A stretch of 45,237 nt of DNA, taken from NCBI GenBank assembly GCA_031256895.1, contig JAIRPR010000165.1, positions 1 through 45,237 on the forward strand. The letters are read 5' to 3'. The DNA comes from Coriobacteriaceae bacterium (GTDB lineage Bacteria > Actinomycetota > Coriobacteriia > Coriobacteriales > Eggerthellaceae). The notes beneath the pieces were generated by a model, which saw nothing but the letters and a program-made list of their open reading frames with translations, had not been told where the DNA came from and ran no database searches. Position numbers and translations under genes: made by a program. Of the stretch, positions 1 through 45,237 are shown in pieces (position 1 is the stretch's first letter; each line of letters opens with the position of its first letter).

Positions 1-1
1 T

Positions 2-325
2 ATCTGCTACGCCGGTTCTTTGTTCCTTGTGCTTGCGGGGACCTTCAACATCATCCCCGAAAAGCCCTTCATCTTCATCGTGAGGCTTGTCCTCATAGCG
101 CTCGCGGTAGGCTTTGCAGGCAATGTCCCGGCTCATTTCATCCTGCTGCTGCTGCAGGTCCTGCCCGGGCAGTACCAGCCCGCCCTCTTCTTCTTCGACG
201 GCCTGATAACCGCATTGGCTTACAGCTTCGCCTACTACTTCGTCATCATGGGCTTCGTGGGCGAGACACGCCCTTTATGGGGCAGCAAGGGGGTCGGCGA
301 TGGCCCTGGCGGTCAGGGGAGGTAG
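2..325 (+). CDS. C-terminal part of a hydrophobic (multi-TM) hypothetical protein; the ORF enters from the left window edge
   Basis: The frame is open from nt 2 (no upstream stop inside the window) to TAG 323-325. Third codon positions are strongly G/C-biased (ttc/atc/ctg/ggc/gcc), like the confirmed genes here; the antisense acidic frame is not. The translation is a run of hydrophobic helices (FIFIVRLVLIALAVGFAG, ALFFFDGLITALAYSFAYYFVIMGFVG). No family recognised. The track lists it only from an internal TTG at 20. Confidence 0.4.
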   Translation: MCYAGSLFLVLAGTFNIIPEKPFIFIVRLVLIALAVGFAGNVPAHFILLLLQVLPGQYQPALFFFDGLITALAYSFAYYFVIMGFVGETRPLWGSKGVGDGPGGQGR

Positions 326-595
326 GCAGCCATGGCTGGGTGCGGTTCGCAATGGAGCGGTGACAGGGGCAGCGGTTCGTGATGCTTCCGTGGCAGAACG
401 AGTCGGACAGAACACATATTATTTTCTTAATAAAAAAATGACAATCCAATAGTCTAAAATGGATAAAAAATTGAAAAGATATGCTTGAAAATATGCGCGT
501 TCACATAAAAATATCAGGATTATTGTTGCTGTTTGTGGTATGCTCTACTTAAATGAAACATTTCGCAGGTCACCCAGAAAAAGCATAAGGCAGGT

Positions 596-832
596 ATGAG
601 GATGGGCGCAAGCTACAATAAGCTGTTCAAATTGCTGATCGACAGGAAAATGAAAAAAGGTGAGCTCCAGAGGATGTCTGGCATCAGCGGCACGTCCATC
701 GCCAAGTTGGGTCGGGGCGAAACCGTGAACACGGAGATCCTGATCAAGATATGCCGAGCGTTGAAATGCGACTTTGGCGACATCATGGAGATGGAGCCTG
801 AATCGGGCGATGGCGACGACAGGGGGATATGA
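596..832 (+). CDS. XRE-family (Cro/C1-type) helix-turn-helix transcriptional regulator
   Basis: 78-aa ORF with an HTH_3-like signature (KKGELQRMSGISGTSIAKLGRGETVNTEILIKICRALKCDFGDIM). An AT-rich region (about 400-560) lies upstream. Its stop at 830-832 abuts the GTG/ATG (833/836) of the next gene. Confidence 0.85.
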   Translation: MRMGASYNKLFKLLIDRKMKKGELQRMSGISGTSIAKLGRGETVNTEILIKICRALKCDFGDIMEMEPESGDGDDRGI

Positions 833-2266
833 GTGATGGACATTCAAAAATTTGAATTGATGCTTGCAGTTGGCGAGACCGTCACCGTAGAGTTTAAACG
901 TTGCGGCGGGAGAATAGAATCGGATACCTACGAGACGGTCTGTTCGTTCTTGAACCGCTTCGGTGGGGACATTTACCTTGGGATAGAGGACGACGGCACA
1001 GTCGTCGGCATTCCGAAGAAAGCGGCTCCGGACATCATCAAGAACTTCATCTCGATGATGAACAACCCGGATATCATTTCGCCCACAATCTATCTCGCGC
1101 CGGAAATACTGGAGTATAAGGGCAGGAGAATTGTACATGTCCACATCCCGCCGAGCTCTGAGGTTCATAGCTACAAAAAGGTGATCTTCGACCGAGTGGA
1201 CGACACAGATGTAAAAGTCACGGCAACAGGCCAGATCGCCCAGATGTATATCCGCAAGCAGAACATCTTCGCCGAGAAGAAGGTGTATAAATATGTGCGG
1301 GATGAGGATTTGCGTTTTGACATCCTTCCCCGCGTACGTCAGATGGCGCTGAATCGCGACAACAACCACCCGTGGAAGACGATGAGCGACGCGGAGCTTT
1401 TGCGAAGCGCGGGACTTATCGGCGAGGACAAAGCGACCGGAGAAAGAGGCTACAACCTTGCGGCTGTGATGCTGCTCGGCCGCGACGATGTCATCAAGAA
1501 CATTTCTCCTGCCTACCGGACCGATGCTCTGCTCCGAAAGGTGAACCTTGACCGCTATGACGACAGGCTTATCGTGGAGACGAATCTCATCGACAGCTTT
1601 GACCTGCTCATGGGCTTCGCGAAAAAACATATGCTGGACAAATTCTATCTCGAGGGCGACACGCGAGTCAGCCTGAGCGGCGCTATCGCTCGTGAAATGC
1701 TTGTGAATTGTTTGATGCACAGGGAATTCACGAGCTCCTACATTGCGCAGTTTGTCATTGAAAAGGATAGGATGTACACCGCGAATGCCAACCGCGCCGA
1801 GACGGGCGAGATGATCACGCCGGACAACAACAGGCCGAACCCGAAGAACCCGATCATCGCTTCATTCTTCCGCAACATCTGGTATGCCGACGAGCTTGGC
1901 TCCGGCGTCCGCAACCTTTACCGCTATGGAAAACTCTATTCCGGCAAGACGCCGGAATTGATTGACGGCGACGTGTTCCATATCATCGTGCCCCTGAACG
2001 ACAGCTACTCGTTTGACGCACAGATCGGTAAAGCGCAGAATAAAGCGCAGAATAAAGCGCAATTAAAGCGCAACGATGACTGCGCTTTAATTGAAATGGA
2101 GATAATGGACTACTTGAGAGAACACTCCGGAGCAACTCAAATAGAGATTGCAGGAGCTATTGGCAAATCGCGTAGAACCGTTCAAGATGCGATTGCAGCA
2201 TTAAAAGACAAAAAAATGATTGCGCGCGAAGGCGCGAAAAAGAATGGCCGCTGGGTGGTGAATTAG
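833..2266 (+). CDS. AlbA_2/Schlafen-type DNA-binding domain protein with a RecG-like HATPase_c_4 region and a C-terminal winged HTH (putative regulator/ATP-binding protein)
   Basis: N-terminus ETVTVEFKRCGG...FLNRFGGDIYLGIEDDGTVVGI matches the AlbA_2 (divergent AAA) pattern. The central-to-C-terminal LVNCLMHREF...GSGVRNLYRYGKLYSG resembles the RecG-C-terminal-like ATPase fold. The C-terminal IMDYLREHSGATQIEIAGAIGKSRRTVQDAIAALKDKKMI is a wHTH. An internal 12-nt tandem repeat (KAQN x3) sits at 2030-2074. The true start may be ATG 836. Confidence 0.8.
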   Translation: MMDIQKFELMLAVGETVTVEFKRCGGRIESDTYETVCSFLNRFGGDIYLGIEDDGTVVGIPKKAAPDIIKNFISMMNNPDIISPTIYLAPEILEYKGRRIVHVHIPPSSEVHSYKKVIFDRVDDTDVKVTATGQIAQMYIRKQNIFAEKKVYKYVRDEDLRFDILPRVRQMALNRDNNHPWKTMSDAELLRSAGLIGEDKATGERGYNLAAVMLLGRDDVIKNISPAYRTDALLRKVNLDRYDDRLIVETNLIDSFDLLMGFAKKHMLDKFYLEGDTRVSLSGAIAREMLVNCLMHREFTSSYIAQFVIEKDRMYTANANRAETGEMITPDNNRPNPKNPIIASFFRNIWYADELGSGVRNLYRYGKLYSGKTPELIDGDVFHIIVPLNDSYSFDAQIGKAQNKAQNKAQLKRNDDCALIEMEIMDYLREHSGATQIEIAGAIGKSRRTVQDAIAALKDKKMIAREGAKKNGRWVVN

Positions 2267-2544
2267 CGGCCACGAGGACATCTTATGCGCACTTGAAGCG
2301 TTGCCTGAAAACCCGGCACAGCCTTGTATCGTGCTGTAAGCTGATTCGACGATGAATCCTGAATCCAAGGAACCAAAAGGCGGAACGAACAGGGAAAGTG
2401 AAAATAGGGGGTACGGCCATGGCTGGGACATCGGTTCGTTACGCTGCCATGGCTGAGGCTGTGGTTGTCTCTGCTCTAACCTTTGGACCCCCAACCAGCC
2501 CGTTCGCGTACCGGGAAATATTGATACTATGGATTTCCTCATGG

Positions 2545-2555
2545 TATGGTATACT
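2545..2555 (+). promoter_or_regulatory. Possible extended -10 promoter element (TGgTATACT) for rpsA
   Basis: TATGGTATACT lies about 165 nt upstream of the rpsA start. The identical 11-mer recurs at 4498-4508 upstream of the methyltransferase gene. No convincing -35 element. An 11-mer match can arise by chance in 45 kb. Confidence 0.3.
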
Positions 2556-2717
2556 ATCTGGGCTTGTAGGAAAATACGTGCAGGCACCGTAATTATAGGC
2601 CCCCGAGACATGTTTGTTATCACACCTAAGGAAAGCTTAACCGTATAAGCGAACATGGTAGACGAAGCAAGCAACCATGACGAAGGGTCCCCGAATTAGT
2701 GTTGAAAGGGGTCCGTT

Positions 2718-4229
2718 TTGACCGAAATTAAGAACACGTCTGTTATCGAGTTCGAAGATGTCTCTGATGAGCAGATGAATCAGATGATTGATGGCACTTT
2801 GACCGAATTCGACGAAGGCGATCTGGTTGATGGCATGGTCGTGAAGATCGAGCACGATGAAGTCCTGGTGGATATCGGCTTCAAGAGTGAAGGCGTCATC
2901 CCTGCGCGGGAGCTTTCCATACGCAAGGATGCAGACCCTTCCGAGATCGTCAGCATCGGCGATAAGATAGAGGCCTTGGTCTTACAGAAGGAAGACAAGG
3001 ACGGGCGCCTCATCCTTTCCAAGAAGCGCGCCGAATACGAACGTGCGTGGATCCAGGTGGAAGACAAGTTCAAGGCAGGCGAAGTGGTCGTCGGCGAGGT
3101 CATCGAGGTCGTCAAGGGCGGCCTGATCCTGGACATCGGCCTGCGCGGCTTCTTGCCGGCATCCTTGGTAGACCTGCGGCGTGTCAAGGATCTTGACATG
3201 TACATGGGCACCGAGGTAGAGGCACGTGTCATCGAAATGGACCGCAACCGCAACAACGTGGTGCTTTCGCGTCGCGTGTTGCTGGAGGAAGGCCGCAAGA
3301 ACGAACGCGCCGAGATACTCGCGAAGCTCACCAAAGGCATGCGCCTCAAGGGCACTGTTTCCTCTATCGTCGATTTCGGTTCCTTCGTGGACCTGGGCGG
3401 TATCGATGGCCTGGTGCATATCTCCGAGCTTTCCTGGAACCACGTCAACCATCCTTCCGAAGTGGTCAAAGTTGGCGACGAGGTCGAGGTCGAGGTCTTG
3501 GATGTCGATCTTTCCCGCGCGCGCATCTCGCTGGGTCTCAAGCAAACGACCGAAGATCCCTGGATGCGTTTGGTTGAAGCCTATCCGCTGGGCAGTATTG
3601 CCGATGGAAAGGTCACCAAGATAGTCCCCTTCGGTGTGTTCATCGAGCTGAGCGAGAGCGTCGAAGGGCTGGTGCACATCTCTGAGATGTCCCTAAGGCA
3701 TATCGAGTCTCCTGCCCAGGTGGTTCACGTTGGCGATGAGGTCAAAGTGAAGATCATGGAGGTCAACCCCGAACGTCGGCGCATCTCGCTTTCTATGAAG
3801 GCGGCTGCCGAGGATTTGGGCATTGACATTCCGATTGATGAGAACTACGTCGCCGAAGAGAAGCCGCTCCGGAAGAAAGGCGAAGGAGCAGGCAGGGATG
3901 GCGCAAAGGGCACAGCCAAGGCAGGTACAAAGGCCGCCGAGGCTGCTGAGGCTGCAGAAGTTGCCGAGGCCGTAGAGGCTGTCGTGGCCGTAGAAGATGC
4001 TGAGCCAGTCGAAGCAGAAGGAGCTACCCCCTCTGCGGCTGAGCCTGCAACCGAGGATGCAGAAGCCCCAGAAGCTGCACCGGTAGCAGAGGAAGCACCC
4101 GCGGCCGAGGCGGTTGAAACGCCTGTGGATGAGCCTGAGCCGATTGCCGAGGAAGCCTCCGAAGCTCCCCTCGAGCCAGAAGCTCCTGCTGCTGCCCCAG
4201 AAGCCGAGGAAGCGCCCGCAGCCGAGTAA
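2718..4229 (+). CDS. rpsA: 30S ribosomal protein S1
   Basis: 503-aa ORF (TTG start preceded by AAAGGGG) with repeated S1 domains (DLVDGMVVKIEHDEVLVDIGFKSEGVIP; VVGEVIEVVKGGLILDIG.RGFLPASL; LKGTVSSIVDFGSFVDLGGIDGLVHISE; ADGKVTKIVPFGVFIEL..VEGLVHISE). Ends in a roughly 120-aa Ala/Glu/Pro-rich acidic tail. Confidence 0.95.
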   Translation: MTEIKNTSVIEFEDVSDEQMNQMIDGTLTEFDEGDLVDGMVVKIEHDEVLVDIGFKSEGVIPARELSIRKDADPSEIVSIGDKIEALVLQKEDKDGRLILSKKRAEYERAWIQVEDKFKAGEVVVGEVIEVVKGGLILDIGLRGFLPASLVDLRRVKDLDMYMGTEVEARVIEMDRNRNNVVLSRRVLLEEGRKNERAEILAKLTKGMRLKGTVSSIVDFGSFVDLGGIDGLVHISELSWNHVNHPSEVVKVGDEVEVEVLDVDLSRARISLGLKQTTEDPWMRLVEAYPLGSIADGKVTKIVPFGVFIELSESVEGLVHISEMSLRHIESPAQVVHVGDEVKVKIMEVNPERRRISLSMKAAAEDLGIDIPIDENYVAEEKPLRKKGEGAGRDGAKGTAKAGTKAAEAAEAAEVAEAVEAVVAVEDAEPVEAEGATPSAAEPATEDAEAPEAAPVAEEAPAAEAVETPVDEPEPIAEEASEAPLEPEAPAAAPEAEEAPAAE

Positions 4230-4335
4230 AGCCTAAGCGTCAGAAGGCTGTTGCGCAAGGACCCGGCAGATTCCAGCAGGCGGTAAAACCGGCGTGGGTC
4301 GACCCCAGAAAACAACACCATAACCCGATTGAAAA

Positions 4336-4362
4336 GGGATTCCGTAAAAGGAATCCCTTTTT
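4336..4362 (+). terminator. Rho-independent terminator downstream of rpsA
   Basis: Perfect 8-bp stem GGGATTCC (4336-4343) / GGAATCCC (4350-4357), loop GTAAAA, followed by TTTTT (4358-4362). Confidence 0.7.
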
Positions 4363-4497
4363 CGGTCCAGGAAGGACGACCCTCGCCCTTGCGGCCGTCA
4401 GTCCTTTCGGCTGTATGCTTCCTAAGGAAGCCGCCTATGGTTCGCAGAAGCTTGAGTTTACCGGTTGTGTTTCGCTTCGCAATTGTTGTGAACAGCG

Positions 4498-4508
4498 TAT
4501 GGTATACT
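4498..4508 (+). promoter_or_regulatory. Possible extended -10 promoter element (TGgTATACT) for the methyltransferase/HNH cassette
   Basis: TATGGTATACT lies 55 nt upstream of ATG 4563, the same 11-mer as upstream of rpsA. No clear -35 element. Confidence 0.3.
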
Positions 4509-4562
4509 GTTCTTCTCTTGCCGGTCCCACAAGGAACAGCAAGCTTCCCGCTCAAAAGATGA

Positions 4563-5642
4563 ATGTACCAACAAGAAACAGTGATTCAGGGCGCTTTCGG
4601 TAACGAGTGGCTGCAAAACGAAACCTTAATGAGAAAGATGATGTCAAAATCCGCTTATCTTCATAAAGAACCAAACGAAACCTTGAGGTCAATCGAGATA
4701 TGCGCAGGGGCTGGCGGTCAGGCTCTCGGGTTGGAGCAGGCTGGTTTTTCACCTGTAGCACTGATAGAGGTCGATCATCTTGCCTGTGAGACTTTGAGGA
4801 AGAACCGTCCAGAATGGAATGTGATCGAAAGTGACGTCAATGCCTTCACGGTCAGGAATTACCAAAACATCGACCTTCTAGCCGGGGGGGTTCCCTGCCC
4901 ACCTTTCTCGATTGCGGGCAAACAGCTCGGACAAGCCGACGATCGCGATCTTTTTCCTTCAGCGTTGCGCCTTGTCCAAGAATGCCACCCAAAGGCTGTG
5001 ATGCTAGAGAATGTACGAGGATTGTTCTCTGCAAAATTCGACAGTTATCGAAAGGACATAGGAGAAAGGCTTACACGGCTTGGATATGAATGCTTCTGGC
5101 AGCTTATCGAAGCCAGTAATTATGGCGTTCCTCAAAGAAGAACGCGTTCGGTATTGGTTGCTGTCCGGCATGAGTATGCCCCCTTTTTCAGATGGCCAAC
5201 AGAAAACGCAGTACCCCCGCATACGGTCGGTGATGTCTTGTTGCCCATGATGAAGAATAATGGATGGGAAGGCGCTGAGTCTTGGGCGAAGAATGCGAAT
5301 GGATTGGCACCCACGATAGTGGGCGGTTCGAAGAAGCATGGTGGGGCCGATCTTGGGCCTACCCGTGCGCGGATGGCTTGGGAGAAAATGGGGGTCGATG
5401 GTCGCGGTATAGCCGATGAGCCCCCTGTCCGAGGGTTTCAGGGGAATCCAAGACTAACGGTTCAGATGGCAGGAATCCTTCAAGGGTTTCCGCCCGAATG
5501 GGAATTCGCAGGAAAAAAGACCCCTGCATACAGGCAAGTTGGAAATGCGTTTCCCCCGCCAGTCGCAAAAGCAATCGGCGCAGCAATAAGGGGGGCGATA
5601 GAAGCGGCACATACGACTTCCTATGAGAAGAGGGCAGGATGA
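4563..5642 (+). CDS. DNA (cytosine-5)-methyltransferase
   Basis: Canonical C5-MTase motifs in order: I EICAGAGGQALG, IV GGVPCPPFS, VI ENVRGL, VIII QRRTR, X YRQVGNAFPPPV. Start is uncertain (ATG 4563, 4629, 4638 or 4641; none has a strong SD). Confidence 0.9.
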   Translation: MYQQETVIQGAFGNEWLQNETLMRKMMSKSAYLHKEPNETLRSIEICAGAGGQALGLEQAGFSPVALIEVDHLACETLRKNRPEWNVIESDVNAFTVRNYQNIDLLAGGVPCPPFSIAGKQLGQADDRDLFPSALRLVQECHPKAVMLENVRGLFSAKFDSYRKDIGERLTRLGYECFWQLIEASNYGVPQRRTRSVLVAVRHEYAPFFRWPTENAVPPHTVGDVLLPMMKNNGWEGAESWAKNANGLAPTIVGGSKKHGGADLGPTRARMAWEKMGVDGRGIADEPPVRGFQGNPRLTVQMAGILQGFPPEWEFAGKKTPAYRQVGNAFPPPVAKAIGAAIRGAIEAAHTTSYEKRAG

Positions 5643-6247
5643 CGAGAATTGGGGCACGGACAAGACTGCGCGCATACTTCCTTGAGCATGTGGGCGAAGT
5701 ATTGGAATCGGATGCATTACGAGAGGTCGCGGGGGTCAGTGAATGGGCTCGGCGCGTAAGAGAGCTTCGCAATGAAGAAGGTCTTGATATTCTTACCCAT
5801 AACGACAGATCGGACTTAAAGCCGGGTCAATACATACTTGCCAACACAAAGCCAAGGCCAGCCTTTCCCCGAACATTCAGCAAAGAGACCAGGGCATATG
5901 TCCTAGACAGGAACGGATTCACCTGTCAGATGTGCGGTGCGGTCGCTGGTGAGCCACACCCATACGATCCTTCGCGAAAAACAAGATTACATATAGGCCA
6001 CATAATCGATAAAAGTGTCGGGGGAACGGATGACCCCTCGAATCTGAGGGCATTATGCAGCGTTTGCAATGAAGGCGCTGCAAACCTGACGCTCGATAGA
6101 CCGTCGCACGAAAAGCTTCTCATTCAAATACGTCGGGCAACTGCAAACGACCAGCTTGAGGTCTTGAAATGGCTCTGCCGAAAATTCCCCACCCAAACCA
6201 AGGCCTTCATCAATAATCAGCGAGATTATTTCGCCTCTGGTATATAG
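5639..6247 (+). CDS. HNH-family endonuclease (probable restriction partner of the adjacent methyltransferase)
   Basis: HNH/beta-beta-alpha-Me signature CQMCG...HIGHIIDKSVGGTDDPSNLRALCSVCN. Its ATG overlaps the methyltransferase stop (ATGA at 5639-5642), indicating translational coupling. Confidence 0.85.
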   Translation: MTRIGARTRLRAYFLEHVGEVLESDALREVAGVSEWARRVRELRNEEGLDILTHNDRSDLKPGQYILANTKPRPAFPRTFSKETRAYVLDRNGFTCQMCGAVAGEPHPYDPSRKTRLHIGHIIDKSVGGTDDPSNLRALCSVCNEGAANLTLDRPSHEKLLIQIRRATANDQLEVLKWLCRKFPTQTKAFINNQRDYFASGI

Positions 6248-6380
6248 CCGGGCTTCGTTCTCCTGCAGCTGACGAGCGCCCTATGGTACATGGCTCGATG
6301 GGGCGCTGGTCATCGACTTCGTGTCAGACCGCGAGGCAGCCCTTGCAACCCATGGCAAGCTTCGTTTGAAGAGGGAATGT

Positions 6381-8264
6381 TCATCCCTCGCTGGGGGCTT
6401 CATCGGTGGCGGTGCCTGCATCTGCACCTTCAAGGGCTCCTTCGCTGCCGCCTGAGGTGCCGTCTTGTACAGGAAGCGGCAGGCCGGTAGCTTGGCGCAC
6501 CATCTCTACATAGACCTGTGCCCCTTCTTCAGTGAGGTGGGTGCCATCGCCATCGAAGAGGCTGTCCTTGTCGGCCGAAAGCGAGAACCAATCGATGAGA
6601 TGCACGTTGGCATAGCGCTCGGCCGCCCGTGCCAAGGTCTCGTTGGTGCCGGTCACCCAGTTCTGCGGGCTGCGGGTGTTGACCAGGTAGATGCTCTTCT
6701 CAAGCCCTACGGCTTCGACAAGCTCATCAATCTGCTCATCGATGACCGGGCTGTTGGTGCCTAAGGCAAAGACCACAATGTTGCCGACCTCCCCGAACGC
6801 GTAATAGTAGTCGTAGACCTCCACACCTTCCCAGATCTGGCGGTTGACCGCAGAATCGATTACCCCGTTGGGGAAGGTGGCCTCGAAATAGGGGATCGCC
6901 CTCATCGAGACAGAATCCCCGATAAGCACTATGTCAAGCACCCGTTTGGGAATTGCCGGATCGGCATCCTTGGTGGGAGGCACATAGGTCGTGCCCCGTT
7001 GCTCCATGGCATCCAGGTCGGCGACGGCCGAGACCGAAGGTATGGCAACAAAACAGGCGACTGAGGCTGCCACCAGCACCCCCGCAGCACAAAAAGGAAC
7101 GATGCGGTTACGTAAGTAGCCAGCCAGGCTGAAAGACCCGGACCGAAGCCCGCGCAGGAGCCGTCCGATAGCTCCTTTTCGGATAGGGTCTTCAATGAAG
7201 CGGAAGGAAAAGGCCGCACAGGCCAGGATGACAGCCAGCTCGATGAGGTAGTACCACCAGGCAGTCTCGCCCGTGAAGTTGCTGGGCGTCATGAGCAGGG
7301 TGATGGGGTAATGCCACAGGTATATGCCGTAGGATCGCTTCCCTATCCAGACCAGGGGGTATACAGCCGCAGCCTTGCCCAGCACACTGGTGGGGTGTAC
7401 CATGACCGCAATAACCACGGCGGTCAGCAGCGAAGCCAAAAGGACGCCTCCCCGGTACATGAAGGGCGAAAAGCCATCCACGAAACCCACCATGGCAAAC
7501 AGACCGACCAAGGCAGCAATGCCTACGCCGTCGAAGACCACGCGCACGGGGCGTGAGAGGTTGAAGTCATGGGCGTGGGCAAGCTGGTTGCTGGGCCAGG
7601 CAAAAGCAAGGACCGCCCCGATCAAGAGCGAGAAGGCACGGGTGTCGGTGCCATAATAGACACGGCTGGGGTCGGCATTGGGGTTATAGAAGAACGCCAT
7701 GAGCAGGACCGAGACCAGCGCGATGACCAAAGATATACGGGTGAACACCTTCCGCTTCGCACCCAGCCCAAAGAAGATGGCCATGAACACCGGCCATACC
7801 AGGTAGAACTGTTCCTCGATGGCAAGCGACCAGAAATGCGTGAGGGGGGAAGGCGCACCCAGTGTCTCGAAGTACGAGACATCGCGGAATATGTACCACC
7901 AGTTGCTGTAAAAGAAGAGGGCAGGAGGCGTATCGGGGCGCATCTTGGTCAGCAGGTCGTGGTTGAAGATGGCGCACAGAACCGTAATACAGACCAGCAA
8001 GAACACAATAGCCGGCACCAGGCGTTTGACGCGGCGCAACCAAAAGGCCTTCAGGTCGATTGACTTTGTGCGGCTCCATTCGGCAAGCAACAGGCTGGTT
8101 ATCAGATAGCCGGACAAGACGAAGAACACCGTCACCCCCAGCAAGCCACCGGGTGCCCACACAAACCCGAAGTGGTAGGCAATGACCGCAAGCACGGCGA
8201 ATGCGCGGAGCCCATCCAAAGCAGGTATGTAACGGGTCTTGGGACCCGGTTGTGGCTGAGCCAC
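6381..8264 (-). CDS. Acyltransferase family 3 (OafA/YrhL-like) membrane protein with a C-terminal SGNH/GDSL domain
   Basis: N-terminus LDGLRAFAVLAVIAYHF...FFVLSGYLITSLLLAEW followed by about 10 hydrophobic helices. The C-terminal domain has LIGDSVS (GDS block) and DGTHLT (DxxH block). Confidence 0.9.
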   Translation of the reverse strand: MAQPQPGPKTRYIPALDGLRAFAVLAVIAYHFGFVWAPGGLLGVTVFFVLSGYLITSLLLAEWSRTKSIDLKAFWLRRVKRLVPAIVFLLVCITVLCAIFNHDLLTKMRPDTPPALFFYSNWWYIFRDVSYFETLGAPSPLTHFWSLAIEEQFYLVWPVFMAIFFGLGAKRKVFTRISLVIALVSVLLMAFFYNPNADPSRVYYGTDTRAFSLLIGAVLAFAWPSNQLAHAHDFNLSRPVRVVFDGVGIAALVGLFAMVGFVDGFSPFMYRGGVLLASLLTAVVIAVMVHPTSVLGKAAAVYPLVWIGKRSYGIYLWHYPITLLMTPSNFTGETAWWYYLIELAVILACAAFSFRFIEDPIRKGAIGRLLRGLRSGSFSLAGYLRNRIVPFCAAGVLVAASVACFVAIPSVSAVADLDAMEQRGTTYVPPTKDADPAIPKRVLDIVLIGDSVSMRAIPYFEATFPNGVIDSAVNRQIWEGVEVYDYYYAFGEVGNIVVFALGTNSPVIDEQIDELVEAVGLEKSIYLVNTRSPQNWVTGTNETLARAAERYANVHLIDWFSLSADKDSLFDGDGTHLTEEGAQVYVEMVRQATGLPLPVQDGTSGGSEGALEGADAGTATDEAPSEG

Positions 8265-8284
8265 GGCAAGTCTCCTTCTCCATT

Positions 8285-8582
8285 ATGCAATCGAGCGGCT
8301 TCGCTTGATGGTTCCAAGCCAAGGCTGCCATGCCTGATGGCACGGTAACCAGACATGCAATCTGGCGGCTTCGCTTGAGGGTTCCAAGCCTCTATTCGGC
8401 CTTTTCGCCCCCAGAGCGCCCGCTCTGTTTCAACCACAGTGGGCCCTATTCGGCTGCCACGTAACGGGCTTCGGGGCAGGTTCCTTGACCCAAACCCTTC
8501 GGATCCATCAAGGCCACATCAGTGCCGTCTGTCAGCACGGTCTTGATGGTTCCTTGACCTAAACCATCGAATCCGTCAAAAC
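8285..8582. repeat. Degenerate direct repeats in the 640-bp spacer upstream of the acyltransferase gene
   Basis: A 36-nt unit ATGCAATCgaGCGGCTTCGCTTGAtGGTTCCAAGCC occurs at 8285-8320 and 8355-8390 (period 70). A related unit GGTTCCTTGACCyAAACC...TCAA starts at 8479 and 8548 (period 69). The core GGCTTCG..GA.GGTTCC..G.CC is recognisable four times (ending 8320, 8390, 8490, 8559). Confidence 0.8.
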
Positions 8583-8738
8583 CCCTGCTTGCAAGACAAG
8601 CGAAAGCTAAAACGTAATTATAGTACCATTTGGATGCCTTCAATGAAACAAGATGACCACAGAAACAGAATTGCAGGTGAACGTTGGATGAATGATTCAA
8701 GGGCTCCGGTCAGCTAGGCGTTGCGTGGGTCAACCGAG

Positions 8739-8780
8739 AAAAAAATGCCCTGGTCTGAAGCGGATAGCTCCAGACCAGGG
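8739..8780 (-). terminator. Rho-independent terminator downstream of the flavoprotein gene (minus strand)
   Basis: 10-bp stem CCCTGGTCTG (8748-8757) / CAGACCAGGG (8771-8780). On the minus strand the stem is followed by a T-run (plus-strand A-run 8739-8745). Confidence 0.6.
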
Positions 8781-8904
8781 ACGATTGGTGCAGGCTTTTC
8801 GGTGTTGCGCGAAGCACTGGTGCAAATCGGCTGTTCGCGCCAGCCGCTCAACCCGCAGGTCAGACTGGCTGTTCAGAGCGTTTTTAAGCCAAGGAGGCCA
8901 TGCC

Positions 8905-10785
8905 TTACAGCTTGGCCAGGTCGCGGCCTAGAAGGTAGGAAAGCGTGCAGCAGACGCCGCCCATGTTCTGGCCGAACACGACGAAGTTGTAGGTCGTCGA
9001 ATAGAAGTCGCCCGTCATGATGCCGGTGTTGTACAGGCCTTCGATGGGGGTATCGTCCTCGGCGCAGACCTGCATGTCGGCATTGGTGCGCAGGCCGCCG
9101 CAGATGGTGAGGAAGGTGCTCTGGCCGCCAGGCGTGGCGCAAGAAGCGTAGAAGGGCGGGGTCGAGATGGGATGCAGCACCTTGGCGTTGACATGGAATT
9201 CCTCATCGTTGCCCTGTTTGGCGTAGCGGTCGTAATCCTGGATGGACTTCTTGGCGGCGGCGATATCGATGGGATGGAAAGCGTTCACTTGCTTCAGCAG
9301 GTCATCGATGGTATCTGCCTTGAAAGAGCTCTGCGGGCCAGAAGGGCCGAAGGGACCGGCAGGGGCGTTGGGGTCGGGCGGGGTGGAAGCGGCATCCCAA
9401 GAGGCTATCATCATCTCGGGGGTCGAGGGCATGATGCCGTTCTCGCGCCCGACGTTCACCCCGAAGGCCTCCCATTCATCCTTCAGATAGGCGTAATCCT
9501 GCTGCCAGACCGAGAAGGCGAACTTGTCCTTCTGGTTGAGCAGCGCCACGCCGCCGTGACCGAAGTTCACGGTCTCGCGCTGGAAGCGCTTGCCGTCGGA
9601 ATTCAGGTTGATGCACCAGCTGTTGTCGATGGCATTCCATTGGGGCCCCGGAACGCCTACGTTGATCATGGGCGAGACATTGTTCTTCTGCCAGGCAGCC
9701 CCGACCCAAAGGCCCATCTTGTGGCCATCGCCCGGCAAAAGCCCGGTGAAGTTCAGTTCGATGTCGAAGTTCGGCTCGGCTTCCCATTCCCAATTGATGG
9801 TGTCCTTGTACATCTTGTAGGTCCAGGGGGCATATTTTGCCATCATGTCGCGGTTTGTGGAGAAGTCGCCCGTAGCCAAGACGATGGCCTTATTGGCCAC
9901 ATATTTGACATAGCTGCCGTCCTTGCGCCGAGCAACGACCGCTTCGACCTTTCCGCTCTGGCCGTTGGGCTGCCCGCCGCGTATAAGGTAAAGGCCGCGG
10001 GTGTTGAAATCGATGGTGCCGCCGCGCTCGACAAAGGTGTCCGCATAAGCCTGGGCTTGCAGCGGGGCGCCGAAGAGGGCCCCGAAAGGCTGCTCGTCGG
10101 TGAAGAAGTTGTGCGATGCCGGGGGTGAGTCGAGGATCCCATCGGGGTCCCAATAGCCTGGCTCCATCGACACCTTCAAGCCCTTCTTGGCCATGATGTC
10201 GATCATCCAGTCCATGGATTCGCCCGAGGCGTTGCGCCATTTTGCCCACATCTGCTGGTTCTGCTGGTAGGCACCCGAAACGTTCTCAACCTTGAACAGG
10301 TGGTTCAACTCCTCGGAATCGGCATCGACATCCACGCCGAGCGATTTCTGATAGGTGGACCCCAGGGCGGAATTCGAGCCACCACGGCCGATCGGTCGAG
10401 ACCCTGCCGTGAAAAGGCGCACGTCGCCACCGGCTTCCTGGCACGATACGGCGGTGCAAAGGCCGGATGGCCCAGAGCCCACCACGATGATGTCGGCGGT
10501 GAAGGTCTCGGCTATCTGGCTGTCGGGCACCGGTTCGTAAGGCACCTCGAAGCTCCACTTCATGTCCATCGAATCGGCCGTGAGCACCGTTTCGCTGTCG
10601 AGCGTGGCAAGCGGCGGGGCTGTGGTCTTGGACGCCTCATCAGCTGGCTTGGGCGAGCAAGCCGCAAGCCCTGAAGTTGCGGCGACGGCGCCGATGACGG
10701 CCGCCCCCTTCAACAGGTCGCGTCGGGACATCTTGACCTCTTGGTTGCGGTAGCGAAACTCAACATTGTCTTCGTGTTGTTCCAT
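8905..10785 (-). CDS. Tat-exported, probably lipid-anchored FAD-dependent oxidoreductase (fumarate reductase/FAD_binding_2 flavoprotein family)
   Basis: Start placed at ATG 10785 (AAGGAGG 5 nt upstream); the track ORF starts 22 codons earlier. Twin-arginine motif SRRDLLKGAAVIGAVAATSGLAAC with lipobox LAAC. FAD dinucleotide fold IIVVGSGPSGLC. The C-terminal LRTN...GLYNTG pattern is typical of this flavoprotein family. Confidence 0.88.
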   Translation of the reverse strand: MEQHEDNVEFRYRNQEVKMSRRDLLKGAAVIGAVAATSGLAACSPKPADEASKTTAPPLATLDSETVLTADSMDMKWSFEVPYEPVPDSQIAETFTADIIVVGSGPSGLCTAVSCQEAGGDVRLFTAGSRPIGRGGSNSALGSTYQKSLGVDVDADSEELNHLFKVENVSGAYQQNQQMWAKWRNASGESMDWMIDIMAKKGLKVSMEPGYWDPDGILDSPPASHNFFTDEQPFGALFGAPLQAQAYADTFVERGGTIDFNTRGLYLIRGGQPNGQSGKVEAVVARRKDGSYVKYVANKAIVLATGDFSTNRDMMAKYAPWTYKMYKDTINWEWEAEPNFDIELNFTGLLPGDGHKMGLWVGAAWQKNNVSPMINVGVPGPQWNAIDNSWCINLNSDGKRFQRETVNFGHGGVALLNQKDKFAFSVWQQDYAYLKDEWEAFGVNVGRENGIMPSTPEMMIASWDAASTPPDPNAPAGPFGPSGPQSSFKADTIDDLLKQVNAFHPIDIAAAKKSIQDYDRYAKQGNDEEFHVNAKVLHPISTPPFYASCATPGGQSTFLTICGGLRTNADMQVCAEDDTPIEGLYNTGIMTGDFYSTTYNFVVFGQNMGGVCCTLSYLLGRDLAKL

Positions 10786-11154
10786 GTTTCCTCCTTTTGT
10801 CGTTGCCGGACACAGGCACCTTCTTCGATCGATGCGAACACCGTGTTGCAAACGGCCATGCCGCGGCGCAATCCCGAGAAAGGCCAGGATGGGTCTTCCC
10901 GGTGCCTACGGCGTCTCGCAAAGTCTTCAGGGTGCTGGCTGTATCCCCTTTCCGTTCTTGGGCACCGGCCTCCCAATGAGCCTTGTGCCTCTGTCCCGGA
11001 TAGCATCCGGATGAACAGGATTATAGGCTTGTCCCGCACCTTAAGGGGCCACATAGAATTGGTGGTCCTGCGTTTATGCAGGTAGAGGCTAGATAAAAGA
11101 AAGCATGAGGGGGTTGCTCTGTTCCACTGACAATCCCTCTGTGCCCGTGTCTTG

Positions 11155-11655
11155 TCAATAGCCGTTCGTGTGTACGCGGTCGGGGTCGAAGCGCGGGGTG
11201 GCACCTGCCTGCGTGGCCGGATAGCCTATCGCTATCATCGAGAAGGGTTCTACCTCTGCGGGCAGCGCCAGTGCTTGGGTGATGACGTCCATGCGCTCAC
11301 GTATGGGGAAGATGCCCAACCAGCAGGCGCCAAGCCCCAGGCTTACTGCCTCAAGCAGGATGTTCTGGGTGACCGCAGAAAGGTCTGACTGCACGTCTTC
11401 GGGAAAGCGCAGGCCAAATGTCCGCGCCAGAACCACTATGCCCAAGGGCGCCCGTTTAAGGGGCCCCGTATAGGGGCTTGCTTCGCAAAGGGCGTCCTTG
11501 AGGGCGGGATCATCCACTACGACGAACTCCCAGGGTTGTTGGTTCCCCGCCGAAGGCGCCTGCATCCCCGCACGTAAGAGCTGTTCCACCTTTTCTGGCT
11601 CGACTGGTTGATCGGTGAACTCCCGCACGCTTCTCCGCTCGAATATCTCTTTCAT
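11155..11655 (-). CDS. Nitroreductase family protein
   Basis: 166-aa ORF with RRSVREFTDQPV at the N-terminus plus the QPWEFVVV and GLGACWLG blocks typical of the NADH oxidase/flavin nitroreductase fold. Confidence 0.85.
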   Translation of the reverse strand: MKEIFERRSVREFTDQPVEPEKVEQLLRAGMQAPSAGNQQPWEFVVVDDPALKDALCEASPYTGPLKRAPLGIVVLARTFGLRFPEDVQSDLSAVTQNILLEAVSLGLGACWLGIFPIRERMDVITQALALPAEVEPFSMIAIGYPATQAGATPRFDPDRVHTNGY

Positions 11656-11658
11656 AAG

Positions 11659-11682
11659 CCTTCCTTCCTTCCTTCCTTCCTT
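11659..11682. repeat. (CCTT)6 tetranucleotide microsatellite, which is (AAGG)6 on the coding strand immediately upstream of the nitroreductase ATG
   Basis: ccttccttccttccttccttcctt at 11659-11682. On the minus strand it reads AAGGAAGG... and ends 3 nt before the ATG at 11655. Confidence 0.9.
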
Positions 11683-11699
11683 ATTGAGGTGCCTTTTTC

Positions 11700-11971
11700 A
11701 AAGCTTGCAACCTTGGGTCAAGCCTCGGGCGCCGCTCAGCGGATCCCGATCCGAAGCCGAACCTGAAGCCCCGTGTGCCGCACTGCTAAAAAACCAAAGG
11801 GCTGCACGGCCAGTCCCGGCGCCACTCAGCCGAAGCCCGATCCGAAGCCGGATCGCCGCTCAGCCGCAGCCATGGTCCCGCTCAGCCGAGGCCAAGCCCG
11901 CAGTCAGAGTACCGCTCAACAAAAAACCGGATCGCCGTTCAACCGAAGCCAAGGCCGAAACCAGGGCGTTC
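11700..11971. repeat. Degenerate repeats of a CGCTCAGCCGAAGCC-like unit between metA and the nitroreductase gene
   Basis: At least six copies (starting near 11735, 11826, 11860, 11882, 11938 and the metA 3' end at 11972), all resembling the last codons plus stop of metA (tcaatcgaagtcgg on the plus strand). Confidence 0.6.
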
Positions 11972-12925
11972 TCAATCGAAGTCGGGGCGGCTGCCTTCCC
12001 GTTCCCCTTCTGCCAGGGCATTGAGGTCGTAGGGCGTCGATTGATAGACGTAGTAGTTCAACCAGTTGGTATAGAGCAGCTGGGCATGCGAGCGCCAGGT
12101 GGTCACGGGTGCTTGGCAGGGGTCGTTTTCCGGGTAGTAGTTCACGGGGATGTCGATATCATCACCTTTATCCAGGTCACGCAGGTATTCGACCTGTAAG
12201 GTCTCGGGGTCGTACTCGGGGTGTCCGAATACGAAGAAGTCGCGGCTGTCGGTGCTCTTCGCGATGTAGACGCCGGCCTCGTCAGAGACCGCGATCAGCT
12301 CCAGTGAGGGATGCGCCTCGATATCGGCGGCGTGCACCTCGGTGTAGCGCGAATGGGGCGCCCGGAACACGTCATCGAAGCCGCGCACCAAAGGAGAAGA
12401 CGATTTGGCAACCCGGTGATCGAATACGCCGAAAAGCTTCTTCCCCAGGTCGTACTTGGGGATGCCATAGTGGTAGTAGATCCCTGCCTGTGCGCCCCAA
12501 CAGATATGGAAGGTGCTGTACACATTGGTGCGCGACCATGCCATGATGGCGGTCAGTTCGTCCCAATAATCGACGTCCTCGAAGTCAAGGCGCTCGACGG
12601 GGGCACCGGTGATGATGAGTCCGTCGAAGCGCTCGTCCTTGATATCGTCGAAGCTGGTATAGAAGTTCTCCAGATGCTGCTCCGAGACGTTCTTGGCGGT
12701 ATGGCTGGCAGTCTGCATCAGCTCAATCTCAAGTTGGAGGGGCGTATTGGAAAGCTTGCGCAGGATCTGCGTCTCGGTGACTATCTTGGTCGGCATGAGG
12801 TTCAATAACAGGATGCGCAATGGCCGGATGTCCTGGTGCATGGCCCGAAGCTCTGTCATAACGAAGATGTTCTCGCTTTCAAGGATGCTGGTGGCGGGCA
12901 GCGAGTCGGGTATCCGTATGGGCAT
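11972..12925 (-). CDS. metA: Homoserine O-acyltransferase (MetA family; succinyl or acetyl specificity not decidable)
   Basis: [11 protein letters not shown]...[41 protein letters not shown] and HICWGAQAG match the MetA/HTS family along the full 317 aa. Confidence 0.92.
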
Positions 12926-13287
12926 GGCGCTTCCTTTCTTCAGGGACTACATCGATGTCGTGCTTGTTCCCAAGCCTTCTGCTGGTGCCGGTGCGCCTTT
13001 TGGGCGATGTTTTGCCTCGCCGGGAGCCGTCGAGGGAAAACAAGGGTGCCGGGCAATGCAGAATACCGTATACTTTACCACACCACAAGACGGCCAAGGC
13101 TGTTTCGTGCGGTTTATTTTAAGGGGTCAGTGTCTGCCTCCACCGGTCTCACGTAAAAAACGCCGGAAGCTGGACGAAGGTTTGCAGCTGAGCTGCACGA
13201 ATGCCAGAACAGGCCATGGTGGGCAGGTGGGGCGCAGGCGATGGCCCCAAAGAGATTCGATCAAAGAGAACCGATAGGAGCCTTACC

Positions 13288-14580
13288 ATGAGCCAAGACA
13301 CCGAAGTCTCGCTTGAAACCGTGTGCGTACAGGGCGGGTACCGCCCTCAAAACGGCGAGCCGCGCCAAGTGCCCATCATACAGAGCACCACCTTCAAATA
13401 CGATACCAGCGAATTCATGGGGAAGCTTTTCGACCTGGAGGAATCCGGTTATTTCTACACGCGCCTGCAGAACCCCACCAACGACCATGTGGCAGGGAAG
13501 ATCGCCGCGCTCGAAGGGGGCACTGCGGCCATGTTGACCTCGTCGGGGCAGGCGGCAAGCTTCTATGCGGTATTCAACATAGCCTCAGCGGGCGATCATG
13601 TGGTTGCCTCGTCGGCCATCTATGGCGGGACTTACAACCTTTTCGCTGTCACCATGAGGCGCATGGGCATAAGCTTCACCTTCGTGGACCCCGATTGCTC
13701 CGATGCCGAACTGGAAGCGGCATTCACGCCCCAGACGAAGGCGGTCTTCGGAGAGACCATAGCCAATCCGGCGCTTTCGGTGTTCGACATAGAGCGTTTC
13801 GCCAAGGCCGCGCACGACCATGGGGTGCCATTAATCGTGGACAACACCTTTCCCACACCGGTCAACTGCCGCCCCTTTGAATGGGGGGCAGATATCGTCA
13901 CGCATTCGACCACGAAGTACATGGATGGCCACGGAGCAGGCGTCGGCGGGTGCATCGTGGATTCTGGGAACTTCGATTGGGACGCCCACGCAGACCGGTT
14001 CCCCGGCCTCACCACTCCTGATGAAAGCTATCATGGGGTGGTCTATACCGAACGCTTCGGTTTGGAAGGCGCATTTATCACCAAGGCAACAGCGCAGCTC
14101 ATGCGCGATTTCGGTTCGATACAAGCCCCTCAGAACGCCTTCCTGCTGAACTTGGGGCTGGAAAGCCTGCATCTTCGCATGGCACAGCATTGCAGAAACG
14201 GCTTGGCATTGGCCTCGTTCTTGAGCGGGCATCCCAAGGTGGCCTGGGTGCGCTACCCCTCGCTCCCGAGCGACCGCTATTTCGAACGTGCGCAGAAGTA
14301 TCTCCCGCAAGGCTCATGCGGCGTGGTGAGCTTCGGTGTTGCGGGCGGCAGGCAGGCGGCGGAAAGGTTCATGAAGAACCTCAGGCTTGCCCAGATAGCC
14401 ACCCATGTGGCCGATGCGCGCACCTGTGTGCTGCATCCGGCAAATGCCACCCACCGTCAGATGAACGATGAAGAGCTGGCTGCGGCCGGCATCACCCCCG
14501 ACCTGGTGCGCCTTTCTTGCGGCATCGAAGGCACCCAGGACCTCGTAGACGACGTCGCTCAAGCGCTCGACGCCGTCTAG
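13288..14580 (+). CDS. metY: O-acetylhomoserine (thiol)-lyase / aminocarboxypropyltransferase (Cys/Met PLP family)
   Basis: Start placed at ATG 13288 (GGAG 8 nt upstream); the track ORF begins 29 codons earlier in non-homologous sequence. Supporting motifs: QSTTFKYDT, YTRLQNPTNDHVAGKIAALEGG and the PLP-lysine block HSTTKYMDGHG. Divergent from metA. Confidence 0.9.
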   Translation: MSQDTEVSLETVCVQGGYRPQNGEPRQVPIIQSTTFKYDTSEFMGKLFDLEESGYFYTRLQNPTNDHVAGKIAALEGGTAAMLTSSGQAASFYAVFNIASAGDHVVASSAIYGGTYNLFAVTMRRMGISFTFVDPDCSDAELEAAFTPQTKAVFGETIANPALSVFDIERFAKAAHDHGVPLIVDNTFPTPVNCRPFEWGADIVTHSTTKYMDGHGAGVGGCIVDSGNFDWDAHADRFPGLTTPDESYHGVVYTERFGLEGAFITKATAQLMRDFGSIQAPQNAFLLNLGLESLHLRMAQHCRNGLALASFLSGHPKVAWVRYPSLPSDRYFERAQKYLPQGSCGVVSFGVAGGRQAAERFMKNLRLAQIATHVADARTCVLHPANATHRQMNDEELAAAGITPDLVRLSCGIEGTQDLVDDVAQALDAV

Positions 14581-14742
14581 GGCAGCCGGGCGGCTTCGTC
14601 GCAGTGGCCGATGTGGTCAAGGCGACGACGTCGCCCAAGCGCTCGAGGCCGTGTAGGGGCGCTTGGGGTAGTAAACATTCATAGAGTAGCGTCTGCCGTT
14701 GGTGTCGCCCAAGCGCTCAAAGCCGTGTAGGGGCGCTTGGGG
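14554..14742. repeat. Tandem triplication (period 76/74 bp) of the last codons plus stop codon of metY
   Basis: GTCGCtCAAGCGCTCGAcGCCGTcTAGGG at 14554 is the real gene end (DVAQALDAV*). Copies at 14630-14668 and 14704-14742 would read VAQALEAV* and VAQALKAV*. Each downstream copy also forms the hairpin CCCAAGCGC / GCGCTTGGG. Confidence 0.85.
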
Positions 14743-14928
14743 GGAAAGCCTGTCTTTGCGAGCCCCCTGAAGCCCGGTGAAACAGGGAAGGGTGAAAGCA
14801 AGATATCCTGCAGGGTAACGGCCTTGTTCCCATGACCTATTGGTGCCGCCGCAGGGCGACGGGATGGAGTCAAACATGGAAACAGCGTGGAAATAGGCTG
14901 AGGATGCCCTTTGAAGGCGCTGTTTTCG

Positions 14929-14958
14929 TTGACTTTGGGCATCACGTGCGCATATAAT
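14929..14958 (+). promoter_or_regulatory. Putative sigma-70-type promoter of rplM-rpsI
   Basis: TTGACT (14929-14934), 18-nt spacer, TATAAT (14953-14958). This implies a roughly 150-nt leader before the GTG at 15117. Confidence 0.45.
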
Positions 14959-15116
14959 GCAAAGGTTCGCTTTCAAAAGCCCCGTGTAGCAGGGTCTTGC
15001 ATGACCGTCTGACAGGAGTCCAGACCTCAAGGACGGCGCTGGCGTAGGAAACCGGCATCTTGTAAAGTCCTGCACTTTTGAAACTGACAAGTAAATTGCA
15101 TAACGGAGGAAGTAAC

Positions 15117-15554
15117 GTGAAGACGTATTACGCAAAGCCCCACGAGATAGAACGTGAGTGGCTCGTGATCGACGCAGCCGACCAAGTGCTCGGCCGCGTT
15201 GCCAGCAAGGCTGCCCACATCTTGAAGGGCAAGCACAAGCCGCAGTACACGCCCCATATCGATACCGGCGATTTCGTTGTTATCGTCAACGCCGACAAGA
15301 TCAAGCTGACCGGCTCGAAGGCGGCTTCGAAGGAATACTACCGTCACAGCGGGTATCCGGGCGGCCTGAAGGTCGAAAGCTTCGAAGAGGCCATGGCCAA
15401 GCATCCAGAGCGCGTGATGGAACATGCGGTGAAAGGCATGCTGCCGAAGAACACCCTGGGACGCGCCATGGGCAAGAAGCTCAAGGTGTATGCAGGCCCC
15501 GAACATCCGCACATGGCTCAGAAACCCCGCGAGATCAAGATGGAGGATAACTAA
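15117..15554 (+). CDS. rplM: 50S ribosomal protein L13
   Basis: GTG start at 15117 with GGAGGA 6 nt upstream. [20 protein letters not shown]...[18 protein letters not shown]...[20 protein letters not shown] aligns end to end with L13. The track ORF adds 13 non-homologous codons. Confidence 0.95.
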
Positions 15555-15946
15555 TGGCAGGTGAAGCTTTGTATTACGGCACCGGCCGCAGGAAGAATGC
15601 TATCGCCCGCGTTCGTCTTGTCCCGGGTTCCGGTAAGGTAGTGGTCAATGGCCGCGACGGAAACGAGTATTTCGGGCGTGAGGCCTTGGTCGATTACGCC
15701 AAGGCACCCTTCAGGGCGACCGATACCGTAGATCACTTCGATGTAATGGCTACCCTGAACGGGGGTGGCATTTCCGGCCAGGCCGGTGCCTTGCGCCATG
15801 GCATAGCCCGTGCCCTGCTTGCAGCAGGCGACTATCGCGCCGAACTGAAGAAGGCCGGGTTCCTTACCCGTGACGCCCGTATGGTGGAACGTAAGAAGTA
15901 CGGCCTGAAAAAGGCTCGCAAGCGCCCGCAGTTCAGCAAGCGCTAG
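15554..15946 (+). CDS. rpsI: 30S ribosomal protein S9
   Basis: 130-aa [23 protein letters not shown]...VNGR and the C-terminal [22 protein letters not shown] are S9 hallmarks. TAATG overlap with rplM. Confidence 0.95.
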
Positions 15947-16058
15947 ACCCTGCAAGCCGGTTCGGCTTGTGGCGGATGCTTCCAATCGGAAGGCTCTGCC
16001 CACAACGCTGAATCACCAGGGAAGAAGAAGACAAGCAGAAGGCCCGCACAACAGCGGG

Positions 16059-16234
16059 CCTTCGAGCAAGGAACCATGCCAGGCATCCGCAGAAGGCTAC
16101 CGGAAAAAACGCCTTCTGGCGTGTCCCGGGGCACCTTCGAACAAGGAGCCATGCCTGGCACCCGCAGCGGGCTGCCAGGAAGAACGCCCCTGGTGCTTCC
16201 CGCAAGGACCTTCGAGTGAGGAACCATGCCAGGC
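16059..16234. repeat. Three tandem 75-bp units, each carrying an SD-like box plus ATG; the third is the real gntR-family start
   Basis: CCTTCGAgCAAGGAaCCATGCCaGGC at 16059, 16134 and 16209 (period exactly 75/75). The ATGs at 16076, 16151 and 16226 are all in one frame. The upstream copies form a 47-codon ORF that stops at TGA 16217-16219, 6 nt before the real ATG. Confidence 0.85.
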
Positions 16235-16999
16235 CCTGTGGTCAGCGACGTTATCGAGAACATCCACGCCTTGATCCTTCGGGGCGAGACAGGCCTTGGA
16301 GGCAGGCTGCCTTCTGAACGTGCCTTGGCTGACATGCTCTGCGTATCCCGTTCGAGCATCCGTGAGGCCATCAAGGAAATGAAGGCATCAGGTCAGCTGG
16401 AGTCGCGTCGTGGCCGACGTGGCGGCACCTTTGCCTTGGCAGACGGCCCAGCCTGGCAAGACCGTGGGAGGATGGAAGTGACCAGGGATTCATCTTTGGT
16501 CATCGGGCGCAAGGTGGGAAGGCTCTGGACCTTGCACAACGAAGCCGCACAGGAGGGGTATGAGTTGGACACCCAGGTCATATCTGCCTGCTTGGAGCAC
16601 TGCCCCAGCTGGCTTTGCGAGATGTTCGGGCTTGTCGGCTCGCGTTCGTTGTACCGGATAGTAAGGAAGCGTTCGCTGGCCGACCAACCCGTTTCCTATG
16701 AACAGACCTACTTTGCTCCAGCACGGTTTCCTGACCTGCTCAAACAAGACCTCACACAATCGTTGCTCTTGATGGCCATCGACCTCTATCACGAAAAAGC
16801 CACCGAGATAGAAGAACAGGTTGAAGTGGTGGCTGCCCGCGGCAAGACAGCCCAGCACCTCAAGGCAAATGCCAAGGCCTCTCTGTTGAAGGTGGAGATG
16901 AGGGTCATCGATACCTCGGGTACCACTATTCTGTATTCCCAGGATCACTACCGGCCAGATCATGTGCGCCTGACCATACGGAACCATGTTGATGCCTAG
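16226..16999 (+). CDS. GntR-family transcriptional regulator, HutC/UTRA subfamily
   Basis: The N-terminal wHTH LPSERALADMLCVSRSSIREAIKEMKASGQLESRRGRRGGTF is followed by a UTRA-like effector domain (YRIVRKRSLADQPVSYEQTYF...). Confidence 0.85.
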   Translation: MPGPVVSDVIENIHALILRGETGLGGRLPSERALADMLCVSRSSIREAIKEMKASGQLESRRGRRGGTFALADGPAWQDRGRMEVTRDSSLVIGRKVGRLWTLHNEAAQEGYELDTQVISACLEHCPSWLCEMFGLVGSRSLYRIVRKRSLADQPVSYEQTYFAPARFPDLLKQDLTQSLLLMAIDLYHEKATEIEEQVEVVAARGKTAQHLKANAKASLLKVEMRVIDTSGTTILYSQDHYRPDHVRLTIRNHVDA

Positions 17000-17101
17000 G
17001 AAGAGATGATCTGGCCAGGCTTCCCTTAAGGCGAAATTACCGTCTTGCTGGTAAACTCGTTCGTTGCGGGGGCGCTTCTTCACCGGCTTCCCCGATGAAG
17101 G

Positions 17102-17169
17102 ATGTGCCCGCACGGGGAAAGGGGGGAAGGCAAGTATGTGCCCGGGCGGGGAAAGGGGGAGGGCAAGGG
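17102..17169. repeat. Tandem 34-nt G-rich duplication in the gntR-permease spacer
   Basis: ATGTGCCCGCACGGGGAAAGGGGGGAAGGCAAGT (17102-17135) is followed directly by ATGTGCCCGGGCGGGGAAAGGGGGAGGGCAAGGG (17136-17169). Multiple G3-G6 runs on the plus strand. Confidence 0.8.
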
Positions 17170-17364
17170 GGTGTTTTCTCCCAATGGTACGAAATGGTAT
17201 GAAATCTCTAATTAAGGTATGTGAAACGCTGCTGAAACAATGGCTCGGTATCTTTGACTCAAGGCCTCGTGCGGTGCAAAGACCTCTCAAAGACAGCTTT
17301 GAAGAACGGTTTTCCCGACACGCGCGAGTGCATCGCCCACAAGTCACGAGAATCGAGGAAGATT

Positions 17365-18948
17365 ATGTCTGGCTCAAACCCAAAGGCCGCGGTCAGCACG
17401 GCAGCGGTCAGCTCCGCAACTATCAGCACAGCAACGCTCAGCGCGGCAGCGGTGAACACCGCAGCGGTCAGCACGGCAACAACCGGCACAGCGGCAAGCG
17501 GCGGCCAGCTGGCAGGCACAGCGACCGGGAACCCAGCGATAGGCGCCTCCCCAGGCGCAGGGCATGAATATTTTGAGAAACGTCAGTTGAAGAGCGGCTC
17601 AGCCGGCTGGGTGCTTTTGGCTACCCTGGGGATTGCCAACGTCATCTCAGGCGATTTCTCGGGATGGAACCTTGGTCTGGCCCACGGGGGCTTTGGCGGC
17701 ATGGTGATCGGCTTCTTCCTGATGGGGCTTATGTATGTCTGCATGGTGCTCGGCTTGGCCGAGATGTCCTCAGCCTTGCCGACGGCAGGCGCCGGTTATG
17801 GCTTTGCCCGCCGGGCGCTCGGCAAGCTGGGCGGCTTTGTCACCGGCACGGCGATACTTCTGGAATACACCTTCTGCCCTGCTGCCATCTCCATCTTCAT
17901 TGCGGGCTATATCGAGGCTTTGGGCTTGTTCCCGGGACTCGACCCCGTTTGGGTATACGCCTTCTGCTTCGTCCTGTTCATATCGATACACCTGATAGGC
18001 ACCGGTGAGGCACTGAAGATAATGTTCGCCATCACTGCGGTGGCGGTGGTCGCGCTGCTGGTGTTCGTCTTCGGTATGCTTCCGCACTTCAATGCAGCCA
18101 ATCTGGTCGATATGACGCCTGCTGCTGGCGGTTCCGCGCTCTTTCCCGCGGGATTCAACGGGGTCTTGGCAGCCTTGCCCTTCGCCATATGGTTCTTCAT
18201 CGCGGTCGAAGGGGTGCCGCTTGCAGCTGAGGAAGCCAAGGATCCCAAGAAGGACCTTCCGCGAGGCATAATCGTGGGGGTCAGCGTGTTGGCTTTGACA
18301 GGCCTCAGCGTGCTCTTGCTGGCACCTGGCGGTGCCGGTGCCGCTGCGATGGGCGAATCAGGTGCGCCCCTGGTCGATGCCCTGAATGCGGTGGGTGCCG
18401 GTGGTTTGGCGGTCTTTGTGAACTATGCCGGCCTGGCGGGGCTGTTCGCTTCCTTCTTCGGCGTGGTCTTTGCGTATTCCCGCCAACTGTTCGCCCTTTC
18501 CCGGGCGGGGTACCTTCCGCGCTTCCTTTCCGTCACCAACAAGCGTAAGACCCCCACGCTTGCCCTGGTGGTGCCTGGTTGCATCGGGCTTGCCCTGGCG
18601 GGGATCCTGCGAAACGGCGACCTGCTGATCGATGTCGCGGTCTTTTCAGCGGCAATCTCGTATGTGCTGATGAACATATCCCATATCGTCCTGCGCGTCA
18701 AAGAGCCAGGCATGGCACGTGGGTACCGCACCCCGGGCGGCATCGTGACGACCTCGCTGGCCTTGGTGCTTTCGGTGGTGGCGTTGGTCTCGACCTTCTT
18801 TGTGGACCTGTTCGCGGCTGGCTGTGTCGCCGTGCTGCTGCTGGCCTTCATCGCCTACTTCCTGCTGTACAGCAAAGGCCGGTTGGTCGCCAAGGCGCCT
18901 GAAGAGGAATTCGCTCTGCTTGCAGCTGCCGAAGAAGAGCTGCGCTGA
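17365..18948 (+). CDS. APC-superfamily amino acid permease, ethanolamine-permease-like
   Basis: Start placed at ATG 17365 (GAGGAAG upstream). About 12 hydrophobic helices. LKSGSAGWVLLATLGIANVISGDFSGWNLGLAHGGFGG resembles the ISGxxFGWN block of ethanolamine permeases (Eat/TIGR00908-type, from my recollection). The N-terminal 15-nt (AAVST-like) repeat x7 spans 17386-17490. Confidence 0.85.
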   Translation: MSGSNPKAAVSTAAVSSATISTATLSAAAVNTAAVSTATTGTAASGGQLAGTATGNPAIGASPGAGHEYFEKRQLKSGSAGWVLLATLGIANVISGDFSGWNLGLAHGGFGGMVIGFFLMGLMYVCMVLGLAEMSSALPTAGAGYGFARRALGKLGGFVTGTAILLEYTFCPAAISIFIAGYIEALGLFPGLDPVWVYAFCFVLFISIHLIGTGEALKIMFAITAVAVVALLVFVFGMLPHFNAANLVDMTPAAGGSALFPAGFNGVLAALPFAIWFFIAVEGVPLAAEEAKDPKKDLPRGIIVGVSVLALTGLSVLLLAPGGAGAAAMGESGAPLVDALNAVGAGGLAVFVNYAGLAGLFASFFGVVFAYSRQLFALSRAGYLPRFLSVTNKRKTPTLALVVPGCIGLALAGILRNGDLLIDVAVFSAAISYVLMNISHIVLRVKEPGMARGYRTPGGIVTTSLALVLSVVALVSTFFVDLFAAGCVAVLLLAFIAYFLLYSKGRLVAKAPEEEFALLAAAEEELR

Positions 18949-18972
18949 GCGCCAGGCAGATAGGACCCCATC

Positions 18973-20307
18973 ATGACATCGACATCAACCATCATGGACT
19001 CGAACAGCTTCAAGGCCAAGGACTTGGCTAGCCTTGACAAGGCAACCGCGGCCTTGGTCGCCCGCCGCGAGGTGCTTGGCCCGAGCTATCGGCTCTTCTA
19101 CCAGAAACCCCTGCATTTCGTGCGCGGCAAGGGCACCCGCCTTTACACGGCGGACGGCGAAGAGTACCTGGACGCCTACAACAACATCCCCTCGCTGGGG
19201 CATAGCCACCCCAAGGTGGCACAGGCTGTCTCGCAGCAATTAGGGCTCATAAACACCCATACCCGCTATCTGCATGAGGGCATACTGGATTATGCCGAAG
19301 ACCTGCTTTCCACCCTGCCCGGCGCCATCGACCGCATCATGTTCCTGCTCTCGGGTTCTGAGGCCAACGACCTGGCTGTGCGCATAGCCAAGGCAGCTTC
19401 TGGCAGCACGGGGATACTGGTCACCCAAGAGGCGTATCATGGCAATACCGACCTTATTGCCAAGCTCTCACCGGCCATCGGCGCTGACCAGCCGATGGCG
19501 GTTGATATGCGCATGATACCCACCCCTGACACCTATCGGCTTGGCACGGGCGATATCGGCCAATGGATGGCAGGGTGCGTCAAAGAACAGATTGACGACC
19601 TGCGCCGTCACGGTATCGGCTTTGCAGGCATCCTGCTGGATTCCATCTTCTCTTCCGATGGGGTCTTTCCTGATGATGCCGGTTTCTTGAGGCCCGTCAT
19701 AGACCTCGTTCACGAAGAAGGGGGCTTCTATATCGCCGATGAGGTGCAACCCGGCTTCGCACGCACCGGCGAGGCGTTCTGGGGCTTTGAGCGGCATGGC
19801 ATCGTGCCTGATATCGTCACCATGGGAAAACCCATGGCAAATGGGATCGCCTGTTCAGGCGTTGCAACGAAGGCAGAGGTCCTCTCAGCATTCGCCGAAG
19901 GCTCCCCTTACTTCAACACCTTTGCGGGCAGCCCGGTGGCAATGGCTGCGGCTTCGGCTACTCTGGCCGCCATCCGCGAAGACGGCCTGCAGGAAAACGC
20001 GAAAGCGATAGGCAGCAGCCTCAAGGAAGGCCTCCAGGAACTGGCAAGGAGCTTCCCGGAGCTGGGCGACGTGCGAGGGGCAGGGCTTTTCTTGGGGCTC
20101 GAGATCGTGGTTCCGGGAAGCACCAGGCCAGACCATGCGACAGCGGTCAAGCTCATCGAAGAGATGCGCGAAAGGCACGTGCTGGTATCCTTGTGTGGGC
20201 CTGCGGGCAATGTGGTGAAGGTACGACCGCCGCTCGCCTTCTCGAACAGCGATAAGGACCTGTTCTTGTCGGCCTTTGAAGGATCGCTGAAAGCCTTGGG
20301 TGCGTGA
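18973..20307 (+). CDS. Class-III PLP-dependent aminotransferase-fold enzyme (possible amino-alcohol-phosphate phospho-lyase)
   Basis: GSEANDLAVRIAK, DEVQPGFARTGEAFWGFERHGIVPDIVTMGKPMANG (PLP lysine in TMGKP) and a full-length class-III layout. Confidence 0.9.
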   Translation: MTSTSTIMDSNSFKAKDLASLDKATAALVARREVLGPSYRLFYQKPLHFVRGKGTRLYTADGEEYLDAYNNIPSLGHSHPKVAQAVSQQLGLINTHTRYLHEGILDYAEDLLSTLPGAIDRIMFLLSGSEANDLAVRIAKAASGSTGILVTQEAYHGNTDLIAKLSPAIGADQPMAVDMRMIPTPDTYRLGTGDIGQWMAGCVKEQIDDLRRHGIGFAGILLDSIFSSDGVFPDDAGFLRPVIDLVHEEGGFYIADEVQPGFARTGEAFWGFERHGIVPDIVTMGKPMANGIACSGVATKAEVLSAFAEGSPYFNTFAGSPVAMAAASATLAAIREDGLQENAKAIGSSLKEGLQELARSFPELGDVRGAGLFLGLEIVVPGSTRPDHATAVKLIEEMRERHVLVSLCGPAGNVVKVRPPLAFSNSDKDLFLSAFEGSLKALGA

Positions 20308-20366
20308 GCTGCGCAAGAGTGCGCTTTGATGATGATTGCCGTTTACGGCCAAAGAAGGGAGAAAGA

Positions 20367-21368
20367 ATGGGAACGAATTTCGAGAACATCGAGCTCTTCG
20401 ACAGAATAGCCTTGCAGGCCACCAAGCTCTATGACTTTGGGCCACAAGCCCAGGCCAGGCTTCTCGTATTGTCGGAAAATGCGACCTATCTGGTGAGCGA
20501 CCCGGTTTCAGGGGACAAGTTGGGCGTTTTGCGCATAGGTCGTCCGGGCTACCATACCTTGGAGGAATACCAAAGCGAGATAGCCTGGCTGCGCCAGATA
20601 AACGATTACACGCCCCTCATAGTGGCCAACCCCATCCCCGCCTCGGACGGCTCATATATCCAGCAGGTGGATGATGGCGCCGGCAACAGCTTCGTCTGCA
20701 TCGTCACGGAGTTCCTGGAGGGGAACGCCCCCGACGAGGAAGACCTTGAACATGTGGTGGACCAGTTCCGGCTTTTGGGGCAGACGACCGCGTACCTGCA
20801 GCGACAGACGACCATCTGGAACAAGACGAAGGACCTCAGCCGCTGGCACTGGGATTTCGAGCATGTGATAGGCGAGAACGCGGTTTGGGGGCGTTGGCAG
20901 GATTTCCCGGGCATCACCCCAGAAGAAGAGGCCCAGCTTGGCGCCTGTGCCGCCATCATCAAACGGCGCCTTGAGCGATACGGGGTCACGCCCGACAATT
21001 ACGGTTTGATCCATGCAGACCTGAGGCAAGCGAACATCCTGGTCGATGGCGATCAGATCAAGGTCATCGATTTCGACGACTGCGGCTTCGGGTGGCATGT
21101 GCAAGACCTTGCGAGCGCCATTTCGTTCATAGAGCACAAAGAGATAGTGCCCGACCTGGTGAATGCCTGGATTGAAGGTTACCGCAAGGTACTTCCGTTC
21201 ACCGATACAGATTTCATGGAAATAGACACCTTTATTATGATGCGACGGATGCAGCTGACCGCTTGGTTGGCAAGCCACATGGATTCCGACCCGGTGAAAG
21301 AACTGTCGATCGGCTGGATGGAGGGCACCATGGGGCTTGCCCTGAGGTTCCTGCGGCTCTTCGGCTAA
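20367..21368 (+). CDS. Phosphotransferase of the APH/choline-ethanolamine/homoserine-kinase-II fold
   Basis: Start placed at ATG 20367 (AAGGGAG upstream). Brenner/catalytic block LIHADLRQANILVDGDQIKVIDFDDCGFG. The N-terminal LSENATYLV nucleotide-lobe pattern is present. Confidence 0.85.
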   Translation: MGTNFENIELFDRIALQATKLYDFGPQAQARLLVLSENATYLVSDPVSGDKLGVLRIGRPGYHTLEEYQSEIAWLRQINDYTPLIVANPIPASDGSYIQQVDDGAGNSFVCIVTEFLEGNAPDEEDLEHVVDQFRLLGQTTAYLQRQTTIWNKTKDLSRWHWDFEHVIGENAVWGRWQDFPGITPEEEAQLGACAAIIKRRLERYGVTPDNYGLIHADLRQANILVDGDQIKVIDFDDCGFGWHVQDLASAISFIEHKEIVPDLVNAWIEGYRKVLPFTDTDFMEIDTFIMMRRMQLTAWLASHMDSDPVKELSIGWMEGTMGLALRFLRLFG

Positions 21369-21545
21369 GGCAGCGCCCAAGGCAGGCAAGAAGTCAGCGC
21401 CAAGGCAGCGACTAAGACAGGCAAGAAGTCAGCGGTCAAGGCAGCGACTAAGACAGACGAGAAGTCAGCGGTCAAGGCAGCGCCAAGGCAGCGCCCAAGA
21501 CAGGCGAGAAGTCAGCGGCCAAGGCAGCGCCCAAGAAAAGACAAG
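21367..21545. repeat. 36-nt tandem repeat array (about 5 copies) between the kinase stop and the PII start
   Basis: AAGGCAGCGmCyAAGrCAGrCrAGAAGTCAGCGgyC units start at 21367, 21402, 21438, (partial) 21474, 21485 and 21521. The last degenerate unit supplies the AAGGAG SD of the PII gene. The units are contiguous, with no unique spacers. Confidence 0.85.
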
Positions 21546-21560
21546 AAGGAGATATTCCTC

Positions 21561-21902
21561 ATGAAAGAGATAGAGTTCATCATCAACGCAGAGAAGCTTG
21601 AACGGCTGAAAAGGATACTCGACTCCCATGGCAAGACAGGGGTCACCATCGATTTCGTGATGGGCTACGGGCATCAGCGTGGTTTGAAGCAGGTGTACAC
21701 CCGTGAAGAGAACCCTGGGATCAACCTGCTTCCCAAGGTCAGCGTACGCAGTGTCGTGGCCGATGAGACGGTTGACCCCCTGATAGACGATGTCGTCGAA
21801 CAGTTGGGGAGCGCCTCTTTCGGTGATGGGAAGATATTCGTGCGCGACGTGGCCAACGCAATCCGTATCAGGACCAACGAAAGAGGCGATAGCGCCCTCT
21901 AG
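21561..21902 (+). CDS. P-II family nitrogen-regulator-like signal protein
   Basis: 113-aa ORF with the PII beta-alpha-beta layout (MKEIEFIINAEKLERLKRIL...GVTIDFVMGYGHQRG...VRSVVADETVD..I......GDGKIFV..V...IRIRT). AAGGAG SD is present. No amtB or glnA gene is adjacent. Confidence 0.8.
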   Translation: MKEIEFIINAEKLERLKRILDSHGKTGVTIDFVMGYGHQRGLKQVYTREENPGINLLPKVSVRSVVADETVDPLIDDVVEQLGSASFGDGKIFVRDVANAIRIRTNERGDSAL

Positions 21903-21970
21903 CCTGTTCCTCTGCCGCAGAGACCTCAGTAAAGCCCTCTCGCCTGTTCCTCTGCCGCAAAGACCTCAGT
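21894..21970. repeat. 40-bp tandem duplication of the PII 3' end, including its stop codon
   Basis: GCCCTCTAGCCTGTTCCTCTGCCGCAGAGACCTCAGT (21894-21930) is repeated as GCCCTCTCGCCTGTTCCTCTGCCGCAAAGACCTCAGT (21934-21970). TAG becomes TCG in the copy. Confidence 0.85.
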
Positions 21971-21978
21971 TTGGCAGG

Positions 21979-23118
21979 CTATTCCTGGGCAAGCTTCTCC
22001 ATGAAGGCGGACACCCGGGAAAGGCCTTCTTCAAGTTCTGAGGTGTCTTCTGCGAAGCAGTAGCCTATGCGCAGCCAGCCTTCCCTGTCCATGACGGCTC
22101 CCGGCAACAACATGACGCCGGTCTCGTGCTGGAGCCGGCTACAGAAGGTCTTGGAATCGATGGCAAGGTCGTATTTCAGGAAGGCAGTGGTGCCGGCCTG
22201 GGGCTTCACATAACTGATGTGCGGTTCTTCTGCGACCCACGCATCAAGGACAGCCGCGTTGTCGGCGATTATCTTCAGGCTGCGCCGCAACAGGGCTTCC
22301 TTGTTCTGCAGGGCGATGGCAGCCAAGCGGTCATCAATGAGGCCGCAGCTGATGGTGTTGTAATCGCGGTGCCGGTTGACCGCCTCGATCAGGTCGCGGG
22401 GGGCGGCTATCCAGCCTAGGCGCAGGCCGGCAAGGGAAAACGCCTTCGAGAAGCTGCCGGTGCTGATGCCCTTCTCGTACAGGTCGAACATGCCGGGAGC
22501 GAAGTTCTCGCCATATTCGGTGTGGTTGAGCCCCCTATAGGCCTCGTCGCAAAGCACATAGGCGCCGCACGTGCGGGCGATTTCGACCACCTGCTCAAGG
22601 AAGGCGCGGCCCATGAGGGCGCCGGTCGGGTTGTTGGGGTTGTTTATGCAGATGAGCGAGGTGTTCTCATTCACGTATGAACGCATCTCGTCAAGGTCGG
22701 GCAGAAAGCCGTTCTCGGGCAGAAGCGGGCATATCCTCACTTCGGCACCAAGCGACTCAGGGATGGAATAAAGCTGTTGGTAGGTGGGAAGCACGCTGAC
22801 AACACGGTCGCCAGGGTTCACGATGCTATTGATGACCAGGTTGTTCGCACCGATGGCCCCATGAGTGGTCACGATGTTCGCAGGCTGGGCGGACTCATAG
22901 AGCTTTGCCAGCTCGCCCCGTAAAAGCTCAGAGCCTTCTATGGCACCATAGGTCAATTGGATGTCGAGCAGGCTTTCCCAGGTGGCTTGGGGGTTGTCGG
23001 TCATCTCCATTATCTCGCGCACGGTGAAGGGTTTGACGCAGGTCTCTGCAAGGTTTATCTCGCAATCGTTCTCGTATTCGTTCATCCACATCTCGACGCC
23101 GAAATCACGTATATACAT
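21979..23118 (-). CDS. Class I/II PLP-dependent aminotransferase
   Basis: 379 aa. NPNNPTG block and PLP-lysine block SFSKAFSLAGLRLGW. AAGGAG SD is present. Lies 20 nt downstream of the cyclodeaminase gene. Confidence 0.9.
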   Translation of the reverse strand: MYIRDFGVEMWMNEYENDCEINLAETCVKPFTVREIMEMTDNPQATWESLLDIQLTYGAIEGSELLRGELAKLYESAQPANIVTTHGAIGANNLVINSIVNPGDRVVSVLPTYQQLYSIPESLGAEVRICPLLPENGFLPDLDEMRSYVNENTSLICINNPNNPTGALMGRAFLEQVVEIARTCGAYVLCDEAYRGLNHTEYGENFAPGMFDLYEKGISTGSFSKAFSLAGLRLGWIAAPRDLIEAVNRHRDYNTISCGLIDDRLAAIALQNKEALLRRSLKIIADNAAVLDAWVAEEPHISYVKPQAGTTAFLKYDLAIDSKTFCSRLQHETGVMLLPGAVMDREGWLRIGYCFAEDTSELEEGLSRVSAFMEKLAQE

Positions 23119-23138
23119 AAGGTTCTCCTTTTCTGTTC

Positions 23139-24263
23139 TTAGAGTGCGGCCACGACGCCAAGCCCTGCAGCTTCGGCAGCATCAAAGGCGGCGCGTGCCG
23201 CGGCCAGGTCCTGTAAGGCTATGCCGGTGCTGTCGAACACCGTGATGTCTTCGGGGCTGGTGCGTCCTTGCACGGGGGCGCCGTCTCCCGGGGTTGCCCC
23301 CTCGGCCGACCCTTCGGCCGACCCGCACGTGCCGCTTTCTTGGGCAAGCTTTTCTTCCGCACAGCGGGGCATTATCATGCCGATTTCCCCTATGATGTCT
23401 TCTGCGCTTATGAAGCCTGCCTTCACGGCAAGCTCTATTTCCCCGACTTCAAGGCATTGGGGCAGGTCATCAACGAACACCCGGGACCTTGCAAGGATGC
23501 GCGGGTCGAGCTCTTGCTTGCCGGGCATGTCTGAGCCGACACAGCTGAAATGGGTTCCCGGCTGTACCCAGCCATCATCTATCAAGGGCTCCCGGGCAGG
23601 CGTCGCCGTGGTGATGATGTCGCTGGTGCGCACCGCTTCTTCAAGATCGCGCACCGCAAGTATCTCAAGATGCCCGGGCAGTTCCATGCCGATCGCCCCA
23701 GGAGCTTCCTGCGCAAGGGTCGCCGCCCGTTTCACCGCGTTCCCGAAATCCAGGGGGTCGCAGATCATCACTTGTTTCAGCTGGGGAAAGGCACACGCCA
23801 TAGCCCCCACCTGGAAGACGCATTGATGCCCTGCCCCCACGATAAGGAAGCGCTCGCTTTCCGGGCGCGCAAGGTGCAATGCCCCAATGGCCGCCGCAGC
23901 GCCGGTGCGCAATCCCGTCAGGTGGGTCCCTTCCATGAGTGCGAGCGGCGCCCCGGTGGCATCATCGGCCAACAGGATAGTCCCGTATAAGACGGGCAGC
24001 CCTGATGCAGCGTTCGGTGCAAAGAAGGATACCAGCTTGAGGCCGAAAAGGCCGGCTGGCGCCAGATGGCCGGATTTGATGTCCATGTCGGCAACACCCG
24101 GCGTGAACTCGTGGAACACAAGAGGGAAAGTAGCAGTCCTACCCTGCGCTTTCCAGAGATAGGCTTCTTGGACGCGCTCTATCACCTGTTGGGGTGTGAG
24201 CACCGAAGCGATGTCCGCGCCGCTCAAGACGCGGATGGCGGCGTTCTCGCCGCCCCTTAACAT
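23139..24263 (-). CDS. Ornithine cyclodeaminase / mu-crystallin family protein
   Basis: Start placed at ATG 24263 (MLRGGENAAIRVLSGADI...); the track ORF adds 64 non-homologous codons. Rossmann block LIVGAGHQCVFQ and the family-typical GTHFSCVGSDMPGKQELD are present. Contains a low-complexity Gly/Ser/Ala/Glu insertion near the C-terminus. Confidence 0.82.
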   Translation of the reverse strand: MLRGGENAAIRVLSGADIASVLTPQQVIERVQEAYLWKAQGRTATFPLVFHEFTPGVADMDIKSGHLAPAGLFGLKLVSFFAPNAASGLPVLYGTILLADDATGAPLALMEGTHLTGLRTGAAAAIGALHLARPESERFLIVGAGHQCVFQVGAMACAFPQLKQVMICDPLDFGNAVKRAATLAQEAPGAIGMELPGHLEILAVRDLEEAVRTSDIITTATPAREPLIDDGWVQPGTHFSCVGSDMPGKQELDPRILARSRVFVDDLPQCLEVGEIELAVKAGFISAEDIIGEIGMIMPRCAEEKLAQESGTCGSAEGSAEGATPGDGAPVQGRTSPEDITVFDSTGIALQDLAAARAAFDAAEAAGLGVVAAL

Positions 24264-24692
24264 ACTTGTTCTGACCTCATTCCGATTTCCTTTCTTTCGT
24301 TTGTGTGCGCCCTGAAAAGGCACACGAGGTAAAACCGTTTTCCGTTCACGCCCGGACCGTCTTGCCTTTTGGATGAACCCAAGCGCTTGCCTTGTGCCTT
24401 GGACTTCCGGACACCTTTGATTCCAGAAGAAGCCCCAAAGGCCAACAGCGTGCACCGGTGTTGCGCAACAAGCCGGGGTGTGAACGCTAACATTATGCCT
24501 TAAGCCTTGCGTCCTTGTAAAGCCATCCCCCTTGACAAATCAGGGAAGCACAGATACCGTGGTTGTTGTTCGCTGGCCAACCCGTGTCAGGCGGCTCGCA
24601 GTAAAAGGCATCTTAACCCAACCGCCGAGAACCATCGGGGAACAGAAGGGATATATGAAAGAAGATTCCGAACAGCACCGTCTTAGAGGAAT

Positions 24693-26426
24693 ATGATGGA
24701 AGATTCCGAACAGCACCTGTCAGAGGAAGGCTTTCACCCAAACGGCACGCTTGGCCATGACGGCCAGAAGCAACGAAGTGCCCCAGGTTTGGAAGGTGCC
24801 AATGAACAGGACACCGGTGTCGTTTCCTTGTCTTCCTGTACCATGCAACGAAGTGCCCCAGGTTTGGAAGGCGCCGGTGAGGGCGATGGCCGAACCAAGG
24901 CCCTCCAACAGCCATGGAAGACAAACAAATGGGCTGCCTTGGGGGCAATCTCGTTGGGCACCTTGGTCACCTCGGTCAACGCGAGCAGCATCAACATTGC
25001 CAACCCGGTGCTCGCGGGCGAGTTCGGCATCAGCATGGCACAGGTCCAGTGGGTGGTCACGGTGTACCTTATCGTGGTCAGCTCCTTCATGCTGTTGTTC
25101 GGGCGCGTGGGCGACCGCAGGGGAAGCCACCGCGTGTATATCGCTGGCTGTGCCATCTTCAGCGTAGGCACGCTTCTCTGTGCTTTGTCGGGCGGCTTGC
25201 CTGATGCTTTGGTGGAGGCCTTCTCGGGCGGGTCTGCAGCCGTATCCCAACCCGGCAGCCTCCTCGGGGGGCTTTTGGGCCCGCTTTCACGGTCAGCTGT
25301 TGAAGGTACGGGGGAAAGCTTTGTGTTCTTGCTGGTTGCGCGGGGTATCCAAGCGCTGGGGGCAGCCATGATGCTTGCCACCGGAATGGCGCTGGTATCG
25401 ACCATCTTCCCTCAGGCGCAGCGCGGCACCGCGATAGGCATGACCGTGCTGATGGTGGGCATAGGCAATATGTGTGGGCCTTCTGCAGGGGGCTTGATCT
25501 TGTCCTTTGCGTCGTGGCCGATGATATTTGCGGTCAACCTGCCAGTCATGTGCGTGGCAACGTTGCTGGCCGCCTGCCTGCTGCGGTCCCCGGTGCCACC
25601 TGTTTTGGACAGCCCGCCACTGGACACCCGGGGGGCTTTTGTCCTGGCAGGGCTTATTAGCTCGGCAATAGTGGGGCTGAGCGGGGGATTTACGGGAAGC
25701 CAGTGGTTCTTGCTCCTGCTTGTTGCTTTGATCCCCGTGTTCATCCTGGTGGAACGCAAGCAGGCACAGCCGCTGCTCGACCGCAAGATCATGCGTAACC
25801 GGCGCTTCTCTTTGGGCAACCTGGTGACGTTCTTGAGCTATGCCGCGGGTATGATGGTCAGCTTTCAGGTGCCCTTCTTCCTGGAACAGGTATGGGAGAT
25901 GTCGGTGGGCGAAGCGGGCATGCTGCTTGCCATGACCGCGTTGGGCATGGCGGTGACCGGCCCCCTTTCAGGCATCCTGTCCGATCGCGTGGGCGCGCTG
26001 CGCGTCATGCCTGCATCCTTGGTGCTGTTGGTAGGGGCATTGGTGATGGTCTTCTTCCTGCCTTCCCAGCCTTCAATCCCTTATGCAGCCGTTTGTCTGG
26101 TGCTTGTCGGTTGCGGGATGGGCACCTTGAACACCCCCAACAACAGCGAGATAATGACTGCAGCGGGCAGACGCTTTGCAAGCTACGCCAGCGGGTTTGT
26201 CGCGACCAACCGCAACCTTGCCTTCTGTCTGGGCACGGCTGCTTCTGCCGGTCTGTTCTCTTTGTTCCGGTCGGTCTGGGGGCAAAGCCTCCCGGATGAC
26301 GCCGCCTACCTTTTCGCGTTCCGTTGCGTGATAGGGCTCACGATTGCCCTGATGGCGGCTTCGTTAGTGCTTTGCCTCCATATGAGGAAGGTCCAGGCCG
26401 CGCCTCAAGCAGGTTTTGGGGAATAG
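24693..26426 (+). CDS. MFS transporter, DHA2/EmrB-like drug:H+ antiporter family
   Basis: About 14 hydrophobic helices with LGTLVTSVNASSINIANPVL, motif-A-like FGRVGDRRGSHRV and GxxxGP motif C (MVGIGNMCGPSAGG). The first roughly 60 codons are repeat-derived and non-homologous, so the true start may be ATG 24843. Confidence 0.85.
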   Translation: MMEDSEQHLSEEGFHPNGTLGHDGQKQRSAPGLEGANEQDTGVVSLSSCTMQRSAPGLEGAGEGDGRTKALQQPWKTNKWAALGAISLGTLVTSVNASSINIANPVLAGEFGISMAQVQWVVTVYLIVVSSFMLLFGRVGDRRGSHRVYIAGCAIFSVGTLLCALSGGLPDALVEAFSGGSAAVSQPGSLLGGLLGPLSRSAVEGTGESFVFLLVARGIQALGAAMMLATGMALVSTIFPQAQRGTAIGMTVLMVGIGNMCGPSAGGLILSFASWPMIFAVNLPVMCVATLLAACLLRSPVPPVLDSPPLDTRGAFVLAGLISSAIVGLSGGFTGSQWFLLLLVALIPVFILVERKQAQPLLDRKIMRNRRFSLGNLVTFLSYAAGMMVSFQVPFFLEQVWEMSVGEAGMLLAMTALGMAVTGPLSGILSDRVGALRVMPASLVLLVGALVMVFFLPSQPSIPYAAVCLVLVGCGMGTLNTPNNSEIMTAAGRRFASYASGFVATNRNLAFCLGTAASAGLFSLFRSVWGQSLPDDAAYLFAFRCVIGLTIALMAASLVLCLHMRKVQAAPQAGFGE

Positions 26427-26452
26427 TTCGCTATCAAGTGGGAAGGGGCAGC

Positions 26453-27337
26453 ATGGTCGAGTTCGGCATAGGGCGCATGGCAGACCTTAATTGCGTCAGT
26501 GAAAAGGCTTTGCGGCTCTACCAGCAAAAAGGGCTGCTTGAGCCTATACGGGTCGATGAATCGACCGGCTACCGTTATTATTCGTATGAGCAATGTTCCA
26601 CCGTGGACATGATCCAACAGCTGCAATACCTGGGGGTCTCCCTTGACGAGATAAAGCAGCTGCACGACAGCCACGCCATCGAGAACCTGGCAGAAGTGCT
26701 TGAGGCGCGCCTTTGTGCCATTGATGAAGAGATGCTTGACTTGCGGGTGGCCAAGCGCAATGCCGAGCTTCTGATGGAGAATTACCGTATCCTGACCGAG
26801 AAGTCGATCTGCGACCAGGTAATACTTGAACACCTGCCCGTACGAAGGCTGATAACGTTTCCCCTTTTCAACGAACGTGCGATTGCTTTGAGCCAAAACG
26901 TCGAGACCTTCCTCAAGGAATGGGAGTTGAACCTCCGGCTTACCAAGCGGCATATGCGTGATGCGGGGATGCCCCTTTCCCTGTTCCATCGGGTAGGATG
27001 TTCGATAGACAAGGAAGACCTGCTTGCGCGGGATTTCCGTTTGAAATCATCGTTCATCCTGGTCGATGAGGTAGCCCTTGAGCTGCTGGGCGACGCAGCC
27101 AACCTGGGCACTATAGCCGAAGGAGCGTTCCTCACCTTGTTCAAGAGCCGCTATACCGATGTCGATGGGAGCAACGCAGAGCTCAATGGCTTGCAGGCAA
27201 TACTGGACTATGCGCAAGCGCATGGATTCCAGATCGCTGGGGATTATTGGGGCGAGATCGTCGCTGAGACTCCGGCGTTTCTTTACGAGGGGCGCGAGAT
27301 GCTGTTCAAGCTTCAGATACCGGTCAGGGTTGCATGA
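26453..27337 (+). CDS. MerR-family transcriptional regulator with a GyrI-like effector-binding domain (BmrR-like)
   Basis: Start placed at ATG 26453. The HTH IGRMADLNCVSEKALRLYQQKGLLEPIRVDESTGYRYYSYEQ is classic MerR. It is followed by a coiled-coil and a roughly 170-aa GyrI-like C-terminal domain. Lies immediately downstream of the MFS pump. Confidence 0.85.
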   Translation: MVEFGIGRMADLNCVSEKALRLYQQKGLLEPIRVDESTGYRYYSYEQCSTVDMIQQLQYLGVSLDEIKQLHDSHAIENLAEVLEARLCAIDEEMLDLRVAKRNAELLMENYRILTEKSICDQVILEHLPVRRLITFPLFNERAIALSQNVETFLKEWELNLRLTKRHMRDAGMPLSLFHRVGCSIDKEDLLARDFRLKSSFILVDEVALELLGDAANLGTIAEGAFLTLFKSRYTDVDGSNAELNGLQAILDYAQAHGFQIAGDYWGEIVAETPAFLYEGREMLFKLQIPVRVA

Positions 27338-27451
27338 CGCGGCTCAGGCCGCAGAGCAGGGGAAGGCCAGGCAAGACGGCGAAGGCCGTGGAGAAGGAAC
27401 GGTGAACGCGGTAGGAAAATGCTGCCAGCATGACGCTGCTACCTGCCCGAG

Positions 27452-27565
27452 CCCGGCAACCAGCGGATGCCCAATGGAATCCCGGGAAACTGCCTAAGCC
27501 CCGGCAACCAGCCAGCGGCCGCCCCGGCAACTGCCTAAGCCCCGGCAACCAGCGGATGCCCCGGC
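27452..27565. repeat. Short direct repeats in the convergent spacer after merR
   Basis: CCCGGCAACCAGCGGATGCC at 27452 and 27541. CTGCCTAAGCCCCGGCAAC at 27490 and 27531 (period 41). Confidence 0.7.
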
Positions 27566-27624
27566 AATTTGTCCCATGGGCTTGCCAAGGCATCCGCATC
27601 TTGTGCTTTGCTCCTGTGTTTTGC

Positions 27625-27906
27625 CTACCCGGACACCCGGATGACGACGCGGGCGGCTTCGGGGGTCAGCTCGCCCTTTTCGTTCTGTGCCCGCATCAGC
27701 AGGGTATGGGTGCCTGCTTGCTCGGGCGTGAAGGAAAAGCTCCAGTTCACATTCCTGTCTGCATCGATGTCGTGCAGGGGGTAGGTGGTCCAGGTGCGGC
27801 CTTGGTCGCCGGACACCTGCAAGGCGGCCAGGGGCGAAGCAAAGTCCTGGGCGTAGCCCTCAAGCGTGAAGGGCTCGCCGACCTTTCCGTACCGTGTGCC
27901 TATCAT
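27625..27906 (-). CDS. Ig-like/beta-sandwich domain protein, paralogous to the C-terminal domain of the 28824-30428 product
   Basis: GEPFTLEGYA...LQVSGDQGRTWTTY...NWSFSFTPEQAGTHTLLMRAQNEKG parallels GKPYTFTGYA...LEFSMDGGTTWTRF...IWHFAFTPEVDSGYVLSVRAVSTNG. It is in the same reading frame as the upstream ORF, separated only by TGA GGC CTT. Confidence 0.55.
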   Translation of the reverse strand: MIGTRYGKVGEPFTLEGYAQDFASPLAALQVSGDQGRTWTTYPLHDIDADRNVNWSFSFTPEQAGTHTLLMRAQNEKGELTPEAARVVIRVSG

Positions 27907-27912
27907 AAGGCC

Positions 27913-28809
27913 TCATTCCCCCCAGAGTATGCCGACATTCGGCTGGTTTGCAGCCTGTGGCCCCAAGGCGTCAGGAGCAGCCGGGGGGTTCTCTTCCGCA
28001 GTCAGCTCGATGGCAACGATGTCGCGGGCGAAGTAGCGTGCCGCCGTGGATCCAAGCCACAGCTGGTTGCTGCACCCGAAGGCCTCGCCCATGGCTTCCC
28101 CGTTCGCCTGCGTGACTATGATGCTGTAGTGCTGCCTGATGTAGCGCAAGGGAAGGCTTATGCGGTAGCCGTCGGCAGAGACGAAGGTGATGGTGTTGAC
28201 CCCTTGCTCGGGTGCCGCTTCTTTGATAAGGGCTGCCAACATGAAGCCCTGAACAGCCACATTGGCACTGGCGCGCCCATCGGCGGGATTTCCGGCACAA
28301 GTGCAGCCCAAGACCTTGGAAGCGGGAGCCTTCTTCTCGAGGTCGGCGACCAAGGCGGTGTAGGCGTTATCGACATCGCCGCTGACCCGTATGCTGGTTA
28401 TTGCGGAAACCTGATGGGCTGGCTCACCAGGCGCAACAGCCAGAGCCTCTGGTGCGCCGTTCGCCTTGCCCTGGGCTTCGCCAGCCGTGTGCGCAAGTGC
28501 AGGCTCGAGCAGCGAAAGGCCGCAGATATGCTGTGAAGCCTTGTACAGGGAAGGGGCAAGGCTGCTGTTGTCCAGCTTGACGCCCTGGTCGTACCAGAAC
28601 GTCCCTTGTATGTTGGTGACATCCACCGTGGCCGGGGCAGCCACCGCAGTGTGGTGCGCCTCTGCTTCGTGGTGTGCCAGGGCATTGCCCTGTGGGGCAT
28701 CATGCCCCGGGGTTGTGGGCGAGGCAAGGGCTGAAACGATGGGCAGCGCCGAGACCGCCAAGGCCCCGCTTGCGGCGAGGCCGATTATCTTTGAGGGAGA
28801 AGCTTTCAT
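27913..28809 (-). CDS. Secreted sulfite-oxidase-family (Oxidored_molyb-like) domain protein
   Basis: AGGAGG SD and an N-terminal signal-like segment MKASPSKIIGLAASGALAVSALPIVSALA. LGCTCAGNPADGR resembles the Mo-ligand Cys block (CAGNRR) of sulfite oxidases. FVSADGYRISLPL and LWLGSTAARYFARDIVAIEL match the fold. Ends at an in-frame TGA. Confidence 0.65.
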   Translation of the reverse strand: MKASPSKIIGLAASGALAVSALPIVSALASPTTPGHDAPQGNALAHHEAEAHHTAVAAPATVDVTNIQGTFWYDQGVKLDNSSLAPSLYKASQHICGLSLLEPALAHTAGEAQGKANGAPEALAVAPGEPAHQVSAITSIRVSGDVDNAYTALVADLEKKAPASKVLGCTCAGNPADGRASANVAVQGFMLAALIKEAAPEQGVNTITFVSADGYRISLPLRYIRQHYSIIVTQANGEAMGEAFGCSNQLWLGSTAARYFARDIVAIELTAEENPPAAPDALGPQAANQPNVGILWGE

Positions 28810-28823
28810 GGTTCTTTCGCCTC

Positions 28824-30428
28824 CTAGCTTGCTTTTGCGTTGAACAGGACTTCGATGGGGTCTTGGGTCACATGCCCGTTGGTCGATACCGCGCGGACCG
28901 AAAGCACGTAGCCGGAATCGACCTCGGGGGTGAAGGCGAAGTGCCAGATGACCCAGCGGGCCTTATCGACTTGTGGGGTATCGAATCGTGTCCAGGTCGT
29001 GCCACCGTCCATCGAGAACTCAAGGGCGCCAATCGTTTCATCCCAGCCAGAGGCATAGCCCGTGAAGGTATACGGTTTGCCGGTCGTTATCACGGTTCCT
29101 TCAGTGAAATCGAACAGTCCGACGTTCGGTTTGTTCACGTAATCGTTCTCGTCGGTGTAAGGCCAGCCGCTGGGGGTGTAGAAGTTGCCGTCGCCTGATT
29201 CTTGTGGCCAACCGTTCCATTCATGCAGCTCTGCAGCTTCGTCTTGGGTGTTCACGATTATCTCCGAGACCTCCTTCACGCTGATGGGGGCTGCTGAGCC
29301 GGGAACATACAGCGTGACGGGGTAGCCATGCTTCCACATGAGGGGCGCCCCGTCCATCTCGTAGGTGATGTAACCTTCTGTGAAGTTGCCCATGACCATG
29401 CTTTCGGTGAAGCCGTCAGGGGCTATGGCGGTGAATGCTCCTGCGGTGGGGCTGATGCCCGCATCAGCGAACAGGGCGCTCAAGGGAATGCCGGTTATCT
29501 TGGTGTTGCCGATGAAGGGCCCGCCGATGGGGTTCAAGGTGCATTGCAGGGTGAAGGGCACGGTCTTGCTGGGGAACTTCTCGATAAGCTCGGGCAGGGT
29601 GTAGGTGCGCTCCTGAGCGACCGCGCCGCTTACGGTGATGGTCCAAGTATCGAACATCTCCTGGTCAAGTGGGGTGTTGTTGGCGTTGTTCTCGGTCCGC
29701 ATATAGTCAAGGTCGAAATAGTCCCAGCCGAAATCGAACAGTTCCTCGGCGCTTATCAGCTTGTCCTGGTCGTATGAGAAATCGCCTTGGACATCGCTTA
29801 TCGGCGTGATGCCGCGCAGCTGCCGGTACTTCGCTTCGTCCCAGAGCTGCATGCCCTCACCGCTTCCGGTGCCCACATGGCAGTTCCAGCAATCGGCACG
29901 GTCGTCCTTCTCGTGTATGCCATGCACCAAGGACCCGAACGAGTATTGGTTGGTCAGGTACCCATAGCCGAAGGTATGGCAGTCGATGCACATCTGCACC
30001 GTGATCTGGATGCCCAAGGCATTGCTCAGGTCGGTGTGGCTGTATTCCATGTTGTTCAAGGTGTTCGCCAGATCCTCGTGACAGGCATAACAGCCTTTTG
30101 CATCGGCGTTCAGGTAATAGGTGTTGTACGGTATGTTGGTCGCGGGGGTATGGTAGGTGTACGAGCCGTCAAGCGTGGTGGTCACGGTGCCGTCCTCGGT
30201 GGGGGTGCGTTGTATGCGCGTCCCATCCGGCAAGGTCTTCACGATGGGGTTGTACGGGTCGGTCTGGGGCGCCAACGACACCACTGGCGGCGTTGCATCC
30301 GGCTTTGCCACAGGCTTTTCGCCTTCTGTCTTCCCTGGCTGGGGGGAGCAGCCGAACGCGGCAAGCATCACCAAGGCGCAAAGGCCTGTCATCACTCCCA
30401 TCAAGAGCCATTTCTTCTTTCTTCTCAT
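28824..30428 (-). CDS. Extracytoplasmic (possibly lipid-anchored) trihaem c-type cytochrome fused to a sulfite-oxidase-family molybdopterin domain and a C-terminal Ig-like domain
   Basis: Start placed at ATG 30428 (GGAGAAAGGGG upstream). Signal peptide MRRKKKWLLMGVMTGLCALVMLAAFGCS. Three CxxCH motifs (CYACH, CIDCH, CWNCH). Then TWTITVSGAV..ERTYTLPELIEKFPSKTVPFTLQCTLNPIGG...ITGIPLSALF...APDGF...YEMDGAPL...HGYPVTLYVPG, typical of the Oxidored_molyb fold. The track ORF adds 77 upstream codons. Confidence 0.8.
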   Translation of the reverse strand: MRRKKKWLLMGVMTGLCALVMLAAFGCSPQPGKTEGEKPVAKPDATPPVVSLAPQTDPYNPIVKTLPDGTRIQRTPTEDGTVTTTLDGSYTYHTPATNIPYNTYYLNADAKGCYACHEDLANTLNNMEYSHTDLSNALGIQITVQMCIDCHTFGYGYLTNQYSFGSLVHGIHEKDDRADCWNCHVGTGSGEGMQLWDEAKYRQLRGITPISDVQGDFSYDQDKLISAEELFDFGWDYFDLDYMRTENNANNTPLDQEMFDTWTITVSGAVAQERTYTLPELIEKFPSKTVPFTLQCTLNPIGGPFIGNTKITGIPLSALFADAGISPTAGAFTAIAPDGFTESMVMGNFTEGYITYEMDGAPLMWKHGYPVTLYVPGSAAPISVKEVSEIIVNTQDEAAELHEWNGWPQESGDGNFYTPSGWPYTDENDYVNKPNVGLFDFTEGTVITTGKPYTFTGYASGWDETIGALEFSMDGGTTWTRFDTPQVDKARWVIWHFAFTPEVDSGYVLSVRAVSTNGHVTQDPIEVLFNAKAS

Positions 30429-31087
30429 GTTTCCCCTTTCTCCTCTTCTCTGGTCGATGGTGCCTCTGAGACACCAGGACAGGTCGGTATGACCTTTGCG
30501 TGCCCCAGGGCATCCCACCCGACGACTCATGCTTCTCAGGCTTTTCAGGCGTTCCCCGAACACGGCACCTTGCGAGGATAAACCTTGCCCCAAGGCAAGA
30601 CTCAAGGGGCAAGATTGGGCGAAAAGCGTGCGGATGCAGCTTCCCAAGGCGCGAAGCACTCGACTTCGGGGGTCATCCAGGCAAGCGTTTATGCAGGTGC
30701 TGAATCGAAGGGAAAGGGCTGGCCGTCTATCCTATCCTTATTGGAAGATAAAAAACTGCCCTAGGGGAAAGGATTGTTTGGGGTTTTGTTGCATCGCCCA
30801 CAGCGGCCGAACATCCACCGTGTAGCTCCTTTGATCGAGCCCCCAGCATACCTGCTCCATGCCGTTGGGCGAAAGCGGCTTGCGGGCGTGCCCTGCCTCT
30901 GCTAGCATGCCCCTGTTCGAGTCGCGGCCACCCCAGGAGGACACGCCCGGGGCGGCCGGTGATAGGCCTGCCGGGGAAGGCTGGGCTGCGGCGCCCCTCA
31001 GCGCTGCCGCCGCAGTCCCCCCTGAAGGCTTTGTCTGTGCCGCCCTTCTCGGAAAGGGGCGGCTTGAGTGGTGAGAGGAATGGCCTT

Positions 31088-34000
31088 ATGGAGGCTGACA
31101 GAACGCGGAGCCGCGGCCTGCGCCCGAGGGGCGCTCGGCCAGGGGGCCGGCTTGGGGGCAGGAAGCCCGACGAAAAGGACATGACGGGCCATAGCGCCCC
31201 GGGCAGCGCCATGGGCAGGCCTGGGACCCCGGGCAGCGCCATGGGCAGGCCCAAAGCCCCGCACGAGGCTCCCGGAAGGCGGCGGCCGGCGGCTGCCCGC
31301 AGGGCGCCGGCCTATGGGCACGGTGCCCATGGAGGACAGGCGCACAAGGCTTGCGCCCGCAAGGCGGCATGCTGCGGCACGGTGCCCGTGACAGGGAAGG
31401 GGATGGCGGCGCGCCGGCATGGCGCCCATGGAAGGGCCTGCGGCGCCCATGCCCCCTGTGGGGGCGGCCTCGCCCTGGCGCTCAGGCTCGCCCTTGCCCT
31501 GGGCGGCTTCGCCCTGGCTGCGCTCCTATGGTCCGCTCTCACGGGCTTGCTCTCGCTCGCCCTGGCCACCTTCGCCATAGGGGCATTGGGCGTCTCGCGC
31601 ATACAGGCGGCAGTGGGCGCCTTCGCGCTGGCGGGCGCCCTGGCCTTGGCGCCCCTCCTGCTCCATGCGGTGTTCCTGGCCGCCATGCGCGGCTACCGCG
31701 GCGGCGCCTGGGCCCAGGCGCGCGGATGGGCGCATCGGGCGGGGGCGTCGCTTGCGCGCTTCTACCCCCGCGTGCTGGCCCGCCTGGCCTGCTGCCTGGC
31801 TGCGGGTGGCTGCATCACCCTGGGGACGGGCACGCTGCCGCTGCCCTGGCCGTTGCAGGCGGCCGGGTGCGCCCTGCTGGCCGCGACGGGCGTAGCAGCC
31901 CTCGTCCTGGTCGGGAGGCTCTACCTAAGGCCCGGTGCGCGCCCAGGCCCAGGCGGCGGCGTGCGCCTCCCCGCACGCCCGAGGACGGCTGCCGCAACGG
32001 GGGGCGCGCCCGGCCGGGCGGTGCGCGCACTGCTCTCGGTCGCGCTCGCCGCAAGCCTGCTGCCGTCCGGCCTGCCGTCCCGGGCGCCGGGCGCCGGGGC
32101 TGTAGCCGCCGTGCCACAGGCCCAGGCGCCGGCGGCAGCCCCCTTGGCGCCCGCAGGGCGGCCTGCGGCTCCCAACTCCTACGAACCCTCGGGCAGCGGG
32201 GACGGGCAGGGGGGCATGCCTGCCGTGGCGCCTGCCGCCATCGCCGCGCCCGAGGCGCCGCAGGGCGCTTTGGCAGAGGTCGCCCACGACCGCTACTCGC
32301 GGACCTACCTCAACCGCGACGGCACCTACACCACCCGGGTGCAGTCGGAGCCCCTGACCTTCACCGACGTCGACGGCGTGGAGCGCGACATCGACAACAC
32401 CCTGGTTCTGAGGGACGGCGCCTACACGAACAGGGCGAACGGCTTCTCGGTGACGCTCCCTTCGGAGGGGGGCGCCGTCACGGTTGAGAAGGACGGCCTC
32501 ACCCTGGCCGCACGCCCGCTCTTCGCCACGCTCAAGGGCGCCTTCGCCCAGGGCAGCGCCGTGCGCTACAACGGCGCGGCACCGGGCATCGACCTCGAGT
32601 ACCGCGTCTGCGGGGGCTCGCTCAAGGAGGACGTCGTGCTTGCCATGCCGACCGGCCTGGAGGCCTTCGAGTACGTCCTGGAGGCCCCGGGGGCGGCCTT
32701 CTTCGCCGAGGCCGGAAGGGTGCTCGTCTTCCACGGCGGCAGCCTGGGCCCTGACGGGCGGCCCCTTGCGGGCGCGGAGCCGGCCCTCGCCATAGACGCG
32801 CCCCTGATGCGGGACGCACAGGGGCAGGCCTCCACGGCCATTGTCCTGGAGCTTCGGGAGGCCCCGGCGGGCGCTGCGGAAGACGGAGCCCAGGCGCCCG
32901 GCGGTGCGGCCGACGCGCAGGGCGCAGCCGCGGCAGCCGCCCCGGAAGGCGGGCAAGCCGGCGCCCCGGCCGCTGCCGCAGGCGGGGCGGCCGCCTCCAT
33001 CGGCACCGCCATCTGCGGCCCCGTGGGGGCCCCAGGCCCCCTGCCCGGCACGCCTGGGGGCGGCGCCGTCGTGCCCTGTGCCTACCGGGACGCCGCCCTT
33101 TTGCGCATAGCGCCCGACCGGGAATGGCTCATGGCGCCGGGGCGCGCCTACCCCGTGACCATCGACCCCTCCCATGCGCTCGCCGGAGGGAGCATCTCGC
33201 AAGGGGTCGTCCAGGCCTTCGCGGGCTGGTCGTCGGGGCCTGACCTCGAGCACAGCGTGCCGTACCTCTACGTGGGCCTCGAGGACGGCAGCCTCGTGGG
33301 CACGCCAGGCGTCACCTACGGGCAGTCCTGGTCGTACGTGAGGATAAACGACGTCGCCCCCTATGTCGCCGGCCTGCCCGACCGGGCTGTCCTGTCGGCC
33401 ACGCTGGCGGCGTACAAGTACGCAGGCGCCCCCGGCAGCGCCGGCGCCATGGTGGACGCGAGGATGGTGTGCGCACCGTGGGGGGGCGACGGGCGGCACA
33501 CCTGGAACAACCGCCCGGCCGGGCCGGGAGGCCTCGCCTACCTCGACAGCCAGGCCGTGCCCCAGGGCAAGGGGTGGATGCGCTTCGACGTCACCGACGC
33601 CTTCAAGGAATGGCGGCGCGACCCTGCGGCGAACCGGGGCGTCATGCTGACGCCCCGCAGCGAGGCGCAGCCTGCCGTGTGCCTCTCGGGCACGGGCAAC
33701 GCCCATGGGGCGCAGGCACTCTACATCGACCTCTCATGGACGGTGCCGGGGCCGGTCGACGAGGGGATGGCCCTTGCCGCCCCGCAGGTGGCCCTGCGCC
33801 CCTTGGCCGACAAGGGCCCCGCCCCCGCCCAGGCCTTCGCCGGCCTGTTCGCCGACGGCCTCGTCCGTCCGGCGCTCAGGGTGGACTACGTTCTCGAGCG
33901 CCTGCCCGCAGGGCCGGGCGGCACGGGCGCGCCTGCGCTTGCCGTGGCGCAGGGCGCCTACCCCAAGGCCGAGTACGAGCCCCTCTATCCGGACTCGGAC

Positions 34001-37000
34001 CCCTTCTTGGGCGAGGCGCCCTTCACGCTGGGCTACCACGGCCTGTCCGAGTCCAACTGGCAGACAGGCCTCTTCCCCGCAGCCCTGATAGGCCTCGACA
34101 CGTGTTACCGGGTGCGGGCCCGGGGCGTCCGCGTGCCGGACGCGTGGGCGAACCCTGGAGGCACTGCCGAGGAGACCCCCTGGGGCGCCTCCGACGCGTT
34201 CCTGGTCTACCGGGTGCGCGAGCAGGACGCCATCCCCTACCTGGCCGCTCACTACGGGGTGCCCCTCGCCACGGTCGCTGCCGACAACCGCTTGGGCGAC
34301 AGCCTGGCCATGCCGGGCGACACCCTCTTCATCAGGGGCCCCCGCACAGACGCCCCCTACACCCGCCCCTTCGAGCCGACGCTGGAGCACAGGCGGGCCA
34401 TAGTCTATGCCAACATGGGGCGCTCGCAGACGTCCGAGTTCGACATGGAGCCGGTGAACATGTGCACCGGGAACTTCTACCTGGAGCAGACGGACGCGGC
34501 CTCGCTCGACTACGGGCGCGAGTTCCGCATCGCCCGGTCCTACAACGCGCTCGCGCCCCAGGCGGCTGGGCCTTTCGGCAGGGGCTGGTCCAGCGTGCTC
34601 ACGCAGTCGCTCACCGCCCGGGCGGACGGGGGCGTGGCCTACACGGGCGAGGACGGGCGCCTGGTGATGCTCACGCCCCAGGAAGGGGGTTGGGCAGGCC
34701 CCGACGGCAGCGGCTACGTCCTTGAGAGCCACGGGGGCGCGGGCACGGTGCCCGGAGGGGACGGCGCGGACGGCACGGGCACGGGCGGGGCGGGAGCCGG
34801 GTCGGGAGGGTCGGGCACTGGCACGGGTGGGGCGGGCGCCTACACCTTGGAAAGGCCCGACGGCATCACGCTCACCTTCGATGCCTGGGGCATGCTGGCG
34901 GCCGTCACGGACCTGCACGGCCTTGCCGCCACGCTGGACCGCGACCAGGACTCCCGCCTGGTCAGGGTCACAAGCCCCGCAGGGCGCGTGTTCGGGGTCG
35001 GCACCGACGCCTCCGGCCGCATCAGCCGCATCGACCTGCCCGACGGCGCTGCCCTTCGCTATTCCTATGACGAGCAGGGGTACCTCGTCTCTGCCACCGA
35101 TGCGGACGGGGCCACCGTGCGCTACGAGTACGACGGGAATGGGCAGATGAGCGCCTGGTACGACGGCACCGGTGCCCGCGTCGCCGCCAACGCCTACGAC
35201 GGGCAGGGCAGGGTGGTCGCGCAGACGGACGCCCTGGGCAGCACCTCGACGGTCGCCTACGGGGAAGGCGTCACCGTGCTGACTGGCGCAGACGGCTCCG
35301 AGACGGCCTATGGGTACGACGGGCTCTTGCGGGCGACCTCCGTCACGCGCGGGGGGGCTGCCGTCCACAAGTCCTACGACGCGCAGGGGAGGCTCTCCTC
35401 TGAGACGGACGCCCTGGGCCGGACGGCTGCGTACTCCTACGACGAGGGCGGCAGGCTCGTCCGCGTGACGCGCGCGGACGGCTCGTTCCAAGAGGCGGCC
35501 TATGACGGGCGCGGCCTGCCCCTTAGGGTGCGCGGCCTCGACGGCGCCGTGACAGAGAACGCCTACGACGACGACGGCTGCCTCGTGGCCGTCACCTATG
35601 CCGACGGCGCCTCCCGGGGCTTTTCCTACGACGCGCTCGGCCGCGTGGCGTCGATGACCGACGAGGAGGGCGCGACCACCACGTTCGCCTACGATGGCAC
35701 GGCCTCCCTCACGGTGAGGGATCCCCTGGGCAACGAGACGGTGTGCCACTACGACGCGATGGGCCGCCTGGTCACCGAGACCGGCCCCACTGGCCTTGAG
35801 CGCCGCACCTCCCACACCCCGGGCGGGAGGGTCGCGGGCATCGGGGGGAGCGGCGGGGCGTCGGCGTCGTACACCTACGATGCCGCCGGGAGGTGCATCG
35901 CGGCGACCGACGCGCGGGGCACGGCCACCACCTGCAGCTATGATGCCGCGGGAAGGCCCGTCCTGGTCACGGGGCCGCTCGGCCAGAGGATTGCCTACAC
36001 CTATGACGCCTGCGGGAACAAGGCGTCCGAGGCCGACGCCCTGGGCAACACCACCCGCTACTCCTACGACGCGTTCGGCCGCCCGGTCGCCGTGACCGAC
36101 GCCCTGGGCGCCACCGAGGCCTTCGCCTACGACGCGGCAGGAAGGGTGTCCTGGTCGGCCGACAAGGCAGGCAACGTCACGACCTACGGGTACGGCCCCA
36201 CCTCGGACGTGCCCGAGCGCGAGGAGGGGCCCCAGGGCGTCACAGAGCGCACCTTCGACGCCGAGGGGCGCGCCGTGCACGTCCGGCTGCCCGACGGCAG
36301 CGCCCACAGCTACGCCTACGACGCGCGCGGGCGGCTCGTGTCCGACACCGACCAGGCGGGGCTTGCCATAAGCTACGCCTACGACCGGGCAGGCAGGCTC
36401 ACGGCGGCGTCCGACAGCGCGGGAAGGTCCTTCTCCTTCGCCTACGACGCGGCCGGCCGCCTCACCGCCATGGGCGACCCCTTGGGGCGCCGGAGCGCCT
36501 ATGCATACGACGGCGCCGGGCGCCTCGCCACGGCCACGGCGCCCGGCGGCCTGGTGACCGCCTACGCCTACGACGCGGAAGGCAGGCTGGCGTCGGTCAC
36601 CCGCCCCGACGGCACAACGGAGTCCTACGCCTACGACGCGGCGGGCGCCCTTGCCTCAGCCACGGACGCCGCCGGCAACACCACCCTGTTCCACTACGAT
36701 GCCGCAGGCGCCCTTGCCGCGACGGTCGACGCCCTGGGCACCACGACCACCTACGCCTACGACGAGAGGGGGCTGCCAGTCCTGGTGAGGGGCCCCTTGC
36801 AGGAGGCGACCGCCTTTGCCTACGACGCGCTCGGGCGCCCGGTGGCCGTGACCGACGCGCTCGGCAACACCACGCAGGCCTGCTACGACGCACGGGGGCT
36901 CGTCGTCAAGGTGACGGCCGCGGACGGCACGTGGCAGTCATACGGCTACGACGCCGCAGGGCGCCTCGTCCAGGCAGAGGACGGGGCGGGCCTCCTGGCA

Positions 37001-40000
37001 AGGCACTCCTACGACGGGCTCGGCAGGCTCGTGCGCACGGAGGGCCCGCAAGGCCTCCTGGCCGCCTACGCCCACGACCCCTACGGGCGCACCGTCTCGG
37101 AGACCGACGCGCTCGGCAGGAGGAGGGAGCTCTCCTACGACGCCTGGGGCGGCCTTGTGGAGGAGGTCGGCTTCAACGGGGATCGGACGTCCTACGGGCG
37201 CGACCTTTTGGGGCGCGTCGTGCATGTGTCGAGCAGCACAGGCCCGGCCTTCAGCTACGCCTACGACGAGGCGGGCAACCCCTCCGAGCGCACCGACGCC
37301 TCCGGGCGCCGCGAGTCGTTCAGCCATGACGCGCTCGGGCGCGTTGTGCGGGCGGTAGACGCGGCAGGGCAGGAGCGCACCTTCGCCTACGACGCGGTAG
37401 GCAACCCCGTCCTGGAGGCCGACCAGCTGGGCGCCGTGTGGCAGGCGGGCTACGACGCGGCCGGCCGCCTCGTGTCATGGACGGATGGAGAGGGCGCGTC
37501 CACCGCCTATTCCTACGACCTTTCAGGCAACCTGACGGCAGTGACCGACCCGGAGGGGGGCACGTGGGGGTATAGCTACGACGCGCTCGGGCGCCTCGTG
37601 CAGAGCACCGACCCCTTGGGGCGTGCGACCTCCTTCGCCTACGACGCGCTCGGGCGCACGGCGGCGGTGGAAAGCCCCGCAGGCGGCGTGACCTCCTTCG
37701 CCTACGATGGCCGCGGCAACCCCGTCAAGGAGACGGACCCCCTGGGCTACGTGACCGCCCGGGCATACTCTCCCGAGGGCTGGCTCTTGTCGGCCACGCT
37801 GCCGGGCGGGCTCGTGCAGGGCTACGAGCACGACCGGATAGGGCGCGTGACCCGTGAGTACGACAACGCGGGGCGGTCGGCCTCCTACACCTATGACGCA
37901 CGGGGCGACCTGGTACGGGTGGCCGACCAGGACGGCGCGACGGCCTCCTTCGCCTACGACCGGGCCCACCGGCCTGTCGTGCAGACGGGCCCCGGGGGCG
38001 CGCGCACCCTGTACTCCTACGACGAGAGGGGCAACCTGGCCGCCGCCGCGCTGCCGGGCGGCGCCCGCTACGCCTACACCTACGATGCGCTCGACAGGCC
38101 GGTGACAGGCACCAACGGCATCGACGCGCCCTTCACCTTCTCCTACGGCGCACGGGGCGGCCTGGCCTCGGCCGCACAGGGGGAGCTGTCGTGGTCCTGG
38201 TCCTACGACAAGGCGTCGAGGCTGACGGGCGCCACAGCGCCCGGCGGGGCGTCCGAGGCGTGGGAGTACGACGGCCGCGGCCTGCCCGTCTCCCACACCG
38301 GGAGGGACGGGGCGGCCATGCGCTACACCTACGACGCCGCGCGCCAGCTGACGGGCGCGACCGACGCCCTGGGCAACGCGAGGACATGGTCCTATGACGC
38401 GGGCGGCAACCTGGCTAGCGCCACCGACGCGCTGGGCAACACGACCGCTTACTCCTATGACCTGCGGGGCAGCCTGGTGCAGGTGCGCGACCCCCTGGGG
38501 CGCACCAGCGAGTACGCCTGCGACGCGATGGGCAACACCGTGTCGGCGCGCCGCTTCGCCGCCGAGGGCGCGCCTGCCGCGCCTGCCGCTGGGCAGGGCC
38601 TAGGCCAGGGCATGGGCTGGTCCTACGGCTACGACCTCCATGGCAACCTCGTGGCGGCCACGTCCCCGACGGGCGGCACCGAGCGCTTCACCTACGACGC
38701 CGCCTCCCGCCTGATAGGCGCGACAGCCCCTTCCGGGAGGTCCGTGTCCTACCGCTACGACAGGGCGGGGCGGCTTGCCGGGAAGGGCTACAGCGACGGC
38801 AGCACGCCCGTCGCCTACTCCTACGACCAGGCAGGGAACCGGGTGGCGATGGAGGACGCCACAGGGGCGAGCTCCTATGCCTACGACGCCCTCGGCCGTC
38901 CGGCCTCCCTCACGCAGGCGGACGGGCGGTCCTTGGCCTATGCCTACGATGCCTACGGGCGCCTGGCCAGCGTCGCCTACCCTGGCGGCAAGGAGGTCTC
39001 CTACGCCTACGGCCAGGACGGCTCCATCTCGGCGGTGGGCGACTCGCAGCTGGGCGAGACCCGCTACTCCTATGACGCGGCAGGCAGAATGGCCGGCTGC
39101 GAGCGCCCCGACGGGACGGCCACCTCCTACACCTACGACGCCCTCGGGCGCCTGGAGCGGCTTGTGAACACGCGCGGCGGCGTGCTGCTCTCTTCCTTCG
39201 CCTACACCTACGACGCCGAGGGGCGCATCGCCACAGAGGGCTCCTGGCAGGCGCCCGCCCAAGGCGCCGGCGCCCCCAGGGCCGCTGTGCGCAGCTTCTC
39301 CTACGACGCGGCAGGGCAGCTCTCCGGCTGCACCGAGGACGTGGGGGGCGACCGTTCCACGACCTCCTATGCCTACGACGCCATGGGCAACCGCGTGTCG
39401 GAGACGGTCGAGGCGGGCGGGACGGCCACAAGGGTCGAGAGCTCCTACGACGCGCAGGGGCGCCTGGTGCGCCAGCACGATAGCGGGAGCGGCGCCGCCA
39501 CCTCCTTCGAGTGGGACGCCGACGGCAACCTCGTGGCCAAGCGCCGCGGGGGCGGGGGCGCGGCCGCGGCGGCCACGGGCTACCTCTACGACGCCGAGGG
39601 CCGGCTTGTGGCCGTGAGCCGGGACGGGGCGCTTGTCATGGCCGCCGCCTACGACGGCGACGGCAACCGGGTGCTCCAGGCCTACCGGCAGCCGGCGCCT
39701 CTCGGCGGCGCCCCCGGGCTGCCGACGACGCCGGCGCCCCTGCCCCTGCCCGCGCTCGGGACGGCTGCGGAGCAGCCCCCTGCGGCAAATGCCGGCCGCA
39801 CGCAAGCACAGGGCTTCGCCGGCCATGCCTTCGAGTACGGCATGGGGCTTGGCCTGGCAAGCCTTGCCTGCGCCCCCGCCCTGTCGTTCGCCCCCTTGGC
39901 CCAGCACCTCTTCACGGAGGCCTTCAACGCATGCGCCGCGTTCTGGGGCGACTGGCAGCGCGGCGCCGCGCCCGCAGGCCCAGGCGGCGAGGCCGGCCCG

Positions 40001-41881
40001 GCCATGGGCAGCGCCGGCCTTCCCGAGTATCCCTTCTGCGGGATGTCCTGCCCCCCGGCTGTGCAGGCGCAGGGTGGCGAGGGCGCCTCGGCCGACGGAG
40101 GCGCCTCGGCCGACGGCGCGGGCGGCGCCATGCGCCTCGGCTACGGGCTGTCCTGCTACCTGAACGACACCAGCTTCACCGACGTGCAGGTGGCCATGGA
40201 GTTCGACGGGGAGGGCAAGGCCAAGGCGTCGTACACCTACGGCAATGGGCGCATCATGGCCACGCTGCCCGACGGCGCCATGAGGTCGTACCTCTACGAC
40301 GGGCGGGGCAGCGTGGCCCAGGCCTTCGAGACAGGGGCGCCGGGGTCGCCCGCCGCGGCCCAGGGCCAGGCGCAGCCCCGCGCCCAGGCACCGGGCGCCG
40401 TCGCGCACTCTTACGCCTACAGCCCCTTCGGGCAGGCCTTGGGCGCGGACCCCTACCTGCCCGCGTTCACGTACAACGCCGAGGACCACGCCCCCGAGGC
40501 GGGGCTCACCTACCTGCGCGCCCGCTACTACGACCCTGCGGCAGGCTGCTTCACCTCCAAGGACGCCTTCCTCGGCCGCACGGGCCAGCCGGCCTCCCAG
40601 AACCGCTTCGCCTTCGCCCAGGCAGACCCCGTGAACAACCAGGACCCCTCGGGGCACGCCGTCACGGCCAACGCCTACGAGCGGGGCATGGAGGCAGCAG
40701 GCGGCATCAACGAGATATACAACTTCTACGTGGGCCGCACCCTGCAGGACTCCTACAACAGCGCGAACGCCGCCTTCCGTTCCCAGCTCGGCAATGCCTA
40801 TGGGGCAGACCACACCTCCCTCGAGGCGGTGAACGCCATAGCGCAGGTGTCCCAGGCGTGCGCCAACCGCTACATAAGCGCGGGCGCGGCAGCCGCCGGG
40901 CGGGCAGGCTCATCATGGGGCTGTGCCCCCGGCGCGATCACCGGCCAGGCCGTCGCCGCCTTCTCTGCCGACGTGGGCGCCGCAAGGGCCACCGTGAACT
41001 CGCTCATAGCCAGCGTCAAGGCCAACAAGCAGCACCAGTACGAGGAGTACCGGGCCTACCTCGAGGAGCAGGCGGCGCTCGCGTACCGGGCGCAGGCACA
41101 GGGCCTGGCCGCCCTGGACCTCGTGCTGAGGGGCATGTACGGCCCTGCGAGGGGCTTGGGCGGCGCTGCCGCCGCAGGCATCATGGGAGGGATGGCGCCG
41201 CTCAGCCTGTTCGAGGCCGAGGCCATGGCGGGGCTTCGGGTGGTGCGCCCGTACTGGGACTTCAGCTACCCGGGCGGGATGCACGCCAAAGTCGTGGGAT
41301 ACCTGGCAGGCAAGCATGGCCTTGAGCAAGAACAATCGATAACCAAAGGGAGCAGGTACGACCTGTACAAGCCTTTGACGAACGAGGTATGGGAGGTGAA
41401 GCCCGTCACCTACATGCCAGGCTCCCACCTCCATAGCGCCCTGGTGGATCAAATGAAGAGGTACAAGGTGAACGGAGTAAAGGAGGGGCATCCCCTCGGG
41501 AACGAGAGCCTGGTCCTGGACGGCTACCAGGTGAGGACCTACAGCACGGATCATACGGGATACGTCTATTACAACTTCTGGCGCGACGAGCGCCCGCAGG
41601 AGCAGCAGGCACGCCAACGCGAGCTGGTGAGCGAGAAGAGCCTGCGAAACGTCGTGGTGAACCCCTTCAAGAATGCCACGCTGGGCTACTACGAAGACTA
41701 CTACGCGACCCATCCTGCTGCCACGGTCACCTGGTCGGACGGCCTGATAGTCACGGCAGGGATAATCACCATCGTTGTGGGCGGTACCATCATCGGCCTT
41801 TCGGGAGGGGTGGGCTCACCGGCAGGAGTCGCCGCCATATGCGCTGGGTCGGACATGGTTGCCGTGGGCGCCATGGCCTGA
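31088..41881 (+). CDS. Giant Rhs/YD-repeat polymorphic toxin (N-terminal polytopic region, DNRLRE-like and LysM-like modules, Rhs shell, variable C-terminal toxin)
   Basis: Single open frame 30959-41881. The start is uncertain (ATG 31088 with GAGAGG upstream; alternatives 31181 and 31403). The Rhs N-plug is PVNMCTGNFYLEQTD...FGRGWS. I counted more than 60 YxYDxxGR-type repeats by hand. The Rhs core end is YLRARYYDPAAGCFTSKDAFLG...ADPVNNQDPSGH. The LysM-like segment is YRVREQDAIPYLAAHYGVPLATVAADNRLGDSLAMPGDTLFI. Confidence 0.92.
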   Translation: MEADRTRSRGLRPRGARPGGRLGGRKPDEKDMTGHSAPGSAMGRPGTPGSAMGRPKAPHEAPGRRRPAAARRAPAYGHGAHGGQAHKACARKAACCGTVPVTGKGMAARRHGAHGRACGAHAPCGGGLALALRLALALGGFALAALLWSALTGLLSLALATFAIGALGVSRIQAAVGAFALAGALALAPLLLHAVFLAAMRGYRGGAWAQARGWAHRAGASLARFYPRVLARLACCLAAGGCITLGTGTLPLPWPLQAAGCALLAATGVAALVLVGRLYLRPGARPGPGGGVRLPARPRTAAATGGAPGRAVRALLSVALAASLLPSGLPSRAPGAGAVAAVPQAQAPAAAPLAPAGRPAAPNSYEPSGSGDGQGGMPAVAPAAIAAPEAPQGALAEVAHDRYSRTYLNRDGTYTTRVQSEPLTFTDVDGVERDIDNTLVLRDGAYTNRANGFSVTLPSEGGAVTVEKDGLTLAARPLFATLKGAFAQGSAVRYNGAAPGIDLEYRVCGGSLKEDVVLAMPTGLEAFEYVLEAPGAAFFAEAGRVLVFHGGSLGPDGRPLAGAEPALAIDAPLMRDAQGQASTAIVLELREAPAGAAEDGAQAPGGAADAQGAAAAAAPEGGQAGAPAAAAGGAAASIGTAICGPVGAPGPLPGTPGGGAVVPCAYRDAALLRIAPDREWLMAPGRAYPVTIDPSHALAGGSISQGVVQAFAGWSSGPDLEHSVPYLYVGLEDGSLVGTPGVTYGQSWSYVRINDVAPYVAGLPDRAVLSATLAAYKYAGAPGSAGAMVDARMVCAPWGGDGRHTWNNRPAGPGGLAYLDSQAVPQGKGWMRFDVTDAFKEWRRDPAANRGVMLTPRSEAQPAVCLSGTGNAHGAQALYIDLSWTVPGPVDEGMALAAPQVALRPLADKGPAPAQAFAGLFADGLVRPALRVDYVLERLPAGPGGTGAPALAVAQGAYPKAEYEPLYPDSDPFLGEAPFTLGYHGLSESNWQTGLFPAALIGLDTCYRVRARGVRVPDAWANPGGTAEETPWGASDAFLVYRVREQDAIPYLAAHYGVPLATVAADNRLGDSLAMPGDTLFIRGPRTDAPYTRPFEPTLEHRRAIVYANMGRSQTSEFDMEPVNMCTGNFYLEQTDAASLDYGREFRIARSYNALAPQAAGPFGRGWSSVLTQSLTARADGGVAYTGEDGRLVMLTPQEGGWAGPDGSGYVLESHGGAGTVPGGDGADGTGTGGAGAGSGGSGTGTGGAGAYTLERPDGITLTFDAWGMLAAVTDLHGLAATLDRDQDSRLVRVTSPAGRVFGVGTDASGRISRIDLPDGAALRYSYDEQGYLVSATDADGATVRYEYDGNGQMSAWYDGTGARVAANAYDGQGRVVAQTDALGSTSTVAYGEGVTVLTGADGSETAYGYDGLLRATSVTRGGAAVHKSYDAQGRLSSETDALGRTAAYSYDEGGRLVRVTRADGSFQEAAYDGRGLPLRVRGLDGAVTENAYDDDGCLVAVTYADGASRGFSYDALGRVASMTDEEGATTTFAYDGTASLTVRDPLGNETVCHYDAMGRLVTETGPTGLERRTSHTPGGRVAGIGGSGGASASYTYDAAGRCIAATDARGTATTCSYDAAGRPVLVTGPLGQRIAYTYDACGNKASEADALGNTTRYSYDAFGRPVAVTDALGATEAFAYDAAGRVSWSADKAGNVTTYGYGPTSDVPEREEGPQGVTERTFDAEGRAVHVRLPDGSAHSYAYDARGRLVSDTDQAGLAISYAYDRAGRLTAASDSAGRSFSFAYDAAGRLTAMGDPLGRRSAYAYDGAGRLATATAPGGLVTAYAYDAEGRLASVTRPDGTTESYAYDAAGALASATDAAGNTTLFHYDAAGALAATVDALGTTTTYAYDERGLPVLVRGPLQEATAFAYDALGRPVAVTDALGNTTQACYDARGLVVKVTAADGTWQSYGYDAAGRLVQAEDGAGLLARHSYDGLGRLVRTEGPQGLLAAYAHDPYGRTVSETDALGRRRELSYDAWGGLVEEVGFNGDRTSYGRDLLGRVVHVSSSTGPAFSYAYDEAGNPSERTDASGRRESFSHDALGRVVRAVDAAGQERTFAYDAVGNPVLEADQLGAVWQAGYDAAGRLVSWTDGEGASTAYSYDLSGNLTAVTDPEGGTWGYSYDALGRLVQSTDPLGRATSFAYDALGRTAAVESPAGGVTSFAYDGRGNPVKETDPLGYVTARAYSPEGWLLSATLPGGLVQGYEHDRIGRVTREYDNAGRSASYTYDARGDLVRVADQDGATASFAYDRAHRPVVQTGPGGARTLYSYDERGNLAAAALPGGARYAYTYDALDRPVTGTNGIDAPFTFSYGARGGLASAAQGELSWSWSYDKASRLTGATAPGGASEAWEYDGRGLPVSHTGRDGAAMRYTYDAARQLTGATDALGNARTWSYDAGGNLASATDALGNTTAYSYDLRGSLVQVRDPLGRTSEYACDAMGNTVSARRFAAEGAPAAPAAGQGLGQGMGWSYGYDLHGNLVAATSPTGGTERFTYDAASRLIGATAPSGRSVSYRYDRAGRLAGKGYSDGSTPVAYSYDQAGNRVAMEDATGASSYAYDALGRPASLTQADGRSLAYAYDAYGRLASVAYPGGKEVSYAYGQDGSISAVGDSQLGETRYSYDAAGRMAGCERPDGTATSYTYDALGRLERLVNTRGGVLLSSFAYTYDAEGRIATEGSWQAPAQGAGAPRAAVRSFSYDAAGQLSGCTEDVGGDRSTTSYAYDAMGNRVSETVEAGGTATRVESSYDAQGRLVRQHDSGSGAATSFEWDADGNLVAKRRGGGGAAAAATGYLYDAEGRLVAVSRDGALVMAAAYDGDGNRVLQAYRQPAPLGGAPGLPTTPAPLPLPALGTAAEQPPAANAGRTQAQGFAGHAFEYGMGLGLASLACAPALSFAPLAQHLFTEAFNACAAFWGDWQRGAAPAGPGGEAGPAMGSAGLPEYPFCGMSCPPAVQAQGGEGASADGGASADGAGGAMRLGYGLSCYLNDTSFTDVQVAMEFDGEGKAKASYTYGNGRIMATLPDGAMRSYLYDGRGSVAQAFETGAPGSPAAAQGQAQPRAQAPGAVAHSYAYSPFGQALGADPYLPAFTYNAEDHAPEAGLTYLRARYYDPAAGCFTSKDAFLGRTGQPASQNRFAFAQADPVNNQDPSGHAVTANAYERGMEAAGGINEIYNFYVGRTLQDSYNSANAAFRSQLGNAYGADHTSLEAVNAIAQVSQACANRYISAGAAAAGRAGSSWGCAPGAITGQAVAAFSADVGAARATVNSLIASVKANKQHQYEEYRAYLEEQAALAYRAQAQGLAALDLVLRGMYGPARGLGGAAAAGIMGGMAPLSLFEAEAMAGLRVVRPYWDFSYPGGMHAKVVGYLAGKHGLEQEQSITKGSRYDLYKPLTNEVWEVKPVTYMPGSHLHSALVDQMKRYKVNGVKEGHPLGNESLVLDGYQVRTYSTDHTGYVYYNFWRDERPQEQQARQRELVSEKSLRNVVVNPFKNATLGYYEDYYATHPAATVTWSDGLIVTAGIITIVVGGTIIGLSGGVGSPAGVAAICAGSDMVAVGAMA

Positions 41882-41927
41882 GACAATGTACAGAAAAGCT
41901 AGACAGGAAGAAGAAGGGAGCAAGGCC

Positions 41928-43184
41928 ATGCTCAGGAAGTTCAGGGTGTACGAGTTCAAGGTGCCGAACAGGCAGGAGTACCGAAGTCTCATAAGGGGGC
42001 TCGCGGGCGGCTACGCCCACGGCGGGCTGCTGTTCGAGGTGTACGGCCTCGACTGGTTCGAGGGCGCCCCGCCGCCACTCGAGCAGATGGTGGCATCCAA
42101 CAAGGTGATAGGCAGGAACAAGGGGCTCGGCAGGTACGCCTGCGCCCACAGCTTCACCTATCAGGCGGGGTCGGCGCCGGGGCCGGACGGCACGGTGGAG
42201 TTCACCGACCATCAGAGCACGTCCCTGGCGCTCTCCAACCTGGGGGGCGCCTGGGACGAGCCCAACCCCTGCGTGCCGGAGGGCGATGTGGGCTTCCCCG
42301 AGCTCGATGCACTCCTGCGCACGCTCACCAGGAGGTCCTTTTCTACGCTGCTCTTCGTGATCGACGGCATCCCCTGGTTCGGCGCCCCTGCCCGCCCCGC
42401 CACCTACGGCCTCAGGAAGGCGAGGGGCAAGTACGAGTGCGCCCTGGGCTACCTCTCGCCCTCGATCGCCGTGTCGGTCATAGGCTACGAGAGGAGCTAC
42501 ACGGTGCGCGCCTGCTTCGAGGTGACCCCGCCCGAGGGCGCAGGCGGCGAGCCCGACGAGTCGGCGCACCTCGCCCGCCTTGTGGCCATGCTGGGCAGGC
42601 CCGCCTCGGCCACGACGCACTACGCCCCCGGCGACGAGGCCGACAGGCCTTTGTGGGACCTGGCCGGCAGGCGCTTCGAGGAGGAGATGGCGCGGGTGAG
42701 GGGCTGCCACGACGAATGGTGCCGGGGGCTGCCGCACCGGGTGGAGGGCAAGCCCGTGCCGCCCTACTACCTGACGCCGCCCTACACGAGGCCCGAGAAC
42801 GTCACCAAGGCGACCAACAAGGCGCTGGCGCAGGCCATGAAAGACGCCCCATGGAGGAAGGACCCCCGGCCGTCTGAGGACGGGCAGTGCTTCGTGCGCC
42901 GCGACCGCTTCGGCAACTCCTTCGACCTGCGTGTCTTCATCAGGAAAGAAGGGTACTACGTGCAGACGGCGCTGGACTATTGCGGCGCGATCGACCCGAC
43001 GAAGATGCTCAAGATGTGGATCGGCCTCGGCTGCAAAGAGATGTACGACACGGCCGAGGTGCCCCTGTTCTTCGAGAACGTGCTGGCCTTGGCAGGGCGC
43101 TACTTCGACGCCCTGGAGGAGGCGTACGGGCGGGTGATGGACGAGACGGGCGCCCTGGCCTACTTCCACCCCGACCTCGCCTGA
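41928..43184 (+). CDS. Hypothetical protein; candidate cognate immunity protein of the Rhs toxin tip
   Basis: First ORF downstream of the Rhs stop on the same strand. ATG 41928 has GGGAG 7 nt upstream (an alternative ATG at 41886 has no SD). 418 aa with no TM segment and no motif I recognise. The track version (41775) overlaps the Rhs 3' end and is probably too long. Confidence 0.6.
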   Translation: MLRKFRVYEFKVPNRQEYRSLIRGLAGGYAHGGLLFEVYGLDWFEGAPPPLEQMVASNKVIGRNKGLGRYACAHSFTYQAGSAPGPDGTVEFTDHQSTSLALSNLGGAWDEPNPCVPEGDVGFPELDALLRTLTRRSFSTLLFVIDGIPWFGAPARPATYGLRKARGKYECALGYLSPSIAVSVIGYERSYTVRACFEVTPPEGAGGEPDESAHLARLVAMLGRPASATTHYAPGDEADRPLWDLAGRRFEEEMARVRGCHDEWCRGLPHRVEGKPVPPYYLTPPYTRPENVTKATNKALAQAMKDAPWRKDPRPSEDGQCFVRRDRFGNSFDLRVFIRKEGYYVQTALDYCGAIDPTKMLKMWIGLGCKEMYDTAEVPLFFENVLALAGRYFDALEEAYGRVMDETGALAYFHPDLA

Positions 43185-43454
43185 TGCCCGAGGCCGCCCG
43201 GAGCCCCCGCCCGCCAGCCAGCGGGGGCTCGCCCAACCTGCGGGAGCAGCCTTCGGCCAGAGGGCTGTCCTGCCAGCAGGGGAGCCATCGTTGTCAGCAC
43301 AGGGTGCGCCGTCCCGCCTGCCCGCTAGGAAGATCTCGCTTGGTGCCTTCTCCTGTGCGTCAACCAACCTGTCGCCACGAGACTTTCCTTCGCGGCCAGG
43401 ATCGAGGTGCGCAACGAGCAACAACCGGATAATTTCCAAAGTAACCGCAACACT

Positions 43455-45073
43455 GGGGGGTGCTGAAAAAACTTGGACTCAGAAGAGACAGGAGATTGTC
43501 CATGCACACGCAAGAGCAACGTCAAAGAGCGGTCGAGGCGTTCCTCGAAACCGGCTCGTATGCGGCTGCTGTCAGGGCCATAGGCTGTGGGTCGCGATGG
43601 TCTGTGCAGCGCTGGGTCAGCGACTACGGGAAAGACGGCCATGTGAAGGCAGGGCGCACCAAATGGCTCAAGTTCCACTGAGGGGCAGAGGCTTGCCGCA
43701 GTGAGCCACTACCTGGGCAACGGGCATAACGCCTCTGAGACCATAAGGGCGCTGGGCTGCCCCAGCCACACGCTTTTAGGCGCTTGGACAAAAGGGATCG
43801 CGCCAGAGGCTGTAAAACCAAGGAAGGACAGGGTAGAATGCTCCTTGGAGCAAAGGACCGCCGCCGTGGCCTCGCTATGCGACAAAGAGCGAACCGTGGC
43901 CGATGTCGCAAGGGGGACAGGGGCACACAAGGCAGGCCTGCACGAATGGAGAGGACAGCTGCTCGGGAAGGAAGTGGATGCCGTCTTGCCGGACAATGAC
44001 GAGGCCCCATCGGCCGAGAACGAGGACGACCTGCTGGGACGGATCGCCGCATTGCGCAAGGAGAAGGAGGCCGTCGACAGGGAGCTGTACCTGGCGAGGC
44101 TTGAGCCCGCAGTCCGGCAAGGAGCGCTCGAACTGATAAAAAAAGACCCGGGCATCGGCCTGGAGAAGCTGGACAACAGAGAAAGGACAGTCCTTGCCGA
44201 TGCCCTGAAGACGACGTTCCCCCTGAGTGACCTGCTGCCCATGCTGCGTCTGCCCAAGAGCAGCTACTACTATCAAAGGGGCGCGATCGCGAGAGGCGAC
44301 AAGTACGCGGTATTGCGCCAAAGGGTGCGCGTTGTGTCCCAGGACAGCGGCGGGTGCTACGGCTACCGCCGCATACACGCCGTCATCGTCCGTGACGGCA
44401 CGGTCGTCTCGGAGAAGGTGGTGGCCAGGCTGATGGCAGAGGAAGGCATGGCTGTCAAAGGCAGGAAGAGGCGCAGGTACAGCTCCTATGCAGGGGAGAT
44501 ATCGCCAGAGGCCCCCAACCTCCTGGAGCGCGACTTCCATGCCGGGGCGCCCAACGACAAATGGCCCACCGACATCACGGAGTTCCGCATACCGGCGGGC
44601 AAGGCCTGTCTCTCGCCGATCATAGATTGCTTCGACGGGCTTGCGGTGTCATGGACGATAGGCACAAGCCCCAATGCCGAGCTTGTGAACACGATGCCCG
44701 ACAAGGCCTTGGCGTCCCTCGGCGAAGGCGAGCTGCCAAAGGCCCACAGCGACCGAGGCTGCCATTACCGCTGGCCGGGATGGATCGGTCGGATGGGGGG
44801 CGCGGGGCTTGAGCGCTCCATGTCAAAGAAGGGCTGCTCGCCCGACAACGCTGCATGCGAGGGGTTCTTCGGGAGGCCGAAGGACGAGTCCTTCTACGGC
44901 AGGTCATGGAAGGGCGTGGCCATTGATGGGTTTGCCGCAAGGCTTGATGCCTCTATACGATGGTATAATGACGTGCGCGTCAAAAAGTCATGGGGCTGCC
45001 TCAGCCCCATGGAGTACAGGCAAAGCCTGGGTCTGGCGGCCCAGGCGAGTCCAAAAAAATGTCCGCACCCCCC
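43455..45073 (+). mobile_element. IS3-family insertion sequence (about 1.6 kb)
   Basis: Imperfect terminal inverted repeats: left GGGGGGTGCTGAAAAAACTTGGACTC (43455-43480) versus right GAGTCCAAAAAAATGTCCGCACCCCCC (45047-45073), sharing the outer GGGGGGTGC and inner TTGGACTC blocks. The interior encodes HTH and DDE transposase segments. No target-site duplication could be identified. Confidence 0.7.
43502..43681 (+). CDS. IS3-family transposase N-terminal HTH fragment (OrfA part 1)
   Basis: ATG 43502 with AGGAG upstream. MHTQEQRQRAVEAFLETGSYAAAVRAIGCGSRWSVQRWVSDYGKDG is an IS3 OrfA-type HTH. It ends at TGA 43679-43681, while a second, similar HTH continues in the +1 frame. Confidence 0.7.
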   Translation: MHTQEQRQRAVEAFLETGSYAAAVRAIGCGSRWSVQRWVSDYGKDGHVKAGRTKWLKFH

Positions 45074-45237
45074 AGGGGGGTGCTGTGCCACTATCAGGGT
45101 AGATGCAACAGAATCAGCCGATAAAGGGCTGGCGGGTGCCCAAAAGGCTGCATTTCGCCGGTGTTGCGCTGTGTTTGAGGGCATGCTTGCGCCAGCCCCT
45201 TGCCCATCCACTTCCAGAGAAAGCGCAACGGCCCGTG
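43701..45237 (+). CDS. IS3-family transposase main frame (second HTH + leucine-zipper-like region + DDE integrase core). It has no in-frame stop before the window end and is absent from the supplied ORF track.
   Basis: I translated this frame by hand (codon starts divisible by 3). It is open from 43647 and the first start-like codon is GTG 43701. Translation: ...EGQRLAAVSHYLGNGHNASETIRALGC...LLGRIAALRKEKEAVDRELY...LPKSSYYYQRG...YGYRRIHAVI...APNDKWPTDITEF...HSDRGCHYRW...SPDNAACEGFFG...LSPMEYRQSLGLAA. Homology ends near 45040, but the frame stays open through the right IR to nt 45237. Confidence 0.75.
   Translation, partial: MSHYLGNGHNASETIRALGCPSHTLLGAWTKGIAPEAVKPRKDRVECSLEQRTAAVASLCDKERTVADVARGTGAHKAGLHEWRGQLLGKEVDAVLPDNDEAPSAENEDDLLGRIAALRKEKEAVDRELYLARLEPAVRQGALELIKKDPGIGLEKLDNRERTVLADALKTTFPLSDLLPMLRLPKSSYYYQRGAIARGDKYAVLRQRVRVVSQDSGGCYGYRRIHAVIVRDGTVVSEKVVARLMAEEGMAVKGRKRRRYSSYAGEISPEAPNLLERDFHAGAPNDKWPTDITEFRIPAGKACLSPIIDCFDGLAVSWTIGTSPNAELVNTMPDKALASLGEGELPKAHSDRGCHYRWPGWIGRMGGAGLERSMSKKGCSPDNAACEGFFGRPKDESFYGRSWKGVAIDGFAARLDASIRWYNDVRVKKSWGCLSPMEYRQSLGLAAQASPKKCPHPPGGCCATIRVDATESADKGLAGAQKAAFRRCCAVFEGMLAPAPCPSTSRESATAR

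Follow-up and report, generated by a model that had tools for sequence, protein, structure and literature searches.

The 45,237-nt stretch of DNA analysed here (Coriobacteriaceae bacterium, contig JAIRPR010000165.1), referred to as the window, contains a compositional island (30900..43200) formed by a giant Rhs gene and the gene downstream of it. The favoured reading, with a probability of roughly 0.6, is that this cassette encodes a horizontally acquired, wall-associated Rhs contact toxin of the WapA type with a fused accessory head, together with a candidate immunity gene. Judged from its sequence, the toxin appears to have its delivery helper built in rather than missing. An earlier note on this DNA had reported no PAAR, VgrG, LXG/ESX or two-partner-secretion gene, which was confirmed within the 45-kb window, where WXG and sortase genes were also not found, and had taken export to be unexplained by the described systems. 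The latter view was abandoned because the domain order is that of S. suis WapA-CT1, a member of the Sec-dependent wall-associated WapA class, and the head is homologous to a membrane protein encoded upstream of related toxins. With a signal-like helix behind this head, a recognisable partner is present in fused form. All genes and modules described below lie on the + strand.

The frame at 30959..41881 is, as had been claimed, a single uninterrupted 10.9-kb open reading frame, with 3640 codons and no stop where one is estimated to occur approximately every 60 codons given the base composition of the locus. Translation most likely starts at ATG 31403 (M149), which is preceded by AGGGAAGGGG and defines a Rhs/WapA-type toxin gene of 3492 aa (31403..41881) with HMM domain matches. 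Homologues begin at the position equivalent to M149 and codon periodicity also sets in there. The Arg/Gly/Ala-rich residues 1–148, which had been counted as the head of the protein, are therefore probably not translated and form a GC-rich in-frame leader (30959..31402) with weak codon-position periodicity (GC1 0.70, GC2 0.70, GC3 0.80). ATG 31088, with GAGAGGAA upstream, may be an alternative start.

In 1-kb windows, G+C content was 72–76% across 31001–41000 and 51–62% elsewhere, the flanks lying at 55–62%. It jumps from 56.5% (30700–30899) to 69.5% (30900–31099) and stays at 66–85% from this step at ~30900 as far as ~41300. The Rhs body has a GC3 of 0.92 and the gene following it one of 0.93, compared to 0.66–0.79 for eight flanking genes; the shift is therefore not merely a product of YD-repeat amino-acid composition. 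Given this contrast, and a G+C excess of at most ~9 points in the loci of relatives (none in L002 and L003), the locus is compositionally foreign, as suspected, and was probably acquired horizontally.

HMM searches identified the gene as a Rhs/YD polymorphic toxin and recovered the DNRLRE, DUF6531, RHS-repeat and Rhs-core domains in the order read by the earlier note. Behind the last helix of the head, the translation reads as a Pro/Ala-rich linker of ~65 residues (32078..32275), followed by a conserved beta-rich N-domain beginning EVAHDRYSRTY (32276..32878), which matched no Pfam family and for which matches in many homologues cover query positions 2–214. The DNRLRE/CBM96-like module (33323..33682, aa 789–908) scored 41.9 bits against NF033679 (cut-off 34), and CBM96 was matched in 16 of 16 aligned homologues. 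The LysM-like module (34208..34333, aa 1084–1125) fell below the cut-off in the window itself (PF01476, E = 0.011, 16.1 bits against 20.9), although LysM was significant at the aligned position in nine of the 16 homologues (best E = 1.7e-7). The Rhs N-terminal plug, DUF6531 (34448..34666, aa 1164–1236; PF20148, E = 4e-16), is followed by the YD-repeat shell (34826..40417), in which 37 RHS_repeat and 32 YD_repeat_2x stretches were matched and the DNA shows periodic 63-nt repeats. YD motifs number 65 by a relaxed pattern and 53 by a strict one, with a spacing of mostly 21 aa. The Rhs repeat-associated core (40418..40657, aa 3154–3233; TIGR03696, E = 1e-16) contains the motif YYDPAAG and ends in DPSGH (aa 3229–3233), the predicted site of autoproteolysis.

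Residues ~167–373 of the open frame are hydrophobic, and the polytopic N-terminus that had been proposed in place of a simple signal peptide was borne out both by hydropathy and by an AF2 model of the head with a helical core (pLDDT 83–94). A Foldseek search of the PDB with this model gave no match (best E 6.6). Profile matches delimit an accessory-like membrane module of four TM segments (31469..31936, aa ~171–326), with the motifs LAPLLLHAVF, RFYPRVL and GRLYLRPG. Neither the head nor the stand-alone accessory proteins of relatives matched Pfam SecD_SecF or another family. In the head alignment only G48, P84 and G135 are nearly invariant, and the head therefore has no catalytic motif. An internal signal-peptide-like helix, RAVRALLSVALAASLLPSGL (32015..32077, aa 353–373), was located by alignment and hydropathy behind an Arg-rich loop. 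The positive-inside rule provides the basis for reading Arg-rich loops as a topology signal, and those following helix 2 and helix 4 of the head fit a topology with the N-terminus inside and the C-terminus outside.

The homologues fall into two classes, one with a classical signal peptide and one with a polytopic head of the window's kind. The fusion is found in about one quarter of related protein clusters (~23 of the best 100) and in all Coriobacteriia relatives found, the closest Rhs relatives lying in Coriobacteriales MAGs. The ribosomal protein S1 of the host gave its best match, a collinear one, to a 479-aa four-domain bS1 chain, which along with these MAGs points to a probable Coriobacteriia host. 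An in-frame fusion occurs at seven or more independent loci, which span 32–63% G+C (L002, L003, L012–L015 and L019). In nine of the 11 signal-peptide loci a polytopic gene lies directly upstream on the same strand, and in four of eight measured loci there is a 4-nt overlap between its stop and the Rhs ATG; L017 and L020 have no adjacent accessory gene. Alignment of the fused heads to the stand-alone proteins with hhalign gave a probability of 97.7% (E = 2.1e-12, 136 columns) and a score of 86.5, compared to a maximum of 15.7 for one reversed and 22 column-shuffled controls. An HMM constructed from stand-alone proteins only (A4) matched six fused Rhs proteins at their N-terminus (E = 2.6e-17 to 2.8e-7) and did not reach the Ala/Leu-rich head of the window at E ≤ 1e-3, so the homology link runs through the fused-head profile. 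The fused-head HMM, built without the window, matched the window with E = 3.3e-19 and stand-alone proteins down to 4.9e-17. These comparisons demonstrate the homology, and the polytopic head is a conserved module corresponding to the stand-alone upstream membrane protein of Firmicutes homologues. By gene position only, this accessory family may be equated with the SecF-like protein of S. suis. The fusion provides independent comparative evidence for the accessory protein and the WapA-type Rhs working together.

The same data bear on whether the head forms part of the protein. In-frame GTGs at aa 335 and 355 lie just ahead of the signal-like helix, and initiation at either would yield an ordinary Sec signal peptide, with the upstream frame open through GC-richness, or with a frameshift error in sequencing or assembly having joined an accessory gene to it. 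Codons 1–148 of the open frame, at the least, do have a non-coding appearance. However, the head has a GC3 of 0.86 and is matched in frame by the profile from other proteins, and the same in-frame fusion recurs in the independent loci and protein clusters described above. Internal initiation was therefore given little credence, and even if it occurred, the locus would nevertheless encode an accessory-like product.

In alignments, the signal-like helix corresponds to the final helix of the fused homologues, where sites of the AWA/AYA/AFA type end the helix. Compared with the AWA/AYA sites of its relatives, the candidate cleavage sites of the window, GAGA/V and AQA/P, are weaker. Such weak AxA-type sites and the long Pro/Ala linker behind the last helix would suit a teneurin-like permanent anchor, in which no cleavage of the head or fifth helix ever takes place, the linker spans the wall, and the resemblance to the accessory protein reflects shared ancestry without an export role. 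S. suis WapA-CT1 is likewise present in the wall fraction and absent from the supernatant, but there the stand-alone protein is required for toxin in the wall fraction, a role beyond anchoring (PMC12704120). The clear sites retained in relatives would also be unexpected if cleavage never occurred, and a permanent anchor is considered an unlikely, though credible, arrangement.

Alternatively, a specialised exporter encoded elsewhere in the genome, for example a T7SS like that of the Listeria Rhs toxin or PrsW-type processing, could use the head as a recognition or processing module. The visible sequence is 45 kb of the genome only, T7SS-associated Rhs toxins occur in Gram-positive bacteria (PMC10327511), and N-terminal PrsW membrane peptidase domains are found on actinobacterial RHS toxins (PMC3482391). 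However, HMMs gave no LXG, WXG or PrsW match in the Rhs protein, the head, with its three nearly invariant residues, has no catalytic motif, and the architecture and operon partner fit the Sec-type WapA class instead. This explanation was accorded the least credence.

The first ~135–155 residues past DPSGH form a conserved pre-toxin region (40658..41113) that shares 44–64% identity with the corresponding segments of L003, L015, L013, P0007 and P0005, and across relatives a conserved pre-toxin segment is followed by a variable tip. The tip of the window (41114..41878), with 55–62% G+C from ~41300, matched nothing in Pfam, NCBIfam, the PDB or a word-index search, and its AF2 model (pLDDT 35) was unusable for fold. 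It is probably a PD-(D/E)xK nuclease, a putative assignment resting on the PD-(D/E)xK-like motifs RYDLY (41354), EVWEVK (41384) and VDQMKRY (41444), read by eye; a Gly-rich hydrophobic tail starts at 41723. Downstream, 41928..43184 encodes a 418-aa candidate immunity protein, with a GAGGAAGGA-like Shine-Dalgarno sequence upstream and a GC3 of 0.93 compared to 0.63 for the antisense ORF. HMM and homology searches returned no family or homologue for this protein. The GC3 of the toxin tip (0.78) does not match that of the putative immunity gene, a departure from the composition usually shared by a tip–immunity pair that counts against the pairing. An IS3-family element, correctly placed ~270 bp downstream by the earlier note, occupies 43437..45177 (ends approximate), its transposase starting at ~43440–43460, ~250–275 bp past the stop at 43184. 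HTH_28 was matched on 43460–43678 and HTH_Tnp_1, HTH_21, rve and rve_2 on the 43647–45236 frame, and candidate terminal inverted repeats (43437–43456 and 45158–45177) are 75% complementary.

For the favoured WapA-type toxin with a fused head, translation would initiate at ATG 31403 and the first ~180 residues would form the four-helix membrane module, with its N-terminus inside the cell. This module would be the fused equivalent of the translationally coupled small accessory gene upstream in signal-peptide-type relatives, which by position would correspond to the ‘SecF-like’ protein required for S. suis WapA export. After an Arg-rich cytoplasmic loop, the fifth helix would serve as an internal signal sequence or anchor and start Sec-dependent translocation of the ~3100-residue ectodomain, and signal peptidase may cut the helix afterwards. 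The linker, N-domain, CBM96/DNRLRE module and LysM-like module would retain the protein at the wall, with the C-terminal toxin enclosed by the DUF6531 plug and YD shell and freed by the Rhs core through cleavage at DPSGH. When a competitor is contacted, the variable tip would be delivered together with the conserved pre-toxin segment, and the producer would be protected by the 418-aa protein.

Among known systems, teneurins resemble the window's protein in having a YD shell around a C-terminal toxin-like domain and are anchored in the membrane so that the shell is extracellular, but by a single helix rather than a polytopic head. The window Rhs gave no NHL, TTR or FN-plug matches and a partial TEN_YD-shell match only, and bacterial teneurin-like proteins have signal peptides without an intracellular or TM part (PMC13018210). 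PrsW-peptidase-fused polymorphic toxins, for which a role in extrusion and processing has been proposed, include Streptomyces RHS proteins (Zhang et al. 2012, PMC3482391) and share a polytopic N-terminal membrane domain on an actinobacterial RHS-repeat toxin. PrsW has ~8 TM helices and conserved catalytic motifs, whereas the window head has four helices plus one, no PrsW match and no invariant polar residue. The prePAAR and PAAR Rhs effectors of type VI secretion carry N-terminal TM helices before the delivery domain, an Rhs cage and autoproteolytic toxin release. Helices, cage and release are points of likeness, but the window contains no PAAR/prePAAR motif and no T6SS genes, and the host is probably monoderm. 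B. subtilis WapA, a wall-associated Rhs/YD tRNase toxin with a Sec signal, is likewise a Gram-positive contact toxin with YD repeats; it has an N-terminal export signal, a region that binds the wall and a polymorphic C-terminal toxin, with an immunity gene downstream. It differs in its plain cleavable signal peptide and its wall-binding repeats, and to our knowledge has no accessory membrane module. S. suis WapA-CT1 is exported by Sec, for which it needs its signal sequence as well as a small polytopic membrane protein whose gene lies immediately upstream, and has been shown experimentally to be wall-associated (PMC12704120). The two toxins are alike in size class, with 3158 aa in S. suis and 3492 aa in the window, in the order of signal, N-domain, DNRLRE, LysM, DUF6531, Rhs, Rhs core, pre-toxin and toxin, in the gene at the immunity position downstream, and in their association with a small membrane protein that is polytopic and lacks a large external domain. 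The S. suis loci, however, include a sortase B that has no counterpart in the window, the host here belongs to the Coriobacteriia rather than the Firmicutes, and the membrane protein of the window is fused in frame at the N-terminus, before the internal signal-like helix.

The Rhs gene lies in a single uninterrupted open frame of 3640 codons (30959..41881, + strand), from which all residue numbers are counted. An HMM search of the protein matched RHS_repeat (PF05593) in 37 stretches (E 3.8e-244) and YD_repeat_2x (TIGR01643) in 32. A motif count returned 53 YD units under a strict definition and 65 under a relaxed one, spaced mostly by 21 residues and matching a 63-nt period in the DNA repeats. 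A DUF6531 plug (PF20148) occupies aa 1164–1236 (E 4.2e-16), and the Rhs repeat-associated core (TIGR03696) was found at aa 3154–3233 (61.2 bits, cut-off 32.5), ending in DPSGH (aa 3229–3233), a predicted autoproteolysis motif of the DPxG[LH] type. The repeat array, the plug and the core with its DPSGH define a Rhs/YD polymorphic toxin. A DNRLRE domain is also present at aa 789–908 (41.9 bits, cut-off 34), a region over which all 16 aligned homologues match CBM96. The HMMs thus recover the single Rhs/YD ORF of polymorphic-toxin architecture that the earlier note had read from the translation. The LysM-like module it had also proposed fell under the threshold in this protein (16.1 against 20.9 bits), although nine of the 16 aligned homologues match LysM at the equivalent position.

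A second Ala/Gly/Pro-rich linker of low complexity (32879–33073, aa ~641–705) connects the N-domain to the CBM96/DNRLRE region. Within the C-terminal part of the shell, one stretch (~39300–39870, aa ~2780–2970) is largely Pro/Ala-rich, partly hydrophobic and without regular YD motifs, and about 130 of its residues are kept (48–53%) at the equivalent position in three related loci (L003, L013 and L015).

The N-terminal limit of the protein was assigned from coding signal and homology. The first 148 codons form an Arg/Gly/Pro-rich leader of weak periodicity (GC1 0.70, GC2 0.70, GC3 0.80), and GC3 climbs to 0.82–0.92 from about codon 150. Homologues with the same N-terminal architecture start 15–30 residues ahead of the first hydrophobic helix, which corresponds to the position of M149. 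Because of the weak leader periodicity and these homologue starts, the start was taken as ATG 31403 (M149), preceded by AGGGAAGGGG, in preference to other starts, giving a product of 3492 aa; ATG 31088 may be an alternative. Within the probably untranslated leader, a tandem 30-nt duplication (31196–31255) reads in frame as GSAMGRPGTP and GSAMGRPKAP. A promoter and terminator scan of 30600–31500 returned neither.

The G+C content is 72–76% across 31001–41000, compared with 51–62% in the rest of the window (1-kb windows), and steps from 56.5% at 30700–30899 to 69.5% at 30900–31099 (200-nt windows). GC3 reaches 0.92 for the Rhs body and 0.93 for the downstream gene (41928..43184, + strand), against 0.66–0.79 in eight flanking genes, which bears out the earlier reading of the locus as compositionally foreign. 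The shift is not merely a consequence of the amino-acid composition of the YD repeats, because the unrelated downstream gene has the same high GC3. Among relatives, the G+C of the Rhs gene exceeds that of its own flanks by at most about 9 points, and in two Coriobacteriales MAGs (L002 and L003) it lies below them. The 15-point excess seen here, common to the Rhs gene and the gene that follows it, therefore points to acquisition from a donor of much higher G+C. No tRNA genes that might mark an integration site were found.

An IS3-type element adjoins the island, as had been noticed from the sequence. It consists of an HTH OrfA (43460–43681; HTH_28 on 43460–43678) followed in another frame by a DDE OrfB (43647–45236; HTH_Tnp_1, HTH_21, rve and rve_2), the arrangement that defines the IS3 family; this transposase frame is open to the window end. 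Candidate terminal inverted repeats of 20 nt and 75% complementarity (43437–43456 and 45158–45177) would put the element at about 1.74 kb. In the island (30900..43200), the Rhs gene and the gene downstream make up a complete cassette, a clear case of foreign composition (GC3 0.92 against about 0.74) beside an IS element.

The host is probably an actinobacterium of the Coriobacteriia type. Its ribosomal protein S1 has its best match, a collinear one, in a four-domain bS1 chain of 479 residues, the length of the mycobacterial form, and the flanks encode flavoprotein reductases with TAT signals as well as molybdopterin oxidoreductases with multihaem motifs. Ribosomal protein S9, whose best PDB match is from Firmicutes, was less informative on the host than S1. 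Two adjacent molybdopterin-oxidoreductase-domain proteins (27913–30659, − strand) directly adjoin the island on its left and are read in the direction away from it, the larger of them (611 aa) also matching multihaem cytochrome c weakly. A C-5 cytosine methylase gene (4563–5642) overlaps an HNH endonuclease gene (5639–6247), both at 51–52% G+C; their GC3 of 0.50, against 0.66–0.79 for the host, marks a second cassette of foreign composition, in this case of lower G+C. Beside it, in a stretch of 49–53% G+C, lies a possible defence gene (833–2266), whose 477-aa product combines Schlafen/AlbA_2, HATPase_c_4 and winged-helix domains.

A full HMMER scan with aa 430–1160 returned 1836 relatives at E ≤ 1e-3, the best being 58% identical. 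In genome scans the closest relatives (57–61% identity) came from Coriobacteriales/Coriobacteriia MAGs and further relatives (39–43%) from Firmicutes MAGs, such as Agathobacter, Eubacterium and other Clostridia, and metagenome scans supplied seven additional close loci. A word-index protein search with aa 159–1164 gave no hits, its candidate list being filled with Ala-rich words, for which the Ala/Gly/Pro-rich linkers are the likely cause, and the same search with aa 700–1160 returned one 258-aa fragment. Single-protein scans of the genome and metagenome collections gave no match. By exact look-up, the Rhs and downstream proteins, each with two starts, were absent from the records, and the flanking aminotransferase was present on one other contig only, of 2.2 kb. 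The 16-sequence alignment was too diverse for pattern searching.

The homologues fall into two classes. In class (a) proteins a classical signal peptide at the N-terminus precedes the same N-domain. Class (b) proteins, which account for about 23 of the 100 top clusters and include every Coriobacteriia relative, have a polytopic head of 200–330 residues resembling that of the window's protein. Nine of the 11 class (a) loci with upstream sequence encode a polytopic protein of 180–280 residues directly 5' on the same strand, and in four of the eight measured the stop codon of this gene overlaps the Rhs ATG by 4 nt. A fused-head Rhs gene (L019, 2395–8259) with 26% identity to the N-region of the window's protein is carried on a metagenome contig of 32% G+C, and fusion is therefore not limited to high-G+C lineages. 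In the two Coriobacteriales MAGs L002 and L003, the gene directly 5' of the fused Rhs (6923–8290 and 7011–8450, respectively) encodes a protein of 455–479 aa that begins with two TM helices and contains 13 MORN repeats; it has no counterpart in the window.

Comparison of the fused heads with the stand-alone proteins encoded upstream of class (a) toxins gave a profile–profile probability of 97.7% (E 2.1e-12, 136 columns), with a score of 86.5 against at most 15.7 for one reversed and 22 column-shuffled controls. An HMM built from stand-alone proteins only, searched against 3707 ORFs, matched six fused Rhs proteins, none of them used in its building, at their N-termini (E 2.6e-17 to 2.8e-7). Conversely, a fused-head HMM built without the window's protein matched that protein at E 3.3e-19 and stand-alone proteins down to 4.9e-17. 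Taken together, the profile–profile comparison and the two cross-matches argue that the head is the fused equivalent of the operon partner and that it is followed by the toxin's own signal peptide, which would now be internal.

The heads of close relatives contain the collinear motifs LAPVxLHAxF, K/RxYYxxLL and YRxYxPK/R, which correspond to LAPLLLHAVF, RFYPRVL and GRLYLRPG in the window, and a last-helix motif RTxLAxLxxxGSxPSxW, which corresponds to RAVRALLSVALAASLLPSGL. In nearly all members the last helix ends in AWA, AYA, AFA or similar, as is characteristic of signal peptidase I sites. The window's protein has no N-terminal signal peptide; its signal-like helix (aa 353–373) comes after the four-helix head (aa ~171–326) and aligns with the AxA-ending helices of the relatives. 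Membrane topology generally follows the positive-inside rule, and Arg/Lys-rich loops are located before helix 1 and after helices 2 and 4. This charge pattern fits a predicted N-in, C-out topology of five helices, which would leave the Rhs ectodomain on the outer side of the membrane.

An AF2 model of the head from 19 sequences has a helical core with pLDDT 83–94. A SecF-like fold was considered, but Pfam SecD_SecF did not match and Foldseek of the model against the PDB found no match (best E 6.6), and the head is therefore not called SecF-like. Neither the head nor the stand-alone proteins fall within a Pfam or NCBIfam family. It is possible, though in our estimation unlikely, that the head represents a dedicated accessory family, unrelated to SecDF, which in cis would form or gate a membrane conduit for the export of Rhs cages of ~350 kDa in monoderm bacteria. 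If true, WapA-type toxins would own an export device, sometimes covalently built in, as a distinct route beside T6SS and T7SS delivery of Rhs proteins.

Other delivery systems were also considered. A T6SS Rhs effector was not supported, as PAAR, prePAAR, VgrG and Hcp had no match in the protein or the window, nor was a T7SS toxin, as LXG/WXG100 matches (Pfam, NCBIfam) were absent from both. A TcB/TcC component of a Tc toxin was likewise not supported, as the Rhs protein has no SpvB, TcdB or TcA match and the window no such neighbour. Two-partner-secretion genes were not found among all sizeable window ORFs. The window ORFs include no sortase gene, and none was seen by eye upstream in the Firmicutes loci. 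What stands of the earlier note's description is a foreign Rhs island that lacks genes for T6SS, T7SS or two-partner secretion, but "no recognisable delivery machinery" does not stand, given the fused accessory module.

The C-terminal region after the Rhs core comprises 407 aa. Its first ~135–155 residues after DPSGH form a pre-toxin segment conserved in relatives (44–64% identity) and the remainder is unique, with G+C falling to 55–62% from about 41300, within the variable part. Read by eye, without an HMM, the tip motifs RYDLY (aa 3466–3470), EVWEVK (3476–3481) and VDQMKRY (3496–3502) resemble the D...(D/E)xK...QxxxY pattern of RecB-like PD-(D/E)xK nucleases. Searches with the tip, including a PDB sequence search and a word-index search, found no family, PDB or homologue match, and a single-sequence AF2 model was unusable (pLDDT 35). 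The protein ends in a hydrophobic tail of ~50 residues (41723–41878, aa 3589–3640), rich in Gly/Ala/Val/Ile with GxxxG-like spacing. Such a tail is unusual after a putative nuclease domain and could be a membrane-insertion or translocation element. The downstream gene has a strong coding signal (GC3 0.93 in the + frame, 0.63 for the antisense ORF) and a likely start at ATG 41928, 3' of a GAGGAAGGA-like Shine-Dalgarno sequence. Its 418-aa product matched no known family, homologue or PDB sequence. It occupies the immunity position, but its pairing with the tip as a candidate immunity gene is uncertain because its composition matches the Rhs body and not the tip.

The closest described system is WapA-CT1 of Streptococcus suis (PMC12704120, 2025). 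Its 3158 aa begin with a Sec signal and an unknown N-domain, continue through DNRLRE, LysM and DUF6531 to two Rhs segments, and end in a pre-toxin and toxin. Killing by S. suis depended on the signal sequence and on a 'SecF-like' protein, small and polytopic, whose gene lies just upstream. The same protein was needed for the presence of the toxin in the wall fraction, and sortase B contributed to killing (PMC12704120). The window's protein has the same module order, including the conserved pre-toxin segment, and differs in its in-frame accessory fusion, the lack of a sortase gene and its host lineage. This shared order places it in the WapA-type class of Sec-dependent, wall-associated Rhs proteins, and its export most likely follows the Sec route described for them. 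The accessory family may equate to the S. suis 'SecF-like' protein, to which it was compared by gene position only. The earlier proposal that the export route falls outside described systems is thus not upheld, given the WapA-type order and the homology of the head to the upstream accessory protein.

For the export and delivery of WapA-type Rhs toxins of 300–400 kDa in Gram-positives, the need for the S. suis upstream membrane protein is the sole functional hint. Coriobacteriia and other lineages carry this protein family fused in frame to the toxin, with a signal-like helix kept behind it, as a 'Rosetta stone' fusion. The fusion provides independent comparative evidence that accessory protein and toxin cooperate at the same membrane site, one-to-one, and opens topology, internal-signal cleavage and head deletion or swap to testing. 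The head additionally supplies a sequence profile for finding an accessory family absent from Pfam and NCBIfam.

Two further groups invite comparison. In Actinobacteria, the N-terminal membrane domains of PrsW peptidases are fused to RHS toxins (PMC3482391). A PrsW-fused toxin was rejected here, as PrsW had no match in the window's head (E ≤ 10) or the relatives' heads (E ≤ 1), and the near-invariant residues are only G, P and G, with no invariant polar residue. Bacterial teneurin-like proteins have signal peptides and no TM part (PMC13018210), and the window's protein lacks their NHL, TTR and FN-plug modules. That YD-shell proteins whose N-termini span the membrane exist in bacteria is relevant to debates on how teneurins arose. 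A non-exhaustive literature search found no mention of the head–toxin fusion variant. What appears to be new is the fusion of the operon-partner membrane protein to the N-terminus of a WapA-type Rhs toxin, a variant that recurs in many lineages.

Follow-up and report, generated by a model that had tools for sequence, protein, structure and literature searches.

The C-terminal tip of a large Rhs protein from a Coriobacteriaceae bacterium (GCA_031256895.1, JAIRPR010000165.1) raises the question which kind of toxin it carries and what its hydrophobic end contributes. The window, i.e. the whole analyzed stretch of 45,237 nucleotides, contains the Rhs ORF at 30959-41881 (+), coding for 3640 aa. We consider it probable that the tip is an Rhs cargo with an adaptor, a PD-(D/E)xK nuclease of the Tox-REase-9 branch and a tail, accompanied by a downstream immunity gene.

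Modular organization of the Rhs cargo

An earlier sequence-only reading had placed the DPSGH motif at nt 40643 (aa 3229) with 407 residues beyond it, which was borne out by translation of the ORF. An RHS_repeat match was detected immediately upstream of the tip (Pfam, E 5.4e-12), and the upstream-region profile of the toxin relatives aligns, up to DPSGH, with the ends of the Rhs/TcC cores in structures already solved. As in Rhs polymorphic toxins, RHS/YD repeats end in a conserved core with the DPxG motif, at which cleavage is predicted. The motif context in the window protein, PVNNQDPSGH (aa 3224-3233), is identical in kind to the PVNNxDPSGH of P0001, P0002 and P0006. P0001 is, like P0013 and P0016, a short orphan Rhs C-terminal gene. 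Autoproteolysis between the Gly and the His of DPSGH would free the last 407 residues (about 42 kDa by our own estimate) as Rhs polymorphic toxin cargo. This cargo is composed of three modules: the adaptor, the restriction-endonuclease-fold core, and the polar linker with the hydrophobic tail (Table 1).

Table 1 Features of the tip and of the adjoining gene (window coordinates)
Feature	Position (nt)	Residues (aa)	Strand	Remarks
DPSGH, Rhs aspartyl autoproteolysis motif	40643..40657	3229-3233	+	Start of the C-terminal fragment predicted to be released
Conserved pre-toxin/adaptor domain	40673..41095	3239-3379	+	Motifs EAAGGINEIYNFYVG, GAAAA, GCxPGAxT
Variable Gly/Ala/Met-rich linker, adaptor to toxin core	41096..41236	3380-3426	+	Unalignable with P0001 and P0009
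Restriction-endonuclease-fold toxin core, Tox-REase-9-like	41237..41596	3427-3546 (120 aa)	+	HMMER relatives, predicted fold
Candidate catalytic residues of the core	41282 (H3442), 41360 (D3468), 41393 (E3479), 41399 (K3481), 41450 (Q3498), 41462 (Y3502)	H3442, E3458, D3468, E3479, K3481, Q3498, Y3502		
Polar Gln/Glu/Arg-rich linker	41597..41728	3547-3590	+	Length and sequence vary among relatives; pLDDT <70
Hydrophobic small-residue-rich tail and stop codon	41729..41881	3591-3640	+	Kyte-Doolittle, tails of relatives
Ribosome-binding site AAGGGAG	41914..41920		+	7 nt before the downstream ATG; read from the sequence
Candidate cognate immunity gene, unnamed family	41928..43184	418 aa	+	Homologues adjoin the toxin in relatives

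The region following DPSGH had been described as an Ala/Gly-rich stretch of about 200 aa. This composition was confirmed, with 37% Ala+Gly over the first 193 residues, but the stretch is not filler, as its first 140 or so residues are a conserved domain. The alignment of this adaptor from eight sequences contains 35 invariant columns. At least 15 related Rhs tips with unrelated C-terminal modules also carry the domain; the modules of P0002-P0005 and L013-L019 comprise DUF4474, Gly-rich hydrophobic, HExxH-containing and other modules. Swappability of the tip was evident from one DPSGH-plus-adaptor sequence, which bears at least six unrelated C-terminal modules. No match in Pfam or NCBIfam was found for the adaptor. 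This Rhs lineage retains the helical domain ahead of many different toxins.

A drop in G+C over the toxin module, noticed previously, was also found here. Positions 41280-41700 contain 57.7% G+C in comparison to 73.8% in the remaining ORF, with single 60-nt lines at 50-55%. Relative to the rest, GC2 is lowered from 0.59 to 0.38 and GC1 from 0.68 to 0.58, while GC3 falls only from 0.92 to 0.81. Thus, the drop is mostly a matter of amino-acid composition.

The toxin core and its relation to Tox-REase-9

An exhaustive HMMER search yielded 29 relatives of the core, the confident ones being Rhs/YD tips or orphan Rhs C-terminal cassettes. In 22 homologous cores with only 25-56% identity to that of the window, H3442, D3468, E3479, K3481, P3482, Q3498 and Y3502 are invariant, and E3458 is conserved in 18. 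D3468, E3479 and K3481, proposed from the sequence as a PD-(D/E)xK motif, were recovered at these positions in the translation, D3468 within RYD and the other two within WEVKP; GGMHAKVV begins at aa 3439. Since these three residues are invariant in 22 cores together with H3442, P3482, Q3498 and Y3502, the D/ExK spacing is more than chance.

The module was modelled with AlphaFold2 on the basis of 24 sequences, and pLDDT exceeded 90 in the core (module residues 10-120). The topology of the model is a1-b1-b2(D)-b3(ExK)-a2(QxxxY)-b4, with the elements H14-27, E30-36, E39-45 (D42), E50-56 (E53, K55), H64-78 and E90-94 in module numbering. The predicted structure therefore has the fold of the PD-(D/E)xK (restriction endonuclease-like) superfamily. 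An acidic helix residue, as assumed in the sequence-only reading, is missing: helix 1 of the model contains no acidic residue here, its conserved residue is His3442, and the conserved acid E3458 is located on strand 1. A Foldseek search of the module against the PDB gave no match with E under 0.06; geometrically, 3r3p (I-Bth0305I, a PD-(D/E)xK homing endonuclease) matched best, with a probability of 0.5, a TM-score of 0.43 and an rmsd of 4.5 A. The BFVD matches were weak (E 2e-2 to 2e-1) and dominated by restriction-endonuclease-fold proteins, the named ones (probability 0.66-0.98) being a homing endonuclease, Vsr, DUF559 and restriction enzymes. No solved structure matching the module by sequence was found.

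For the tip and the module of the window no Pfam or NCBIfam match was obtained, even at E <= 1. Among 24 family members, seven matched Tox-REase-9 (PF15650, 88 model positions, gathering cut-off 27.3 bits), six of them below threshold and in the same motif region. P0021 reached exactly the cut-off with 27.3 bits, followed by P0036 (23.9) and P0033 (20.0). The two-sequence profile of the window and P0001 found P0021 with E 1.4e-8 among 1.84 billion proteins, so that profile homology to an accepted Tox-REase-9 member is given with P0021 as intermediate. Table 2 of Zhang et al. (2012, PMC3482391) lists the motifs GxxxH, E, D, ELKP and YxxE and an RHS association for Tox-REase-9. Corresponding residues are present in 18-22 of the 22 cores: G3439..H3442 (with the spacing GxxH), E3458, D3468, E3479-V-K-P3482 and Y3502. 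The Glu of YxxE is not conserved among these cores.

The proposed PD-(D/E)xK nuclease is supported, as a prediction, by the invariant residues, the AlphaFold2 model, the PF15650 matches of the relatives and the weak BFVD matches. With the fit of the published motifs, we take the module, whose family had been left unnamed before, to represent a divergent branch of Tox-REase-9 (PMC3482391), a family defined computationally. In the literature searched, no biochemical characterization of Tox-REase-9 was found; the family name occurred only in the defining comparative-genomics paper and PF15650 in none.

A toxin of the same fold and family could cleave RNA, e.g. tRNA, as CdiA-CT Bp1026b and E479 do, E479 also being a tRNase; we regard this as rather unlikely. 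A review covers four PD-(D/E)XK CdiA-CT toxins, of which TA271 and YpIII are Zn-dependent DNases and Bp1026b acts on tRNA(Ala) with Mg2+ (PMC9086364). Because DNases and tRNases both occur among these toxins, the fold alone does not fix the substrate, and a DNA-binding accessory domain was not detected in the tip with Pfam either. In contrast, the fold matches in BFVD are DNA endonucleases, and RecB/Cas4-type DNases typically have QxxxY on helix 2, as here. DNA would be the most likely substrate.

Downstream gene and hydrophobic tail

Homologues of the gene downstream of the tip are located immediately 3' of the toxin in L001, L003, L004 and L008. With the window, the pair occurs in five loci from two phyla, the sources being Coriobacteriales-like metagenome contigs and a Clostridia MAG (L008). 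As the 418-aa ORF stands directly after the toxin in all five, it is likely the immunity gene, and the conserved pair provides the Rhs tip with a candidate for its cognate immunity. The protein is predicted to be cytoplasmic; it has no transmembrane segment, and its Kyte-Doolittle maximum over 19 residues is 1.16. No Pfam, NCBIfam or PDB match was found for it. An assignment to Imm54 was rejected, since no Pfam family was matched at E <= 1 by the downstream gene of the window or of six relatives.

The Rhs ORF ends in LIVTAGIITIVVGGTIIGLSGG..., and its description as a hydrophobic, Gly-rich end proved correct. The tail combines a single segment of transmembrane length with a GSPAG turn and a second hydrophobic segment, which is short; its best 19-residue Kyte-Doolittle window is 2.38, and it contains one GxxxGxxxG (G3609, G3613, G3617). 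An equivalent hydrophobic tail was found in 20 of the 22 complete relatives, across all delivery contexts. A tail motif is shared by P0001, P0009, P0012, P0033 and L003, among them members whose cores diverge strongly. The acidic ED...DDPAS motif that the closest relatives have is absent from the window's tail. AlphaFold2 modelled the tail as low-confidence coil, not as helix. A membrane-like tail on an encapsulated Rhs cargo had been called unusual, but it is less so than thought, because Tse5 is a precedent for hydrophobic Rhs cargo (PMC10684867).

The tail could also serve the producer by retaining the cargo in the Rhs shell, by plugging the shell or as membrane anchor during Sec export in a Gram-positive-type lineage, an explanation to which we assign a low probability. 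It would agree with the occurrence of the tail in all delivery contexts, with the function of the Tse5 Rhs shell as chaperone for hydrophobic cargo (PMC10684867) and with the result that no dedicated secretion genes were found near this Rhs gene. However, tips that join this adaptor to an Rhs core of this kind but carry DUF4474 or other soluble toxins have no such tail. Therefore, the tail goes with the toxin type and not with the shell.

Killing by membrane damage, with the Gly-rich tail as pore or depolarizer and the REase-like domain as mere scaffold or targeting module, is very improbable. With Tse5-CT, an Rhs-borne pore former is known (PMC9637101, PMC10684867), and the sister tips P0003, P0005 and L019 with the same adaptor end in long Gly-rich hydrophobic domains, to which the GxxxGxxxG of the window's tail may be added. 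But the tail is a single segment of about 45 aa, its only zipper motif is not conserved in the relatives, and a glycine-zipper pore former of the Tse5-CT type was thus not recognized; moreover, the invariant full catalytic set is unnecessary for a scaffold, and the immunity candidate is a soluble protein. A further alternative, that the tail is artefactual and really a frameshifted linker running into the downstream ORF, was rejected as having practically no chance. A mechanical ORF (41775-43184) does overlap the 3' end of the Rhs ORF in a different frame, but behind the stop at 41879-41881 come a ribosome-binding site and the ATG at 41928 of a separate gene, and independent relatives end alike, with the same separate downstream gene.

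Proposed action and comparison with known systems

For the tip as nuclease cargo, the following action is proposed. In the target cell D3468, E3479 and K3481 would bind a divalent metal and cleave nucleic acid by hydrolysis of its phosphodiester bonds, assisted by H3442, E3458, Q3498 and Y3502. The tail would insert into the cytoplasmic membrane of the target and help the nuclease domain to cross or to dock, and the downstream cytoplasmic protein would bind the toxin and protect the producer. The size of the cargo was counted against this reading, as 407 aa is large when set beside the cargoes of 15-16 kDa in the T6SS Rhs shells with solved structures (PMC10684867). Tentatively, and with considerable doubt, we suggest that the C-terminal hairpin may be a self-contained, receptor-free entry device for the nuclease and the adaptor the Rhs counterpart of the cytoplasm-entry domain of CdiA-CT.

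Nuclease-tipped Rhs toxins are common. The passage of Rhs cargo over the cytoplasmic membrane of the target is largely unknown (PMC10684867), and the family offers a simple handle on cargo entry: its small nuclease core is joined to a hydrophobic C-terminal segment in 20 of the 22 complete relatives and, in this lineage, is also preceded by a conserved adaptor reused with many other toxins. If the suggestion of an entry device is true, it would be a genetically separable answer to the entry of Rhs cargo into the cytoplasm, particularly in Gram-positive-type bacteria. Furthermore, previously unassignable Rhs tips are now placed in the Tox-REase-9 clade, of which the Pfam model misses a whole branch, and a new candidate immunity family of about 400 aa from two phyla is defined.

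As a weapon, the tip belongs to a known type, and some of its features are undescribed. With Tox-REase-9 it shares the restriction-endonuclease-fold core with G..H on helix 1, E, D, E[LV]KP and the helix-2 Tyr, and the C-terminal location in an RHS-repeat protein followed by a (here candidate) immunity gene. In contrast to the listed motifs of that family, an invariant Gln precedes the Tyr by four residues (QxxxY) and the Glu of YxxE is not conserved, and the neighboring immunity candidate belongs to an unnamed family of about 400 aa and not to Imm54. The hydrophobic tail falls outside the 88-position PF15650 model and is not mentioned in the searched text of the 2012 paper (PMC3482391).

PD-(D/E)xK CdiA-CT toxins have a comparable two-part tip, in which a conserved N-terminal domain common to different toxins is followed by the catalytic domain (PMC9086364). 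No sequence or significant structural match to them was found; they are delivered by the CdiA filament instead of an Rhs shell and have no C-terminal hydrophobic tail. For prePAAR T6SS effectors, N-terminal transmembrane domains have been linked to passage through the membranes of target cells (Ahmad et al. 2020, PMC7773334). Common to both systems are hydrophobic segments on a toxin with a catalytic domain that has to arrive in the target cytoplasm; however, the prePAAR segments are N-terminal, located outside the Rhs shell and in need of Eag chaperones, whereas the tail forms the very C-terminal end of the cargo and no Eag-like gene was found nearby. Tse5 of Pseudomonas aeruginosa (PMC9637101, PMC10684867) resembles the window protein in its Rhs shell, the autoproteolytic release of the C-terminus and a membrane-inserting hydrophobic cargo sequence, which is predicted here. 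Tse5-CT (about 16 kDa) is entirely a membrane toxin and has no enzymatic domain, whereas the tip of the window, with its 407 aa of cargo, joins a hydrophobic tail of about 45 aa to a nuclease-type domain.

Catalytic core and family assignment

The C-terminal module of the Rhs protein was compared with databases by means of a profile of two sequences, the window's module and that of the relative P0001. An exhaustive search of 1.84 billion representative proteins with this profile yielded 29 proteins at E <= 1e-3, 11 of these at E <= 1e-10. Each confident match is either the C-terminus of an RHS/YD protein or a short orphan Rhs C-terminal cassette. Three large proteins with E 1e-4 to 1e-5 (P0028, P0029, P0035), in which neither Rhs nor other toxin-delivery domains are present, are probably spurious. 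A profile of 22 cores added one protein only in a third, word-indexed homology search. With an alignment of six sequences, only five loci were detected in 185,579 species-representative genomes, a set that does not include the window's own genome.

The sequence-only reading had located DPSGH with 407 residues behind it and had proposed a PD-(D/E)xK nuclease core with an acidic helix residue, D3468, E3479 and K3481. The position of DPSGH was confirmed in the translated ORF, and the three residues lie where they were expected, with GGMHAKVV starting at aa 3439. D3468, E3479 and K3481 are invariant in 22 aligned cores, which share 25-56% identity with the window's core, and so are H3442, V3445, P3482, Q3498, Y3502 and G3510. 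Partly conserved are E3458 (18/22), R3466 (19/22) and W3478 (19/22). The acidic helix residue had to be given up: the invariant His comes from the first helix, and the conserved Glu is part of the first strand. A first structure model based on two sequences was poor (pLDDT 55.7) and was set aside. From 24 sequences, AlphaFold2 produced a model with pLDDT >90 for module residues 10-120 (see table), in which three more strands and one helix are predicted besides the elements listed there. The observation was real and its interpretation essentially right.

The decrease in G+C content noticed earlier was found as well, with 57.7% over 41280-41700 vs 73.8% in the remainder of the ORF and 50-55% in single 60-nt lines. 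GC2 was 0.38 vs 0.59 and GC3 0.81 vs 0.92. Since the fall occurs mostly at codon positions 1 and 2, it reflects a protein rich in Lys, Tyr and Asn more than foreign codon usage, and a recent foreign origin was rejected.

Neither the tip, its module nor the downstream ORF had a match in Pfam, NCBIfam or PDB sequences; for the window's own tip sequence, this applied to Pfam even at E <= 1. Seven of 24 family members matched PF15650 (Tox-REase-9) across the H...D...EVKP...Q..Y region. The relative P0021, which had itself emerged from the search with the two-sequence profile (E 1.4e-8), reached 27.3 bits, exactly the gathering score, and the remaining members scored 12.8-23.9 bits. In their description of the clade, Zhang et al. 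(2012, PMC3482391) give the signature 'GxxxH, E, D, ELKP, YxxE', RHS repeats and the immunity family Imm54 for Tox-REase-9. The motifs found here agree with this published signature except in minor points, namely the GxxH spacing, EVKP instead of ELKP, and a lack of conservation of the last Glu in YxxE. From these comparisons we conclude that the module falls into a divergent Tox-REase-9 branch beyond the reach of the Pfam model. In the literature searched, Tox-REase-9 occurred only in the defining comparative-genomics paper of 2012 and PF15650 nowhere; no experimental work on the family was found.

A sequence search against solved structures gave no match, and Foldseek against the PDB nothing under E 0.06. 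The RelE/ParE-type structures ranked highest there were disregarded (rmsd 9-16 A). The sole geometrically reasonable superposition was obtained with the PD-(D/E)xK homing endonuclease I-Bth0305I (3r3p; probability 0.5, rmsd 4.5 A). Matches in BFVD were weak (E 2e-3 to 0.2), and those of high probability mostly had a restriction-endonuclease fold (homing endonucleases, Vsr, DUF559, restriction enzymes). The comparison of the predicted structure with BFVD and PDB is consistent with a restriction-endonuclease fold, but alone it is not decisive.

Adaptor and hydrophobic tail of the cargo

When 5.8 billion proteins were queried with the whole tip by word-indexed searching, only six relatives were retrieved. 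Their alignment with the tip revealed a modular build. The ~140 residues past DPSGH form an adaptor with 35 invariant columns in eight aligned sequences and with the motifs EAAGGINEIYNFYVG, GAAAA and GCxPGAxT. The window's C-terminal module was detected in P0001 only among the six relatives. In P0002 (source name Coriobacteriales bacterium) and P0004 the adaptor is followed by DUF4474 (PF14751), and in P0003, P0005 and locus L019 by long Gly/Ala-rich hydrophobic C-terminal domains (~150 aa) without enzymatic motif, which are candidate pore-forming Rhs cargoes of this lineage. Eight further adaptor loci were obtained from a metagenome scan; here, an HExxH-containing module or helical modules with small C-terminal domains follow. 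In the collections searched, the adaptor was seen only on Rhs tips, with at least six unrelated C-terminal modules attached (L013-L020 and L005 among the loci). As the modules behind the adaptor differ among relatives, the variable region of this Rhs lineage starts ~150-190 residues past the cleavage motif and not at the motif itself, and the shared adaptor would open the cleaved cargo. No Pfam or NCBIfam match was found for the adaptor, which makes up a small separate family without Pfam model. In L013 and L016, a second helical module follows the adaptor; its motif GDYxNA...S..P..G may resemble the PT-TG pre-toxin domain.

The hydrophobic end of the ORF, also described in the sequence-only reading, was verified by a best 19-residue Kyte-Doolittle window of 2.38 and one GxxxGxxxG motif. 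After the core, a polar linker of variable length is followed by the hydrophobic segment in 20 of the 22 complete relatives, P0021 at the Pfam threshold included (19-residue Kyte-Doolittle window >= 1.4 within the last ~65 residues). The layout of a hydrophobic stretch, ED, (T/S)GG.G, DDPAS and a short amphipathic end is shared by P0001, P0009, P0012, P0033 and a partial gene in locus L003, although the cores of these proteins are highly divergent. In the window, the tail deviates by lacking the acidic residues (GLSGGVGSPAG). AlphaFold2 modelled the tail with low confidence and without secondary structure. Its conservation across divergent cores marks the tail as a feature under selection in this type of toxin.

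A role of the tail in packaging and a role in the target were considered. Sister tips on the same adaptor are without such a tail. Thus, the tail goes with the toxin type and not with the shell, which favours a role in the target. The possibility that the tail is a linker to a frameshifted downstream domain had been raised before and was rejected: the ORF ends with a stop at 41879-41881, followed by the RBS-like AAGGGAG and a separate ATG at 41928, and relatives end alike. A sortase/exosortase-type C-terminal sorting signal, in which the order is motif, transmembrane segment and basic tail, was set aside, as here the Pro-containing motif comes after the hydrophobic segment and a basic tail is absent.

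Rhs gene, immunity candidate and surroundings

Counted from the mechanical GTG start, which may not be the true start codon, the N-terminal ~430 residues of the Rhs protein have a high content of Arg, Ala and Gly and several hydrophobic stretches at aa ~170-330, with an uncertain export signal. A DUF6531 match starts only at aa ~1164 and is weak (22.3 bits, under the cut-off of 24.1 bits). The C-terminal Rhs repeat/core is split by a Pro/Ala/Gly-rich low-complexity insertion of ~170 aa, which lies a short way upstream of the last conserved core and DPSGH.

The protein encoded directly downstream of the toxin (418 aa) has no transmembrane segment (Kyte-Doolittle maximum 1.16) and no match in Pfam, NCBIfam or PDB. 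Homologues are located directly downstream of the toxin in four further loci (L001, L003, L004, L008); the one in L001 is frameshifted, by either decay or sequencing error. No relationship to the window's candidate was detected for the genes downstream of more distant toxins (L005, L006, L009). Therefore, this candidate immunity family is confined to a subclade. Unrelated genes behind distant toxins are the usual pattern of toxin-immunity pairs. From its position and its homologues, the ORF is likely the cognate immunity gene and does not belong to Imm54. The candidate, predicted to be soluble and cytoplasmic, suits a toxin with a catalytic domain that works in the cytoplasm.

Features of the Rhs locus, the predicted core and related loci
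Feature	Position	Strand	Remarks
Rhs ORF	30959-41881	+	3640 aa
N-terminal region	30959-32250	+
Low-complexity insertion	~39840-40350		aa ~2960-3130
DPSGH	40643-40657		aa 3229-3233
Adaptor	40673-41095	+	aa 3239-3379
Core module	41237-41596		aa 3427-3546
Hydrophobic tail	aa 3591-3640
Immunity candidate	41928-43184	+	418 aa
Inverted repeat	43199-43232		GGAGCCCCCGC...GCGGGGGCTC
IS3-family transposase	43445-45237	+	directly downstream of immunity gene
HTH_28 ORF	43445-43678	+
530-codon open frame	43647-45236	+	HTH_Tnp_1, HTH_21, rve, rve_2; runs off window end
Helix with H16	14-27 (module numbering)		AlphaFold2
Strand	30-36 (module numbering)		AlphaFold2
Strand with D42	39-45 (module numbering)		AlphaFold2
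Strand with E53-x-K55	50-56 (module numbering)		AlphaFold2
Helix with Q72 and Y76	64-78 (module numbering)		AlphaFold2
Immunity homologue, L001	6259-7490		after P0001; overlapping ORFs 6259-6861 and 6741-7490
Immunity homologue, L003			upstream fragment is toxin tail
Immunity homologue, L004			after P0009
Immunity homologue, L008			Clostridia MAG; after P0013; BLASTP E 5e-11
Genes past P0016, L005	3192-7079

Just past the stop of the immunity gene, a G+C-rich inverted repeat without T-run is located, which was not flagged by the terminator scan. The flanking genes are ordinary (MFS transporter, MerR regulator, molybdopterin oxidoreductases, aminotransferases), and secretion-system genes were not found near the Rhs gene. 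Neither the tip nor the immunity gene is present a second time in the window, which also contains no orphan cassettes, Rfam families or tRNA. Upstream of the L001 cassette, an AbiEii gene and a DDE transposase were observed, the latter near P0001. In L005, past the distant member P0016, a 382-aa gene without Pfam match precedes a poly-immunity array consisting of Imm11, Imm70, DUF4304 and SUKH genes.

Mode of action and comparison with known systems

According to the best-supported reading, autoproteolysis between Gly and His of DPSGH would release the 407-aa cargo, the PD-(D/E)xK core would hydrolyse nucleic acid in the target with D3468, E3479, K3481 and a divalent metal, and the downstream protein would shield the producer. 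A QxxxY motif on a helix is characteristic of RecB/Cas4-type DNases. For the REase toxin clades, the description by Zhang et al. (PMC3482391) states a classical REase active site. Because of both features, DNA would be the more likely substrate. RNA may be the substrate instead, as PD-(D/E)xK CDI toxins include tRNases (PMC9086364).

The cargo has an estimated mass of ~42 kDa; solved T6SS Rhs shells contain cargoes of ~15-16 kDa (PMC10684867). The repeat region, from the DUF6531 match near aa 1164 to aa 3229, comprises ~2,070 aa and is roughly twice as long. Thus, the shell may be larger. The roles of tail and adaptor are suggested by analogy only. In Tse5, the Rhs shell protects a hydrophobic cargo, which inserts into membranes (PMC10684867), and in prePAAR effectors, the transmembrane segments have been implicated in crossing target-cell membranes (PMC7773334). 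In CdiA-CT regions, an entry domain shared at the N-terminus is joined to a variable toxin domain (PMC9086364). The significance of the locus would rise if tail or adaptor prove to be entry devices. In general, a polymorphic Rhs toxin whose tip has a restriction-endonuclease fold and which is paired with an immunity gene is of a known kind; beyond this go the divergent Tox-REase-9 branch missed by Pfam, the family-wide C-terminal hydrophobic tail, the conserved post-cleavage adaptor and a new candidate immunity family.
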